From assembly GCA_963790475.1 (NCBI GenBank), contig CAWBOS010000006.1, positions 32,001 to 96,000 of the forward strand: DNA of 64,000 bases, given 5' to 3'. The notes under the pieces are model-generated. The model saw only the letters and a program-made list of their open reading frames with translations, did no database searches and had not been told where the DNA came from. The translations under genes were made by a program, and so were the position numbers. How positions within the stretch are numbered: the first letter of the stretch is position 1; each line of letters begins with the position of its first letter. Origin of the DNA: an uncultured delta proteobacterium (GTDB lineage Bacteria > Desulfobacterota > RBG-13-43-22). This document shows positions 1 to 64,000 of this stretch, piece by piece.

Positions 1-129
1 GGGTCCTAAGGTGATGATGACCGGAAAGTTGCCTCGGTCATTCGGCCTGAATACATCGGCGCACAACTTCAACCCGTCGCGGACTTCAATTGAGACATCT
101 TTTTCTACAATCAATTGATAATAGGTCAT
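1..129 (-). CDS. CocE/NonD (peptidase S15) family hydrolase, N-terminal part, runs off window
   Basis: Not in the ORF track. Minus strand from ATG 129 reads MTYYQLIVEKDVSIEVRDGLKLCADVFRPNDRGNFPVIITLGP (RDGxxLxADVxRP...FPVI motif); AAGGAG RBS upstream. Confidence 0.8.
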   Translation of the reverse strand, partial: MTYYQLIVEKDVSIEVRDGLKLCADVFRPNDRGNFPVIITLGP

Positions 130-215
130 CGTAGATCTCCTTGGAAATCATTCATCGTTAACGATTATTCTCTCTAACGGTTCCGGATCAGGGCAGATTC
201 TCCACGCAGTGGTAC

Positions 216-965
216 CTAAGCATGGGCCATCAGGCCGCCGTCGACGAACATGAACTGGCCGGTGGTGAACCCGGTCACCTCTGAGGCCAGGTAAACTACC
301 AAGGACCCGATTTCTTCGGGTTGGCCGTAACGTTTGGCCGGAATGTAGCGGGCCAGAGACTCGTCCGTCGCCTTGCCCGGTTCGGTAAACCAACCCGTGC
401 CGATGGCATTGACGGTAATTCCCTTCCGGGCCCACTCCAGGGCCAGGGCCCGGGTCAACTGGAGCACAGCGCCCATGGACACACAATAGGCCGAACCGTT
501 GACAATCCCGCGCTCGGCCAGACCGGAAACGATATTGATGATCCGGCCGTTTTTCTGCTTCAGCATTGGTTTGGCAGCGGCGCGGCAGAAATTCAGCACG
601 GACTTGAAATTGTAATCCATCACTTTGGCCCATTCGGCGTTCTTGATTTTCATAAAAGGCTGAAAGAAATGGATGTCCCCGGCGTTGACCAGGATATCAA
701 GACGTCCGTATTCGGCCATAACCTGACCGACAGCCTTCCGCACTTGAGCCGCGTTGGTGACGTCAACGGGGATGGCTAAGGCTTTTCGACCGGTTTTGTG
801 CACAGCTTCCGTCGCCGCCTCGGTTAGTAGGGGTGAATCTTTGGCCGCGATGGCTATATCCGCACCGGCACCGGCCATGGCCACAGCTACCGACTTGGTC
901 CATAATTTACTGTCCCCGGCAACCAGGGCTACCTTGTCTTTTAATGAAAATGCTTTCGCTGTCAT
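216..965 (-). CDS. Short-chain dehydrogenase/reductase, atypical (degenerate cofactor and catalytic motifs)
   Basis: SDR motifs LDILVNA, GRIINI, ITVNAI, TGQxxxVDGG; AGDSKLWT replaces TGxxxGxG and YCVSM replaces YxxxK; ATG 965 overlaps the upstream stop (ATGA). Confidence 0.85.
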   Translation of the reverse strand: MTAKAFSLKDKVALVAGDSKLWTKSVAVAMAGAGADIAIAAKDSPLLTEAATEAVHKTGRKALAIPVDVTNAAQVRKAVGQVMAEYGRLDILVNAGDIHFFQPFMKIKNAEWAKVMDYNFKSVLNFCRAAAKPMLKQKNGRIINIVSGLAERGIVNGSAYCVSMGAVLQLTRALALEWARKGITVNAIGTGWFTEPGKATDESLARYIPAKRYGQPEEIGSLVVYLASEVTGFTTGQFMFVDGGLMAHA

Positions 966-1798
966 ACCAGACCCTCCTTCAAAGAGACCTTCGGTGCGTA
1001 ACCGGTGGTGGCGAATCCTCCGGCCAGCCCGCCTCCGTCTGAAATAAAACATCCGCCGGTGATATAATCGGAAGCATCGGAGCAGAGGAACAGGGCCACA
1101 TACCCGATGTCATCCGGTTTGCCCGGACTCCCGACCGGGACAAACAACTTTCTGGCGGCGCGTCTCTCGGCCATGACCTTCTGATAATCCGCGGGCTGGT
1201 TGTCATAGGTGTCCACAAAGCCGGGGACGATGCAGTTTACCCGAACGTTGTACTCAGCCAGGGTCAGAGCCATGACCCGGGTGAGATTGACCACCCCGGC
1301 CTTGGCCGTGTTGTACATGAAGCTGTTGCGCTGTCCGCGGAAACCTTCGCCGGAAGCCAACAAAATTATTTTGCCGTTTTTGCGTTCGGCAAAATACTTG
1401 CTTACCGCACGGCTGCAATAAAAACCACCGGATAGATTGACATCGATCCCGGTGCGCCAGTCCTCATCGGTAATTTCCCACATCGTTTTGGGCCGTTCAC
1501 CGCGGACGATGCCGGCGTTGTTGATCAGCACATCGATATGGCCCATTTCCGCCAGTGCGCGCTCAATCAATCGGTTGGCCTGGGCGGTGTCCGTCACATC
1601 CGTGGGGACGACCAGGGCTTTTCCGCCGCGCTGGCGGACCCCCGCCGCTGTTTCTTCCAGAGGTGCAACCCGCCGGGCGGCCACCACGATATCCGCGCCC
1701 TCTTCGGCCAGACGAAAGGCCATGGACCTCCCCAGTCCCGTCCCCCCGCCGGTGATGATGATGACTTTACCGTCCAGAGTCCCTTTCCTTTCATTCAT
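962..1798 (-). CDS. Short-chain dehydrogenase/reductase, classical
   Basis: TGGGTGLG, NNAG, YNTAK, VRVNCIVPG, DGG; start moved to ATG 1798 after AGGAGG. Confidence 0.92.
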   Translation of the reverse strand: MNERKGTLDGKVIIITGGGTGLGRSMAFRLAEEGADIVVAARRVAPLEETAAGVRQRGGKALVVPTDVTDTAQANRLIERALAEMGHIDVLINNAGIVRGERPKTMWEITDEDWRTGIDVNLSGGFYCSRAVSKYFAERKNGKIILLASGEGFRGQRNSFMYNTAKAGVVNLTRVMALTLAEYNVRVNCIVPGFVDTYDNQPADYQKVMAERRAARKLFVPVGSPGKPDDIGYVALFLCSDASDYITGGCFISDGGGLAGGFATTGYAPKVSLKEGLV

Positions 1799-2074
1799 AA
1801 CATACCCTCCTTGTTGGATAGGCACCATATTTCTCACCCAAGTTGAAACAGGCGGAGGTTATGGTGGTCAGAGTCAACTTCCGATTTTGCAAAAGCTGGT
1901 AACATCAAAGTTCCAAGTTGGATAATAATTTATTTCTTTCAAAATAGAAATTTATTTTTAAGCGAACCTATTTAAAATTTTGGGAGTGTCATAAGGATCT
2001 TGTTTTGGGGGTTGTCCTCCCCCCAAGCCATAAGCTTCTTGGCGGTTAAATGTTATTAGCAGATAATAAATTGC

Positions 2075-2250
2075 ATTCGCCGCAGTCGCAAAGGGCACAG
2101 AGAAGAAGATTTTTTGCTTTCCGGTGAGAGGACGGAAAGCAAAAAGAGCTCTTTTCATTTGCCGCCTCTCGCCGGCAAATGAAAATCCTATCTCAGCGTT
2201 CTCTGGGTCTCGAACGAGTCACGCCTCTGGCGTGATGAGTGGGCGGTGAA
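2075..2250 (+). repeat. Structured intergenic element: two 13-bp hairpins with complementary loops inside an outer stem
   Basis: Perfect inverted repeats 2111-2123/2133-2145 and 2152-2164/2173-2185; third hairpin 2219-2235; outer TTCGCCGC/GCGGTGAA. Confidence 0.7.
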
Positions 2251-2358
2251 AAAATGTTTCCGTGATGTAACCTAATTTTATGCTCTCGTCAATAAATCAA
2301 ATCTGAGACCGGCCCACACCAATGCCAAATGGCAACACCCCCCCTGTTTAGGCCCAGC

Positions 2359-2616
2359 TCATATCTTGATTTTTTTCCAGCCGCCCCTGGAGAAACGCCA
2401 CCAAAGAAGGATTCCTCGAACATTGATGTCTAATACCGCCGCCGACCATGCTCCCACGGGGCCAAGATGAAGGGCAATAGCAGGAAGATAGGCCAAAGGA
2501 AGCCGTAATAACAAGATGCAACCAGTCATGATCAACAATACCCAGCGGGTGTCGCCGGCACCTCGGAGACCTCCGGCCAGGGTATTGCTCGTTCCCATCA
2601 TGGGCATGGCCAGGGC
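2359..2616 (-). pseudogene. MATE efflux transporter C-terminal remnant
   Basis: LAGGLRGAGDTRW...LRLPLAY...GAW...FSRGGWK is the MATE C-terminus; only ~85 aa, with ~45 bp to the upstream gene. Confidence 0.8.
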
Positions 2617-2658
2617 CCATCCGGACGGCCACGAAGTAATTTCATGGCCGGGAAAAGG

Positions 2659-4254
2659 TTATTTCCGGTAAACAATCTCCCCCTCGATCATGGTCATTTC
2701 GACCTCAATCGAAGGCCAGGTTTCAGGAGGGACTTCGAACAGGTTTTTCTCGAACACGGTAATATCGGCATGTTTTCCCGGGCTGATGGAACCCAGGGTG
2801 GTTTCCCGGCGTGAAGTCCAGGCCGGAATCTGTGTGAAGGCCTCAATCCCTTCCTCCAGGGAAAGCCGTTCTTCCGGGAACCATCCCCCGGCCGGCTCCC
2901 CTTCAGGGGTCTGCCGGGTCACTGCCGCCTGAAGTCCCAAGAGAGGACTAATATTATCAAACGGGGCATCGGAACCGAACTGAAGGGGGATGCCCGCCTG
3001 GCGGAAGGTTTTCCAGGCATAGGCCTGGCGGGATCGGGAGTGTCCCCATTTTTCTTCCGCCAGTTGCCAATCCGTGGCCGTAAATACCGGCTGAACCGAG
3101 GCCGTCACTCCCAGTCTTCGAAGCAGGGCCAGGTCACTGGACTGATGAAGCTGGACATGTTCGAGACGATCCCTTTTCTCTCCGGGTCTTATTCCCTCCA
3201 TATTTCTGGCCTCTGATATGGCGGCCAGGCAGTTGGAAACGGCCCTGTCCCCGATGGCATGGATGGCCACATCCCCGCCCCAGGAATAGGTTTGTCGTAT
3301 CTGATCCCGGAGCGTTTCCAAAGGAATTACGGCCAGGCCTTTATTGGCCGGATCATCCATATAAGGTTCATGAAGCAGGGCGGTACCGGAACCCAGGGAA
3401 CCGTCGGCAAACAATTTCATGTGCCCTACCCACAACCGTGGGCTGCCGCTGCCGGGCCGCATACCCCTGGCCGACAGGGTATCCGCTTCCTGGGGACGAA
3501 GCAGCTGGTAAATCCTGATTTTCAGTTTTTCGTCTTTGTCCAGCTCGGCCAGAGCTTCGTATTGGGGAAGCATTTCGCAGGAATGGACCCCGGTCAGTCC
3601 TGATTTCAAGGCCTCCTCCTGGGCGGCCAGGGCTGCTGATTTCAAATCGTCCCGTGAACTTCTGGGCATAAATTTTCTTAAGACCCCTATGGCTTCCCGC
3701 ATGATCCCTGTGGGTTCACCGGTCGCCGGGTCCCTTTCGATTTTTCCTCCCGGAGGATCCGGGGAAGCTTTGGTGACCCCGGCTTTTTCCAAGGCCATGG
3801 AATTTACCCAGACCGTATGGCCGTCGGCTCGAAACAACATCAGGGGGTTGGCCGGGGCCAGGTCGTCGAGATCATACCGGGTGGGTGGCCTGTTTTCTTT
3901 CCATTTGCGGTCGTCCCATCCCCGGCCGACAATCCATTCTCCGGGCGGATAGGTGGAAACGGCAGTCCGGATTTTTTGACGGCATTGCTCCAGGGAAGAA
4001 AGATTTTTCAGGCTCACCAGGTTAAGAGTTTGACCGAAGGAACAAAAGTGGACATGCCCGTCCACCAGCCCGGGAACCGCAAGCCTGGCGGGCAGGTCCA
4101 GGATTTTAGTCTTTCCGGAACAAAGCGGTTTTATTTCTTGATCGCGGCCAACGGCCATTATTTGTCCGTCTTTTATGGCCACGGCTTCGGCCCAGGGGAT
4201 TTTGGGATCGCCGGTGAAAATCTTTGAAGAGAGAATGGCAATGTCCACGGTCAT
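2659..4254 (-). CDS. Amidohydrolase_3 (YtcJ-like) metallo-amidohydrolase
   Basis: PGLVDGHVH, GRGWD, KLFADGSLGS, HAIGDRA, RLEH, GSDAP, GKHAD. Confidence 0.92.
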   Translation of the reverse strand: MTVDIAILSSKIFTGDPKIPWAEAVAIKDGQIMAVGRDQEIKPLCSGKTKILDLPARLAVPGLVDGHVHFCSFGQTLNLVSLKNLSSLEQCRQKIRTAVSTYPPGEWIVGRGWDDRKWKENRPPTRYDLDDLAPANPLMLFRADGHTVWVNSMALEKAGVTKASPDPPGGKIERDPATGEPTGIMREAIGVLRKFMPRSSRDDLKSAALAAQEEALKSGLTGVHSCEMLPQYEALAELDKDEKLKIRIYQLLRPQEADTLSARGMRPGSGSPRLWVGHMKLFADGSLGSGTALLHEPYMDDPANKGLAVIPLETLRDQIRQTYSWGGDVAIHAIGDRAVSNCLAAISEARNMEGIRPGEKRDRLEHVQLHQSSDLALLRRLGVTASVQPVFTATDWQLAEEKWGHSRSRQAYAWKTFRQAGIPLQFGSDAPFDNISPLLGLQAAVTRQTPEGEPAGGWFPEERLSLEEGIEAFTQIPAWTSRRETTLGSISPGKHADITVFEKNLFEVPPETWPSIEVEMTMIEGEIVYRK

Positions 4255-4511
4255 CTTTCCCGGAAGTCCGGATCATCCAGAGATTTTAGAATGAGGTTGG
4301 TCTTGAGTCTTTTAAACATGAGAGGAAAATAGCAGAATAATATTTCATTTTCAAGTGCTATGGTATCTCCAACCTCGGAGGGAGTAAACTGTCGCTCCCG
4401 ATAGGGAGAGAGGGTGGGGGTTGATTTCAGGAGAACCATCGCTCGGATAAAGCCATAATCAGCAGGTCATTACCCATTATCCGGGTTTTAGGCAGAAAAC
4501 CATCGCACCGC

Positions 4512-4946
4512 TTACTGCATTTTGATCTTAAGATGCCTTCCGACATCAGCCAATCCGTATTTCAAATATACCGGATAGCCTGATTCGCTGGGATTGTTCA
4601 CCTGGAGCTCATAACACCCCTTGGCGGAAGCCTCTTCCAGGGCGGCTCTCAGCAGCTTTCCGCCGATCCCCTGGCCTCGCCCTTTTTCACCGACAATGAA
4701 TTCTTCGATACAGGTGTAAAGCCCTCCGCACCGAATAGCCGTGGGATAGGACAGGGTGATTAACCCCATGGCTTTTCCGCCTTCATCGGCCATAAAGATG
4801 CTACCTATCTCCGGATGGTTGACTATTTGCCGGAAGGTTGCCGCCGCGGCCTTCCAATCCACAGCCCCCAATCCATTTCCCGGAAACTGCATCAGCAGTT
4901 CGATGACCTGGCTTTCATCTTCTAATCCGGCCCGGCGAATCTTCAT
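4512..4946 (-). CDS. GNAT family N-acetyltransferase
   Basis: V...RGQGIGGKLL acetyl-CoA motif A; 144 aa; ATGA overlap with the upstream ligase. Confidence 0.88.
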   Translation of the reverse strand: MKIRRAGLEDESQVIELLMQFPGNGLGAVDWKAAAATFRQIVNHPEIGSIFMADEGGKAMGLITLSYPTAIRCGGLYTCIEEFIVGEKGRGQGIGGKLLRAALEEASAKGCYELQVNNPSESGYPVYLKYGLADVGRHLKIKMQ

Positions 4947-6673
4947 TTCCTTCCTCCTTTAACCAACTCCTCCAAAATCATTTTTTTCAATTTGTATTTC
5001 TCTATCTTATTGGTTGGTGTCCTGGGCAACTCGTCCATAAAGCGGATATGTTTGGGCCACATAAATCTGGGCATTTCAGAAGCCAGCCATTTTCGCAAGG
5101 TGCTTTCATTCACATCCATTTTTTGCATTAAAGTGACATAGACCACAATATCATCTTCTTCCCCTTCGGCTGCCGGAATAGGAAAGGCGGCACAAACCTC
5201 CACCGCCGGATGGCTGTTGATGATATCCTCGATTTGATAGGAAGAGATATTTTCACCCTTGGTCCGGATAAATCCGCCCATGCGGTCTACAAAGTAATAG
5301 ATCCCATCATTATCTCTATAACAGGCATCTCCGGTATGAAACCACTGGTTTTTGAAGACCGCGACCGTGGCTTCGGGCTTATTGAAATAACCATCCAGCA
5401 TACAATAGGGGAGTTTGCTTCTGAAGGCCAGTTGGCCATATTGCCCCGGTCCCAGTTCTTCATCATGCTCATTAAGAACGGCCGGTTCCAGGACCACCGA
5501 TCGCCCCATAAATCCTTTTTTAATCTCATCTTTTCCGGATAAAAATGGATACCCCCATTTCAGACAAAACTCCCGTATCTCTTTTCTCGTGAAACCTTTA
5601 TACAGTTCAGGAGGGGTTCCCGCTCCCTCCTCCAATTCATCGATAAGACCGACAAAACCGTTTCCGGCCTCCGTCTGGCCATATCCTCCGGATATAAAAT
5701 CGATCCCGAACCGTTTAGCCACCTTATTATGGTATTGGGGCAGGGGCTGCATATGAACCCTGTTCAGGCTGTTATCGCGATCGTTCGGCGTTTCCGGGGC
5801 ATTCATCAACCAGGGTATCATGACGTCCAGCAGGGTGGCATGATTCGCTCCCCCCGCTGCGATTCTTTTCCAGAATTCGCTGGGAGAAAATTTATCCCAA
5901 AGGGCTGCATTGGCCCCTCTCCAAACCACCCGCACAAAATTGCTGATGGCCCCTCCCACATGGTACATGGGGAGGTCATTGTAAATTACATCCTCCTCGT
6001 GGGTGAATCTTCTGGTGTTAAAGGTATACTGGGCCATCCAACGGTGGGATTGGACAACTCCCTTGGCCGGTCCAGTCGTCCCGGAAGTATAAATGATATT
6101 AGCCGTGTCCCAGTAATTTATTTCCGTGTTCAGATCGGCAGAATCGCCCTGGAGCAGATCTTCAAAATCAAAGAATTCAATTTTTTTATCCAACTCCGCC
6201 CTTGCCAGATCGGGGTTAAAATCGTGCTCATCCCGCCTGGGCTTCCTGACAATAACCTTCATTGGAGGGAGGTCCGTTTTCACATTATCCAGGAAAGGGA
6301 GCATGGCTTGCTCGGAAATCATCATTTTCGGTTCCGTATCATTAATCTGGTAGGACAGCAGTCGGCCCTTGTAATTAAAATTAATGGGACTGAAGACGGC
6401 ACCGACCTTCCAAATGCCGAACATGGCCAATACCGTTACCAAGGGATTGAATAAATATAACGAAATCCGGTCCCCCTGGCCGACTCCCAAAGCCTGCAAA
6501 GAATGGCCTATTTTATTGGTTAATTGATTAAATGCCAGGTAGGTCAGGGTGTTGTTCTCCTCCCCATAATAGAGAAATTTCTGATCGGGCTTCTTCGAGG
6601 CCCATTCATATAATTTATTGACCACACTGGTTCCGTCTTTTTCAAATTCTTTCTTCAATTCTTCCAGATCCAT
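4943..6673 (-). CDS. Acyl-CoA synthetase, CaiC-like
   Basis: YTSGTTGPAKG, GYGQTE, WFHTGD, FVDR, GENISS, PRTPTNKIEK. Confidence 0.9.
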   Translation of the reverse strand: MDLEELKKEFEKDGTSVVNKLYEWASKKPDQKFLYYGEENNTLTYLAFNQLTNKIGHSLQALGVGQGDRISLYLFNPLVTVLAMFGIWKVGAVFSPINFNYKGRLLSYQINDTEPKMMISEQAMLPFLDNVKTDLPPMKVIVRKPRRDEHDFNPDLARAELDKKIEFFDFEDLLQGDSADLNTEINYWDTANIIYTSGTTGPAKGVVQSHRWMAQYTFNTRRFTHEEDVIYNDLPMYHVGGAISNFVRVVWRGANAALWDKFSPSEFWKRIAAGGANHATLLDVMIPWLMNAPETPNDRDNSLNRVHMQPLPQYHNKVAKRFGIDFISGGYGQTEAGNGFVGLIDELEEGAGTPPELYKGFTRKEIREFCLKWGYPFLSGKDEIKKGFMGRSVVLEPAVLNEHDEELGPGQYGQLAFRSKLPYCMLDGYFNKPEATVAVFKNQWFHTGDACYRDNDGIYYFVDRMGGFIRTKGENISSYQIEDIINSHPAVEVCAAFPIPAAEGEEDDIVVYVTLMQKMDVNESTLRKWLASEMPRFMWPKHIRFMDELPRTPTNKIEKYKLKKMILEELVKGGRK

Positions 6674-6731
6674 ATCTATCCTCCTTTACTGGCTTCTTCT
6701 CTGAGTTCCCTTTTTAAAACTTTACCGAAAA

Positions 6732-8411
6732 TTAAAAGGTAGTGGGCCAATATTGCAGTTTATGTTCACTGATGAGAGGACCTTTCCTACCCCGGGCGAT
6801 GTCAAGGGCCGCAGCAATAAACTTTCTGGTATCTCTCGGATCAATGATATCGTCAAAAAAATGTTGTTCGGCCGCTTTCCAGGGGGACGTTTCGGTTGAC
6901 CAGAGCTTTCGCAGTTTTTCTCTTTCCCCCCGAGGGTCCTTAGCCTCTGCTATTTTACTGCCGTGCACCAATTCGATTCCGATCACCGGGTCGACAAAAC
7001 TGATAGAGGCGATAGGCCAGGCCGCTATAAAATCGGCCCCTTCGCCGGGGCTCATCATGACGTTCCAGCCCATTCCATAAGCCTTGCGTAAGGTAATGGA
7101 AATCTTGGGGACAGTGGCCAGCTGCTCAGTCTCCAGCCAATTGACGATCTTGCCGGGCAGCTTCTGCTTCTCGGCGGCGCTGCCCGGAAACATCCCCGGG
7201 ACATCGTTTAAAAAAACAAGGGGGATATTAAAAGAATCACAAAGGCAAATAAAGCTGGCTGCTTTTTCACAGGCAGCCACCGTGGGGGCACCGGCATCGT
7301 ACATCGGGTTATTGGCTATGAAACCCACAACTCGACCACCGACGCGAGCCAGACAAGTAATCAACGATTTTCCGAACTCCGCTTTCAACGGAAAATATTT
7401 CCCGTTATCTACGATTCTCTTTAGGAGACGATACATATCATAGGCCCGGTTGAGTTGATCCGGAACAATTTTCCCTATATCGTCGATTCGTCTGGAAACA
7501 GGGTCGTCGGTCGCTACCAAGGGCGGCTCTTCTTGATGGTTGGAAGGCATATAACTCAGAAATTCTCTGACCAGCTCCAAACATTGCTCGTCATTGTCCG
7601 CCAGGGCATCAATTTCACCGGTCTCTCTAAATCGAAATTCTGAAGCGGCCAGATCGTGAGGGGTGATCTCCTCACCTATGGCGATTTTGAGAATCCTGGG
7701 GCCGGCCGCCCCCATACAGGTTCCTTTTACGGCAAAGACGACATCAGAGGCCGCCGCAATCCAACTGGGTTCGCCAAAACATTCCCCCATAATGGTAGCC
7801 ACGCGAGGAGTTATTCGAGGTCTCCCCATAAATGCCGGCATGGCCGCAGAACGGCTCATCCCCACCGAACCCATCCCATCAGGCAATCTCAACCCCCCCA
7901 GATTGTCTCCCAAAAAAATAGTCGGATATCCTTTTGCCGTAGCATAAAGGTGAGCCCGTTCGTGTTTCCGGGCACATCCGATTAAACCGTCACTTCCGCC
8001 CAGAACGGTTACATCGTCGGCAGTCACCAAGACCCTACGCCCCTGAATCATACCAAAACCGCAAGGTCGGCCATCAGCAGCCGTCCTGTCGGCCATTTCA
8101 GGATTTTCCCCAAGATTCAAAATGCCGAGTTCCCAGAAGCTTCCCGAATCGAGCAATCTCTCAATTCTCTCTCGAGCGGTCAGTCGGCCCAGGGCGTGTT
8201 GCTTGGCCACCTGTTTTTCGCCACCCTGCTTCCTGGCTTTCTCCCGGCGGACGATCAACTCCCGGGTCGCCCCCTCCAGGGTGACCTTGCTTTCCACTTT
8301 GAACCCGACATCCAGACCCACCGCCAGTTTGCGTTCCTTTTTTCCCGCCACTTGTATTTTTCTCCTATTTTTTATCTTTTTATAATCATGAACATAGATA
8401 TAGTTTGGCAT
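6732..8411 (-). CDS. Acyl-CoA carboxylase carboxyltransferase (beta-type), divergent; start uncertain
   Basis: GRLTARERIERLLDSGSF, ADG, CDSFNIPLVFLNDVPG, VPKISITLRKAYG, DDIIDPRDTR. Confidence 0.88.
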   Translation of the reverse strand: MPNYIYVHDYKKIKNRRKIQVAGKKERKLAVGLDVGFKVESKVTLEGATRELIVRREKARKQGGEKQVAKQHALGRLTARERIERLLDSGSFWELGILNLGENPEMADRTAADGRPCGFGMIQGRRVLVTADDVTVLGGSDGLIGCARKHERAHLYATAKGYPTIFLGDNLGGLRLPDGMGSVGMSRSAAMPAFMGRPRITPRVATIMGECFGEPSWIAAASDVVFAVKGTCMGAAGPRILKIAIGEEITPHDLAASEFRFRETGEIDALADNDEQCLELVREFLSYMPSNHQEEPPLVATDDPVSRRIDDIGKIVPDQLNRAYDMYRLLKRIVDNGKYFPLKAEFGKSLITCLARVGGRVVGFIANNPMYDAGAPTVAACEKAASFICLCDSFNIPLVFLNDVPGMFPGSAAEKQKLPGKIVNWLETEQLATVPKISITLRKAYGMGWNVMMSPGEGADFIAAWPIASISFVDPVIGIELVHGSKIAEAKDPRGEREKLRKLWSTETSPWKAAEQHFFDDIIDPRDTRKFIAAALDIARGRKGPLISEHKLQYWPTTF

Positions 8412-8688
8412 TTAAAATTCGGCCGGAGGTTTTAAAAACTTAAGAAAAGTTTTGATGGGGTGTTCACTTCATCGATACTGATTCTCGAGTCCTTCTTCAC
8501 GGGCCCTATTATCTATCGGCTAAGAGAGGAGGGCAGACCTTGATTAGCCGGAGGCGGGTGGTCATCTCTGATTCCGGCCGTTCATTTCACTGCCTCCTGA
8601 CACGGTTTTTTATCGACCGTGGCTATGAATATCTGTTGGCTTGGCCTGAAAAAGGTGGTAGATCTTCCCATCCAGTCATCAAATAAAT

Positions 8689-8727
8689 GGGAGGCAGAAC
8701 CGTGAAAGGTCCTGCCTCCTCCCTATT
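8689..8727 (-). terminator. Hairpin terminator/attenuator after the SBP gene
   Basis: Minus strand GGAGGCAGGACC-tttcac-GGTTCTGCCTCC followed by ATTTATTT. Confidence 0.55.
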
Positions 8728-8772
8728 GTGGCCTGCGCTCAATCTTTTGGGCCTCTTATTGATCGTGTAGGT

Positions 8773-9963
8773 TTAATCCAAAACTCCTTCCCTGACCGAC
8801 AGTGTCCCCAGGAAGACGGGTTCTCCTTTCTGGAACTGATAGAGGGTAATCGGGTAGAGAAGATGCCGCTTGGCCCCAAAAAGCTTGGAGCCGCCATATC
8901 GAAGCTTGCCAACCGGTGTGTCCCAGGTTTCTTTTTCCAAAGCCGCTGCGATTTTGAAAGGATCCAGACTCTGGGCTGTCTCGATGCCTTTCACCAGGGA
9001 AGTGGCCAGCCCGTAATTTGACCAGATAGTGGAATTCCATTCCTTTTCGCCCCACTTATCAAGATAGGCCTTATAGATTTTTTTCTGGATGTCAGTCTTG
9101 GGATCGAGGGGACCGGCTAAGGACATATAGGCCTTTTCAGCGTGGGGACCGGCCATTTTTTTTACTTGGGCCGGGTCAGGACCCCAGGCTAATAATATCG
9201 CTCCCTTGAAACCAAGCTCCCTGGCTTGCTTGCAGATAAGCGCGGAAGTCGTTGGATCGGTATAACTGGTATCAATCAGATCGGGCTTCTTGGAGATTAT
9301 CCTGGTGAGTAGAGAGGTAAGGTCTTTGGTCCCTCGTTCAAAGAACTCCTCGGCTATCACGGTGAAACCTTCTCTCTCGGCAGCGGCCTTTGAGGCCACC
9401 GTCCCGGATTTTCCTGAGGTGTCATTTGGATTAACGATGATCAGAGTCTTTATATTTTCTCTTTTCTTAAGAACGGGAAAGACAGAGGCGTACATGAGCT
9501 CGATGGAGGGGTTGTATATGAATACCAGAGGATTTTCCTTTTTGATCAAGGTATCCGCTCCACCGGCAAAATTAAGAGATAGAATATTGTTTTCCTTCAT
9601 CAGCGGGATGGCGGCCATGGTAGGGGCACCGCCCTGGATGGCTAAGAACTTACATTTATCTTCAAAAATGGCCCTGTTGGCAGCCTTGGCCGATTCAGCC
9701 GGGATGTATTTGTGGTCGTATACCATCACTTCCAGCTCATAAGCCTTCCCACCGATTTTGAACCCCCCTTTTTTATTTATCTCTTCCGCCTCCAGGATAA
9801 TGCTCCTGGAGTTTGGGATGCCCCAGGGGGCTGCCGGTCCGCTTAAGGCGCAGAGAACGCCTAACCTGACCTTTTCCGCAGCCATCACCGGGCTGTGGAA
9901 GCCGGCTAAACTGATTAAAGCCGAAAGGATAAAAATTCCGCAAATCCAAAATTTTCTTTTCAT
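8773..9963 (-). CDS. Branched-chain amino acid-type ABC substrate-binding protein
   Basis: Signal peptide; LSGPAAPWG, EEINKKGG, YDHKY, PDLI, ETWDTPVG. Confidence 0.9.
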   Translation of the reverse strand: MKRKFWICGIFILSALISLAGFHSPVMAAEKVRLGVLCALSGPAAPWGIPNSRSIILEAEEINKKGGFKIGGKAYELEVMVYDHKYIPAESAKAANRAIFEDKCKFLAIQGGAPTMAAIPLMKENNILSLNFAGGADTLIKKENPLVFIYNPSIELMYASVFPVLKKRENIKTLIIVNPNDTSGKSGTVASKAAAEREGFTVIAEEFFERGTKDLTSLLTRIISKKPDLIDTSYTDPTTSALICKQARELGFKGAILLAWGPDPAQVKKMAGPHAEKAYMSLAGPLDPKTDIQKKIYKAYLDKWGEKEWNSTIWSNYGLATSLVKGIETAQSLDPFKIAAALEKETWDTPVGKLRYGGSKLFGAKRHLLYPITLYQFQKGEPVFLGTLSVREGVLD

Positions 9964-10047
9964 AAAACACCCTCCTTTTAGTAAGAAATAAAGTTACAGG
10001 TTATTAGGTTACGGGTTCATAAAACATTTTCAAAAACCTTGTACCCA

Positions 10048-11700
10048 TCATTCATCCCGTAAAAGCCTTCTAAGGACCTTGCCCGCACCGGTGGTCGGCA
10101 GTTGATCCCTGAATTCGACCGTCCGGGGATACTTATAAGCGGCCATGTTCTCCTTGGACCAGGCTATGATTTCCTCGGGTGTGACTTGTCCCTTATATTC
10201 GGGCTTAAGCACGATAAAGGCCTTGACACTCTCGCCCCGGGAGGGATCGGGAATACCGATAACGGCCGCCTGGGCCACGGCCGGGTGACTGATCAGCATC
10301 ACTTCCACGTCTTCAGGAAAGACGCTGTATCCGGAACACTTGATCATCTCCTTGATACGCCCCATGAAATAGAGGTAGCCGTCCCGGTCCAGCCGTCCGA
10401 TGTCACCCGTATAAACCCAACCGTTCCTCAGCGTGGCCGCCGTACCTTCCGGGTTGTTTAAATAGCCCTTGAAAACCCCCGGATTACGGATAACGATTTC
10501 TCCCTGCTCCTCCACCGGTCGCTCCAGGCCGGTGACCGGATCGACAATCCGGACGTCTGTTTCAAAAGACGGGATTCCGGTGGCTCCGAATCTGATTTTG
10601 TCCGGCGGCATAAACACATCACAGGTATGGGTCTCGCTCAACCCATAGCCGGACTCGACAACCGGGGCGCCCCCGACGAAATTCCGCCACCGGGCGGCGA
10701 TCTCTTCGGTCAGAGCTATGCCGAAACTGGTGCAGTTGGTTTGCCTTAACGAACGAATCTCAAATTTCTTGGCTTCCGGGTGGTTCATCATGGCTATCAG
10801 CATAGGGGTTACCGCATAGAGCCAGGTGCAGCGAAACCGGTCGATGGCGGCCAAGGCCACGTCCGGTTCGAAGCGGGTCAACAATACTACGGCGGCGCCG
10901 GAATAGACGGGCATGCCCACGCCCAGGACGTTTCCGGCGATATGGCAGAGAGGCATCACCGACAAGAGGATATCTTCCCTTTCGATTCGGTTAAAAGTCG
11001 AAGCAGCGGCCACTTTGAATAAGGCGTTGCCGTAGGTCAACATCGCCCCCTTGGGGCGACCGGTTGTCCCGGAGGTATAAACGATCATAGCCACATCTTC
11101 CCAAATGTCTATTCTGGGTTTGGGAAATTCGGGGAAACGGTTTTCCAGAATGTCCATCAACTTATGGGTCCGGACAAAAGAGCGCTTCTCCTTTTGGAGT
11201 TCTTCCGGAAGGCGAAGCGGAGAATCTGCTGAAGCCAGATCCTGATAGTTGGTGATCACCACTTCTTTGAAGCCGGTCCGATCTCTGACTTTTTCCAGGG
11301 TGGGATACAGATCGTCGGTGGTCACCATGACGCTGGCCCCGACATCATTGGCCTCGTATTCCAGTTCCATCTCTTTAAACATGGGATTGGCCGGAACGAC
11401 AATAGCCCCCAGTTTTTGGGTCCCGTGGTGAGCGATCAGATACTGGGGGCAGTTTTGCATAAACAGCATGACCTTATCCCCTTTGCCGATTCCTTTAGAG
11501 CTTAGAAACCCGGCAAAACAATCGGAATAACGATCCAGTTCGGACCAGGTCATTGCTCTTCCATAATAAATATAAGCGGCTTGGTCCGGCATCTCTCTGG
11601 CGTTTTGTCTCAGATATTCGAAAAGCGGCTTTGGTCCCAAACGATAAATAAGTTCAGTCGGAACCCCGGCCGGCCAGCTTTTCATCCAGATTCGTTCCAT
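10048..11700 (-). CDS. Long-chain fatty acid--CoA ligase family
   Basis: YTSGTTGRPKG, GYGLSET, YTGDIG, GRIKEMIK, PTTGAGKVLR. Confidence 0.92.
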   Translation of the reverse strand: MERIWMKSWPAGVPTELIYRLGPKPLFEYLRQNAREMPDQAAYIYYGRAMTWSELDRYSDCFAGFLSSKGIGKGDKVMLFMQNCPQYLIAHHGTQKLGAIVVPANPMFKEMELEYEANDVGASVMVTTDDLYPTLEKVRDRTGFKEVVITNYQDLASADSPLRLPEELQKEKRSFVRTHKLMDILENRFPEFPKPRIDIWEDVAMIVYTSGTTGRPKGAMLTYGNALFKVAAASTFNRIEREDILLSVMPLCHIAGNVLGVGMPVYSGAAVVLLTRFEPDVALAAIDRFRCTWLYAVTPMLIAMMNHPEAKKFEIRSLRQTNCTSFGIALTEEIAARWRNFVGGAPVVESGYGLSETHTCDVFMPPDKIRFGATGIPSFETDVRIVDPVTGLERPVEEQGEIVIRNPGVFKGYLNNPEGTAATLRNGWVYTGDIGRLDRDGYLYFMGRIKEMIKCSGYSVFPEDVEVMLISHPAVAQAAVIGIPDPSRGESVKAFIVLKPEYKGQVTPEEIIAWSKENMAAYKYPRTVEFRDQLPTTGAGKVLRRLLRDE

Positions 11701-11858
11701 TAATCAAACCTCCTGACCCTGGGTAAGAAAATAACTTTTGGAAAATGGGTTTAGGGTGTTAAGACGCATTGCCCAATGCCTAAGACTTCTCCCTTGAGCG
11801 ATGACCCGCGGAACTCCGGGAGGCTTGGTTTGATTTCGTATTTCCTCATAGGCATAAA

Positions 11859-11988
11859 TTGATAATCTCGCAAAAAGTCAAAATCAACAGCCGTGAGTCT
11901 TTCCGGCGAAAGCCGGAATCCAGGAATATGAATCAATTCTGGACCCCGGGATTCGCCAGGGGTGACGACTTTATTAGAGGTTTATCAA
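11859..11988. repeat. REP-like palindromic element, copy 1
   Basis: GATAATCTCGCAAAAAGTC...TTCCGGCGAAAGCCGGAATCCAG...CTGGACCCCGG...GGGGTGACGACTTT; related copies at 44870 and 40426. Confidence 0.75.
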
Positions 11989-11990
11989 AA

Positions 11991-12701
11991 TCACCCTCCC
12001 AAATAGGTCCTTTTGACGTGCTCGTTTTCCAACAGCTCCTGACAATCGCCTTCCAGGGCAATTTTACCTACTTCCAAGACGTATCCCTTCCGGGCCACCC
12101 CCAGCCCGAGTTTGGAATTTTGTTCGACCAAAAGGATGGTAACCTTACGCAGGTTAATCTCTCTGATCAAGCGGCCGATCTCTTTGACCACCAAAGGGGC
12201 CAGACCCAGAGAGGGTTCATCCAGTAAAAGAAGTCTGGGACTGGCCATCAAGGCCCTCCCGATGGCCAGCATCATCTGTTCGCCGCCGCTCAGGGTACCG
12301 GCATATTGTTTTTGACGGTTCTTCAGGATTGGGAAGTGGTTGAAAATTTCATCCAATTCCTCCTGAATTTCAGATTTGTTTTTTCGAAGGAAAGCCCCCA
12401 TTTCCAAATTTTCCAAAACAGTCATATGGGGGAACAAACGCCGTCCCTCCATGGTATAGGCGATTCTCAGTTTGGCGATCTCCAGGGGGGAAAAATGGTC
12501 GATCCGCTGCCCGTCAAAATAAATCTCACCCTCGGTCACCTTTTTCAGACCGAAGATGGCCTTTAACATGGTGGTTTTCCCTGCTCCATTGGCCCCGATA
12601 AGGGAGACGACGGAACCCTCTTCAACGTTGATAGAGACCCCTTTCAACGCCTCCACCTGATCGTAGTGCACTCGAATATTACGAATATCCAGCAAGATCA
12701 T
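11991..12701 (-). CDS. livF: ABC transporter ATP-binding protein, LivF-like
   Basis: GANGAGKTT, LSGGEQ, LLLDEPSLGLAP, EQN. Confidence 0.93.
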   Translation of the reverse strand: MILLDIRNIRVHYDQVEALKGVSINVEEGSVVSLIGANGAGKTTMLKAIFGLKKVTEGEIYFDGQRIDHFSPLEIAKLRIAYTMEGRRLFPHMTVLENLEMGAFLRKNKSEIQEELDEIFNHFPILKNRQKQYAGTLSGGEQMMLAIGRALMASPRLLLLDEPSLGLAPLVVKEIGRLIREINLRKVTILLVEQNSKLGLGVARKGYVLEVGKIALEGDCQELLENEHVKRTYLGG

Positions 12702-13480
12702 TATTCTTCCGCTCCTAAATAAGCCTCTATCACATCCGGATGGGCCTGTATTTCCTCAGGAGTGCCCTGGGCGATTTTAATTCCGAAATTGAGTACGGCT
12801 ATCCGGTGACAAAGTTCCATGATAACCTTCATGTCATGCTCTACGATCAGGACGGTGACCCCTTTCTGATTAATGCGCCAGATAAGCCCCTTCATGGAAC
12901 GTTTTTCTTCCGCGTTCATACCGGACACCGGTTCATCCAGCATCAGAAGTTCCGGTTCTGCGGCCAGGGCGATACAGACCCCCAGGATGCGCTGGTGCCC
13001 GTGGGCCAGATTGAAGGCGAGCTCGTTGTTTAGTTTTTCCAGACCGCTGAATTGTATCAACTCGAATGCCTTTTTCTGAACCGTCTCCCGCTGGCGACGA
13101 ATGGCGGCATGGTCGATTAAGTCCCCCAGGAAACCTATACCCCTATGCAGATGGCAACCCATCAAAACATTCTCCATCACCGTAAAGTCCTTGAAGAGGA
13201 CATTGCCTTGAAAGGTTCTGACCAGCCCTTTTTTGGCGATGCGGTTTGGTTTCAGCCCGGTTATATCCGCTTCTTTGAATACCACCGAGCCGCGGGTGGG
13301 TTTAAGCATTCCGCTGATCAAATTAAAGACCGTGGTCTTGCCTGCGCCGTTCGGACCGATCAAACCGAGGATTTCCCCCTTTTTTACGGCCAAATCCAGT
13401 TCTTCTACCGCTGCAAGACCGCCGAAATATTTGGTCAGATGGATCAGCTCCAGAATATTTCTGTGGTTGCTTATGCTCAA
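12701..13480 (-). CDS. livG: ABC transporter ATP-binding protein, LivG-like
   Basis: FGGLAAV, GPNGAGKTT, RTFQ, DEPVSGMN, EHDM, EAYLG. Confidence 0.93.
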   Translation of the reverse strand: MSISNHRNILELIHLTKYFGGLAAVEELDLAVKKGEILGLIGPNGAGKTTVFNLISGMLKPTRGSVVFKEADITGLKPNRIAKKGLVRTFQGNVLFKDFTVMENVLMGCHLHRGIGFLGDLIDHAAIRRQRETVQKKAFELIQFSGLEKLNNELAFNLAHGHQRILGVCIALAAEPELLMLDEPVSGMNAEEKRSMKGLIWRINQKGVTVLIVEHDMKVIMELCHRIAVLNFGIKIAQGTPEEIQAHPDVIEAYLGAEE

Positions 13481-13483
13481 AGT

Positions 13484-14449
13484 CTACTCCTTGCGAAACT
13501 GGGAACGAATTTTCTCCGGCAGAGTAATCAGACCGCCGGGCACAAAAAGCAGGACCAGAATAAGAATCATACCAACGAAAATAGGCATGTATTGTTTCAG
13601 GGGTCTTAAGAGTTCATCCAGGCCTAATAAGACCAGACAGCCGACGATTGGACCCAGCACGGTCTGGGTTCCCCCGATGACCGCATACATCAGCATATAA
13701 AGGGAGTTCAGCCAGGTGAAATCATCAGGATTGGCATAAGTGAAATAATGGGCCCACAAGGACCCGGCCAAGCCGGCGAAAAAGGACCCGATCACAAAGG
13801 CCATCAATTTATAACGGATGACCGGCACCCCGATGGATTCGGCCAGCTGACCCGACTGGGGAATGGAGCGAAGGGTCATACCGAACCGAGAGTTATCCAA
13901 ACGGCGCAGAATGACCACACTAATGAGCAGGACGGCTATGGTCAGATAATAAAACGGGGCCTTGGAGGTGAAGCTGATCTGGAGCCCGGCCAGTTGAATG
14001 GCCGCTGGGCGGGGGATGTCCATAAGTCCTTGCGGACCGCCAAATACGGAATCCCACATCATCCAGATATGCCGGAAGACTTCCGTGATGGCAAAGGTGA
14101 TCATCACAAAATAGGCCCCCTTGATCCTTAATATAGGATAACCCATGGACACGGCCAGAAGGGCCACGGCCACCCCGGAAAAAGGCAGGCAAAGCCAGAA
14201 GCTTAATTTGAGTTTCATAGCCATCAAGGCCGAGAGGTAGGCCCCCATGCCCATAAAACTGGCCTGGGCCGCATTGAGGTGACCTGTCAGCAGGACCACC
14301 CGTATGCCCAGCGTAAGGATGCTCCAGGTGAAAATAGTAATGCCCACATGGAGGAGATAAGGGTCCTTGACAAAAACGGGAAGCAACAACCCGAGAATAA
14401 AAAAAAGGCCGAGGAGGGTATCGGTCCAGGAAAGACGTTTATTCTTCAT
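13484..14449 (-). CDS. livM: ABC transporter permease, LivM-like
   Basis: LRIKGAYFVMIT, GGPQG, SRFGMTLRSI, YKLMAF, GPIVG; ATG 14449 overlaps the livH end. Confidence 0.92.
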   Translation of the reverse strand: MKNKRLSWTDTLLGLFFILGLLLPVFVKDPYLLHVGITIFTWSILTLGIRVVLLTGHLNAAQASFMGMGAYLSALMAMKLKLSFWLCLPFSGVAVALLAVSMGYPILRIKGAYFVMITFAITEVFRHIWMMWDSVFGGPQGLMDIPRPAAIQLAGLQISFTSKAPFYYLTIAVLLISVVILRRLDNSRFGMTLRSIPQSGQLAESIGVPVIRYKLMAFVIGSFFAGLAGSLWAHYFTYANPDDFTWLNSLYMLMYAVIGGTQTVLGPIVGCLVLLGLDELLRPLKQYMPIFVGMILILVLLFVPGGLITLPEKIRSQFRKE

Positions 14450-15321
14450 GACCGAACATCCCCGTGGGTTTGTATAGCAAAACACCGATCAACAGCAGGA
14501 ATACGGCCAAAATGGCCGCATGAGATCCTACATAGGTTCCAATAAAACTTTCGGTCATTCCGACGATGAACCCGCCGATGACTGCTCCGAATAAACTCCC
14601 CATACCACCCAGTATGACCACCACGAAGGCTTTCATAATAGGTTCCACTCCCATATAAGGATTAACATAATAGATCGGCCCGACCAGAGCCCCGCCGACG
14701 GGCCGCCAGGGCGCAGCCTATGCCCATGGCCAGAGAAAAAACCACCCTGGTATCTATGCCCTGCACCAGAGCGGCCTCTGAATCCTGGGCTACCGCCCGC
14801 ATGGCTTTGCCCAATTTGGTCTTATAGACCCACAAGTACATGGCCAGTATGAAAATTATACCGCAGATGATAGCCGCCAGCCGTTCCCCTGAAATAGAAA
14901 TAGAGCCGAGAGAGAGATATCCACTGAAGGGTGACCCGAAGGCCTTGTCGGTAACCCCAAAAGTGACCAAAGCCGAGGCCTGCAGGATAAGCATCAACCC
15001 GAAGGCTACAATCATAACGGCTTCCAGATTTCCCCGAAATCGACGGAAGATGAATTTTTCGACAATAATTCCTAAAAAGGCCACCAACACAAAGGTCAGC
15101 ACAATTGATAAAAGATATTGGACCGTGGGAGGGCCGAATAGAGGAATGATCTTCTGGTCAAAAAAAAGCCAGGCCCCGAACCCGCCCAGCATATAAAACT
15201 CACCGTGGGCGAAATTAACGATATGCATGATGCCGAAGATCAGGCACAGGCCGGTAGCTACCAGGATCAGTATCAGTGATCCCATAATGCCGTTAGCCAG
15301 GGTTTGGACCAGTATGTCCAT
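14439..15321 (-). pseudogene. livH: ABC transporter permease, LivH-like, with +1 frameshift near 14701 (possibly sequencing error)
   Basis: NFAHGEFYMLG, GKAMRAVAQD; removing one C from GCGGCCCGTC restores AAVGGALVGPIYYVNPYMG and joins ORF 14439-14654 (293 aa). Confidence 0.85.
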
Positions 15322-15453
15322 AGTTCTTTTACCTTTTCTTAGATGATGATCTGTCTTCGATGCCCACAGCGGGGAGGAAATAGGTTTGTTTGATAAACCG
15401 GACGGACCGGTGATATCTCCTTTTAAATACCCTCACCAATAAAAAAGCGGCCC

Positions 15454-15732
15454 TTATGATGCGACAACCTTATGGTCCGCATCTTGGAGGGCCATTTTAT
15501 AATACTCATTCAGCTCCAGGAAAAACACATGGTCCCGGATGCTCCGCAGAAAGTCCAATCCGTCCTGCCCGATATGATTGAGCCCTCCTAGATGTAGACA
15601 GACTTTATTACCGGTTTGCAAATACCGCTCGCACTCCTGGCGAAAAGCCGGGAGAGACTCCCTATCCAGCCGGCCTTCAACCTTCAACACAACGGTTTCC
15701 GCGTTGTTGAAATGTTCTTCAATCCGGATCAT
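15454..15732 (-). CDS. Small STAS-domain protein
   Basis: VVLKVEGRLD...LHLGGLNHIGQDGLDFL STAS pattern; 92 aa. Confidence 0.75.
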   Translation of the reverse strand: MIRIEEHFNNAETVVLKVEGRLDRESLPAFRQECERYLQTGNKVCLHLGGLNHIGQDGLDFLRSIRDHVFFLELNEYYKMALQDADHKVVAS

Positions 15733-15747
15733 GATTCAATCTAAATA

Positions 15748-15764
15748 AGCAAGGAATGGACCAA
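15748..15764 (-). promoter_or_regulatory. Sigma-54 (-24/-12) promoter for the STAS-liv operon
   Basis: Minus strand TTGGTCCATTCCTTGCT = GG-N10-GC; adjacent divergent bEBP gene. Confidence 0.75.
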
Positions 15765-15837
15765 ATGGAATTTAAAAAAAAACTTATTGATATCACAATA
15801 TTTTTTTAGGAACTCCGGCATCGGATTGAAATATTAG

Positions 15838-15870
15838 ACGAAATATCGTTTTAGCAACTAAATATCGTTG
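15838..15870. promoter_or_regulatory. Candidate bEBP enhancer sites (tandem AAATATCGTT)
   Basis: Exact 10-mer at 15841-15850 and 15860-15869, each within an imperfect palindrome, ~80-105 bp upstream of the -24 box. Confidence 0.5.
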
Positions 15871-15879
15871 AATGTTAAG

Positions 15880-15908
15880 TTGACAAGATTTTCTTATTTT
15901 TCTATTAT
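15880..15908 (+). promoter_or_regulatory. Sigma-70 promoter for the bEBP gene
   Basis: TTGACA-17 bp-TATTAT. Confidence 0.65.
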
Positions 15909-15955
15909 TGTTTCAAAGAGTCAATGTTGAGAGATACAGAAGACGAGAGGATCCT

Positions 15956-18900
15956 ATGGCGCAAAAAGAGATCAAATTGGACAAGTTTATCTCAGACGAC
16001 CAAAGGATCTTTGCTCTGGCCGCCCTGTTTAAGGGAGATTTTTCAATCGATTGGCTCCAGGAGATTTCCCAAGAAAAACCTTCCCGTATCCTTCAAGCCC
16101 TTGATCTTGGCCTGAAGGCCAAGTGGCTCACTTGTGCCGGGCCGGGATTGTTTCAATTTACCGATCCTCAAAAACAGCAGGACCTGCTGGCAACCCTTCC
16201 ACCGGAGGAAAGGGAGGCGCTTTTTCAACACACAGTACGGATTCTAAACCGGGAGCTTCCTAACGACGATCAAAGGGATCGTCTGGCGGGACAGCTTTTT
16301 CTAAACCGGACCAACGACCTGGGTGATTGTCGGCGTCTAATCGAAGAAGGTAATCATTTCAGGAGGCAGTTCCATCACCAGGAGGCCTTAAGATATTATG
16401 AAAAGGCCATCAACGATCTCAAAGATCTGAAGGGTGAATCAGCCGCCCGTCTCCTGATTGAAACCACCCTCCAGTATTCCAAGATCTCAACGGCGACCCT
16501 TGATGCCGGCCTGGTTAACGCGACGATTCTTAAGGCGATCAAACGGGCAGAGGCTCAAAATCTTCAATCTTCACAAGCCCTTCTAAAAATGCACCTGGCC
16601 AAGCATGAATGGCTCCGGTCCAATTTCCAGACCGCCTTGAAGCATTTCGATGAAGGCTGGACTTTGGCCCAACAGATCGATGATCCCGGTCTTCATCGTT
16701 CGGCCGTTATTTTCAGCATGTTTTTTCATTATTGGCAAGGCCGGTTTCAAGATGCGGTAGATAGTTACGAAAGATATCTCCCGGAGATCGACGACGTTCC
16801 CAAGGGTGGTTTTCCTCTCCTGGCCCGTTTGACGATCGGGAACTGTTACGGGCACTGCGGGCAAATCTCTCAGGGGATGGGGATGTTGGATGCCATCCGC
16901 AGCCACTGCCTGGAATTGGGCAATATAGGAGTTGCCGGTCATGCTTCGACAGGGATCGGCCTGATGTTTTCCGAAATCGGACACTATGCCAAGGCCTTTA
17001 CCTACTTTGAAAAAGCACTGACAGAGACCATAGAAGGCCAAAATTATTATGGAAGACTGGCCGCTTTGCTCGGGTTGGCCCAAATGTCCGATAAGATCAA
17101 TAATCCTAAAAGGGCACTTTCCTTTCTTAATGAATTTCTGAAATTGAGTCATTCGGCCCAGATTTATTTCAGAAACATGCCGATTGTCATGGACCTGTGC
17201 TGGTCCATGGAGCAGGATCTGCTGCCGCGGATCAATGGCCTGTCGCTTAATAAAGAGATTGCCATTGCCCTTAAGAACCAGAATATTTACATGCGGGGCA
17301 TGGGTTATCGCTACCGGGCACTTGTCCAGAAGCGTGAAGGTCGGCCTTCTCCGGATATCATCCAAAACCTGACCATGGCCGTTAAATGGCTGGAGATAAC
17401 CGGACACCAGATCGACCTGGCCAAGGTAAGGCTTGATCTGGCCCGTGAATATTTGCATAACGGGAAGGAGGATCGAGCCCAGGATATAGCCGGTCCATCG
17501 GCCCGATTGCTTTTCTCTCTCAATGAGGCCTTGATTCCGGACGATTTATGTAGCCTGGTTGAAGGCTTTCGCGACAGGAAAAACCTCCTCAACGAGATTT
17601 TGAAACTGGGGCAGGAGATGGTCACCATTCGAGATAACCGCGAGGTCGCCGTTCGCATTGTTTCTGCGGCCAACAGCGTCACCGGAGCCGAGCGTGGTGC
17701 CATGTTTCTGGTTGATGAATCGGAAAAGAGCCTGACCTTGAGGGCGGCCAAGAACCTGACCATGGAAAATATGACTTCACCCGATTTTGCCGAACCCATG
17801 AACATTATCGAGCAAACCTTCCGGTCGGGGCGTGGCCTTGTCCTGGACCTCGAATCCAGCCGGAACGATGTCCCAAACCAGAAGGCCATCCGGTCCTGCA
17901 TCTGCGTCCCCATGACCCTCAGAAATAAGGTGGTCGGTGTACTTTACCACGATAACCGTTTTTTTCAGAGTGCCTTCCAAGAGAAAGATTTGGAGATTCT
18001 CGGCTATTTTGCCGCCCAGGCAGCCATCGCTATGGAAAATGCCCAGGCCTATGAAATCCTCCAAAAGACGGTCCAAAAACAAAAAGAAGAGAAGGAATAT
18101 TTTGAAGAGCAATATCTGGAAAGTTTGAACTTTGAGGATATGGTCGGCAAGAGTCAAGCTATCCGCCAGGTTTTCTCCCAACTGGACTCCGTGGCCAGCA
18201 CAGAGGCCACGGTCCTTATCTTAGGGGAAACCGGGGTCGGCAAGGAGCTGGTCGCCAGGGCCATCCACCATAATAGTCCCCGTCGGGAGGGCCCTTTCGT
18301 CCGCGTCAACTGCAGCTCTTTTACAGAGCACCTTATTACCGGCGAGCTTTTTGGCCACGAAAAAGGGGCCTTTACCGGGGCGATTCAAAAGCGGATCGGT
18401 CGTTTCGAGTTGGCCCATACCGGGACTATTTTCCTGGACGAGATCGGAGACATCCCTTTGAATGTCCAGGTGCGGCTCCTCCGCGTGCTCCAAAGTAAAG
18501 AATTTGAACGCGTCGGCGGCCAGGAAACCATAACGTCGGATTTCAGACTTATGGCAGCTACCAACCGGGATCTGCAAAAGGAAGTCACCTGCGGTCGGTT
18601 CAGGGAAGACCTTTTCTACCGTTTAAATGTCTTTCCTCTTCGGGTGCCCCCCCTCAGGGAGCGCCGGGACGATATACCTTTGCTGGCCTATCATTTTCTT
18701 TACGCCTATGCCAAAAAACTTAACAAAAAAATAGAAAAAATACCGGAACCCGAAATACGAAAGCTCATGGAATATGACTGGCCGGGGAATGTGCGTGAAT
18801 TGGAAAACATCATCGAGAGAGGAGTCATCCTGGCCAAGGGGCCCTACTACCTTGTGCCGGACACCGGATTTAATTCACTTTCCACCTCGAATTCCGCGAA

Positions 18901-19075
18901 AAATCTCAGCCTGGAAGAAATCGAGCGAGCCCACATCCTCAGCGTACTGGACATGACCGGGAGAAAAGTGCGAGGAAGGAACGGTGCCGCGGCCGTATTA
19001 CATATTCATCCCAACACACTGTACTCCCGTATGAAAAAACTGGGCATCTCCAATTTAAATAAACCTGAAAAATAG
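15956..19075 (+). CDS. Sigma-54-dependent activator (helical repeats-GAF-AAA+-Fis HTH)
   Basis: GETGVGKE, ELFGHEKGAFTGA, FLDEIGD, FREDLFYRL, WPGNVREL, HPNTLYSRMKKLGI; ATG 15956 after GAGAGG. Confidence 0.95.
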   Translation: MAQKEIKLDKFISDDQRIFALAALFKGDFSIDWLQEISQEKPSRILQALDLGLKAKWLTCAGPGLFQFTDPQKQQDLLATLPPEEREALFQHTVRILNRELPNDDQRDRLAGQLFLNRTNDLGDCRRLIEEGNHFRRQFHHQEALRYYEKAINDLKDLKGESAARLLIETTLQYSKISTATLDAGLVNATILKAIKRAEAQNLQSSQALLKMHLAKHEWLRSNFQTALKHFDEGWTLAQQIDDPGLHRSAVIFSMFFHYWQGRFQDAVDSYERYLPEIDDVPKGGFPLLARLTIGNCYGHCGQISQGMGMLDAIRSHCLELGNIGVAGHASTGIGLMFSEIGHYAKAFTYFEKALTETIEGQNYYGRLAALLGLAQMSDKINNPKRALSFLNEFLKLSHSAQIYFRNMPIVMDLCWSMEQDLLPRINGLSLNKEIAIALKNQNIYMRGMGYRYRALVQKREGRPSPDIIQNLTMAVKWLEITGHQIDLAKVRLDLAREYLHNGKEDRAQDIAGPSARLLFSLNEALIPDDLCSLVEGFRDRKNLLNEILKLGQEMVTIRDNREVAVRIVSAANSVTGAERGAMFLVDESEKSLTLRAAKNLTMENMTSPDFAEPMNIIEQTFRSGRGLVLDLESSRNDVPNQKAIRSCICVPMTLRNKVVGVLYHDNRFFQSAFQEKDLEILGYFAAQAAIAMENAQAYEILQKTVQKQKEEKEYFEEQYLESLNFEDMVGKSQAIRQVFSQLDSVASTEATVLILGETGVGKELVARAIHHNSPRREGPFVRVNCSSFTEHLITGELFGHEKGAFTGAIQKRIGRFELAHTGTIFLDEIGDIPLNVQVRLLRVLQSKEFERVGGQETITSDFRLMAATNRDLQKEVTCGRFREDLFYRLNVFPLRVPPLRERRDDIPLLAYHFLYAYAKKLNKKIEKIPEPEIRKLMEYDWPGNVRELENIIERGVILAKGPYYLVPDTGFNSLSTSNSAKNLSLEEIERAHILSVLDMTGRKVRGRNGAAAVLHIHPNTLYSRMKKLGISNLNKPEK

Positions 19076-19167
19076 CCGTTGGGTCCTGCTTTCCATTTTT
19101 CCCCCGGGCTCCCATTTCTAAGTTGTTTTATGCCCTAAATAGACCGCAACAGGAACACCGGCCATGA

Positions 19168-19638
19168 AGTCGGTTCGGACGCCAAGGGTTCCCGGCCCGG
19201 CAGACCATCTTTCATGATTCCCGATACCCATGCTACGAAGATATTTGGAGTCGGTTTTCCGGCAGGCATGAAGATATCTCCGGCGATAGTAAAGAGTCGG
19301 AACTGGAAAAAGATTTTTCGAAAAAGAATACTTTGAAAAACCTTCGATTTAAAGACGACCCATTGTCTTTTCTATTAATTTTTTGTGATACCACCCAAGA
19401 ATGGGGCCGAGTGGGGCGTGCTTATGAAGAAACGGAGGCTAGATTGGACGATGTTGGCGTTTCGGATGGCCTTGTTTGGGTTAATATCTCAATAAGAAAT
19501 GAAACGGCTTTCATAGAGAAAAAGAATGAAATAGACAGGATAAAAAAGTTTCTTTTAGATAATCGATTTAAGATAAAATTGAGTTCACGTGAAGGATTAG
19601 GCACAAATATAATAGAAAGGGATATGGAAGGGAGATAA
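19168..19638 (+). pseudogene. 5'-truncated remnant, possibly the C-terminus of an HD-like phosphohydrolase
   Basis: DPLSFLLIFCDTTQEWGR motif; frame open back to 19168 with no ATG; AT-rich 3' part. Confidence 0.4.
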
Positions 19639-19750
19639 CTATTTAATATTGTGCGATAAAAAGTTTTTTATGGAAAGGAGAAAATAAAAAGGATAGGACC
19701 AAGCAGTAAGATTGGAGGACAGGATTGAAAAAACTGGAGCTACCTAAGAA

Positions 19751-19933
19751 ACGAAAATAAACCCATTCGTCGCGAAATTTTTTGTATATGGTCAGTTGGA
19801 ACAGTTCCAAGAATATCGGACTTGGACTTATGAAAGACGCCTCCAATGGCTCATGATGGGCAATCTGTTAAGAAAATCCCTTCCCCGTAAAACCATTAAA
19901 CTCCAAGATGCTTTTCGGGAGGGACGGGTTTAA
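19751..19933 (+). pseudogene. Cryptic ~60-aa ORF with probable ATG>ACG start loss
   Basis: Frame reads (T)KINPFVAKFFVYGQLEQFQEYRTWTYERRLQWLMMGNLLRKSLPRKTIKLQDAFREGRV*; not in the ORF track. Confidence 0.4.
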
Positions 19934-19969
19934 ATAAAAGTAAATCTTTCTTCCCCTGCCCCTTTAAAA

Positions 19970-20612
19970 TCATCTCCCTCCCGGTCCGAACCGTTTCCAA
20001 AAAACACCGGAGACCCCGATGAGGATCAGGGCCGTCCCTAGAACCATGGATGTGGTGATGCGTTCCCCCCAACACCAGCCAGCCCAATAGGACGGCGATG
20101 ACCGGGTTGATATAGGCGTAGGTCATGACCACGGAAATGGGCAGGGTGCGAACAGCAATGATATAGGAGGTGAAGCTGATCAGCGAGCCGGCAATGACCA
20201 GATAGGCCCAGCCCAGCCAGGCCATGGGTATGGGGTGCGGCCAGGGTTCACCGGTTAGCAGCATGACCCCTGTCAACCCCAAACCTCCGAACAAATGTTG
20301 ATAGGCCGAAATCAAAATCGGTTTGCTCTCCGGAGGTCTGCGTTGCAGGAGCAGGGACCCTCCGGACCAGGCCATGGCGGCCGCCAAAAGCGCCGCCGTC
20401 GATGAAACGTCGGCGTGTAAGCCCTGTTTAAGGACCGGCATAACCAGGACGGCCAGCCCTGAAAAGCCGACCAACAGAGATAAGGCCAACAGAAGTGAGG
20501 GCGGCTTACGCTCCAGTATGGATTCCATGCGGATGAAGAGATAGGTACTGCCCCAGACCAGGTAAACTACGATCAGGTTCAGCATCCCCTTGGTGGAAAG
20601 GGAGTCAGACAT
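19970..20612 (-). pseudogene. EamA/DMT transporter with an internal deletion and a 3' frameshift
   Basis: VYLVWGSTYL and YAYINPVIAVLLG motifs; jumps from FIR to MESIL; removing one G of the run at 20065-20070 restores LGERIT...LILIGV*. Confidence 0.8.
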
Positions 20613-20731
20613 AACTCCAAAGGAATAGTCGAGTTATCCTGAAAGGTCAACGACAAACCCTTCAGTGCCTCGACGTTGCGATGGATCTGATCAATTGATA
20701 TGGGGGAAGGGCAAGAAACCAAAATTTCTTT

Positions 20732-20760
20732 TTGACGAAGTCCCCAAGAAAAAGTATGAT
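20732..20760 (+). promoter_or_regulatory. Sigma-70 promoter for dctPQM
   Basis: TTGACG-17 bp-TATGAT. Confidence 0.6.
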
Positions 20761-20817
20761 AGCCCGATTGTTTTATCAGACCATCTTAATTATATCAACA
20801 GATCGGGAGGAATCATC

Positions 20818-21849
20818 ATGGGAAAAAAATGTCTCGCCTTGACGGTTATCGGCATCCTCATCTTTGGAGTAGTATCCTTGGGACTTTGTGCAACCTATAA
20901 GCCGGAATATAAGATGAGTATTGTGGTCGGTCCCACCGGTCCCTGGGGAGAGGGTGCGGCCCGCTTTGCCGAAGCGGTAAAAAAGGCCACGGACGGTCGT
21001 ATCAATATCAAACCCTATTACAGCGGCCAACTCTTCGCCGGAAAACAAACCAACGAATTTCTTTTGATGAAGCAAGGGGTCATCGATTTCGCCCTCGGTT
21101 CGACCATAAACTGGTCCACGACCGTCAAAGAACTGAATCTTTTTCCCATGCCCTTTTTCTTCCCCAATTATAAGGCCCTTGATGCCGTGGAAAATGGGGA
21201 AACCGGGAAACGTCTCTCCAAAATGATTGAAGATAAAGGGGTGGTGGTTCTCGGTTGGGGAGAAAACGGCTACCGGGATCTGACCAACAGCAAACGGGCC
21301 GTCAAAAAACCGGAAGACCTCGAAGGGCTTAAAGTCCGGGTGGTGGGTTCCCCGATCTTTATTGACACCTTTAAGGCCCTGGGCGCCAATCCCGTCTCCA
21401 TGAACTGGGGGGAAGCCCTTTCGGCCTTCCAGCAGGGAACGGTTGACGGTCAGGAAAATCCCATCGTATCCGTCGTTATCCCCAACAAACTATGGCAGGT
21501 CCATAAATACATGACGGTCTGGGGGTATGCTATTGACCCCCTCATCCTCGGAATGAGCAAAGAGGTCTGGGACGGTCTGCCGCTTAAGGATAAAGAGGCC
21601 ATCAAAAAAGCGGCCGAGGAAACAGTGAAGTGGCAGAAGAAAGGGGCCCGCGAAGGGTTGGAAGGGACTATGCCGGCCCTGGAACAATTGAAGAAAAACG
21701 GCATGGAGGTTACGGTCCTTTCTCCTGATCAAAGCAAGGCCTTTATTAATAAAACCCGGCCTGTCTATGAAAAGTGGGAGAAAGACATCGGCCCGGACCT
21801 GGTTAAAATGGCCGAAAAAGAGGTCCAGCAAGCGGGAAAGAAAAGATAA
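20818..21849 (+). CDS. dctP: TRAP transporter substrate-binding protein
   Basis: Signal peptide; GENGYR, PEDLEGLKVRV, LGANPVSM, QQGTVDGQENP; GGGAGG RBS before ATG 20818. Confidence 0.95.
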   Translation: MGKKCLALTVIGILIFGVVSLGLCATYKPEYKMSIVVGPTGPWGEGAARFAEAVKKATDGRINIKPYYSGQLFAGKQTNEFLLMKQGVIDFALGSTINWSTTVKELNLFPMPFFFPNYKALDAVENGETGKRLSKMIEDKGVVVLGWGENGYRDLTNSKRAVKKPEDLEGLKVRVVGSPIFIDTFKALGANPVSMNWGEALSAFQQGTVDGQENPIVSVVIPNKLWQVHKYMTVWGYAIDPLILGMSKEVWDGLPLKDKEAIKKAAEETVKWQKKGAREGLEGTMPALEQLKKNGMEVTVLSPDQSKAFINKTRPVYEKWEKDIGPDLVKMAEKEVQQAGKKR

Positions 21850-21896
21850 AATCATAAGAGAATTACTCCGGCCATCTGATTGGGGAGTTTTCGTCA

Positions 21897-21956
21897 AGGC
21901 GGACTTGAGGGTACAAGGCAGGCATTAGCCTTAGCCTTCTTCCCTCAAGTCCGCCT
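21897..21956 (+). terminator. Long intercistronic hairpin between dctP and dctQ
   Basis: Perfect 15-bp inverted repeat AGGCGGACTTGAGGG/CCCTCAAGTCCGCCT; no U-tract. Confidence 0.5.
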
Positions 21957-21988
21957 AGGAAAGAACGACCCTCAAAGGGTGATCTAAT

Positions 21989-22456
21989 ATGCTCAAAAAA
22001 ATTTTTGAACACGGGGAAGAGGCGGCCGGTGTATTTCTTCTTTTAATGATGTGCCTCCTGGCCTTTGCCAATGTGGTAACCCGTTATTTCATCCGTTATT
22101 CTTTTGCCTTTACCGAAGAAATAGAAGTGGCCTGCCTGGTTTGGCTTACCATGTTGGGTGCCTCCGCCGGATTCAGGAGAGGGATTCACTTGGGGTTTAA
22201 TCTCCTGTCTCTTCGTTTTCCCATTGTTGGGAAAAAGGTGCTTTCCCCCCTGGCGACCCTCTTGACCTTTGCCACGGTCTGTCTCCTGATCTGGTTCGGT
22301 GTCTCTCAGATGCGGGATGAAATCAGTCTGAACGTCCAAACCGAGGCCCTGAATATTCCCCAATGGTGGTACACCCTGGCCATTCCTGTGGGTGGGCTCT
22401 TAATTTTGATTCGCCTGATAGAAGCGGCCTGGAAAGAGCGGAAAGGGACCTCCTGA
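21989..22456 (+). CDS. dctQ: TRAP transporter small permease
   Basis: NVVTRY, FTEEI, WLTMLGA, HL; 4 TM segments. Confidence 0.93.
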   Translation: MLKKIFEHGEEAAGVFLLLMMCLLAFANVVTRYFIRYSFAFTEEIEVACLVWLTMLGASAGFRRGIHLGFNLLSLRFPIVGKKVLSPLATLLTFATVCLLIWFGVSQMRDEISLNVQTEALNIPQWWYTLAIPVGGLLILIRLIEAAWKERKGTS

Positions 22457-23739
22457 TGGAATCGGTCCTGCTGTTCTTCCTGGTCTTTTTGTTCCTCCTT
22501 CTACTGGGAGTGCCTGTGGCCACTTCCCTCGGATTTACTTCTATCCTGCTCATCGGAAATTATCATCTTGGAATCCAGGTTATCGCCTCCAACTTTTACG
22601 CCAATGTGGCCAAGTTCCAGCTCCTGGCCCTTCCTTTCTTTATCCTGGCCGGTCTTATCCTGGATCGCTGTGGAATATCCAAAAGGCTTATCCACTTTAT
22701 CAGCCTCTTGGTCGGGCCTATCCCCGGAGGACTGGCCATTGTGACTATCATCGTCGGAGTCATCTTTGCCGGCATTTCCGGATCGGGCCCGGCCGATACC
22801 GCCGCCCTGGGTGTCATCCTTTTTCCGGCCATGGTCGCCTTGGGATACCACCGGGGGTACACAGCCGCCCTGATCGCCAGTTCAGGTTCTCTGGCCATTG
22901 TCATTCCCCCCAGTATTGCCTTTATCATCTATGGGGTGATTACCAGTACCTCTATCCCGGCCCTTTTTGCCGCCGGTGTGATTCCCGGAGTAATCACCGC
23001 CTTGTTTCTCATCATCCCTTCCTATTTCATTGCCCGAAAATTTGGCTGGAAAGGAGAAAAATGGGGAACACCGGCCGAGATCTGGCAGGCCTTTAAAGAG
23101 GCCCTCTGGGGACTCCTGGCCCCGGTGGTCATTTTAAGCGGAATCTATGGCGGGGTCTTTACGGCCACCGAAGCAGCGGTGGTGGCGGTTTTTTACGGCC
23201 TCTTTTTGGGTCTGGTCATCTATCGAAGTCTTACCCTGCAAGCCCTCTACGATATCTTTAAAGATGCGGTCCTGTCTTCGGCCGTGGTCATGTTCATTGT
23301 CGCTTTTGCCGGTCTTTTTTCCTGGACCGGCGCCACTCTCGGGGTGATGGACAAGGCCTCCTCCAGCCTTCTTTCTCTCTCTTCCAACCCCATGGTCATA
23401 TTGCTGCTGATAAACTTCATGCTTTTTATCGCCGGCATGTTGATGGACGCCATTTCCATCTACTATGTATTTCTGCCTATTCTCATTCCCATCATGTCTT
23501 ATTTCCATTGGGACCCGGTCTGGTTTGGCGTGGTCATGACTCTGAATCTGGCGATCGGTCAAATCACTCCCCCGGTGGCGGTAAACCTTTACGTGATCGC
23601 CAATATCGCCGGCCTTTCCCTGGAGGATATATCCAAGTCGGTGATTCCTTTTATAGCCATAATGTTAGCAGCACTTTTGTTAACCATCTTTTTCCCGATT
23701 CTCTCCACCTTTTTACCGGCCTTTTTTGGTCTTAAATAA
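22456..23739 (+). CDS. dctM: TRAP transporter large permease
   Basis: LALPFFILAG, SGSGPAD, IPPSI, FTATEAA, TPPVAVNL; TGATG coupling to dctQ. Confidence 0.95.
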   Translation: MESVLLFFLVFLFLLLLGVPVATSLGFTSILLIGNYHLGIQVIASNFYANVAKFQLLALPFFILAGLILDRCGISKRLIHFISLLVGPIPGGLAIVTIIVGVIFAGISGSGPADTAALGVILFPAMVALGYHRGYTAALIASSGSLAIVIPPSIAFIIYGVITSTSIPALFAAGVIPGVITALFLIIPSYFIARKFGWKGEKWGTPAEIWQAFKEALWGLLAPVVILSGIYGGVFTATEAAVVAVFYGLFLGLVIYRSLTLQALYDIFKDAVLSSAVVMFIVAFAGLFSWTGATLGVMDKASSSLLSLSSNPMVILLLINFMLFIAGMLMDAISIYYVFLPILIPIMSYFHWDPVWFGVVMTLNLAIGQITPPVAVNLYVIANIAGLSLEDISKSVIPFIAIMLAALLLTIFFPILSTFLPAFFGLK

Positions 23740-23779
23740 GTCGGGAGATCCCCAAGGCCTTGCCGTTTGGTTTTTCTCC

Positions 23780-23808
23780 TTGATTCCTTATGGAGGCTAT
23801 TCTATACT
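23780..23808 (+). promoter_or_regulatory. Sigma-70 promoter for holB
   Basis: TTGATT-17 bp-TATACT. Confidence 0.5.
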
Positions 23809-23901
23809 CTTTCTTACCAAGGAAAATTATTGGCAAATAAATTAACTGGTTAGATATCGCAGGCAGTAAAGATCATAGAAAAAGAGACCTCAGAAAAGCA
23901 T

Positions 23902-24885
23902 ATGTCCTTCACCCTTATTCAAGGCCAGGATAGGGCCATAGAAAATTTAAAGCAATCTCTCCAAAGGGACAAGCTCCACCATGCCTATCTCTTCAGCGGA
24001 CCTGAAGGGGTGGGGAAAAAGAAGACCGCCCTGGAGTTGGCCAAGGCCTTGAACTGCGACAACCCCGGTCCGGATGGCGGCTGCGATCAGTGCCCGGCCT
24101 GCCGGAAGATTGAAAACCGGATTCATCCGGACCTGATTCATTTAGAACCGGAAGGGGCCCATATCCGCATTGAGCAAATCCGGAATCTGGGCCAGCAGCT
24201 TTCCTATGGACCGGTGATGGGCCGCTCCCGTCTTTGCCTTTTGGACATGGCCTCGGACCTCAATGAACCGGCCGGCAATGCCTTTTTGAAAACCCTTGAA
24301 GAACCTCCGCCGGGGACAATTTTTGTCCTCCTGGTCAGGGACCCGGGTGAATTATTACCAACCCTGGTCTCCCGTTGCGTCTCCATCGGATTCAATCCCC
24401 TGTCTCTGTCCCTGATTGCCGATAAGCTGGTTACCGAAAAAGGGATGTCCCGGGAAGAGTCCCTGGCCTTAAGCCTGGTTTCCGGCGGGAGTCTGGGCAA
24501 GGCCTTTCAGTATATCAAAACTAATTTCTGGGAAAAACAAGAGGCCTGGATAACCCAGCTGGAAGGGTTCTCGCAGGCCGGGATGACCCAGTTGCTGGGT
24601 TGGGCCAAAAGCTGGCTGGGCTCCAGAGAAGAGACCCTGGAAAATCTGGAGATAGGCCAGTGGTGTTTGCGGGACCTGATCTGGGTCCGGGCCGGGCTGG
24701 AGGACAGGGTATCGCTCCGGCCCCATTTAAAAGAAAGGGTCAGGGCCCTGGCTTTTAGTCTGCCGGACACGGTCTGGCTAAAACGATTGACTTTAATCCA
24801 TCAAGCCTCCGTTTATAGTACCCAGAATGTTAACGCCCAGTTGAACTGGGAAGTTTTATTCCTCAAGATGGCCCGGGCCAATTAA
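23902..24885 (+). CDS. holB: DNA polymerase III delta-prime subunit
   Basis: HAYLFSGPEGVGK, C..CDQCPAC zinc module, HPD, NAFLKTLEEPP, LLPTLVSRC. Confidence 0.95.
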   Translation: MSFTLIQGQDRAIENLKQSLQRDKLHHAYLFSGPEGVGKKKTALELAKALNCDNPGPDGGCDQCPACRKIENRIHPDLIHLEPEGAHIRIEQIRNLGQQLSYGPVMGRSRLCLLDMASDLNEPAGNAFLKTLEEPPPGTIFVLLVRDPGELLPTLVSRCVSIGFNPLSLSLIADKLVTEKGMSREESLALSLVSGGSLGKAFQYIKTNFWEKQEAWITQLEGFSQAGMTQLLGWAKSWLGSREETLENLEIGQWCLRDLIWVRAGLEDRVSLRPHLKERVRALAFSLPDTVWLKRLTLIHQASVYSTQNVNAQLNWEVLFLKMARAN

Positions 24886-25013
24886 CAGGTTGCTGAAAAA
24901 GGCCCATCTACTTTGTTGCCCTCATCCTTCTCGTCATTGCGGCGTACTTCACCGTACGCCTCATTCCTCAGAATTTCGGGCGCCTCGCATCTGGACCCTT
25001 TTTGAGCAACCTG
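24886..25013. mobile_element. MITE-like 128-bp element with 17-bp terminal inverted repeats
   Basis: CAGGTTGCTGAAAAAGG / CCTTTTTGAGCAACCTG (16/17 match); internal GGCGTAC/GTACGCC hairpin. Confidence 0.65.
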
Positions 25014-25036
25014 CCAAAAAAGAGGTTTTTCGCATC

Positions 25037-26572
25037 CTAATTAAGGCCCGCATCAACCCACCGCTCATATTCGTTTTGCAGTACCTGTTTTTGAAGCTTG
25101 CCCATGGAGTTTCGAGGAAGGACAGAGCGGAAAAATATTTTTCGGGGACACTTATAACCGGCCAGACGGATCTTGCAAAATTGGATCAATTCCGAGGCCT
25201 CCGGGGAGCTTCCTTCTCTTAAGACCACCGCCGCCGATACCTGTTCCCCGAAATCCTCGTGGGCCAATCCAAAGACCGCCGCCTCTTGAACCGCGGCATG
25301 GTCTTCCAGGATGTTTTCGATTTCTTTGGGATAGACATTATACCCTCCGGTGATAATCAGTTCCCTGGCCCTGCCCACCAGGTAGAGACGCAAATGGTCT
25401 TCGGGATCCTGATAGCCCAGGTCCCCGGACTTGAACCAGCCATTGTTAAAAGATTCCCTCGTCTTCTCCGGCTGATTCCAGTAACCTTTAAACACATTAT
25501 TGCCTTTAATCCAGACTTCTCCGACTTCTCCGGGCCTGACATCAAGGCCCTCTTTACCGACCACACGAATCGACACCCCGTTCAGCGGATAACCGACACT
25601 TTTGACTTTCCTTAATTCCGAATCATAGGGATTAGAGGCAATCATTCCGGTTTCAGTCATACCGTATCTTTCCAAAAGGGTATGACCGGTCTGTTCCTTG
25701 AATCGATGGAAAAGCGGTTCCGGTAAAGGAGCTGATCCGGAGATAAAGATCCTTAGGGTTTCCAGGTTCGGCTTTCTTTCCAGAGTTTCCCAGGCCAGGC
25801 TCAACCGCTGGTAAATGGTGGGAACGGCCATGAGCATGGTACATCGTTCCTGTTCGAGAACTTGCCAGGCCTCCAAGGGATCAAACCGTTCTTTCATGAT
25901 CATGGTACTGCCGGCATAAAGAGTCCCATGAACCGCCACGGACAAGCCGTGGATATGAAAGAGGGGCAGGACATGCAACAGCCTATCCTGGCTGGTCCAG
26001 CGCCAGGCCTGGTTAAGGGCCTTCATGTTTTCGATCAGATTTTCATGGGTAATCATGGCCCCCTTAGAACGTCCGGTCGTACCCGAGGTGTAGCAGAGCA
26101 AGGCCACATCTTCCCCCCGGGTGGGATAAGAAAGCCCTTTTCCTATAGGGGCTTCTTTTAGATGGCCAAAGTCCTTAGGAACCTCCTGATCGAATACCAG
26201 AACCTGAAGGCCGGGAATCTGTTTTAAGACAGATTCCATCTCGGCCTCTTTTTCAGAATCGATGATCACCAGGGAGCTTCCCGAGTCGGAAAGGAAATAC
26301 GATATCTCCTCCGGCCGATAGGTCGGATTAAGGGGCAAGGCAATGGCCCCCAGCCCCAGGGTCGCCAAATAGTATTCGACAAAGATCAAACCTTTGGGAA
26401 GGAGAAAGGCCACCCGGTCGCCTTTACGGATGTTGAGATTAATCAGTACCCCGGCCGCCTTTTTGACTTGCCGATCCAGATCGGCAAAGGATGTCCATTG
26501 GTTTTTGATTCGGATAGCGTTTTGGGGACCAAAGGTTTGGGCCTTTTCCGACAGAATTTGAGCTAGGTTCAT
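25037..26572 (-). CDS. Acyl-CoA synthetase, malonyl-CoA synthetase (MatB)-like
   Basis: YTSGTTGRSKGAM, HVLPLFHIHGL, SGSAPL, LERYGMTET, NVYPKEIE, PRNSMGKLQK; GGAG RBS before ATG 26572. Confidence 0.85.
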   Translation of the reverse strand: MNLAQILSEKAQTFGPQNAIRIKNQWTSFADLDRQVKKAAGVLINLNIRKGDRVAFLLPKGLIFVEYYLATLGLGAIALPLNPTYRPEEISYFLSDSGSSLVIIDSEKEAEMESVLKQIPGLQVLVFDQEVPKDFGHLKEAPIGKGLSYPTRGEDVALLCYTSGTTGRSKGAMITHENLIENMKALNQAWRWTSQDRLLHVLPLFHIHGLSVAVHGTLYAGSTMIMKERFDPLEAWQVLEQERCTMLMAVPTIYQRLSLAWETLERKPNLETLRIFISGSAPLPEPLFHRFKEQTGHTLLERYGMTETGMIASNPYDSELRKVKSVGYPLNGVSIRVVGKEGLDVRPGEVGEVWIKGNNVFKGYWNQPEKTRESFNNGWFKSGDLGYQDPEDHLRLYLVGRARELIITGGYNVYPKEIENILEDHAAVQEAAVFGLAHEDFGEQVSAAVVLREGSSPEASELIQFCKIRLAGYKCPRKIFFRSVLPRNSMGKLQKQVLQNEYERWVDAGLN

Positions 26573-26588
26573 TCTTTTCTCCAAATGT

Positions 26589-26734
26589 CAGAGACCTTTG
26601 CTAAATGCCCCCTCTTGGTCAATCTCTGCGTCAGGCTCAAATTTCAATCCTCGAAATATTAATTATATTCCTGTGGTTGAAATTTTCGCCTTCCTTGATC
26701 TTGGCCAAAGTTGAACATTTTTCAAAGATATCTG
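26589..26734. mobile_element. MITE-like 146-bp element with imperfect terminal inverted repeats
   Basis: CAGAGACCTTTGCTAAATG / CATTTTTCAAAGATATCTG (15/19); internal AAATTTCAA/TTGAAATTT stem. Confidence 0.6.
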
Positions 26735-26755
26735 CGATCGTTATCCCCTGAGATA

Positions 26756-26784
26756 TTGACGTTTAATATTTTAATCTGTATTAT
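26756..26784 (+). promoter_or_regulatory. Sigma-70 promoter
   Basis: TTGACG-17 bp-TATTAT. Confidence 0.55.
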
Positions 26785-26831
26785 CATAAGTTACGTTGAA
26801 ATGAAAAAAGAATCATAAAGGAGAATTCCCG

Positions 26832-27271
26832 ATGAAACTTCCGGAATACGTTACCATAAAAGAAGTGCAGCGGGTCTGCAAGGCCCTCGGTATCCGCGAT
26901 TGGACTATCATAAAAAAAGCCGAAGTCAAACCTGAAGAGGCCCGGATCATCTTAAATGAGGTTACCCCCAAAGGGATGAAAATCCCCCTCGATGAATTTC
27001 GCAGCGGCCTGGAGGTGGAGTTGGAGCATGGGACTCGTTATAAGGAGGCCAATGTCACCAACAACCATCCCCTGTTGACCGGCAAAATTGTGGTGGCTCA
27101 CCTGAATGGAATCCATGGATTATTACCGAGCGTCTCGATGTGGCTGAGATAGAAGGGGACCTGCTTAAGGCCTTTGTAGCCAACAACCTGACCAAGGCCG
27201 CGGTCAAATATAAGAAACTGCTCCGATCCAAGCGGGCTCTGGCGCAAACCGAAGAGAACTCTCTGGGTTAG
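26832..27271 (+). pseudogene. DUF5661-like protein with two single-base insertions
   Basis: GLEVELEHG...NVTNNHPLLTGKIVVAHL; removing bases near 27107 and 27126 restores KESMDYYxRLDVAEIEG... to TAG 27271 (145 aa). Confidence 0.7.
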
Positions 27272-27439
27272 TTTCCATCAATTAAGACGCTTCATCTTTA
27301 AGCCATTACCGCTTATCACCCTGAAGGCCCCTCCGGGCAAGGTCAATGGTATATTCTGATAGGAGCAGGATCTGAATGCACCTCTCATTCCCTTTGCCGT
27401 TCTAAATTTTGGGTGAAGTTCTATTAATGAGGGTTTTCT

Positions 27440-29804
27440 ATGAACGACAATCAAAAAACTAAAGCCCAGTTGCTGGTTGAGTTGGCAGACTTGCGTCGCC
27501 AGGTGGAAAAGCAAGAGGCCGTAAAAAAGTCAGGACTGGCCGGTGAGGAGAGGTATCTCACTATTCTTGAACAAATTGAAGATGGATATTACGAAGTTGA
27601 CTTGTCGGGGAAATACACCTTCGTCAATACCAGCGTTTGTAAGTATCATGGGCGCTCCCCCGATGAGTTGATAGGCCAGAGTTACCGGAAATTTTTTGCA
27701 AATCTTGAATCGGCCCAAAAAATTTTTAAAGTATACAACGAAATATACCGAACAGGCATCCCAGCTAAGATATTTGATTATCCTCTCCTCCGCAAGGATG
27801 GGGAAATCCGCCACCTGGAAGTTTCCGGTTCTCTGATCAAAGATCAAGCGGGAAAGGCAAAAGGTTTTCGAGGGGTTATCCGGGATATAACCGAACGTAA
27901 AAAGATGGAGGCCGAGCAGGAGAGATACCGGGCTTTCGTTGAAAATATAGCGGATGGGTGCTGGGAGATTGATCTGGCCGGCAATACGACCTTTATGAAT
28001 GAAACGACCTGCCGAGTGATGCAATATACCAGGGAAGAATTACTGGGCCTGAACAACCGGGCCTTTACGACCCCGGAAACGGCTAAGAAATTGTTCAAGG
28101 TTTTCAATGAAATTTACCGGACCGGACTTCCGGCCTATATGTCGGATTATCCTGTCATCCGTAAAGATGGTGGTACTATTGTTCTGGAATTGTCGGCCTC
28201 ATTGATCCGGGATGATGCCGGAAATCCTGTCGGCTTCCGGGGAATTACCCGGGATATATCCGAACGAAAAAAGATGGAGGTCGAGCAGGAGAGATACCGC
28301 GATTTCGTTGAGAACATAGCGGATGGGGTCTGGGAGGTTGATTTGGCCGGTAATATGACCTTATTTAATGAGGCCACTTGCCGGATGTTTGGATACCCAC
28401 GGGAAGAATTCCTGGGCCTAAACAACCGGGCCTATACCTCCCCGGAAACGGCTAAACAAACATTTAGACTATTCAATGAAATTTATCGAACAGGCTCGCC
28501 GGCAAAAATATTTGATTATGAAGTCATTCACAAGGATGGGACAGTCGGTACTCTGGAATTATCGGCCTCATTGATCCGGGATGAAGCCGGAAATCCTGTC
28601 GGCTTCCGGGGAATTACCAGAGATATCACCGAACGGAAAAGGATGGAAGCAGAAACGGCACGCCTTACAGAACAACTTAACCAGGCCCGAAAACTGGAGG
28701 CCGTCGGGACCTTGGCCGGGGGTATCGCCCATGACTTCAATAACCTGCTTATGGGGATACAGGGCTATACCTCTTTAATGCTTCTGGATACCGATCCCTC
28801 TCATCCCTTTTATGAAAAATTAAAAACCGTCGAGGCTCAGGTGAGGAGCGCCGCTGATTTAACAAGACAGTTATTGGGGTATGCCCGCGAAGGACGTTAT
28901 GAAGTCAAGGCAACCGACCTGAATGAATTAGTCGGCAAGACGGCTTCCCTTTTTGGAAGAACAAAAAAGGAAATCAGCATCCATCAAATCTTTGCCAAGA
29001 ACCTCTGGACTATTGAGGCCGACCAGGGACAATTGGAGCAGGTACTCTTGAATCTCTTCATGAATGCCTGGCAGGCCATGCCCGGAGGTGGTGCCCTTTA
29101 TCTGCAAACGGAAAATGTCCGGTTGGATGAATCTTATGTTGAGCCCTATGAAACGGCTCCCGGACCTTTTGTAAAGCTATCGGTAACGGATACGGGTATA
29201 GGTATGGATAGGGAGACGAAAGAACGGATTTTTGAACCCTTTTTTACGACCAAAGAAATGGGGCGGGGCACTGGTCTGGGTTTGGCCTCGACCTATGGTA
29301 TCATCCGCGGGCATAAGGGAATCATCACTGTTTACAGTGAAAAAGGGTATGGAACGACTTTCAACATTTACCTCCCGTCCTCACAAAAAGAAGCGCTCCA
29401 AGAAATACAGCCGTCCCGGGAAATTATGAAAGTGCAGGGAACCCTTCTCCTGGTTGATGATGAAAAAATAATTATCGAGGTAACGGGGGGCCATGATCAC
29501 CCAGTTGGGGTATCAGCTCCTGATCGCCCGCAGCGGTGAGGAGGCGGTGGAGATCTACCAGGCCAATTCGGAACGAATCGATTTGGTGATCATGGATATG
29601 ATCATGCCGGGGATAGGAGGCGGTGCGGCTTTCGACCTGATAAAATCCATCAATCCTCAGGTCAAGATCATCCTTTCCAGCGGGTTCAATTTGAATGGTG
29701 CGGCCGAAGAGATCATGAACCGTGGAGCTCGGGCCTTTCTCCAGAAGCCTTTCCGGTTTGATGATCTTTCAAGGGTGGTCCGGGAGGTTTTAGAAGCTCC
29801 ATGA
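27440..29804 (+). CDS. Hybrid sensor kinase (3x PAS-HisKA-HATPase-REC) split by a +1 frameshift in the G6 run 29485-29490
   Basis: [39 protein letters not shown]; REC begins LLVDDE in ORF 27440-29539 and continues in ORF 29493-29804 (MDMIMP, KPF). Confidence 0.88.
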
Positions 29805-29808
29805 GATC

Positions 29809-29833
29809 CCGGCCCTCTTCTCCAGAGGGCCGG
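29809..29833. terminator. Hairpin between convergent genes
   Basis: CCGGCCCTCT-tctcc-AGAGGGCCGG perfect 10-bp stem. Confidence 0.6.
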
Positions 29834-29855
29834 AATTTCCCGATATTTAAGAGGC

Positions 29856-30672
29856 CTACCAATACCAGTCGGTACCAATACCCATTTCATTAATTACGGA
29901 CTTGACGCCCTTGGTCTGTTTTGCCATCTGAAGAATGGTGTCAAGAGTTTTTTGAGATCCGAGGCTCCCTTTTAAAGTTACCGTCCCTGAATCGGCGGTG
30001 ACTTGAATAGAGGCTATCCGGGTTCGTTCGTTTTTGGCCAGGGAGGCCCAAACCCGACTGCTAAGCAATGAGTCTTCAAAGGTCTTTTGTGATTCGGGAG
30101 TGGGTTTAAAATCAGCCAAATTGATCCGGCAAGTGATAACCTCGCAGGCGTCATCAATAGTCATATGCTCAATATTTAACACCATATCGTAAAGGGCTGG
30201 ATCCGCCCATTCCAAACCATACAAAAAATAGGTCCATCTACTTCTTTCTTTATCCACCTTTTCAATATAATCGATAGCCTCGATTCGTTTAAAGTTCATT
30301 TGTTTCATGGCCGCTTTGATCCGGAATTCTTTATCGGCTATAACCCGTACTCGTAGAAGATTGGAAATTCCGACCAGAAGCATATGTCCCGGCATACCCA
30401 TGATAAACCAGGTTCCCATCCTTTGCATGTTCCAGGATTGAGGCCGTCAGGCACTTCAGATAGGCAATGCGCGGACCTATGGCATGTTGCCAGATGGAAG
30501 GTGGATTTTTAACCGCCGAGGTGAGTTTTTCCATACTGATGCCATATTCCTTCGTCGCCTCCTCTATAGCTTCCTCACGTCCAAGTCTTGGATACCCCAG
30601 CCGATTTGCCAGTTGTTCGGCAAGGGCATTACCCCCGCTGAAAGTTCCTCGTGAAATGGTAATGATCGCCAT
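29856..30672 (-). pseudogene. Cytidylate-kinase-like protein with C-terminal BON domain, +1 frameshift near 30389
   Basis: MAIITISRGTFSGG...LGY, VYHG, RVRVIA, YDMVLN, GTVTLKG...GVKSVINEM; deleting one G restores GYAGHMLL (271 aa). Confidence 0.8.
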
Positions 30673-30737
30673 AGAAAACCTCCTGTCTATATAGTTAACG
30701 TATAAGATCCATCTTTCCTTTGTTCTTAGGGTACAAA

Positions 30738-32150
30738 TTAATCCGCCAGGTCCGAGACATCCCCTTTTCCGGTCTGGACTACCCCAAAATCCTTGGCCTG
30801 TTTTTTCACTTTTACCACAGGAACAAATTTTCGAATCAGCTCCTGTGTATCCCCTACTTGAAGCTGATCAAAATAAAAACCGAACTTGCTCTCGAGGGCC
30901 GTTCGAATAGCAATTCGAATTTCTTCCGGTAATCCCCACATTTCGGCCTTAAAAGGCCCCAAGCCTTTTTTGCGGGTGTTGTAAAGAAACTGTTCCTCGG
31001 TCTTGCCGGATTTCCATTCATCGGCATGCTTTGATTTCACATATTGATAAATATCTTGTTTTAATCCTCGGGGGAATTGGGGGTGGTCATAAATCATATT
31101 TTGAAATCCGGTGGCCAGGTGCACCTCAACCGCATCATTAACTACAAATTGGCTAAAAGCCTCATCCGGCAAGGTCGAGGCCCCATGCTGGACTGTTCCC
31201 CCCATCCCGTAGCCGGTCCTGGCCACTTTGGAGAGGTCTTTCAAGACCTTAAAATCAATGGCCACTTGGGCCAGGGTGCCGTCGGGAAGGACCACGCCTC
31301 CGTGACTCGTCCCGGTTTGTATGCTTATTTTGGAAAGACCGGGCACTCCAGCCGGCAGAGAATGCTTGAAGCCGTCCATAAAGGCCCGGAGTTCCGTTTC
31401 ATCACTGTTTTTACCCCCCACTTCTCCGATCTCTCCCCCAACGGAAATGGTGATCTCCTGGGGTTGATGCTTTCGAATAAAAGCCGTAAAACGGGCACAC
31501 ATTTCATAATTGGTCCGCTGCTGTTCGGAAACCGTGGCTTGAGCAAGGTCCACCAGCGTGGAGGTGTCAATGTCGATATTGTAAAAACCGGCCTGGATGG
31601 CCTCCAGAATCAGTTGCTCAATGGCCAGGGCTTCTCCTTCCGGTTTTTCCTTGAATTTTTTTTCACTGACCTGGAAATGGTCCCCCTGAATAAATAACGG
31701 TCCCTGAAATCCTTCCTTAATGGCCGCCGCCATGATTGAAGAAAAATATTCTGTGGGTCTTTGGGCCGTATAGCCCATTTCCGAGCGGGCAATCTCGAAA
31801 ATCAGAGCCCCGACTTTCCTTTGCACCGCAGCCTTAAAAGCAGCTCGGGCACAGTCAAAGGTCATGGCTCGAAGGTTGATGGCCGGGACCGTAAACCGTC
31901 GAGGGACTTCTCCTCTCCCTATCGCCAGATAAAATTCAAGGATGGAGGCCGGATAAATCCCCATGGCCTGCCCCATTTCCCAGATCAGCCAACAAGCCTG
32001 GGCTTGCTGATCGGTCTTTCCAAAGACCGCCAGGTGGATGAGTTGTTCTATGGCTTCTTCCCGGAGCTTTTTTTTATCTTGAATCGATACCCGGCCCTGG
32101 GGATCAATCTGGACACAATCGTTTAGAAATGCCAGAGCGGCGCTATTCAT
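30738..32150 (-). CDS. fba: Class II fructose-bisphosphate aldolase, long form
   Basis: VPAIN, QGDH, GGEIGEVGG, GTSHGG, QHGAST metal/substrate motifs. Confidence 0.8.
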   Translation of the reverse strand: MNSAALAFLNDCVQIDPQGRVSIQDKKKLREEAIEQLIHLAVFGKTDQQAQACWLIWEMGQAMGIYPASILEFYLAIGRGEVPRRFTVPAINLRAMTFDCARAAFKAAVQRKVGALIFEIARSEMGYTAQRPTEYFSSIMAAAIKEGFQGPLFIQGDHFQVSEKKFKEKPEGEALAIEQLILEAIQAGFYNIDIDTSTLVDLAQATVSEQQRTNYEMCARFTAFIRKHQPQEITISVGGEIGEVGGKNSDETELRAFMDGFKHSLPAGVPGLSKISIQTGTSHGGVVLPDGTLAQVAIDFKVLKDLSKVARTGYGMGGTVQHGASTLPDEAFSQFVVNDAVEVHLATGFQNMIYDHPQFPRGLKQDIYQYVKSKHADEWKSGKTEEQFLYNTRKKGLGPFKAEMWGLPEEIRIAIRTALESKFGFYFDQLQVGDTQELIRKFVPVVKVKKQAKDFGVVQTGKGDVSDLAD

Positions 32151-32392
32151 GGGGTCCCTCCTGAAGGCAGTGGTTATGGAAAAATGGTTGATCCTGGGTT
32201 TTTAATGATATCTTCGAAAATCCTTTTTTATAAGAAGTAGATCTATCCTAAGTTTTATAGAATTATTATACAACGCTTTCAAGAAAAAAAACATTTAAAT
32301 TGCCTCGGGGCTTTTCTACTCCGATCCTTCCTGTTCATTTCTTCAAAGAACGTCCCTTACAACCCAGAGACCATCTGTTCCAGGTTTTCTCC

Positions 32393-32421
32393 TTGACCCG
32401 GTCTTTTTCCAGTCATATACT
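32393..32421 (+). promoter_or_regulatory. Sigma-70 promoter
   Basis: TTGACC-17 bp-TATACT. Confidence 0.55.
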
Positions 32422-32464
32422 CATTCTGCTCAAGAAGAAGTCCCTATCCAATTAATTACGATTC

Positions 32465-32698
32465 ATGCCAGGCCGGTTAAACAACAACAAAAGCCCATTG
32501 CCGGAAGCGACCGCGGTTATGGTCCTTCGGTCAGGTAGCCGAGGATGGAGATATTGATCTGTCCCTGGTGGAAGAAGGTCTTAGTCTGACACCTTCGGGA
32601 AAAAAAGCCGGCCGACGACGACGCCTTGATTTTTGTTGAGTCATTGCGCGCTACTATGAAAAGAAAACATGTTTAATCTTGAACCTCACCAAATTTAA
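32465..32698 (+). pseudogene. Decayed small gene with an overlapping truncated downstream start
   Basis: Across frameshifts reads GDIDLSLVEEGLSLTPS...DDALIFVESLRATMKRKHV*; overlapping ATG 32669 gives MFNLEPHQI*. Confidence 0.35.
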
Positions 32699-32763
32699 GT
32701 CCTTCCACCCTCCCATCCTTCCTTGAAGGGGAGGGGGAACTTTTGAAAAAGGAGAAATCAATT

Positions 32764-33972
32764 ATGAAAAGTCCAAACGATATTGTCATTGTTTCCGCTG
32801 CCCGCACCCCCATTGGAAAATTCGGAGAGGCCTTTAAAACCATCCGGGCCCACCGGTTGGCCGCCACCGTGATCACCGAGGTCCTTAAGCGGGCCAATAT
32901 CACCGGAGACCAGTTGGATGATGTCATCCTGGGAGACTGCTGCCAGTGTGCGGATGAGGCCAATACGGCCCGTACCGCGGCCCTGAAAGCCGGCATCCCT
33001 TTCGAGGTGCCGGCCGTTACCGTTCAACGTCAGTGTTCCTCGGCCATGCAGGCTTTGGCCTTCGGAGTCCAGCAAATCAAGGCCGGGGATTCCCGAATGG
33101 TCCTGGCCGGCGGGGTGGAATCTATGAGTTCGGCCCCCTATCTGTTGATGACCGCCCGCTGGGGTCAGCGCTTAAACCACGGCCAGATGACCGATTCTTT
33201 ATGGGAGATGCTCCATTCCGGCAGCAACCTTCTGGAAAAAAACGGGTACATCATGGGGCAGACGGCCGAGAATCTGGCGGAAAAATACAACATCTCTCGG
33301 GAAGAACAGGATATTGTTTCCCTGCGCAGTCACAACAATGCCGAAGCGGCCATCAAGTCCGGCAAATTTAAAGATGAAATCATTCCGGTGCCCATTCCGC
33401 AAAAAAAAGGGGATCCTATCCTGGTAGACACCGATGAACATGTGCGCTATGGGTTGACCATGGGAGATCTTTCCCGATTGTCTCCGACCTTTAAAAAAGA
33501 CGGGACCGTTACCGCCGGTAATTCCTCCGGGCTTAACGATGGGGCTGCGGCGGTGATCATCACCTCTCGGGCTCACGCCCAGGCATCGGGACTCAAACCT
33601 ATGGCCCGGATTGTTGCCCAGGCCGTGGCCGGTGTCGATCCCAAGTTGATGGGCTATGGTCCGGTGCCGGCCACGGAAAAGTGCTTGGCCAAAGCCGGAA
33701 TGACGTTAAAGGATATTCAGCTTATTGAATTGAACGAAGCCTTTGCCGCTCAGTATCTGGCTTGTGAAAAAGGCTTAGGGTTAAATCGGGAGATCACCAA
33801 TGTCAACGGCAGCGGGATCGGTTTGGGACATCCGGTCGGGGCCACCGGTGTGCGGATCATCATCACCCTGATGTATGAAATGATCCGTCGAAACCTGACC
33901 ATCGGACTGGCAACTCTGTGTGTGGGCGGCGGGATGGGTATGACCACGATTATTGAGACTGAAAAGAATTGA
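32764..33972 (+). CDS. Acetyl-CoA C-acyltransferase (thiolase)
   Basis: [57 protein letters not shown]. Confidence 0.96.
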
Positions 33973-34111
33973 ACATTTTTCAGAGCTCTCCATTTTTCAG
34001 GCAGATTACTTACAGGAGATATTGCCTTTCCTTAGGGTACGGCCAATAGGAAAAAATCCCCCTCGGCAGCAGCCGGAACCGATATCTCCGGTAACTCTTT
34101 GGGGGTCATAA

Positions 34112-34152
34112 AATAATAAGGGCGGGTAAAAACACCCGCCCTTACTATTTTT
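34112..34152. terminator. Bidirectional intrinsic terminator
   Basis: TAAGGGCGGGT-aaaaac-ACCCGCCCTTA with AT-rich flanks between convergent genes. Confidence 0.7.
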
Positions 34153-34207
34153 AATCTGTCGCTAATATCTATCCGTCTTTCGCGAATCGCTGGAAAGAAA
34201 TAGAAGG

Positions 34208-35119
34208 TTATTGAAGTCCGGATGGTTCCTGGGGTTCTTTCATTCCTTTGAATTGTTTAAATTCATCCACCTGAGGATCATTAATAATGAACAGGCGTTT
34301 GGCTACCACAAAATTTCGGTTATAATAATCGGAGCCTTTCAGGTTGGAGATAACCACACCTTTTTTACTCGCCGAATGAATCATTCTCCCTTCGCCAATA
34401 TACATCCCGGTATGCCCGATTTGGGCCCCGCGATTACGCTTGAAAAATAATAGGTCCCCGATTTTCAACCGGCTCAAGTCCCATTCGGTGGTCACCAGAG
34501 ACCCCAACTTAGACTGTTCCCGGCTGGAGTGCGGCAGGGAAAGGGTAAGGGTCTGATAGATTTTTTTCATAAACCCGGAGCAATCAATCCCGTCATTGCC
34601 ATTCCCATTCCCACCCAGACGGTAGGATTTTCCAATCAGTTGTTCGGAGATCTTGACCAGCAGATTGGGAAAAGCCATTAAGGAATCATTGCTGGTTGCT
34701 TCGGATTTATTCTCTCCATCAAAAACCGGTTTTTTAATCAAGCTTAATGATTCGTTTCCCCGGTCACTATTTGATGATGAATCCATGGGCTCCAAGAGAA
34801 ATTTTCCGTTCTCCAGCGGTGTAATCTTGATTAAGGGGGGGGCATCCTGGGGTGTGTTAACGGGATTCTCATGCGCCACTTGCCTGGAATATCTTTTCCG
34901 GGCAAATTTTTTGCTTCTTTTTCTTTGGGCCGTTAAGGATTGCCTGGAATTTTTATGAGCCCTGATTTTGGTAGAGGCCGATTTTTTCTGGGTAACTTCT
35001 TTGGAAACAACAGGGTTTTTCTTTTTGACCAGATTCTTGGAAGATGCACCAAACACATGCCATGGAAACAACACCAGCAGTGCTATGGTAATAAAGAGTG
35101 CTCCTCTTTTTATTATCAT
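34208..35119 (-). CDS. NlpC/P60 (C40) peptidoglycan endopeptidase
   Basis: Signal peptide; YRLGG, GIDCSGF, LPHSSREQ, GDLLFF, HTGMYIG, HSAS. Confidence 0.92.
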   Translation of the reverse strand: MIIKRGALFITIALLVLFPWHVFGASSKNLVKKKNPVVSKEVTQKKSASTKIRAHKNSRQSLTAQRKRSKKFARKRYSRQVAHENPVNTPQDAPPLIKITPLENGKFLLEPMDSSSNSDRGNESLSLIKKPVFDGENKSEATSNDSLMAFPNLLVKISEQLIGKSYRLGGNGNGNDGIDCSGFMKKIYQTLTLSLPHSSREQSKLGSLVTTEWDLSRLKIGDLLFFKRNRGAQIGHTGMYIGEGRMIHSASKKGVVISNLKGSDYYNRNFVVAKRLFIINDPQVDEFKQFKGMKEPQEPSGLQ

Positions 35120-35182
35120 AGTCCGGTTTCCTTTATTTGAATGGTTGTGGTTGTGTCAATCGAATAAACCAGATTGATCTCG

Positions 35183-35211
35183 CTTATACTTCAAAAATTT
35201 TTCTTTGTCAA
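35183..35211 (-). promoter_or_regulatory. Sigma-70 promoter for the NlpC/P60 gene
   Basis: Minus strand TTGACA-17 bp-TATAAG. Confidence 0.55.
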
Positions 35212-35325
35212 CCTTTTTAACCACGGATTTTTTATGATTAAGACCCCAAGTCCCAGAAACCCGTATATCGTACTATATATTGCGGCCATGCCGAAGCATC
35301 ACCCAAGATCAAGGGGAATAATTTT

Positions 35326-37773
35326 TTATTCCGGATCCCCATTCTCCTCTTCCCGGGCGGCCGACCGGGCCACGCTGACCACCTTCTCCTGATCTTCCAG
35401 GTTGATCAATCGCACGCCTTGGGTATTTCTCCCGATCACTGAAATATCTTTGACCCGCAGACGAATAATTTTACCCCGATCGGTGATAATCATAAAATCG
35501 TCTTCATCGGTAACCTGCAATACTCCCACCACCGGCCCGTTTCTATCGGTGGTCTTAATGGTGATGATCCCCTTACCGGCCCGGCCCTGTTCCCGGTACT
35601 CTTCCGTCCGGGTCCGCTTGCCGAATCCATTTTCCGTAACGGTCATGATCGTCCCTTCTCGGGACAGGACTTCCACGCCCACGACCCAGTCGGCCGGGCT
35701 CAAACGGATACCTTTCACTCCCTGGGCCATTCTTCCCATCTCCCGGATATCTTTTTCTTTGAAGCGAATGGACAAGCCGTCCCGGGTTCCCAGAAAAATA
35801 TCCCGATCCCCACTGGTCACATCGGCGGCTATCAATTCATCCCCTTCCTGAATGTGGGTGGCAATAATACCGCCGGATCGGGGCCGGCTGAAGGACATCA
35901 AATCTGTCTTCTTGATCATCCCCTTGCGGGTCACCATGATCACCGATTTACCCTCTTCAAAGGAAGGTACGGTCAGGGTAGTGGCCACTTTTTCTTTGGG
36001 CTGAAGATTCAAAACATTGACCATGGCCTTGCCCCGGGCCAGTCGACCGGCCTGGGGAATCTCGTGGACCTTCAGCCAGTAGAGCCGCCCCAGATTGGTA
36101 AAGAACAAAAAGTAATCATGAGTGGAGGCTATAAAAAGATGTTCGACAAAATCATCTTCCTTGGTCTCCATACCGGTGATGCCCCGTCCTCCCCTTTTCT
36201 GACTGCGGTAGAGACTGACGGGGTTCCTTTTGATATAGCCGCTGTGGGAAATGGTCACCACCATATCCTCTTCCACAATCAGGTCTTCCAACTGGATCTC
36301 GGCGGTATCTTCAATAATCTCCGTGCGCCGATCATCCCCGTAGCGGTTTTTTATGTCGATCAATTCCTCCCGGATTAAATTCAGGATCAGGGCTTCGCTG
36401 GACAGTATTTGCTTCAGCCTTTCAATGGTCTTGATGATTTCCAGGTAATCCTGCTGAATCTTTTCCCGCTCCAGGTTGGTCAAGCGCTGCAGACGCATCT
36501 CTAAGATAGCCTGGGCCTGGGTTGCCGAAAAGGAAAAAGTACTGATGAGCTGAGACTTGGCCTCGGCCGGATTTTTAGCCTTGCGGATCAAGGCGATGAC
36601 CTCATCCAAGTGATCCAGGGCGATCTTCAACCCCTCCAGGATATGGGCCTTTCTTTCGGCTTCTTTTAATTCAAAGGCCGTTCTCTTACGAATGACTTCT
36701 TTTCGGAAATCGAGGAAAAGGACCAGCATGGTTTTTAAATCCATGATCCTGGGCCGGTTATTGACGATGGCCAGGAAGATGATCCCGAAAGTCACTTCCA
36801 TGGGAGTAAATTTATAAAGCTGATTTAGAATGACCTCGACGATTTCATCCTTTTTCAATTCTATGACGATCCTCATCCCCTCCCGGTCGGATTCATCACG
36901 GATATCCTGGATGCCCTCTATCTTTTTTTCTTTAACCAACTCGGCGATCTTTTCAATCAACTTGGCCTTATTGACCTGATAGGGTAACTCAGCAATAATG
37001 ATGCTTTCCCGGCTTTGCTGTTTTCTTTTCTCGATTAAAGCGCGGGCCCTCAGTTTGATAATTCCCCTCCCGGTTCGATAGGCCTGTTGAATACCATTCG
37101 TTCCATAAATAAACCCTGCTGTTGGAAAATCGGGCCCGGGGATCAGGCCGATCAATTTTTCGATGGGGAGGTCGGGATTATCAATTAGGGCCAAGAGTCC
37201 ATCGACGATTTCCCTTAAATTGTGGGGAGGGATATTGGTAGCCATACCCACGGCAATGCCCGATGAGCCATTTACCAGTAAATTGGGAATCCTGGTGGGT
37301 AAAATCGCCGGTTCGTCTAAGGAGCCGTCGTAATTAGGAATAAAATCGACCGTCTCTTTATCCAGGTCATCCAGGAATTCGTGGGCCAGCCGGGTCATGC
37401 GAATTTCGGTATAACGCATGGCCGCCGGCGAATCACCGTCCACGGAACCGAAGTTTCCCTGTCCGTCGACCAGGGGATAACGAAGGGAGAAATCTTGGGC
37501 CATCCTGACAATGGTGTCATAAATGGCTGCATCCCCGTGGGGATGATACTTACCCATCACATCTCCGACAATACGGGCTGATTTCTTATAGGGCTTGTTA
37601 TATTCATTGCCCATTTCCCTCATGCCAAAGAGGATCCGGCGATGAACCGGTTTTAATCCATCCCGGATATCGGGCAGGGCCCGTCCAATGATGACACTCA
37701 TGGCATAATCCATATAAGAGCGTTTGATCTCGTCTTCGATATTGGTTGGAAGTTCCTGAGAATCTAAGGTCAT
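35326..37773 (-). CDS. gyrA: DNA gyrase subunit A
   Basis: [22 protein letters not shown], GyrA-box QKRGGRG. Confidence 0.99.
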
Positions 37774-37787
37774 TAAAGGTCCTTGCT

Positions 37788-37943
37788 TAGAATCCAGAAG
37801 TCAGAATCCGGAATCCAGAAGAAAACGGTATCTCTTTTACCATTGTTACCCTTCTGAATTCTGGCTCCTTGTTCCAGGATTCCAATATTTCAAATGTATT
37901 AATTATAGTTGATTTCTATTGCCTATTGCCTAAAGCCTATTGG
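37788..37943. repeat. Degenerate 7-bp tandem arrays between gyrB and gyrA
   Basis: TAGAATC CAGAAGT CAGAATC CGGAATC CAGAAGA with an inverted counterpart at 37852-37883; CTATTGC CTATTGC CTAAAGC CTATTGG at 37916-37943. Confidence 0.65.
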
Positions 37944-37949
37944 CTGTTT

Positions 37950-40355
<2,406 letters not shown>

Positions 40356-40425
40356 CTAGACCGTGAATAATATTAATTTCCCTTAATACGGTCTGACTAA
40401 TGTTTTTTAGTTTTTATTTATTAAG

Positions 40426-40552
40426 TTATTCAAGAGAGTCTTGGATAACTCACAAATTCCTCGATTCCGGTTAAAGCCGGCAATCAGGATAAGTTGAAAA
40501 GACTGGATTCCGGCATTCCGCCGGAAAGACGACAAAAGACTTTTTAAGAGGC
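40426..40552. repeat. REP-like palindromic element, degenerate copy
   Basis: ATTCCGGTTAAAGCCGG...CTGGATTCCGGCATTCCGCCGGAAAGAC...GACTTTTTAAGAG resembles the 11859 and 44870 copies. Confidence 0.55.
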
Positions 40553-40562
40553 TAAAAGGGGA

Positions 40563-41702
40563 TTAAGGATTGTCCCCGGACTCATCCGTAAGCTTCATAG
40601 GCATGATCAGAGCCAGAAACCCCGGTTCTTTCTCTCCGCTTAATAAAGCGGGAGTAACCGATTCATTGAATTCCAGAATAACATTTTCGCTTTCCATAAC
40701 CTGAAGGGCGTCAATAAAAAACCGGGCATTGAATCCTACGACTAAATTACTCCCCTTATACTCCAGAGGTATACTTTCTTTGGCTTCACCAATCTCCGGA
40801 TTAACCGACAGGATTTCCAAATTACCTTTAGTCAGGGAAAATTTGACCCCTTTATATTTATCCGACGAGAGAACGCCCATCCTTTTCATGGTATCCATCA
40901 GATTATTTTTTGGAATAGTGACCACCTTTTCCTTTTTCTTCGGCAAGACCAAGGTATAATCAGGAAAATTGCTTTCTAATAATCTCATGATCATTAAGGT
41001 TTCCTCTTTTTTAAAAACGCCAAAGGACTCCTTAAATCCAATTTGTATCGGACCTGGTTTTTCCAAAATTTTTAATATTTCGGTTACGGCCTTTCGAGGT
41101 AACAGAACGCCTTTAGGAAAAACTCCCTCCCCTAACGGTTGAATTTCTTTATCCATAAGGGTTAACCGGCGACCATCGGTGGAAACCATTCGAAGAATAT
41201 TCTTTCCTTCTTTATCGATATATTCGAAGTAGATCCCCGATAAGTTATACCGTCCTTCATCCATTGATACAGATATAATGGTTTTTTGGATCATGTCCCC
41301 CAGCAAGGAACCGTCCAGAGTTATCATCTGTTTTAAATCGATATCCGGCAAGGGAGGGAAATCTATGGCTGGAAGACCGGAAATCGTAAACTGGGATCCT
41401 TGACAGGAGATAAAAAGCTTATTATTTTCCTTTAGTTTTATAAATATCTCTTCGTCCGGAAACTCCCGGATAATTTCAAAAAATTTTCGAGCTAAAATCG
41501 ATATACCACCGGCATTAATGATGGTTGCCGGACATTTTAACCGTATTCCCACTTGTAGATCAGTGGCTATAAGTTGAATGCCATCCCCATCGGTTTCGAT
41601 AAGGACATTGGAGAGAATGGGCATGGAACTTCTTTTTTCTATTATTCCCTGAACCATTTGTAGACCGTCGAAGAGGGATTGTTTTTGGATCGTCAATTCC
41701 AT
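40563..41702 (-). CDS. dnaN: DNA polymerase III beta clamp
   Basis: MPILSNVLI, ATDL, DFP, VSTDGRRL, LPRK, RLLESNFPDY, GFNARF, IMPM. Confidence 0.98.
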   Translation of the reverse strand: MELTIQKQSLFDGLQMVQGIIEKRSSMPILSNVLIETDGDGIQLIATDLQVGIRLKCPATIINAGGISILARKFFEIIREFPDEEIFIKLKENNKLFISCQGSQFTISGLPAIDFPPLPDIDLKQMITLDGSLLGDMIQKTIISVSMDEGRYNLSGIYFEYIDKEGKNILRMVSTDGRRLTLMDKEIQPLGEGVFPKGVLLPRKAVTEILKILEKPGPIQIGFKESFGVFKKEETLMIMRLLESNFPDYTLVLPKKKEKVVTIPKNNLMDTMKRMGVLSSDKYKGVKFSLTKGNLEILSVNPEIGEAKESIPLEYKGSNLVVGFNARFFIDALQVMESENVILEFNESVTPALLSGEKEPGFLALIMPMKLTDESGDNP

Positions 41703-42131
41703 AACGACATTCTCCTTTTTTCTTATATTATTTTTCTTTATAAATTATTAGTAAATGTATTAAGATGACTCAATACTGGAATAAGTAGTATAAGGTATAA
41801 AAATGATTATTAAAAATTACAAAAAATTAAATTAATAACTAATTTAATAAGCCTTGAAATAAGAAACAAAAAAAGATGCCCTTTATTAAAAATAGAAAGG
41901 CTTTTGGCCTGTTTTAGACTTACTATTCAATATCACTGTTTAATTAGGAAATATTAATATAATTTACTGATTCCTCAAAGAAACTTGTCTTTATACTATA
42001 TAAGACGGTATAGAAAAAAGCAACCTAAAAAAATTATTCAAAAGCTCCTTTGGGAATAAGTTTTCCTGCTTTTCTTAAAAGAAAAACAGGGCTCTTGAGG
42101 ACGATATCTGAAAGGGGAAAAATAATAAATT
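41703..42131. other. Candidate replication origin (AT-rich region upstream of dnaN)
   Basis: Visibly the most AT-rich long stretch; degenerate DnaA-box-like words (TTATTCAAA, TTATTCCCA, TTATTCCAG); trio-like run before the dnaN RBS; no perfect TTATCCACA seen. Confidence 0.5.
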
Positions 42132-44099
42132 ATGGAAGACAAAAAAGTCATTTTTAATCCGGATAAAATAGAAATAACCGTGCCCCAGGGAGAAAATTTA
42201 TTAAGGGCGGCTATGAAAGCCGGGGTTCATATCAATGCTTCCTGTGCCGGTGAAGGGGTCTGCGGAAAATGCCGGGTGATTATAGACCGAGGGGATGTGG
42301 AAAGTGTAAGGACGGAAAAAATTACTCCGGAAGATTTTGCCTTGGGTGTTCGACAGGCATGTAAAACAAAAATTATCAGTGACTTAGAAATCACAATCCC
42401 CATGGAATCCCAGTTGGACCGTAAAGTGTTGGGCAGAGAAAGGCCCAGATCGGGAACCTGGCAGGTGATTTCAGAAATCAAGATCGAAGACTTGATTGTC
42501 GATGGTAAATTTCAACCCCCTTTTGAAAAAAAATACCTGGAAATTTCGCCACCTACCATATCTGACAATATAAGTGATCTTTCCCGGGTTATTCGTTCCC
42601 TAAAACAAACCCATGGCATTCATAACTTAATGGTTGATTTTTATACGATTCGAAAATTAGCTACCGTCCTTAGGGAAGGCAATTGGAAGGTAACAGTAAC
42701 GATTGGAAATCCTAGAAAAAAAAGTCGAAGAACTGAACTAGTAAATATTGAACCCGGGGATACTACCCATCAAAACTATGCCGTGGCCATCGATATTGGG
42801 ACAACTACTGTCTGGGGGCAATTATTGGATTTGAATACTGGCGATATCCTGGCCCAACAGGTCGAGTATAATGCCCAGATCAGTTACGGGGAAGATGTTA
42901 TCTCCCGTATTGTCTATGCCCAGAAACCGGAAGGTCGTCAAAAAATGAAAGACCTGGTGGTTTCTACTATTAATACCATTATCAAGGAATTACTTAAAAA
43001 ACACAAGGTGTCCCCGGATGGGATAACCCATATCACCTTGGCGGGCAACACCACCATGACCCATTTGTTTCTGGGTATAGAACCCCGATACATCCGGGAA
43101 ACCCCTTATACCCCTCCTATGAATTATATCCCGCCCATTCGGGCTAAAGAGGTGGGGATTAACCTGGGGGATCATGTTCAGGCCTATTTGTTTCCCTCCA
43201 TTGCCAGCTATGTGGGGGGGGATATCATTGCCGGGGTCATGGGATCGGGGATGTCCAGGCAGGAAAAATTGACCCTGTATATTGATCTGGGCACCAATGG
43301 CGAGATTGTTATCGGAAATTCGGAATGGATGACCTGTGCCGCCTGTTCTGCCGGCCCGGCCTTTGAAGGCGGGGGGATTAAACACGGGATGAGGGCCACG
43401 GAAGGGGCCATTGAAGATTTTAATGTCAATCCCAGCACCTTTGAACCCATGCTTCTGACTATTGGAATGAAAAAACCCAAAGGGATTTGTGGTTCGGGAC
43501 TAATCAATATCGTAGCCGGGTTGCTCGAATCCTGTGTTCTGGATCAAAACGGAAAATTCAAACATGGACTGAAAACAGACCGAATAAGAGAAGGAAGCGA
43601 TGGCCTGGAATACGTTCTGGCCTGGGCCCAGGATACCCAGATCAGCCGAGATCTGGTCATTACCGAGGTGGATATTGACAATCTGATCCGGGCCAAAGGG
43701 GCCATGTACGCCGGCTATATCACATTGTTAAGTGAAGTAGGTTTGACTATGAATGACTTGGAAGAGGTTATTATCGCAGGAGGATTTGGAAATTATATCA
43801 ACATTGAAAAATCGATTACTGTCGGGCTGCTGCCTGATCTGCCTTTAAATAAATTCAAGTTCATCGGCAACGGGTCCTTGTTGGGTGCCCGCCTGATTTG
43901 TCTCTCCAATATTCTTCGAACCGAGGTAAAAAGGATATTTAATAAAATTACGAATATAGAGTTAAGTGAAAACCATAATTTTATGAATCATTACATAGCC
44001 TCCCTTTTTCTTCCTCATACCGATCAAAAACTCTTTCCCCGGGTTTTTGAAAGGATAAATTGTATGGAAAAAAAAGTGAGTGAGGCAGAGAGGAATTGA
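42132..44099 (+). CDS. ASKHA/DUF4445 reductive activator of corrinoid proteins (RACo/AcsV-like)
   Basis: N-terminal 2Fe-2S CAGEGVCGKC...QAC; AIDIGTTT, GEDVISRI, GNTTM, DLGTNGE, SAGPAFEG, ICGSG, AGGFG. Confidence 0.93.
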   Translation: MEDKKVIFNPDKIEITVPQGENLLRAAMKAGVHINASCAGEGVCGKCRVIIDRGDVESVRTEKITPEDFALGVRQACKTKIISDLEITIPMESQLDRKVLGRERPRSGTWQVISEIKIEDLIVDGKFQPPFEKKYLEISPPTISDNISDLSRVIRSLKQTHGIHNLMVDFYTIRKLATVLREGNWKVTVTIGNPRKKSRRTELVNIEPGDTTHQNYAVAIDIGTTTVWGQLLDLNTGDILAQQVEYNAQISYGEDVISRIVYAQKPEGRQKMKDLVVSTINTIIKELLKKHKVSPDGITHITLAGNTTMTHLFLGIEPRYIRETPYTPPMNYIPPIRAKEVGINLGDHVQAYLFPSIASYVGGDIIAGVMGSGMSRQEKLTLYIDLGTNGEIVIGNSEWMTCAACSAGPAFEGGGIKHGMRATEGAIEDFNVNPSTFEPMLLTIGMKKPKGICGSGLINIVAGLLESCVLDQNGKFKHGLKTDRIREGSDGLEYVLAWAQDTQISRDLVITEVDIDNLIRAKGAMYAGYITLLSEVGLTMNDLEEVIIAGGFGNYINIEKSITVGLLPDLPLNKFKFIGNGSLLGARLICLSNILRTEVKRIFNKITNIELSENHNFMNHYIASLFLPHTDQKLFPRVFERINCMEKKVSEAERN

Positions 44100-44102
44100 A
44101 AG

Positions 44103-44855
44103 ATGAGTTACACAATTGCTTTAGCGGGAAAAGGGGGGACCGGGAAAACGACCATGGCGGGTCTTTTGATTCGCTACATGGTGGGAAAGGGTCTCAAACC
44201 GGTGTTGGCCGTCGATGCTGATGCCAATGCCAACCTGAATGAGGTCCTGGGTGTCGAGGCCCGCCAAACTATCGGAGATGCCCGGGAAGAAATGAAAAAA
44301 GGCGGCTTGCCGGGTATGACCAAAGATATTTTCATGGAAATGAGGATTCAGGAATCTTTGGTGGAGTCTGAAGGGTTTGATCTGATCATTATGGGCCGGC
44401 CGGAAGGCCAAGGCTGTTATTGTGCCGCCAACAACCTCCTGACCGAATTTATAGAAAAATTATCTCAAAATTATCCCTATATGGTGGTGGATAACGAGGC
44501 CGGCATGGAACATATCAGCCGGCTGACCACCCGGGAGATTGATGTCTTATTGATCGTTTCCGACAGCTCCCGCCGGGGCCTCCAGGCTGCTGTTCGAATT
44601 GGAGAATTGACCCGGGAATTGGGGTTGAAGATAGAAAAAAGATTAGTCATCATTAACCGGGCCGAAAAAGAAGATCTTTCTGAAATCAAGGATTGGGAAA
44701 CCTTACTGAATGACCAGGGTTTAACCCTTTTAGGGATTGTCCCCAAGGATGAACTGATTTATGAATTCGACAAAGAAGGGAAGCCCACCAGTACCCTTCC
44801 GGAAAATTCCCTGGCCCGGTCGACAGCCTTTAAGTTGTTTGATTCTTTATTTTAA
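44103..44855 (+). CDS. cooC: CODH/ACS nickel-insertion ATPase CooC/AcsF
   Basis: AGKGGTGKTT, VDADAN, GCYC, DNEAGMEHISR. Confidence 0.92.
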   Translation: MSYTIALAGKGGTGKTTMAGLLIRYMVGKGLKPVLAVDADANANLNEVLGVEARQTIGDAREEMKKGGLPGMTKDIFMEMRIQESLVESEGFDLIIMGRPEGQGCYCAANNLLTEFIEKLSQNYPYMVVDNEAGMEHISRLTTREIDVLLIVSDSSRRGLQAAVRIGELTRELGLKIEKRLVIINRAEKEDLSEIKDWETLLNDQGLTLLGIVPKDELIYEFDKEGKPTSTLPENSLARSTAFKLFDSLF

Positions 44856-44869
44856 ATTGTTTCGCTTAT

Positions 44870-45027
44870 GATAATCTCGTAAAAAGTTGCCGAAACCCCC
44901 ATTAAGTCATTCCGGTCCCGCATCAAGTGCGGGATAGACTCCAGTCGGAATCCAGTGTTTTTAAGTAATTATAATCTCCTGGACCCCGGCTTTCGCCAGA
45001 GGGGTGACGACTTTTTACGAATCCATC
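44870..45027. repeat. REP-like palindromic element, copy 2
   Basis: GATAATCTCGTAAAAAGT...GTCATTCCGG...CGGAATCCAG...CTGGACCCCGGCTTTCGCC...GGGGTGACGACTTTTTACGA. Confidence 0.75.
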
Positions 45028-45094
45028 TTAACAGACCCTTAATAACACCAGAAAAGACCTCACAGCTAAAACAATTCAAACCTGCAATGAACGA

Positions 45095-46297
45095 TTATCT
45101 TCTGCTAAAATCCGCCAGGGTCCCTTTATATTTTTCAAGCTTTTTCTCGTCCAGTTCGATGCCGATGCCCGGTCTCTCCGGAGGGATCAGGTCACCGTCC
45201 TTCCACTCGAAGGGTTCCTTGACGATGTCATCGAAGAAATCCCTGGATTTGTAAATGCTCTCCTGAACCAGAAAGTTGGGTATGTTGGCATCGATCTGCA
45301 GGGCGGCGGCGGTGATGACCGGCCCTCCCCAGACATGGGGGGCCATGAGCACGTAATAGGCTTCGGCCATGGAGGCGATCTTTTTGCAGGCCGTGATTCC
45401 TCCGCAGCTTCCCAGATCGGGCTGGGCCACAGCGCAGGCCCCGGCCTCGAAAAGTTTTTGAAAATCATGAATGGTGACCAATCTTTCGCCGGTGGCGATG
45501 GGGATGGTCGTACTGGCGGCCACCCGGGCCATTTCCTTAAAATTTTCCGGCGGGCAGGGCTCTTCCATCCACAAAGGGTCATATTTTTCAACCCTTTTGG
45601 CCAGGCGTCGGGAGACGGCCGGGGTGATCTGCCCGTGAGTGCCGATGCATATATCGGCCCTGTTGCCCACCGCCTGGCGGACCTTCTCCACAGCCCTTTC
45701 CGCGTGATCATACTCGGCCATGGTTATTTCCCAGGGGGCCAAGGGCATTCGTCTTAACCCGGCCTGGTGCAGGGGATCGAATTTGACCCCGGTAAATCCC
45801 GCCTCCACCATCCCGGCCGCCGTTTCGGCCAGCCCGTCGGGGTTGGTGAACCAATCCAGGGTGGCTTCCAGGAGATTGTCTTTTTTCAGGTCGAAGAGGT
45901 AGGTGTAGCTCCTGATCCGGTCTCTGAATTTACCCCCCAGCAGGTTGTACACCGGGGTGTTGTAGTATTTGCCGCAAATATCCCACAGGGCGATGTCAAA
46001 GGCGCTGATCAGTCCGACGGTCAGATAATCCGGATGTTGGGCGGTCAGGTTGGAATAAAGATAATGGTAAAGCGTTTCCCGGTTGATCGGGTCTTGGTCT
46101 TTCAGGTAAGTGTCGAAAATATTCTCCACCATTTTCTCGTAGCCATTTTCAAGCCCGTATAGGCTCCAGAGAACCGCGGTCTCCCCCCAGCCGGAAATTC
46201 CCTGGTCAGTTTCCAGCTTGAGAAAAAACCATAAAAATCCTCCCCAATTGGGGGGCTCGGTTTTTACAACATATGGCTTAACATTTGTCAGTTTCAT
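45095..46297 (-). CDS. Mandelate racemase/enolase-superfamily enzyme (DgoD-like dehydratase)
   Basis: ETDQGISGWGE, DIALWDICGK, PVYNLLGG, KFDP, GTHG, EEP, TGER, QPD, APH, PGIGIE. Confidence 0.92.
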   Translation of the reverse strand: MKLTNVKPYVVKTEPPNWGGFLWFFLKLETDQGISGWGETAVLWSLYGLENGYEKMVENIFDTYLKDQDPINRETLYHYLYSNLTAQHPDYLTVGLISAFDIALWDICGKYYNTPVYNLLGGKFRDRIRSYTYLFDLKKDNLLEATLDWFTNPDGLAETAAGMVEAGFTGVKFDPLHQAGLRRMPLAPWEITMAEYDHAERAVEKVRQAVGNRADICIGTHGQITPAVSRRLAKRVEKYDPLWMEEPCPPENFKEMARVAASTTIPIATGERLVTIHDFQKLFEAGACAVAQPDLGSCGGITACKKIASMAEAYYVLMAPHVWGGPVITAAALQIDANIPNFLVQESIYKSRDFFDDIVKEPFEWKDGDLIPPERPGIGIELDEKKLEKYKGTLADFSRR

Positions 46298-46327
46298 GGT
46301 CGTCCTTTCTTAAGATGATGAGAAACC

Positions 46328-47302
46328 CTAAAGACATGACCAAATCGTCCTTTTAACCAGAGCCCGGGCGATCGGGACCATATAACCATTGTGGGCCAAG
46401 GGTTTGGCTCCAGCCACGGCGGACTCTGCGGCCTCCGTGGCGATTTTTTCGTTTAGCGGTTTTCCGATCATACCCCTTTCGGCGTTGACCGGCCGGTATG
46501 GTTTTACAAAGACAGCGTTCAGACAGATTCGGGCTTCTTCGACCTTTTGATCTTTCAAGGTGATCGCCACAGCGCAGTTAACGATAGGAAAATCAATGGA
46601 CTTCCTAAGGGCGAATTTGCTGAAGGCGCTTCCGGTGCCAGGGGCCGGAGTCGGAATATCGATCTCCAGGACGATCTCGTCCTTTTCCAGGATCGTGGTC
46701 CCGGTTATACTCACCCGAAAGAAGTCTTCAGCCGGGACGGTTCTCTTGGTCGTCCCGATGCGGCTGTTGAGGGCGATCAAGGCCGGGGCGGTATCACTGG
46801 GGTGCACGGCATAGCACCCTTCTTCCACGCTGCCGCCGAAGATGGAGTGATAGCGGTTGTCTCCATCAATGGCATAACAACGTCCGCCGCCTTTTCTCAG
46901 ACAGGGGAAACGATTGTCCGGAGTTCGGTAGTACCAGCACCTTATATCCTGGCAGATATTCCCGGCCAGAGTGCCCATCTCCCGTATATGGGGAGAAGCG
47001 GTCTTTCTGGCCGCCAGAGACAGGGCAGTAAATTTCTCTTTCACCACAGGATGGGTGGCTATATCCTCCAGGCGGGTCAAGGCGCCTATCGTCAACCCCT
47101 CCGGGCCTTCCCGAATAAAATCCAGTCCGGGGATAGACTTAATATTGATGACCGCTTCGGGATAGTAGGGCAGGATCCTGTCTTTCATCTTTCCCAGCAG
47201 ATCGGTTCCTCCGGCAATGAGCTGGGCCCTTCCCTGATATCTTTGAAGGATTGAAACCGCCTCGTTCGTAGACTGGGCATTGATATGAACGAATTTTTTC
47301 AC
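46328..47302 (-). CDS. Xanthine-dehydrogenase-family FAD subunit with [4Fe-4S] insertion (PaoB/HcrB type)
   Basis: AGGTDL, IREMGTLAGN, RCWYYR...C.RKGG..C...CYAVHPSD; GTG 47302 after AGGAGG. Confidence 0.92.
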   Translation of the reverse strand: MKKFVHINAQSTNEAVSILQRYQGRAQLIAGGTDLLGKMKDRILPYYPEAVINIKSIPGLDFIREGPEGLTIGALTRLEDIATHPVVKEKFTALSLAARKTASPHIREMGTLAGNICQDIRCWYYRTPDNRFPCLRKGGGRCYAIDGDNRYHSIFGGSVEEGCYAVHPSDTAPALIALNSRIGTTKRTVPAEDFFRVSITGTTILEKDEIVLEIDIPTPAPGTGSAFSKFALRKSIDFPIVNCAVAITLKDQKVEEARICLNAVFVKPYRPVNAERGMIGKPLNEKIATEAAESAVAGAKPLAHNGYMVPIARALVKRTIWSCL

Positions 47303-47312
47303 GGATTCCCTC

Positions 47313-49766
47313 CTAAACCTTTCCCAAGGCCTTGAGGATTCGGTTTGGTGTAATCGGGAAGTCATCGATCCACACCCCAAGGGCGTTATAAACCGCCGGG
47401 CCGACCAGGGCAGGCACCACAGTGCCAATATCCTCCCCGATGCCCACTACCCCATAGGGGCCGTAACCCATGCCGGTCTCCACCAGGATCGTGTCGATTG
47501 GGCCTTCGATATCCAGGATAGTGGAGATCTTATAATCCAGAAGATTCCCGTTGAGCATAACCCCGGTCACCGGGTCGTAAATGACCTCCTCGGTCAAGCC
47601 CCGGCCCACACCCATATAGGTTCCGCCGTACTGCTGTCCGTTACAGGATAAGGGGTTGATGGCCTTGCCCACGTCATTGACATTGACCACCTTGGTAACG
47701 ATGACCTCACCGGTTTCAGGATCGACCTCCACCTCCATGAAATGGGCCTGACGACAGAACTTGGTATAGATATGCTCGGGATTATAAGTTCCGTCCTGGA
47801 CATGATATCCGTAAGCGAAGAGCGGGAGAGAAAAAGCGGTTCGTACACCCAGGTTCTCATTATCGCTCATGGGACCGGCACCGGTGGAGGGCCCGACGAA
47901 TTCGGCCAAGGTGATCCTTTTTGAAGGATCTTTCTTCAGAAAGATTACACTGTCCCGCATATCCAGATCTTCGGCTTTGGTCTCAGGAAAGAAAGAAGGA
48001 AAACTGCCCCGTTGGGTTTGGGCAACGGGACCGGCAGCAGCTTCCAGGATCTGCTGTTTGAGGATACGGGCGGCATTGCGAACGGCAAAACCGTTGATGG
48101 CCATATTGGTTGAGGAATCCGGAGTCATTCGGAAGAAACCGGGATCAATCCGGGGGTTATAGAAGACATCCGTCAGTTTCATCCCCAACTCATCGGCAGC
48201 TATGCGGCAGTAAGAATTCTCGGCGTCCACCCCGTTGTCACAGCCCATAGCCAGGATGGAGGCCGCGCCGTCATTTCTCTCAATGCGGATGGCCATCTCA
48301 CTCGAACCGCCCGAATCGTCCCATTCGTGGGCGAAGGTGAAGGCCAGCCCATGCATCCGGCCATTGGCCAGACGTTTGCTACCCGGCGGGTGCCACTTTT
48401 TCTCCCAGTCTATGGCCGCCTTACCATTCTCAATACATTCCCGCAGACTGTCTCTCACCACAAATCCGCGTTCTTTTTTTTGTTGATTCAACCATTCCGG
48501 GCCATGGCCGAAGGCCCCGTCATTTTTTAAGGCCACCTCCGTCGGGTCCAGATTCAAGGCATTGGCCATATGGTCAAAGACCAAGGTCTGGGTATGGGTG
48601 TTGGCATTCTGTTCACACCGGGTGGGGACATTAGGCCCCTTGTTGGTCAACACGGTCAGCATCTTTCCGTATAAATTAGGAATTCGGGTATTTTCCAGCA
48701 GGTGTTTAAGAAAATGAAAAACCGGCCATTGCTGATTAGCCAGCACGGCCCTTCCCTCAACCGCAGTAATGGTGCCGTCTTTTTTGGCCCCTACTTTGAG
48801 AGTATAGGTGCCTTCGTCCATCTCTCCGCCGAAAAAATCCTCTCGCCGGGTAAAGGTCCATTTGATCGGCCTCCCGGTGCGCCTGGACAGCAAGGCAGCG
48901 CAATAATGGCCGGCAAAATTCCAGTTGACCTGGCTCCAACCTCCGAAGCTGGCCCCCTGGTAAAGGCAATGAACTTGGATTTTGTTCATGGGAACGCCCC
49001 CGAACCAGGAAGCAATAACCCTTTTGGCAATATGGGGCCGCTGTTGTTTGACCCAGACTTCGGCCATATCGCCGTTCCAGCGAAAGACCCCGCAGGGGCG
49101 CTCAGGCCCAATCCAGGTATGGAGGCGTCGTTCGGAACGAAATTCAACGATCTGATCGGCTTCGGCAAAGCCTTTTTCAATATCGCCCTGTTTGATGTCC
49201 GAAAACGTCTCGCCCAGCAAAAGTTCGTTATAGTGATTCCCAAATGAGAAAACCTCCGGATTGGCCAGGGGTGCCTCCGGTTTCAGGGCCTCCTCCGGAT
49301 CCAGGACAAAGGGGCGGACTTCCCATTCCAGCTCGATGAGCCGCAGGGCCTGTTCGGCAATATCCTCCGTATCGGCTGCCACGGCCGCTCCGCATTCCTG
49401 CCCCTGAAAATAAACGATACCGGGAAGCACAATTTCGGCCTGTGGCACATGTCCGCCCAAGTCGGCGGTCTCGGGCAGTTCGGGATCATCATAGCGCAGA
49501 ATGGCCCGGACGCCGGGAAAATCCCGGGCCCTGGTCGTATCCATTTTTAATATTTTAGCATGAGGATAAGGCGAGGTCAGGAATCGCAAGTGGAGCATTC
49601 CGGGCAACTGGACATCCATGGTATAGTCGGCCCGCCCACCAGCCTTGTGAAGGCCATCCACCCGACGCGGGCCTCGCTGGCCGATATGGACATACTCTTT
49701 CCGGGGGTATTTGTCGGCCCCCAGGTTGTCGAACATCTCCTTCATTCGGGAGATCTCTTCAGACAT
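47313..49766 (-). CDS. Xanthine-dehydrogenase-family molybdopterin subunit, divergent
   Basis: RVDG..K, SPYPHAKI, GASFGG, TRRED, EVEVDPETG, DVGKAINP, GIGE. Confidence 0.93.
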   Translation of the reverse strand: MSEEISRMKEMFDNLGADKYPRKEYVHIGQRGPRRVDGLHKAGGRADYTMDVQLPGMLHLRFLTSPYPHAKILKMDTTRARDFPGVRAILRYDDPELPETADLGGHVPQAEIVLPGIVYFQGQECGAAVAADTEDIAEQALRLIELEWEVRPFVLDPEEALKPEAPLANPEVFSFGNHYNELLLGETFSDIKQGDIEKGFAEADQIVEFRSERRLHTWIGPERPCGVFRWNGDMAEVWVKQQRPHIAKRVIASWFGGVPMNKIQVHCLYQGASFGGWSQVNWNFAGHYCAALLSRRTGRPIKWTFTRREDFFGGEMDEGTYTLKVGAKKDGTITAVEGRAVLANQQWPVFHFLKHLLENTRIPNLYGKMLTVLTNKGPNVPTRCEQNANTHTQTLVFDHMANALNLDPTEVALKNDGAFGHGPEWLNQQKKERGFVVRDSLRECIENGKAAIDWEKKWHPPGSKRLANGRMHGLAFTFAHEWDDSGGSSEMAIRIERNDGAASILAMGCDNGVDAENSYCRIAADELGMKLTDVFYNPRIDPGFFRMTPDSSTNMAINGFAVRNAARILKQQILEAAAGPVAQTQRGSFPSFFPETKAEDLDMRDSVIFLKKDPSKRITLAEFVGPSTGAGPMSDNENLGVRTAFSLPLFAYGYHVQDGTYNPEHIYTKFCRQAHFMEVEVDPETGEVIVTKVVNVNDVGKAINPLSCNGQQYGGTYMGVGRGLTEEVIYDPVTGVMLNGNLLDYKISTILDIEGPIDTILVETGMGYGPYGVVGIGEDIGTVVPALVGPAVYNALGVWIDDFPITPNRILKALGKV

Positions 49767-50361
49767 CTTCTTTTCCTTCCCGCTCTTTAATAAAATCCTG
49801 AACAGCAATCGGATGCTGCGGGTAGGTGCCGCAGCGACAAAGATTGCCGGCCAATGCCTCCCGGATTTCCCGGTCAGTGGGATTTGGGTTCTTATCCAGC
49901 AGGGCCTTGGCCGTGACCACGAATCCGGGAGTACAATAACCGCATTGCATGGCATGGTGTTCGGCGTACTTTTCTATCAGCTTGGGATGGGCGGCAGCCA
50001 CACCTTCCACCGTTTCGATTACGGCACCATTGCATTCGATGGCCAGGGTCATGCAGGAGAGAATGGCCCGGCTGTTCATGATGACCGTACAGGAACCACA
50101 GGCCCCTCGATCGCAGAACATCTTGGCCCCGGTCAAGCCCAACCGGTCATGAATGACCTGGTACAGGGTCCACTCCGGTTCAACTATGATCTCGTAGGGT
50201 TGACTGTTGACAGTCAGCCGGATCAGCCCTTCCGGCTCGGGGACAGGTTCTGTCTTGTGCTCGGCCAGGACATGGATTTTCAAGGCTTCAAAGGTTTCCT
50301 GGAGCCGGGAACAATAAGGGCATTGGAAGCGGGCTCCCAGTTCCGAATTTTTCATATCCAT
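49759..50361 (-). CDS. Xanthine-dehydrogenase-family 2x[2Fe-2S] subunit with N-terminal C2H2-type motif
   Basis: CDRGACGSC...SC, QCGYCTPG, GNLCRC; N-terminal FQCPYC-x12-H-x4-H. Confidence 0.93.
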   Translation of the reverse strand: MDMKNSELGARFQCPYCSRLQETFEALKIHVLAEHKTEPVPEPEGLIRLTVNSQPYEIIVEPEWTLYQVIHDRLGLTGAKMFCDRGACGSCTVIMNSRAILSCMTLAIECNGAVIETVEGVAAAHPKLIEKYAEHHAMQCGYCTPGFVVTAKALLDKNPNPTDREIREALAGNLCRCGTYPQHPIAVQDFIKEREGKEDV

Positions 50362-50378
50362 AGTTCTCCCCATTCGGA

Positions 50379-51604
50379 TTAAATACTTTTCAGAGTCCTC
50401 AAAAATCGTGATTGTGTCAAACGTTGCTCATATTCCTCTTTAAAATACTTCAACGAATCCAGGACCGGTACGGGGACGGATTGACCCAGTCCGCACAAAG
50501 AGGCCTGCATCATAGCCGGAGAGAGGGCTTCCAGGGCCGAGAGATCTTCCGCCCGGCCTTCCCCATGGACCAACCGGTTGAAGATCTCCATCATCACCTC
50601 AGTGCCTTCGCGGCAGGGGGTACATTTCCCGCAGGATTCCTCGGCAAAAAAAAGAATATTTCGGAAAACCGTATCGATCATGTCCCGGCTCCGGTTAAGG
50701 ACGATCACCGCCCCTGAACCCAGTACCTGCTCAAAAGCCAAAGGGGTATTCAGCAGCTCGGGGGTAAGATCCTTCCTGAAGCTCCGCCGATCTGGACCGC
50801 TTTGATCTCTCGCGCGCCGGCCAGGTCCTCGACCAGTTCCTTTAAGGGGCTGCCCATGAGGAGCTCATAAACTCCCGGCCTTTCCACATCGCCACTGACG
50901 GAAAAAACCTTGGTACCTCTGCTTTTCTCCGTCCCCATGGCCCTGAACCAGCCGGCACCGTTCAGCATGATCCTTGGGATGTTCACCAGGGTCTCGACAT
51001 TGTTGATAATCGTTGGATATCCAAAGAGACCTTTCATTGGCGGGAAGGGAGGTTTATAACGGGGCTCTCCCCGTTTACCTTCGATGGAATCCATGAGGGC
51101 CGATTCCTCTCCACAGATATAGGCTCCGGCCCCTTCGACGATCCGAATATCCATATGATTCAGGAACCCGGCCTCTTTAACCTGTAGAAGGATTTGTTCC
51201 AGGCCATTCAACAAAAAATGGTATTCAGCCCGCAGATAAAGGTAGGCCCTTTTTGCTCCTATGGCATACCCGGCAATGGCCAGGCCTTCAATAAGAGAAA
51301 AAGGGTCCCCGGAAAGGATGGTTCGGTCTTTAAAAGCGCCGACTTCGCCCTCATCGGCATTACAGATCAGGTATTTTTCTTTCCCTTTTGTTTTTCGAGC
51401 CAACTCCCATTTCAAGCCACAACTGAATCCCGCCCCACCCCGGCCCAGAAGTTCTGAAGATTTGATCTCATCGATGACCGCTTCCGGGCTTAACTCCTCT
51501 TGACATCTTTTCCAGGCCTTAAACCCGTCTGCGGCAAGATAGGTTTTGAGATCTTGGGGATCAATCTTACCCACATTCTTAAGGACGATTCGCGTTTCCG
51601 GCAC
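50379..51604 (-). CDS. NuoF/HoxF-like FMN/NAD(H) subunit, split by a -1 frameshift at 50760-50764
   Basis: GRGGAGF, CNADEGE, GAGAYICGEE, INNVET; adding one C restores ILPPELLNTPLAFE and joins SCGKCTPCREG...LCGLG (408 aa). Confidence 0.88.
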
Positions 51605-51623
51605 GGTATTCTCCCTAAATATT

Positions 51624-52043
51624 TTAGGTATATTTCTTTAGGACTTTTGATAGCTTCTCTGGAGTTAAATGCCCATGAACATCGTCGTTGATCAACATGG
51701 CCGGGGCCAGGTCGCAGGCCCCGATGCAATTGGTCAATTCAAAGCTGAACCGGCCGTCTTTGGAGACTTCACCGGGTCCGATACCCAAGACCTCCTGAAT
51801 GCCATTGATAATCATCGGCGAATCCTGCATGTGGCAGGGGAGGCTTTTGCATATACGAATAACATACCGGCCCCGCGGCTTCAGGGATAAAAAGGAATAG
51901 AAACTGGATACCCCGAATATTTCGTTATTCGGGAGGTTCAAAGAATCGGATAATTCTTCCAGGGCGGTGGGAGACAAAAAAGACTCTTTAGTTTGTGATT
52001 GTTTCAATAATTCGAGCAGGTCTTGACGATTGGGTTCAGACAT
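51624..52043 (-). CDS. NuoE/HydC-like [2Fe-2S] subunit
   Basis: GVSSFYS, CKSLPC, CIGAC, APAMLIN. Confidence 0.92.
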   Translation of the reverse strand: MSEPNRQDLLELLKQSQTKESFLSPTALEELSDSLNLPNNEIFGVSSFYSFLSLKPRGRYVIRICKSLPCHMQDSPMIINGIQEVLGIGPGEVSKDGRFSFELTNCIGACDLAPAMLINDDVHGHLTPEKLSKVLKKYT

Positions 52044-52064
52044 ATGAAGCAGGCTCCCTCTATA

Positions 52065-52703
52065 TTAATTCGTGGGTTTGCTTAAGGCCCCGGTGGGGCA
52101 GTAGTCGATACAGATTCCACAATCTCTGCATACTTCTTTTTTTAATGGACCGTCCAGGTCGGTGATGATCTTGGACTGAAAGCCCCGATAAGCGACGCTT
52201 AAGACATTCTTTTGGGCGATCTCGTTGCAGGCCCCGACACACCGACGGCAGAGAATGCATTTGGAAAGGTCCCGTCGTACATAGGGATTATCGTCTTCAG
52301 GAGGATAATAACGGGGGGCCTCCACTTGAAAGCGGGGAGGCCCGATTTCAAGTTCAGCAGCCAGTTTATGGAGTGTACAGGCTTTGGCATTGATGTCTGC
52401 AACACAAGCCCCGGTATGAGCGGTCAGGAGGAGTTCAATAATCGTCCTTCTGGTTTCCAGGACCTTGGGCGAACGGGTATGAACAACCATGCCATTGGAA
52501 ATAGGCGTATGGCAGGCCGCTATCAGAGTACGGGACCCCGCCACTTCGATCAGGCAGACACGGCAAACACCCGTGGGTTGAAGGTCCGGCGAATGACACA
52601 GGGTCGGGATTTTAATATTAACCTGCTCGGCCGCTTGAAGGATGGTCATCCCCACCCGGCCTTTTACTGCGCTTCCGTCGATAGTAAGATGAATATCATT
52701 CAT
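52065..52703 (-). CDS. Stand-alone NuoG/HydA/FdhA N-terminal Fe-S subunit without catalytic domain
   Basis: IPTLCH, GVCRVC, AAC; HxxxCxxDxxxxxC; CILCRRCVGAC; CRDCGICIDYCPTGAL then stop. Confidence 0.92.
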   Translation of the reverse strand: MNDIHLTIDGSAVKGRVGMTILQAAEQVNIKIPTLCHSPDLQPTGVCRVCLIEVAGSRTLIAACHTPISNGMVVHTRSPKVLETRRTIIELLLTAHTGACVADINAKACTLHKLAAELEIGPPRFQVEAPRYYPPEDDNPYVRRDLSKCILCRRCVGACNEIAQKNVLSVAYRGFQSKIITDLDGPLKKEVCRDCGICIDYCPTGALSKPTN

Positions 52704-52886
52704 AATATTTGAAGAAAAAGGGGATTAATAAATTTTGAGGAAAGGGACAAGCCAACAGTTGCTATCGGTAAAAGACAAGAAGGTCCTTTTTGCCGATTGC
52801 CTGTAACTCCCAAGGAATCAAATTCTGCGCTTCAGGACATCCCCCTGGATGAGATGGGTAGCCAGAAATTCCTTGTGGATGGTAGG

Positions 52887-52916
52887 AGTATAAAATAGTC
52901 AAACAATAAGAGTCAA
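52887..52916 (-). promoter_or_regulatory. Sigma-70 promoter for the Fe-S/Mo-enzyme operon
   Basis: Minus strand TTGACT-18 bp-TATACT. Confidence 0.5.
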
Positions 52917-53128
52917 GCATAAAACCTGGCCAAAAATCCTGACTCAAAAGGTCCAGTGATCGCCGGACGTTTCGATATTCATATATGAGAGGCCTTCTTA
53001 GAAATAACCCGGAGGTCCGATTTTTTTTGACGAAGTATCCAAGAGGCGTTATTATTGACGCTCTAAAGATCAGGTAAATTTGAATTACGATTCTCACCCT
53101 CGGGGGTGTAGAAATTTCAAGGAGAAGC

Positions 53129-53902
53129 ATGGATAAATACCCAACTCCCCCCATGGCCGATTACCAGGATTTAAGGAAGCTCTGCCTGGAAATTGCCATT
53201 GCTGTGGGTCCCCCGATTTTCTATACCGAAAAAGAAGAATCCGTCGCACAATCCCGGATCGCTTTTGAAAAAAATGAGACGGTCCAAGAGTGTTTAGGGA
53301 TTGTGGCTCAGGAAGGATTTTTCGCCGGTCATGCCGAGGTGCATATCCGCAATGTGGCCATTGATGCCGGGGCTATCGTTCTCATTGAAGCCGATGGATC
53401 GTCAGCTATAGGGAAAATCGGCCAAAGGCTTTCTTTCCTGGCCCACATAGCCGGCGTTCTTCATGATATCAAGCGGTCACACCCCGAGCATGCCCGTCTC
53501 GGCGCCCTTGAAGCCGAAAGGATTCTGAAGCGGTTTGATCTGGAAGAGGTCGAACAGCAAATGATCGTCAAGGCCATTGCCAATCATGAGGCCTTTCAAC
53601 CGTCTGAACCTCTCGAATCGTCGAATGCCCAACTTCTTTCCGATGCCCTTTATGATGCCGATAAATTCCAGTGGGGGCCGGAAAATTTCACCGAAACCCT
53701 CTGGGCCATGCTGGCCTTACGACAGAACGAAAATGTTCCTCTCCTTTTCCAGAGGTTTCCCCAAAGCATGGAAGGCATCGAACGAATCCGCAGCACCTTC
53801 CGTTCGCGCACCGGCCAGTTCTATGGGCCCGACTTTATCGACCGGGGTCTGGAAATCGGCCATCGACTTTATGACCAGTATAAAGCTATCCAAGGAGATT
53901 GA
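53129..53902 (+). CDS. HD-domain phosphohydrolase
   Basis: H...GVLHDIKR...HARLGA...IANHE...YDADKF. Confidence 0.85.
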   Translation: MDKYPTPPMADYQDLRKLCLEIAIAVGPPIFYTEKEESVAQSRIAFEKNETVQECLGIVAQEGFFAGHAEVHIRNVAIDAGAIVLIEADGSSAIGKIGQRLSFLAHIAGVLHDIKRSHPEHARLGALEAERILKRFDLEEVEQQMIVKAIANHEAFQPSEPLESSNAQLLSDALYDADKFQWGPENFTETLWAMLALRQNENVPLLFQRFPQSMEGIERIRSTFRSRTGQFYGPDFIDRGLEIGHRLYDQYKAIQGD

Positions 53903-53977
53903 AATTCTGGAATTCAGGAGCCGGGATTTGTTTATTAAGAGATAATTTCCCAAATCAGTTATCAAGAACCTAACCAC

Positions 53978-55108
53978 TCAGGACAACAAAATCTGAGCCA
54001 ACTGTTGTTTGTGATAGGCCGGTTCACCCAGAAAATTATAAAGGTAACGGGAAGTCCGTGTGTGTAGGGCCAAAGGGTGCTCCATGGAATAACTGATGCC
54101 GCTTATGGCCCGATGTGCCATATTGCAGGCCTGAAAATAAGCCTCACTGGCCACGGCCTTGGCCAAATGAACACTCTTCGGGACCAAGCCCTGGACATCC
54201 AGTTTCCACAAGGCTTCATAGGTGGTCCAGCGGGCGGCGTCAACCTGATTGACGATTTCAATAATCAAATCCTGGACACGCTGAAAACGGCCTATGGTCT
54301 GTCCGAACTGAATCCTGACCCGGCTGTAATCCACGGCGATATCGAAAACAGCCTGGCAACCGCCGACTTTATAGGCACAAAGAACAGGAATGGAACTCTG
54401 GATGCCTTTGATTAAAGGGATCCAGCCGGTATCCTTTTTCCCTAATAAAGCCGAAGGAGGCAACTTGACATTGTCAAATTTCACTTCAAAGTTTCTGCCG
54501 ATTAAATATCCGGGTAATTTTCGTATCGAAACCCCCCCCGCTTTTTTATCCACTAAAAAAAGCGAAATGATATCGCTGTCATCTCCGGTGCGAAGCGGAA
54601 CAATAAAGTGTGTGGCCGACAAGGCATCTTGAACAAACAGCTTGACCCCGCTCAGAACAAAATCTCCGTTTTTTTCTTCAGGTCTGATTTTTATGGATCC
54701 GGAATTCCACCCATACTCCGCTTCGGTCATGGCCAGGGCCAATACTATTGATCCATCGGCAACCTGAGGTAAAATTTCTTTTTTTTGCTCATCCGTTCCG
54801 GCTTCCTGGACGATCAGACTCCCCAAAATTCCTGAGGAAAAATAAGGGCCGGGAAGAGGCCCGGTTCCCAGGGCCTCAAACAGGACCCCGGCGGTAGTCA
54901 GGGGATAGCCTGTCCCCCCAAACTCTTCCGGTATAACGATTCCCAGCCAACCCATATCGGCAACTTTTTTCCAAATAACCTCATTGAACCCGGTATCGGA
55001 ATCATGGAGAGCCATCAGCGTTTCCTTGGATATATCCCGTTTCATAAAATTGATGGCTGCAGTTTTAAGTATCTCTTCACTTTCGGTAAGCCTAATATCC
55101 AAATTCAT
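53978..55108 (-). CDS. Acyl-CoA dehydrogenase, beta-type subunit of heteromeric ACADs
   Basis: GWLGIVIPEEFGG, ALAMTE, RIQFGQTIGRFQ, GISYSMEH; ends LGEPAYH rather than EGT. Confidence 0.88.
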   Translation of the reverse strand: MNLDIRLTESEEILKTAAINFMKRDISKETLMALHDSDTGFNEVIWKKVADMGWLGIVIPEEFGGTGYPLTTAGVLFEALGTGPLPGPYFSSGILGSLIVQEAGTDEQKKEILPQVADGSIVLALAMTEAEYGWNSGSIKIRPEEKNGDFVLSGVKLFVQDALSATHFIVPLRTGDDSDIISLFLVDKKAGGVSIRKLPGYLIGRNFEVKFDNVKLPPSALLGKKDTGWIPLIKGIQSSIPVLCAYKVGGCQAVFDIAVDYSRVRIQFGQTIGRFQRVQDLIIEIVNQVDAARWTTYEALWKLDVQGLVPKSVHLAKAVASEAYFQACNMAHRAISGISYSMEHPLALHTRTSRYLYNFLGEPAYHKQQLAQILLS

Positions 55109-55237
55109 GGGTAATCTCCTTAGAAAAAATTGTTATGGTTAATCCCCTTCTCCTATTGATGAGGGCATCATAAATCATGAAAATTTGATTTGCCGAACTC
55201 TTGAAAGAAAAAGGGCATTTTCATGTCCATATTTTGG

Positions 55238-56494
55238 CTATCTTCCAATCCGCAGCGCCCTGGAGATAACGATTTTCAAGGCCTCCGGGGTGCCACCAGG
55301 GGCAATACATAGGCCGCTTCGTTCACAAACTTCAAAAAGGCCTTCCTCCAGAATGAGCTGATCGTCGTTGGTCAGGGCTTGGGGACCAAGAATCCTGGAT
55401 AGATAGGCGGTCATATTCAAACCCAACATTTTGGTAAACAGGGCGGTTTGGGGTCCGGCATAGGCGGCGCGTTTTCCTGCTCTGGGCAAGGCGGCGTTTC
55501 GCATATGAAAAAGCCGCTCTATCTCTCCTCCGATAAAGGTTTCAACCATGTCTCCTTGGAGCATGGGGTTTTGCAGCAGACGGTTTTTTATAACCGGATT
55601 GTTTTTACACTGGTCAAGCAATTTATCTACCATATGATTACGTGGAATAAAGGCGGCTCCGGTGCCGGCACGATCGGTATCTCTATCCCCATGTTCAACG
55701 GTTAAGGTGGCTGTGGTAACCTTCCAGCCGTCATTGTCCCCGCCGATCAAAAAGGAGTCAGGAATTTTAACGTCATCAAAAAAAACGGAATGTTTAACCC
55801 CCGGCGCGCTGTCCGCAGTTTGATAACAGACCTGACCGATAGTGCCCTCGGGAAAAAGGTCCAGTGGGAAAATTTGAACTCCCGCCAGATTAGCCGGGGC
55901 CAGAAACATAGCCAGATTCTGATGGCGGGGAGCCTCCATACTACTTCGGGTCAGGAGCAAAAATTGATCGGGTGGGGCGTAAAGGCCCCCGACAAATATT
56001 TTATTGCCGTTAACAACGAAATATTCTTTTTCCTTGACCGATCGCAGGGCGTTGGTCTGTTGGTTGGCCTCGTCCGTCCCGGCCTCCGGTTCGGTAAAAA
56101 GCTGCCAGGTGACGGCTTCTCCTTTTAGAATGGGGGGCAGTAAACGTTTCTTTTGCTCTTCTGTGGCACAGGCCATAAGGGTAGGGGCAGCGAGTTTCCC
56201 TGAGTCGTAAAGGGGTGGCAAGCTCAACCCTATTTCGGCCATTTCTTTATTCAGAACTGCCGATTTATCTCCCCCAAGGCCTCCTCCTCCGTATTCACTG
56301 GGAAATATAGGATAGAGCCACCCTTTTTGGCCAAGTTTGCGGCATAGATTGCGGCGCATTTCCCACTGTTCGCGGCTCATCTTAAAAATGCTCCGCGGTC
56401 TGACGAGGTCCTTAGGGACGTTCTCCTCCAGCCAGGCGCGAACTTCTTTGGCGAATGCTTCCTGTTCCGCATTGTATTTGTTGGAAAAGTCCAT
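55238..56494 (-). CDS. Acyl-CoA dehydrogenase, alpha-type subunit
   Basis: PSEYGGGG, WQLFTEPEAGTD, VNGNKIF, VFFDDV, GWKV, GGTPE. Confidence 0.9.
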   Translation of the reverse strand: MDFSNKYNAEQEAFAKEVRAWLEENVPKDLVRPRSIFKMSREQWEMRRNLCRKLGQKGWLYPIFPSEYGGGGLGGDKSAVLNKEMAEIGLSLPPLYDSGKLAAPTLMACATEEQKKRLLPPILKGEAVTWQLFTEPEAGTDEANQQTNALRSVKEKEYFVVNGNKIFVGGLYAPPDQFLLLTRSSMEAPRHQNLAMFLAPANLAGVQIFPLDLFPEGTIGQVCYQTADSAPGVKHSVFFDDVKIPDSFLIGGDNDGWKVTTATLTVEHGDRDTDRAGTGAAFIPRNHMVDKLLDQCKNNPVIKNRLLQNPMLQGDMVETFIGGEIERLFHMRNAALPRAGKRAAYAGPQTALFTKMLGLNMTAYLSRILGPQALTNDDQLILEEGLFEVCERSGLCIAPGGTPEALKIVISRALRIGR

Positions 56495-56760
56495 AATGTA
56501 ATCCTTTCGTTTTTTTTGGGGTTCTGGGCTATCGGATCCCGGTGCCAAATGGAGTCCGATCATCACATAAAATAAGTTCTCTTTATTTCACAAATTTAGA
56601 TCATTTAGAATCGTTACAAAACTCTGTTAATGAAGTCAATATTTATTTATCCGCAGGAAGTCTATTTATCTTTTGGTTTGACAAGTCGATACTAACAAGA
56701 TATTTCAGAAATTGTCAAAAATATCAAGGAGAGTCAAAAAAGATTCTGGAGGGAATTAGG

Positions 56761-57885
56761 ATGGCAACCCAACTATTTGAACCGATCAAAATAAATAAAT
56801 TGAAAATCAAGAACCGCCTGATGCGCTCAGCTACCTGGGATGGGAGTGCGGACGAGTCCGGCGGGATAACGGACCAATCTATCCGCATATACCAACAACT
56901 GGGACAAGGGGACATCGGGCTCATTGTTACCGGTTACGCCTTTGTTTCTCATCCGCTGGGACAGGCCAATCCTGGGCAGTACGGAATATACAACGATCAG
57001 CTCCTGCCCGGTTGGAAACACCTGGTAAAAACAGTACATGAAAGCGGCGAGAGCAAGATTGCCATGCAGATCGTCCATGCCGGGATCAATTCCCCCTACC
57101 TGTTAAGGAAAGGCTATACCCTGCTATCGGTATCAAGAAAACCGGAATTGAGCCGCCCCCATCAGGAGATGTCTGAGAAAGAGATCAAGGGGATAATCAA
57201 AGACTTCGCCGATGCGGCGGTACGGGTCCGGGAGGCGGGCTTTGATGCCGTCCAGATCCACGGCGCACACGGCTATTTATTGAGCCAGTTCGTTTCCCCG
57301 ATTTTCAACCAAAGGACCGACCGCTGGGGGGGCAGTCCTGAGAACCGCCGTCGTTTTCATTTGGAGGTTATCCGGAGAATCCGGAAAGCGGTGGGAAATG
57401 ATTATCCGGTATTGATTAAATTCGGGGCGGAGGATAACCAGGAAGGCGGCATGCCCTTTTCCGAAGGTCTGGAGACTTGCCGTCAGATGGAAAAAGCGGG
57501 GATAGACAGTATCGAAATCAGCACCGGTGTGGGGGAAGGCTCTGGGGCGATTAGCAAAAGTGAATTGAAAAAAGGTGCGGTCGACAAGGTCCTTTTCCGG
57601 CAGAACGCGGCGGCGGTAAAAAAGGCCGTGGGCGTGCCGGTTGCGGTGGTCAACGGCATCCGCAGTCTGGAGAAGGCCCAGGAAATTATTGCCAGCAGTG
57701 ATGCCGATATGATTTCCCTGTGCCGCCCGTTTATCCGCGAGCCGCACTTGATTTCCCGCTGGCTGGCTGGAGATACCCGACCGGCGGCCTGCATCTCCTG
57801 TAACCTGTGTTTTCCGATCTTGAGACGGGGTGAGCCGCTGGAATGCGGAGAAGAAAGAAGGCAGAAGGAAAAAGGGAAGAAGTGA
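56761..57885 (+). CDS. NADH:flavin oxidoreductase (Old Yellow Enzyme family)
   Basis: KNRLMRSAT, QIVHAG, GFDAVQIHGAHGYLLSQF, RTDRWGGS, C-terminal CISCNLC. Confidence 0.93.
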   Translation: MATQLFEPIKINKLKIKNRLMRSATWDGSADESGGITDQSIRIYQQLGQGDIGLIVTGYAFVSHPLGQANPGQYGIYNDQLLPGWKHLVKTVHESGESKIAMQIVHAGINSPYLLRKGYTLLSVSRKPELSRPHQEMSEKEIKGIIKDFADAAVRVREAGFDAVQIHGAHGYLLSQFVSPIFNQRTDRWGGSPENRRRFHLEVIRRIRKAVGNDYPVLIKFGAEDNQEGGMPFSEGLETCRQMEKAGIDSIEISTGVGEGSGAISKSELKKGAVDKVLFRQNAAAVKKAVGVPVAVVNGIRSLEKAQEIIASSDADMISLCRPFIREPHLISRWLAGDTRPAACISCNLCFPILRRGEPLECGEERRQKEKGKK

Positions 57886-58076
57886 TTCGGAGTCCAATGG
57901 TCAAAGGTAGGGATTGAATTTTGAATGTATAGGTGTTGAGCCATAGACGCTCGTTGGGTTCCGGTATCCGCCTGGCCAAGTCATACCGCGGACCTAAATC
58001 GTTCCGATATAATCCATAATCTGTCGGTTGAATAAACTCATCCTAAACCCGTCATTTGGGCGATCGGATGCGGTGA

Positions 58077-58760
58077 TTAGTCGGACGAATCGATGACTCC
58101 CTTCAGTTCAGAGAGCGATCTGATCGTAGGAATTCCTTCCTGACAATTTAAGCCGCTGCGGTTCAGCCATATCCCCCGTAGCCCGGCCGAGAGACTGCCT
58201 TGGGCATCTGCATTTAAACTGTCGCCGATATGCCAGGACTCTGAAGGACTAACTTTTGCGGCCCGACAGGCTTCAAGGAAGATTCTCGGATCTGGTTTTG
58301 CTATGCCGAGTTCCTCGGAGATTATGACTGTCGAAAATCGGTCCATAAGGCCCGTATGGATAAGCTTTCGTCTTTGCTGAAAGGCCTGGCCATTGGAGAT
58401 GATCCCCAGTCTGGTTCCCGCCAACTGGTCCAGACAAGATTCCACGTCAGAGAATAGGGTCCAATTCTTTTCATAGTAATCAAGGTAGGTTTCAAAGAGT
58501 GTATCTGCTTCTGCGTCGCTCAGAATAAGGTGATGGGCGAAGAGTTCCTTCAGCCGTTCTCGTCTTTGGCCTTGAAAAGACAACTCCCCCGACAGATACC
58601 GGCGTGTGTGCTTTTCCGTGGCCACTCGCCAACGGGTCGCAAACTCCTCGGGGGATACAGGAAAGACATCTTCGTGAAGCCGATGGAATTCCATAGCCGC
58701 TGTCCACTCCGCCCTTCGGTTATCAAGAAGTGTGTCGTCAATGTCGAAGAAGATCATCAT
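58077..58760 (-). CDS. HAD-superfamily hydrolase
   Basis: FDIDDTL, ISNG, KPDPRIF, HIGDSLNAD. Confidence 0.92.
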   Translation of the reverse strand: MMIFFDIDDTLLDNRRAEWTAAMEFHRLHEDVFPVSPEEFATRWRVATEKHTRRYLSGELSFQGQRRERLKELFAHHLILSDAEADTLFETYLDYYEKNWTLFSDVESCLDQLAGTRLGIISNGQAFQQRRKLIHTGLMDRFSTVIISEELGIAKPDPRIFLEACRAAKVSPSESWHIGDSLNADAQGSLSAGLRGIWLNRSGLNCQEGIPTIRSLSELKGVIDSSD

Positions 58761-59362
58761 CAACTTTCAGGACACAAGGTCCTGGTTGAGCCGAAGCCTG
58801 CAGTTCGGGTGTTTGGCAACAAAGCTCGATTAAAGGACCTTATCCATTTTCCTTCAAGATTCTCGTGTCTTATCTGCTTTTCTCCAAAATGGTATTCAAC
58901 GGCCCGAAGAACACCTTCGTGACTTACCGCAAGGATGGGACCAGACCACGAGGACAAGCTGCATAGTCCTTGAAGAACTCTTTCCAAAAAATTGGGCCAG
59001 GCTTCTCCGCCAGGTATGTCGATGATCTGACCGGCTCGCCACCTATCCAAGAGACCTGGAAACCGAATGCCAATTTCTTGAGAGGTGAGGCCGCAGATAT
59101 CCCCGGATTGGCGTTCTTTCAACTCTGGAAGCGGGGGAGCCAAGTCAATTCCCAATTCACTGGCCATGATTGCCGCCGTTTCCCGTGCACGTCTAAGATC
59201 AGAACTGGTCACTGACCGGAAGCCCATTTCCTTCAATCTTGAACTGGCCTTTTGGGCCTGCCGACGTCCCAGGTCCGTCAGGGGCGGGTCTGCCTGTCCA
59301 GCCCACCTGTGCTCGTCATTCCATGTCGATTGACCATGCCGCACCAGATAGATTTCGGTCAT
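58760..59362 (-). CDS. Histidine phosphatase (PGAM family)
   Basis: VRHGQS, SSDLRRARETA, LKE, VSHEG. Confidence 0.92.
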   Translation of the reverse strand: MTEIYLVRHGQSTWNDEHRWAGQADPPLTDLGRRQAQKASSRLKEMGFRSVTSSDLRRARETAAIMASELGIDLAPPLPELKERQSGDICGLTSQEIGIRFPGLLDRWRAGQIIDIPGGEAWPNFLERVLQGLCSLSSWSGPILAVSHEGVLRAVEYHFGEKQIRHENLEGKWIRSFNRALLPNTRTAGFGSTRTLCPES

Positions 59363-60144
59363 TTGGTTACCAAACCGGTCAGCATCGATAATGATATGTC
59401 GACAGGAAAGAGGATTGTTTGGCCGGTTTTTCCAGCGTTGCGCAGGTCGGCTTCAATTTGGACTTTGCCCTTCGCGTACTCTTCCGAAGAAAGAAGAGTC
59501 AGTTGAGAGGTGAACTCCTTGGTCAAAGAAAGAACTTCGTCCCCGCGCTTATCGTTAAGAATATGTTCCCCTACTGACCATTGAATTTTTCCAAACCCGG
59601 TGGCAATCATCCAGTCAGTAATGGCCCCCGGGGAAGGATAGCGCTTTAGGTCCGCCTCACGGGTTCCCGGAAAATAGTCATAAATGAACCAACGGTCCTT
59701 CAAGGGGTGGGGATTCATGCCTATCACTGCCAGAACTCCATTCTCCTTAAGAACCTTATAAGCCTCCGCTATGAAGGCTGAAGGATATTTGAAGTGATGG
59801 AGGGCGTTGACACAATACACCATATCAAAACTATTGCTTTGGAATGGTAATAGACTCGCGTCTCCCTGAATGAGAGAGAATTTCCCCTTCTGTTCAACAG
59901 CCTTTCGAAGCATGCCAGGAGATGGGTCTAGGCCGACAACCCGGGCCTTATCCTGTAAAATGCCCAGCCAATGCCCGGTGCCGCAACCGACTTCAAGGAC
60001 TCTTTCGGCGTCCGTTTCATGAACGAGATTCAGCAGCTTTGAAGCAATCCCCTCCGGCCTGTAGGCACCACTTTTGTACCTCTCGTTGTAGCTGGCGGCT
60101 ACCTCGTCATAGTCGATGCCTTTCAGCGGCTTATCTTGCATCAT
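59359..60144 (-). CDS. Class I SAM-dependent methyltransferase (start uncertain)
   Basis: VLEVGCGTG, GLDPS, GDASLLPF, SFDMV, ALHH. Confidence 0.9.
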   Translation of the reverse strand: MMQDKPLKGIDYDEVAASYNERYKSGAYRPEGIASKLLNLVHETDAERVLEVGCGTGHWLGILQDKARVVGLDPSPGMLRKAVEQKGKFSLIQGDASLLPFQSNSFDMVYCVNALHHFKYPSAFIAEAYKVLKENGVLAVIGMNPHPLKDRWFIYDYFPGTREADLKRYPSPGAITDWMIATGFGKIQWSVGEHILNDKRGDEVLSLTKEFTSQLTLLSSEEYAKGKVQIEADLRNAGKTGQTILFPVDISLSMLTGLVTK

Positions 60145-60160
60145 GGTCACAAGATCCAAG

Positions 60161-60634
60161 CTAGCTGGAATAGGTTTTTTTGTGTTTTCGGGTTGAGAAT
60201 TTTGATCTCCTTTTTTTCTCAGTTTGTTGTTTTTTATAAAAAACTAAAAACTCTTTGGGGGAAAAGACTTTGGTACCTTGACATAGGTCGACGGGGAAAT
60301 GCTTTTGATTTCCTGTAACAAGACAAGTTGCCTGACTGGCTAGGGCAACTTCGAGAAATGGCTCATCGTCTGGATCAGGGAGCGAATGGTTCAAAGGGGA
60401 GGATGCAATTGTCTGGCCACGATATATAATATAATCAAGGAGAGAAGCCACCTTTTCTTCTTCAAACATAAACTTCGGTCTTCGCAAAACCTCATTGTAT
60501 TCCAACAGAATTCGAGCATCAAAAGAAAGCGTCAATTCGCCGGAGGAAATCATGCGGACAATTTCCCCACTAGCCCCGAAGGGTGATAAAAGACCCGCTA
60601 CCAGAACATTGGTGTCTATGACAAGGTCCATCAT
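60161..60634 (-). CDS. PIN-domain toxin
   Basis: VIDTNVLVAGL, EY.EVL.RPKF, DPDDEPFLEVA, LVTGN.KHF. Confidence 0.9.
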   Translation of the reverse strand: MMDLVIDTNVLVAGLLSPFGASGEIVRMISSGELTLSFDARILLEYNEVLRRPKFMFEEEKVASLLDYIIYRGQTIASSPLNHSLPDPDDEPFLEVALASQATCLVTGNQKHFPVDLCQGTKVFSPKEFLVFYKKQQTEKKRRSKFSTRKHKKTYSS

Positions 60635-60915
60635 TTATGTTTTTCACGAACTGATTTTATTTCGGCATTGATTTCATCCAACGAAATCTTGTCTGTTCCT
60701 TTCTCTACAGAACTCCGTTGGAGAGAAACAACGGCCTCAATAGCGCGGGCCCGGCGAAAGGCCGAGAGGGATTCCTCAAGATTCGCTTCAGTTATTGCCG
60801 CAAGAATGGCTATTGGCCGTCCATTGTTGGTAACAATCATCTCTCTTTCATCAGGAAGCTCTTTCCAGATTTGTGAGGATTTGCCTCTTAAATCGCGTAT
60901 GCTTAAAAATTTCAT
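60631..60915 (-). CDS. Phd/YefM-family antitoxin
   Basis: MKFLSIRDLR...IVTNNGRPIAIL; ATGA overlap with the PIN gene. Confidence 0.88.
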   Translation of the reverse strand: MKFLSIRDLRGKSSQIWKELPDEREMIVTNNGRPIAILAAITEANLEESLSAFRRARAIEAVVSLQRSSVEKGTDKISLDEINAEIKSVREKHK

Positions 60916-60968
60916 ATTTGTACCCCCCAATATGTGTCCCATATTATGTACACAAATGTCACCCAAAG

Positions 60969-61469
60969 TCAACCCTTTTTACCGAATCCCATTTCCCCTT
61001 CAATAAGAATGCAGTCGAAAAACCTTTCCAGATTGAATCGGCTGATCTTATTTCGCTGTTTATGAGCTTCACCGTTGGTCATAAGGGCCAAGGGAATATT
61101 TTTCGCGATCAAGTGTTCAAGAGTCTGTTCTGCTTTTTCAAATAGGTAAATCGCTTCCTCCCTTTGCGCAGAAAAGGCATCTGCAACTTCTCCGGCCAAA
61201 GCAAGATTTTTAATGCCCAAGTTCTGAAAGGCCTGGTTAACAATCAGCCTCCGGGCGAAGTTGAGATCCCGGCGGCCATGTTTGTGACGTTCTTTGTCAG
61301 ACCAATACCAGGAGCTTACTTCATGGATCGCCTGGAAAAGATTGTCCGGAGTAACAGAATCCATTCGGTCGGTAAAGTCTGCACAAATCCTTCTCCAGAT
61401 CGGTTCGGCGACCGGCGAATAGGCGATGATCGTGTCATCCAAGTCAAAGAGTATACCTTTGGGCAACAT
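60969..61469 (-). pseudogene. HAD hydrolase truncated at motif III
   Basis: FDLDDT, MTNG, then GEMGFGK followed by KG*; lacks the KP and GD motifs (166 aa versus 227 aa for the intact HAD nearby). Confidence 0.75.
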
Positions 61470-61489
61470 ATTCTATCCTTTTTTTGATA

Positions 61490-61525
61490 TTGACAGAGGA
61501 TAAAGATGCGGCTATCATTCGTCAA
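61490..61525. promoter_or_regulatory. Overlapping divergent sigma-70 promoters (lysR / HAD)
   Basis: Plus TTGACA(61490)-17-TATCAT; minus TTGACG(61525)-17-TATCCT. Confidence 0.55.
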
Positions 61526-61564
61526 ATTAATAATTATTATAATATTTATTAGTAGGACAAATAT

Positions 61565-62458
61565 ATGGATTTTACCTTTGAACAAATCAATTCCTTTTAT
61601 GCCGTGGCCACTACGGGAAGTTTTTCAAACGCTGCCGAAAAGATCTTCCGGACCCAGTCGGCTGTCAGTATTCAGGTAGCCCGGCTGGAAGAGACCATCG
61701 GCCGGCGGTTGATTCACCGGACCACTAAAAGCATCGAGCTGACCGAAGCGGGAAAAGTCTTTTTGGGTTATGTGGAAAAGATTCGGGGCCTTTTGGCCGA
61801 AGCCCAACAGGAGTTGCTTGATCTGGAGAAAATGGAACGGGGCCGGCTGACCATCTCCACCTCGGATACAACAGCCTGTTACCTGCTGCCGGGAATCCTG
61901 CAAACCTATAAGGACCAATATCCGGGGATTGAGATTGTCGTCCGAAATTCAACCTCGCTTCAGACCATCGAAAAGGTCATGCACAATGAAGTGGATATCG
62001 GCATTGCCACCCTGGCCTATTTAAAGCCGGGTCTGGAGGCGATTCCGTTGTTTCCCAGGTTTGACGTGGTGATTTGCCACCCGGATCATCCCCTGGCCCA
62101 TCGAAAGCAGGTTTTTCTAAAGGATGTGGAAAAGCATCTCTGCGTTCTGCTGGATGACCATTGTTCGTCTCGGAGGATTCTGGATCAGGCTTGTCTGGCG
62201 GCGGGGGTGAAACTAACTATTGCTATGGAACTCAGCTCCATTGAGGTAATCAAGAACCTGGTTATGATCAAATCCGGGATCTCCATCGTCCCGGAGGTGG
62301 CCATCCGAAAAGAGGTCCAGGCCGGCTCGCTGTCCGCCATAAAAATAAAGGATTTTAAGCCGAACCGCACCATCCAAGTGGGAGTGATCTATAAGAAGAA
62401 CCGTTATCTTTCCCTGGCCGCCCAAAGTTTCCTGAAACAATTGAAGCCGGAAAAATAG
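61565..62458 (+). CDS. LysR-family transcriptional regulator
   Basis: GSFSNAAE...TQSAVSIQVARLEE...LTEAG; substrate domain; GISIVPE. Confidence 0.96.
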   Translation: MDFTFEQINSFYAVATTGSFSNAAEKIFRTQSAVSIQVARLEETIGRRLIHRTTKSIELTEAGKVFLGYVEKIRGLLAEAQQELLDLEKMERGRLTISTSDTTACYLLPGILQTYKDQYPGIEIVVRNSTSLQTIEKVMHNEVDIGIATLAYLKPGLEAIPLFPRFDVVICHPDHPLAHRKQVFLKDVEKHLCVLLDDHCSSRRILDQACLAAGVKLTIAMELSSIEVIKNLVMIKSGISIVPEVAIRKEVQAGSLSAIKIKDFKPNRTIQVGVIYKKNRYLSLAAQSFLKQLKPEK

Positions 62459-62670
62459 CCTTTAAAAAGGGGACCGAAAAACCAGGCCTTGGTTCTGAGT
62501 CGCCTTTTACATTTTGGGGAATAATGGTCTAATAGGCGGATAGATAAAATTGAAAAATTGAGTTAGGCGTGGTAATTATTAAGCTAAAGATTTTTCTTGT
62601 TGTTTATCCTTCGAGATAGTTTGAAATAGAAAATATAGAAAGTTGATTTTAAGAAAGGGGTTTTGTAATT

Positions 62671-63621
62671 ATGGCTAAAGTCAATACTGTTCTTGGACCA
62701 ATGAATACCGAAGACCTCGGATTTACCCTGATGCACGAGCACCTGCTCTGCGCCTTTCCTAATGCCTACCGGGAATACCCTGATATTCTGGTCCCCAATG
62801 TTTTGGAATACGTCGTGACCAGGCTGAAACAGGCTAAAGCGGAAGGGGTGGATACGGTGGTGGATATGACCACCCTTGACCTGGGCCGGGATATCCTTTT
62901 CATAAGAGAAGCGGCAAAGCAAAGCGGAGTCAATATCATCGCCTGCACCGGGTGGTGGCAGGATGTCCCCCGTTTTGTCAGCGGCATCATGGGCAGTGTC
63001 ACCGCCGCCCAGATGGCGGAGTCGTTTGTCCGCGAGATTGATAAGGGCATCGGGGATACGGGTATCAAGCCGGGGGTGCTGAAATCGGCGAGCGACGTCG
63101 GCGGTGTGACGCCACCGCAGGAGATCACCCTGCGGGCTGTGGCCAAGGCCCATCTCAAAACCGGGGTGCCTATCGCCATTCATTCCTATCATCCGGGACA
63201 AGTGGCCAAACAGCAGCTCGATATTCTCAAGGATGAGGGCGTCAACCTGAAATATGTCAAGGTGGACCACTGCAACGACACCACCGATATCGAATACCTG
63301 ATCTGGATTTTAAATCAGGGGTGCACCATGGGTTTGGACCGCTATCCGGGCCGCCTGGTCAGCCCCCTGGCCCGTACCAAAACCCTAAAGGCGCTGATGG
63401 AGGCCGGTTTTAGCGATAAGCTCTGTCCGTCCCACGATTGTCTTTTGGCTTATGTCCTGCCCGAGGGATTTACAACCGAACAGTTCGAATTCTTGAACCC
63501 CCACCGGATTCTTTATTTGAAGAAGGTGGTCTTCCCCTGGCTGAAGGAAATGGGAGTGGCGGATGAAAAAATCAATCAACTGTGTATCACCGGACCCAGG
63601 AATTTTTTGGAAGGGAAGTAA
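62671..63621 (+). CDS. Phosphotriesterase-family amidohydrolase
   Basis: VNTVLGP, TLMHEH, DLGRD, LKSA, IH, DH, SHD. Confidence 0.92.
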   Translation: MAKVNTVLGPMNTEDLGFTLMHEHLLCAFPNAYREYPDILVPNVLEYVVTRLKQAKAEGVDTVVDMTTLDLGRDILFIREAAKQSGVNIIACTGWWQDVPRFVSGIMGSVTAAQMAESFVREIDKGIGDTGIKPGVLKSASDVGGVTPPQEITLRAVAKAHLKTGVPIAIHSYHPGQVAKQQLDILKDEGVNLKYVKVDHCNDTTDIEYLIWILNQGCTMGLDRYPGRLVSPLARTKTLKALMEAGFSDKLCPSHDCLLAYVLPEGFTTEQFEFLNPHRILYLKKVVFPWLKEMGVADEKINQLCITGPRNFLEGK

Positions 63622-63739
63622 GAATGGTCCCTATGCCTTCAGAGATATGACATCGACCCGGTCGGCATAGCGGGCTGCTACACCAGTATCCTCGGAGAGG
63701 ACTAAATTTTTATTGAAAAAATATTTATATTAGTATTGT

Positions 63740-63778
63740 CCGCAAAGGGATGAGCGGTTCAGGCACATCCCCTTGCGG
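63740..63778 (-). terminator. Hairpin between the convergent PTE and SBP genes
   Basis: CCGCAAAGGGATG...CATCCCCTTGCGG. Confidence 0.5.
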
Positions 63779-63794
63779 TGTTTACCGATATCGA

Positions 63795-64000
63795 TTAATA
63801 CCCCATCTTTTTCTTCAGTTCCTGATCGATCCAGATACGGGAAATAATCGGAGAAGCCCGGTGGGCACCGACTCGAATCTCCCCGTAATAATTCTTAACC
63901 CAGGGCCACCAGGCGGCATAGGTATAAGCGGTGGGCAGAATTACGCAAGGGACCTGTTCCATGATATACACAGAAAGTTTTTTCATGGCCTCAAAAGCCT
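63795..64000 (-). CDS. ABC family-5 substrate-binding protein, C-terminal part (enters from beyond window)
   Basis: EQVPCVILP...WWPWVKNY.G...IWIDQ family-5 SBP C-terminus. Confidence 0.7.
   Translation of the reverse strand, partial: AFEAMKKLSVYIMEQVPCVILPTAYTYAAWWPWVKNYYGEIRVGAHRASPIISRIWIDQELKKKMGY

Follow-up and report, generated by a model that had tools for sequence, protein, structure and literature searches.

In a window of 64,000 nucleotides from an uncultured delta proteobacterium (the whole stretch of DNA that was analysed), we identified seven genes on the minus strand, between positions 52703 and 45095 (Table 1). They are, in order, a HoxU-like Fe-S protein (the wire), NuoE, NuoF, S (2Fe-2S), L (Mo), M (FAD/[4Fe-4S]), and an enolase-superfamily dehydratase; all seven lie where the original prediction placed them, with neighbouring genes at most 30 bp apart (from the gene coordinates, the gaps are 21, 19, 5, -8 [an overlap], 10, and 30 nt in order). 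The promoter-like site in front of the wire gene does not stand out from chance, since the region contains eight such sites and 7.4 are expected from shuffles.

Table 1. Genes and sequence features of the locus (positions in the window).
Feature	Position	Strand	Domains and remarks
Promoter-like site TTGACT-18-TATACT	52887..52916	-	∼185 nt 5′ of the wire gene; weak evidence
Fe-S wire (HoxU / NuoG-N-terminal type), 212 aa	52065..52703	-	Fer2_4, NADH-G_4Fe-4S_3, Fer4_Nqo3; Pfam and NCBIfam
NuoE/HoxE-like thioredoxin-like [2Fe-2S] subunit, 139 aa	51624..52043	-	PF01257, E 1.4e-43
NuoF-like FMN/NAD(H) subunit, one [4Fe-4S] site (N3/B1 type)	50379..51604	-	Complex1_51K, SLBB, NADH_4Fe-4S
Homopolymer C5 (G on the + strand), one base short relative to relatives and public contigs	50760..50764	-	Sequence read
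S, two [2Fe-2S] sites, 204 aa	49759..50373	-	Fer2_2, Fer2; weak zinc-finger matches
L, MoCo-binding, 817 aa	47313..49766	-	Ald_Xan_dh_C, MoCoBD_1, MoCoBD_2
M, 324 aa	46328..47302	-	FAD_binding_5, CO_deh_flav_C; FAD motif AGGTD
Enolase-superfamily dehydratase (galactonate-dehydratase-like), 400 aa	45095..46297	-	MR_MLE_N, MR_MLE_C

The wire has a [2Fe-2S] site (C36, C47, C50, and C64), a His-type cluster site in which aspartate replaces the third ligand (H96, C100, D103, and C109), and two ferredoxin-type [4Fe-4S] sites (C149/152/155/159 and C192/195/198/202), all invariant in 38 aligned wires. The aspartate varies with the partner: HxxxCxxDxxxxxC is found in all 38 aligned wires linked to the Mo enzyme, and HxxxCxxCxxxxxC in all 12 MetVF-linked wires seen. 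The wire covers the HoxU model nearly whole (4-209 of 238), and only the first ∼200-210 positions of the NuoG model (606) and of the FeFe-hydrogenase A6 model (571); it therefore ends where the catalytic domain would begin, as had been proposed. NuoE has its own gene in the window but is joined to the wire in most relatives (wire::NuoE fusions of 364-379 aa make up 25 of the 43 wires examined). The nuoF gene of the window is split over two frames (51604-50750 and 50741-50379); intact orthologues have ∼398-412 aa. The NuoF motif read earlier, NADEGEVGAFKDR, is present, and the domain search of NuoF found no ferredoxin domain beyond the three listed in Table 1. NuoF is without the extra clusters of the bifurcating Bfu enzymes, in agreement with the non-bifurcating type predicted for it. 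Non-bifurcating homologues lack clusters B2-B5 and make no use of ferredoxin, according to an excerpt of PMC9304861, and, judged by its domains, the wire/NuoE/NuoF module is of this simple, non-bifurcating kind.

By domain content, S, L, and M form a predicted Mo enzyme of the xanthine-oxidase family; each misses the equivalog cut-offs of all named enzymes by far. L has a family-specific active-site loop (V-P-T-R383-C384-E385-Q-N), a conserved Gln242, and a catalytic Glu778, all in invariant columns; RCEQ is present in 81 of 81 L sequences, and Cys384 falls, in the alignment, on the Cys that binds Cu in aerobic CO dehydrogenase (CoxL). The analogy drawn earlier to 4-hydroxybenzoyl-CoA reductase (Hcr) is weaker than it seemed: HcrA (1rm6_A) is the closest solved relative of L (E 2.5e-55; 2.1e-70 in a second search), but the full-length match to the HcrA model reaches 294.6 bits against a cut-off of 994.55 and the loop is a different one. 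By these measures L does not qualify as an Hcr equivalog, and the genome has a further paralogue that is far more HcrA-like (910.7 bits). M, whose GTG start codon follows a GGAGGG box (a longer TTG ORF from 47428 overlaps L), contains a Cys-rich [4Fe-4S] insertion (C122, C134, C142, and C163, plus C117; invariant columns in 39 sequences). Alignment of M to PDB 5y6q_B, 1rm6_B, and 5g5g_B revealed that this insertion is common to HcrB, PaoB, and the medium subunit of Methylobacillus aldehyde oxidase (5y6q_B), the last being the top solved match (E 5.3e-41).

Among NCBIfam models, S matches the glyceraldehyde dehydrogenase gamma subunit best. S carries an N-terminal extension of ∼45 aa with a C2H2-like finger (CPxC...H...H; C18 P19 C21 ... 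H34 ... H39), whose residues do not vary among 44 wire-linked S sequences. None of the 52 wire-linked rows (from 46 distinct contigs) lacks the finger, and 19 of the 24 rows without the wire module have none, these being loci in which M has a GltD-like NAD(P)H insert instead; among the other five, two have an S cut at the N terminus, and three have the finger and are at contig ends. Small subunits of this family are known to have their N-terminal [2Fe-2S] domain turned towards the FAD subunit, which fits our proposal that the finger may be a docking piece for the wire module.

We compared 80 loci with L orthologues (60-88% identity). The neighbourhood search suggested with the original prediction recovered the same association, with wire-NuoE-NuoF beside S/L/M in 38 of the loci; 18 have a GltD-type M, 10 have L alone, and 14 are too near a contig end. 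This recurrence shows that the genes are not neighbours by chance. The set occurs in three gene orders (wire-NuoE-NuoF-S-L-M, wire-NuoE-NuoF-S-M-L, and wire-NuoE-NuoF-L-S-M), and in four MAGs of Acidobacteriota L lies apart from the wire-NuoE-NuoF-S-M genes (L042/L125, L048/L142, L044/L103, and L041/L122), S and M remaining with the wire module. The carriers of the wire and Mo enzyme system are labelled as typically anaerobic lineages and, judging from these loci, the arrangement is conserved across several phyla of anaerobes. No conserved ferredoxin gene or additional ferredoxin-like domain was found across the loci. In loci without the wire module, M is ∼780-800 aa long, with Fer4_20 and Pyr_redox_2 inserted inside the Cys loop; this GltD-like NAD(P)H module is placed exactly in the [4Fe-4S] loop and belongs to a derived clade (the L sequences of the GltD-type loci form one nested clade in a quick tree, aLRT 96). 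The reciprocal NuoF-N search gave 45 loci with at least 60% identity, 22 of them beside S/L/M, 14 beside MetV and/or MetF, and 9 too short, with no other partner among the 45; in the 35 loci below 60% identity, neither S/L/M nor MetV/MetF adjoins. Conserved adjacency, the pairing of finger and wire, the GltD insert in M, and the reciprocal search give strong comparative support to the central part of the predicted NAD(H)-linked enzyme, a non-bifurcating module coupled functionally to an Hcr/Pao-like Mo enzyme by way of the [4Fe-4S] of M, though not to the inclusion of the dehydratase. The papers searched hold no description of this arrangement, which apparently has not been studied before.

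The enolase-type gene, whose product was predicted to act on the substrate or product of the complex, is not conserved: besides the window, it is found only in two of the 80 loci (L003 and L005), and is a lineage-specific neighbour outside the core system. Its protein scores 271.5 bits with PRK14017 (cut-off 311), and GH1, GalK, and GalT adjoin the closest enolase-bearing relative. Polyol and aldehyde genes are the most frequent conserved neighbours, each family being named by one representative. For example, a glycerol-dehydrogenase-subfamily gene (469.9 bits in one representative, cut-off 336) is directly upstream in 13 of the 80 loci, and none was found in the window; other neighbours are lactaldehyde-DH-like, GlcD-like, IlvD/arabinonate-dehydratase-like, aldo-keto-reductase, and PocR-sensor genes. 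These neighbours hint at small hydroxy-aldehydes. There are also CoA-linked neighbours: AMP-ligases in three and seven loci, CoA-transferase III in three, and acyl-CoA dehydrogenase in L004, with two of the latter upstream in the window.

From gene anatomy, cofactor motifs, and co-variation across genomes, all of them observed, we infer a physical complex, the order of its clusters, and the direction of flow. The first six genes probably encode one cytoplasmic NAD(H)-coupled redox complex. Its electron path would connect NAD(H) with the FMN and [4Fe-4S] of NuoF, the NuoE [2Fe-2S] lying beside, and lead from NuoF over the four clusters of the HoxU-like wire to the [4Fe-4S] loop of M, and from there over FAD and the two [2Fe-2S] of S to the Mo cofactor of L. 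As a tentative function, the complex might oxidize a small oxygenated aldehyde to the acid with reduction of NAD+, the aldehyde being of the glyceraldehyde, glycolaldehyde, or lactaldehyde type and derived from a sugar or polyol; this substrate assignment is the weakest step of the proposal. The enolase-type dehydratase is an extra of the small clade to which the window belongs, and may supply this pathway (from a galactonate-type sugar acid). Against an aldehyde speak the ranking of HcrA, from an aryl-CoA reductase, as first match of L among both profiles and PDB structures; the CoA-linked genes near some loci and the window; the lack of a glycerol-dehydrogenase-like neighbour in the window; and the invariant Cys384, to which ordinary aldehyde oxidation gives no role.

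The same architecture could be run reductively, with electrons passing from NADH over the wire and the [4Fe-4S] of M to Mo, to dehydroxylate an aromatic acyl-CoA or N-heterocycle in the manner of Hcr or XdhD; the original prediction had named dehydroxylation as one alternative. We consider this unlikely, although the HcrA match of L (294.6 bits; E 2.5e-55 and 2.1e-70), the HcrB type of the cluster loop in M, and the occurrence of CoA ligases, CoA transferases, and acyl-CoA dehydrogenases around some loci and the window agree with it, as does the replacement of the wire module by a GltD-like NAD(P)H module in the sister clade. GltD-type modules usually pass NAD(P)H electrons to reductive enzymes, so the reductive direction would be favoured. 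A precedent, described in an excerpt of PMC12507026, is XdhD-YgfM, which converts urate to yanthine with NADH. However, the three Hcr cut-offs are widely missed (294.6 against 994.55, 152 against 404.55, and 144.3 against 257.8), L has RCEQ where HcrA has RGHG, the same genome holds the far better HcrA-like paralogue (910.7 bits), and, among conserved neighbours, genes for polyols and aldehydes are the most frequent; in addition, no BamA/Oah in the genome is above cut-off (best 119.7 against 464.45), and benzoyl-CoA would therefore be without the standard onward route. Two separate, co-regulated enzymes, a free NADH:acceptor (ferredoxin or flavodoxin) oxidoreductase and S/L/M, could instead communicate via a soluble carrier; the portability of the module, which also adjoins MetVF, and the distant L genes of the four acidobacterial MAGs are compatible with this. 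We regard it as quite improbable: S and M are not parted from the wire module in the split loci, the alternative NAD(P)H module forms a covalent insert of M, the S finger and the wire Asp strictly co-vary with the partnership, which is hard to explain without contact, and the non-bifurcating homologues use no ferredoxin (PMC9304861, in excerpt).

There is a very slight chance that the complex is a two-flavin bifurcating or confurcating enzyme, in which the FAD of M or the FMN of NuoF would divide the electrons of a low-potential substrate between NAD+ and ferredoxin. The low potential of aldehyde/acid couples suffices to drive ferredoxin reduction, two flavin sites and nine predicted Fe-S sites are at hand, and related modules in Bfu enzymes do bifurcate; but NuoF is without the B2-B5 domains, conserved in all Bfu enzymes according to an excerpt of PMC9304861, and the loci have neither a conserved ferredoxin gene nor an extra ferredoxin-like domain. 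The frameshift in nuoF, raised earlier as a caveat, is present at the C5 run; were it real and fixed, the locus would be decaying and the module dead in the window's organism, which we hold to be highly improbable. The window has five C, followed by a stop, whereas contigs of two public runs both have an extra G behind 50759, making six C: X1 (483 nt), which is otherwise identical and may stem from the sample behind the assembly, and X2 (893 nt, 41 differences, 95% alike). The extra C yields ...ILPPELLNTPLAFEQ..., in agreement with intact orthologues; both halves are otherwise intact, with all motifs present, and nuoF is intact in 59 of the 73 relatives with at least 60% identity (of the remaining 14, 10 are cut by locus ends and four are short, three of these at locus ends). 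Because of the six C in the public contigs, the frameshift can most probably be put down to an assembly error or to a variant of the strain, and the doubt that it cast on the module is largely removed.

Among known systems, HcrABC from Thauera aromatica (PDB 1RM6/1SB3) resembles S/L/M in its core of Mo, two [2Fe-2S], and FAD and in the [4Fe-4S] loop of the FAD subunit, at ∼30% identity; all three equivalog cut-offs are missed, the loops differ (RGHG in HcrA, RCEQ in L), and only the S of the window's system has the finger. Hcr electrons come from ferredoxin, and we know of no NuoE/F/wire genes with Hcr. M aligns full length, its four loop Cys being conserved, to 5y6q_B of Methylobacillus aldehyde oxidase (5Y6Q); it also aligns to PaoB of E. 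coli PaoABC (5G5G/5G5H), and L matches 5y6q_C and PaoC, but the PaoC model gives 164.5 bits on L (cut-off 1180), and L has the RCEQ loop. PaoABC is periplasmic, and to our knowledge both aldehyde oxidases are without an NAD(H) module. CoxLMS, the aerobic Mo-Cu CO dehydrogenase (1N5W, 8UEM), ranks second or third among the solved relatives of L, whose R383-C384 align with R387-C388 in the VAYRCSFR loop of CoxL; the VPTRCEQN loop of L has only R-C in common with it, no CoxD/E/F-type genes were found among the named neighbour families, and, unlike CoxLMS, the window's enzyme has an NAD(H) module and carriers labelled as typically anaerobic lineages.

XdhD-YgfM of the E. coli reductive urate pathway is a xanthine-oxidase-family enzyme that uses NADH in the dehydroxylating direction; according to the excerpt of PMC12507026, the proposed site of NADH action is the FAD subunit itself, neither a wire nor NuoE/F is involved, and the GltD-like YgfK is a separate enzyme rather than an insert in the FAD subunit. 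The Bfu (HydABC-type) family, including tungsten Wor-Bfu and BamGHI (PMC9304861), follows the same principle of a NuoEFG-like trio on a foreign catalytic module, the link running via A-subunit clusters; the window NuoF lacks B2-B5 and is therefore not a Bfu core. The BfuB survey, according to the excerpt, demanded a ferredoxin-type domain, which is missing from the window NuoF, and the terms “xanthine”, “Xdh”, and “molybd” do not occur in the main text of that paper. The HoxEFU diaphorase, the NuoEFG N-module, and FdsABG-type formate dehydrogenase share the three building blocks and cofactor motifs of the window's module, which misses their curated cut-offs (HoxU 183.4 against 333 bits, NuoE 131.3 against 141, and nuoF_fam 331 and 103.4 on the two NuoF pieces against 558.65) and differs from them in its order, wire-NuoE-NuoF, in the Asp of the wire's His-cluster motif, and in its partner, a xanthine-oxidase-family enzyme in place of a hydrogenase, a bis-PGD enzyme, or complex I.

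We explain the operon mainly as encoding one NAD(H)-coupled redox enzyme, in which a HoxU-like Fe-S protein (the wire), NuoE, and NuoF would work together with the 2Fe-2S (S), molybdenum (L), and FAD/[4Fe-4S] (M) subunits of a xanthine oxidase (XO)-family enzyme. The seven co-oriented genes run on the minus strand from 52703 to 45095, with intergenic gaps, from the wire gene to the enolase-type gene, of 21, 19, 5, -8, 10, and 30 nt; the original prediction had described them gene by gene, and was right on every checkable point. M starts with a GTG codon at 47302, preceded by a GGAGGG box. Promoter-like sites at the operon were no more frequent than expected by chance (8, against 7.4 in shuffled sequences), and the 17 terminator-like sites (against 11.5) were counted as nothing above the shuffles. 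Three RNA runs matched, each with a small share of the query words only; the one aligned, X18, covers no more of the nuoF region than a conserved segment some 40 nt long (50601-50642) and, at 95% likeness, one of 126 nt.

Genes of the operon and its surroundings in the window
Feature	Coordinates	Strand	Description
gyrA	35326-37773
gyrB	37950-40331
dnaN	40563-41702		followed by a 430-nt gap; stretch considered, 35326-42131
RACo-type corrinoid activator and CooC/CbiA-type P-loop ATPase	42132-44855		655 aa and 250 aa; convergent to the enolase-type gene
Enolase-type gene	46297-45095	-	enolase superfamily; closest model galactonate dehydratase (271.5 bits, cut-off 311)
M	47302-46328	-	FAD_binding_5 / CO_deh_flav_C subunit
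L	49766-47313	-	MoCo-binding subunit, 817 aa
S	50373-49759	-	small subunit, two [2Fe-2S] domains
NuoF	51604-50379	-	NuoF-like, split over two frames
NuoE	52043-51624	-	NuoE-like [2Fe-2S] protein
Wire	52703-52065	-	212 aa; NuoG and FeFe-hydrogenase A6 models matched over their N-terminal 200-210 positions only, HoxU nearly whole
Upstream region	53129-57885		includes a divergent 257-aa protein with a borderline HD domain (E 2e-4)
Acyl-CoA-dehydrogenase-like gene	53978-55108
Acyl-CoA-dehydrogenase-like gene	55238-56566		no C-terminal domain match
OYE-type flavin oxidoreductase	56542-57885

Beyond the enolase-type gene, the corrinoid activator and the P-loop ATPase are Wood-Ljungdahl accessory genes; the ATPase gene likewise comes after the enolase-type gene in L005, one of the loci found by our homologue scans. 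Further on, the gyrA-gyrB-dnaN stretch, together with a fall in G+C to 0.378 across 40-42 kb, resembles the surroundings of a replication origin; among the ORFs scanned in the window, none beside these genes was dnaA.

Scanning species-representative genomes with L, we confirmed 225 loci; the best 80 (60-88% identity) were kept and searched with the eight protein pieces of the window. All 80 are titled as metagenome-assembled genomes (MAGs), and their labels include Desulfobacterota, Acidobacteriota, Dehalococcoidia, Anaerolineales, Binatia, Actinomycetes, and one ‘Bathyarchaeia’; the system has a wide distribution among MAGs of these and other groups from sediments, wetlands, and soils. A search for the same gene set found the wire/NuoE/NuoF genes in 38 of these best 80 loci, as expected if the two halves belong together; a long form of M occurs in 18, L stands alone (with at least 5 kb on each side) in 10, and 14 lie too close to a contig end to be classified. 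We find three gene orders (wire-NuoE-NuoF-S-L-M, wire-NuoE-NuoF-S-M-L, and wire-NuoE-NuoF-L-S-M), and in 25 of 43 cases the wire forms a single protein with NuoE (364-379 aa). Four acidobacterial MAGs have L on another contig than wire-NuoE-NuoF-S-M (L042/L125, L048/L142, L044/L103, and L041/L122); in several of them L is next to a DVU_1553-type ligase, a radical SAM gene, and a tungsten AOR-like gene. The other XO-family paralogues of the genome that holds the window (L082-L088) had no wire/NuoE/NuoF matches, within a flank of only about 1.5 kb, which makes this a weak control.

The reverse scan, with the N-terminal frame of the split NuoF (51604-50750) as query, returned 80 loci, 45 with at least 60% identity and 35 below. 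S/L/M adjoin NuoF in 22 of the 45 (seven of these being contigs already in the L set), MetV and/or MetF in 14 (both genes in 12, MetV only in two), and nine loci end less than 2.5 kb past nuoF; no other partner was found among the 45, and neither S/L/M nor MetV/MetF in any of the 35 below 60% identity. These counts indicate that the module is a compact, portable NAD(H) unit, for which exactly two partners were observed. The MetVF-linked modules, which are the closest relatives of the wire-NuoE-NuoF module in the window, suggest that this unit also serves an NADH-linked methylenetetrahydrofolate reductase.

The MetVF-linked loci (L090, L092, L093, L095, L097, L100, L102, L105, L111, L114, L115, L119, L127, and L166) come mostly from Dehalococcoidia MAGs; in these (e.g., L095:7861-13231) a NuoF that is 66-74% identical is followed by MetV (DUF5981) and MetF. 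Upstream of this module there is a NuoF fused to a GltD-like domain in one locus (L095:2051-7844, 1018 aa) and a Bfu-like NuoF in another (L097:3120-7833, 657 aa), and both loci also encode a NuoG::formate-dehydrogenase-like Mo-bisPGD protein of about 918 aa, so that a second, different NAD(H)-linked enzyme adjoins the MetVF module.

Comparison of the subunits across loci gives strong support, at the sequence level, for NAD(H) coupling of the putative complex. An N-terminal extension of S with the pattern CPxC-x12-H-x4-H is present in all 52 wire-linked rows (46 distinct contigs), and the finger residues C18, P19, C21, H34, and H39 are invariant in the 44 aligned sequences. Among the 24 S rows from loci that lack the wire module, 19 have no finger, two are N-terminal fragments, and three have the finger (L025, L029, and L080); these three are all at contig ends, and L080 retains the end of nuoF at its own. 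The 19 loci without the finger have an M of about 780-800 aa, with a Fer4_20 + Pyr_redox_2 module of the NAD(P)H-binding GltD/NfnB type inserted in the [4Fe-4S] loop after its third and before its fourth Cys; the loop Cys are kept on both sides. The L sequences of the long-M loci form one clade (aLRT 96) nested among the wire-linked L sequences, in a tree made by a quick method and rooted on three paralogues from the window's own genome. Orthologous Mo enzymes thus appear with two different pyridine-nucleotide modules, and the covalent insert marks the M loop as the probable entry point of electrons; the route through the M [4Fe-4S] cluster, as originally proposed, gains comparative support from this insert. 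The wires differ as well: those linked to the Mo enzyme have H-x3-C-x2-D-x5-C (H96, C100, D103, and C109) in 38 of 38 aligned sequences, and the MetVF-linked ones have the canonical H-x3-C-x2-C-x5-C in all 12 seen.

All three subunits of the module have the domain set and cofactor motifs of HoxEFU/NuoEFG (domain matches and Cys/His motifs), and score below the equivalog cut-offs (HoxU, 183.4 against 333; NuoE, 131.3 against 141; NuoF, 331 + 103.4 for its two frames against 558.65). The FMN and NADH motifs can be read directly in the NuoF of the window, together with one [4Fe-4S] site (NADH_4Fe-4S), and the domain search found no ferredoxin-type or extra [2Fe-2S] domain in it; its orthologues are about 398-412 aa long. 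In the sections of Schut et al. (2022; PMC9304861) used here, the five clusters of BfuB (B1-B5), including the C-terminal ferredoxin-type domain, are described as conserved in all Bfu enzymes, and non-bifurcating homologues without clusters B2-B5 as oxidizing NADH without ferredoxin. By this measure the module is of the simple kind, so we reject bifurcation of the Bfu (HydABC) type, and the non-bifurcating NuoF that had been predicted agrees with the lack of B2-B5 domains in our domain search. The BfuB survey, as those sections describe it, demanded a ferredoxin-type domain and would therefore have excluded a NuoF of this type; the main text makes no mention of ‘xanthine’, ‘Xdh’ or ‘molybd’.

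The break between the two NuoF frames falls at five consecutive C on the minus strand (50764-50760), and intact relatives are uninterrupted across this site (...GGAxGxIxPxxxxxTPLxFE...). We aligned contigs from four public sequencing runs to positions 50300-51300 of the window: a 520-nt contig from run X1 matched over 483 nt, its sole difference being an extra G behind 50759 (plus strand), and a 3625-nt contig from run X2 matched over 893 nt with 41 differences and the same extra G. On the minus strand this G is a sixth C, so both contigs have six C where the window has five; X1 is possibly the source sample of the assembly, and its support is then not fully independent. These contigs make a dead gene much less likely than a homopolymer error or a strain variant. 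The 73 NuoF relatives with at least 60% identity to the query frame comprise 59 intact ones, 10 truncated by locus ends, and four short ones, of which three lie at locus ends. The exception (L139:906-1796; 70% identical, only 296 aa, with an internal stop) is the only relative, apart from the window, that may be disrupted away from a contig end. An apparent NuoF::S fusion in L007 was ruled out, since its translation gives a stop after NuoF and S lies in another frame.

The other half of the operon belongs to the XO (Mo-hydroxylase) family: Ald_Xan_dh_C, MoCoBD_1, and MoCoBD_2 in L, and the domains of S and M, all score above the Pfam cut-offs. The best relatives of L are HcrA (1rm6_A, E 2.5e-55, or 2.1e-70 with a profile), quinoline oxidoreductase, and mycobacterial CoxL; these came from full-length and profile searches, and a PDB search with the 161-aa piece around the active-site loop gave no match. 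The L family is tight (mean column identity of 74% in 54 sequences), with the catalytic E778 (GIGE), which aligns with the Glu of HcrA, Qor, CoxL, and PaoC, and Q242 (near the Mo=O position) invariant in all 54. Its loop is V-P-T-R-C-E-Q-N, with RCEQ in 81 of 81 sequences; at this position HcrA has RGHG, and the paralogues in the genome of the window RGHG, RAPG, and RAPN. RCEQ is also present in another L subfamily, which shares 47-50% identity with the L of the window. This subfamily stands in tandem between S and the window-type L at four distinct loci (L023, L024, which is the same as L116, L027, and L072), and in the same arrangement with another gene or a gap between in L035 and L120; in L103 and L118 it adjoins the module without any other L-like match. 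Two catalytic subunits may share one electron module.

Several known enzymes come into question for the Mo half. The [4Fe-4S] insertion of M aligns to 1rm6_B, with invariant Cys, which would fit 4-hydroxybenzoyl-CoA reductase; the loop is also common to PaoB and 5y6q_B, and so is not a defining mark of Hcr alone, and the best and end-to-end match of M is 5y6q_B, the Methylobacillus aldehyde oxidase medium subunit (E 5.3e-41), ahead of HcrB and PaoB. We reject this label, since the HcrABC cut-offs are missed (alpha, 294.6 against 994.55; beta, 152 against 404.55; gamma, 144.3 against 257.8), a paralogue scores far higher, and the genome, rated 100% complete, has no BamA/Oah (TIGR03200) above the cut-off (best 119.7 bits against 464.45). 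That paralogue (L082, G000:C12:812097-814394) is an XO-family large subunit with 910.7 bits for the HcrA model and an RGHG loop, and therefore a much better candidate than L for a true 4-hydroxybenzoyl-CoA reductase. The cut-offs of the Sulfolobus-type glyceraldehyde dehydrogenase are also missed (alpha, 171 against 790; beta, 142.9 against 350; gamma, 157.4 against 290). As for aerobic Mo-Cu CO dehydrogenase, HMMER aligned R383-C384 of L to R387-C388 of the VAYRCSFR loop in Oligotropha CoxL, the active-site loop of form I CoxL, in which C388 is the Cu ligand; Cys384 also aligned to the Cys of the same loop in 8UEM. However, only the R-C of the two loops align (VAYRCSFR against VPTRCEQN), the CoxL model scores 163.9 against 991.15, and the context differs, so this label too was rejected. 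It is a long shot, in our view, that RCEQ makes a Mo center unlike that of any characterized XO-family enzyme, with Cys384 either acting as ligand of a second metal, like the Cys of Mo-Cu CO dehydrogenase, or bonding directly to Mo or its sulfido ligand; in that case the complex, combining a complex-I module with a zinc-finger adaptor and a novel Mo site, would serve an anaerobe to oxidize a very small substrate (CO, H2, or formaldehyde-type) with reduction of NAD+, or would be a reductase of a new kind.

For substrate and direction, we clustered the 977 ORFs of the 80 L loci and named one representative per family. The families include a glycerol-dehydrogenase subfamily (13 of 80 loci, directly upstream on the same strand; 469.9 bits against a cut-off of 336), parts of Liv-type ABC transporters (13-14 loci), SDR (13), a MoaD-like protein after M, Zn-ADH, and a DVU_1553-type ligase (seven each), GlcD-like proteins (six), MobA-like proteins and XdhC (five and four), PocR-sensor regulators (four), and lactaldehyde-DH-like, IlvD/arabinonate-dehydratase-like, aldo-keto reductase, AMP-ligase, and CoA-transferase III families (three each). 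Apart from the window, the enolase-type gene is found only in L003 and L005 of the best 80 loci, accompanied in L005 by GH1, GalK, and GalT. From these neighbors we tentatively infer that small polyol- or sugar-derived aldehydes could be the substrates, a reading we hold at somewhat below even chances. CoA-linked genes are likewise present beside the polyol and aldehyde families, and the NADH-driven dehydroxylation by XdhD-YgfM, as given in the part of PMC12507026 consulted, is a published precedent for the opposite, Hcr/XdhD-like reductive reading, which we consider unlikely.

Returning to the NAD(H)-coupled enzyme, the system is a real, widespread, and uncharacterized variant of a known enzyme family, and the 225 loci from one species-representative scan suggest that anoxic carbon turnover may commonly involve its NAD(H)-linked reaction. 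Three signatures allow it to be recognized (the S finger, the wire Asp, and the RCEQ loop); together with the GltD-type insertion, a natural experiment that marks the electron entry point, they make the hypothesis directly testable. The component parts are all of known kinds; new are their combination, the finger, the Asp-bearing wire, the loop, and the insertion, none of which we found in full-text searches of openly accessible papers. A NuoEF-type module joined to an XO-family enzyme is likewise not described in that literature, nor in the parts consulted of PMC9304861, PMC4959651, PMC5736913, PMC4046663, and PMC9686372. If the explanation is true, the complex would be a new partner class for NuoEF-type modules, beside hydrogenases, formate dehydrogenases, tungsten enzymes, and MetVF. 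The known electron acceptors of XO-family enzymes are NAD+, reduced at the enzymes' own FAD, and O2, ferredoxin, cytochromes, or quinones; a dedicated complex-I-type NAD(H) module on the [4Fe-4S] cluster of M would give the family a new form of wiring.
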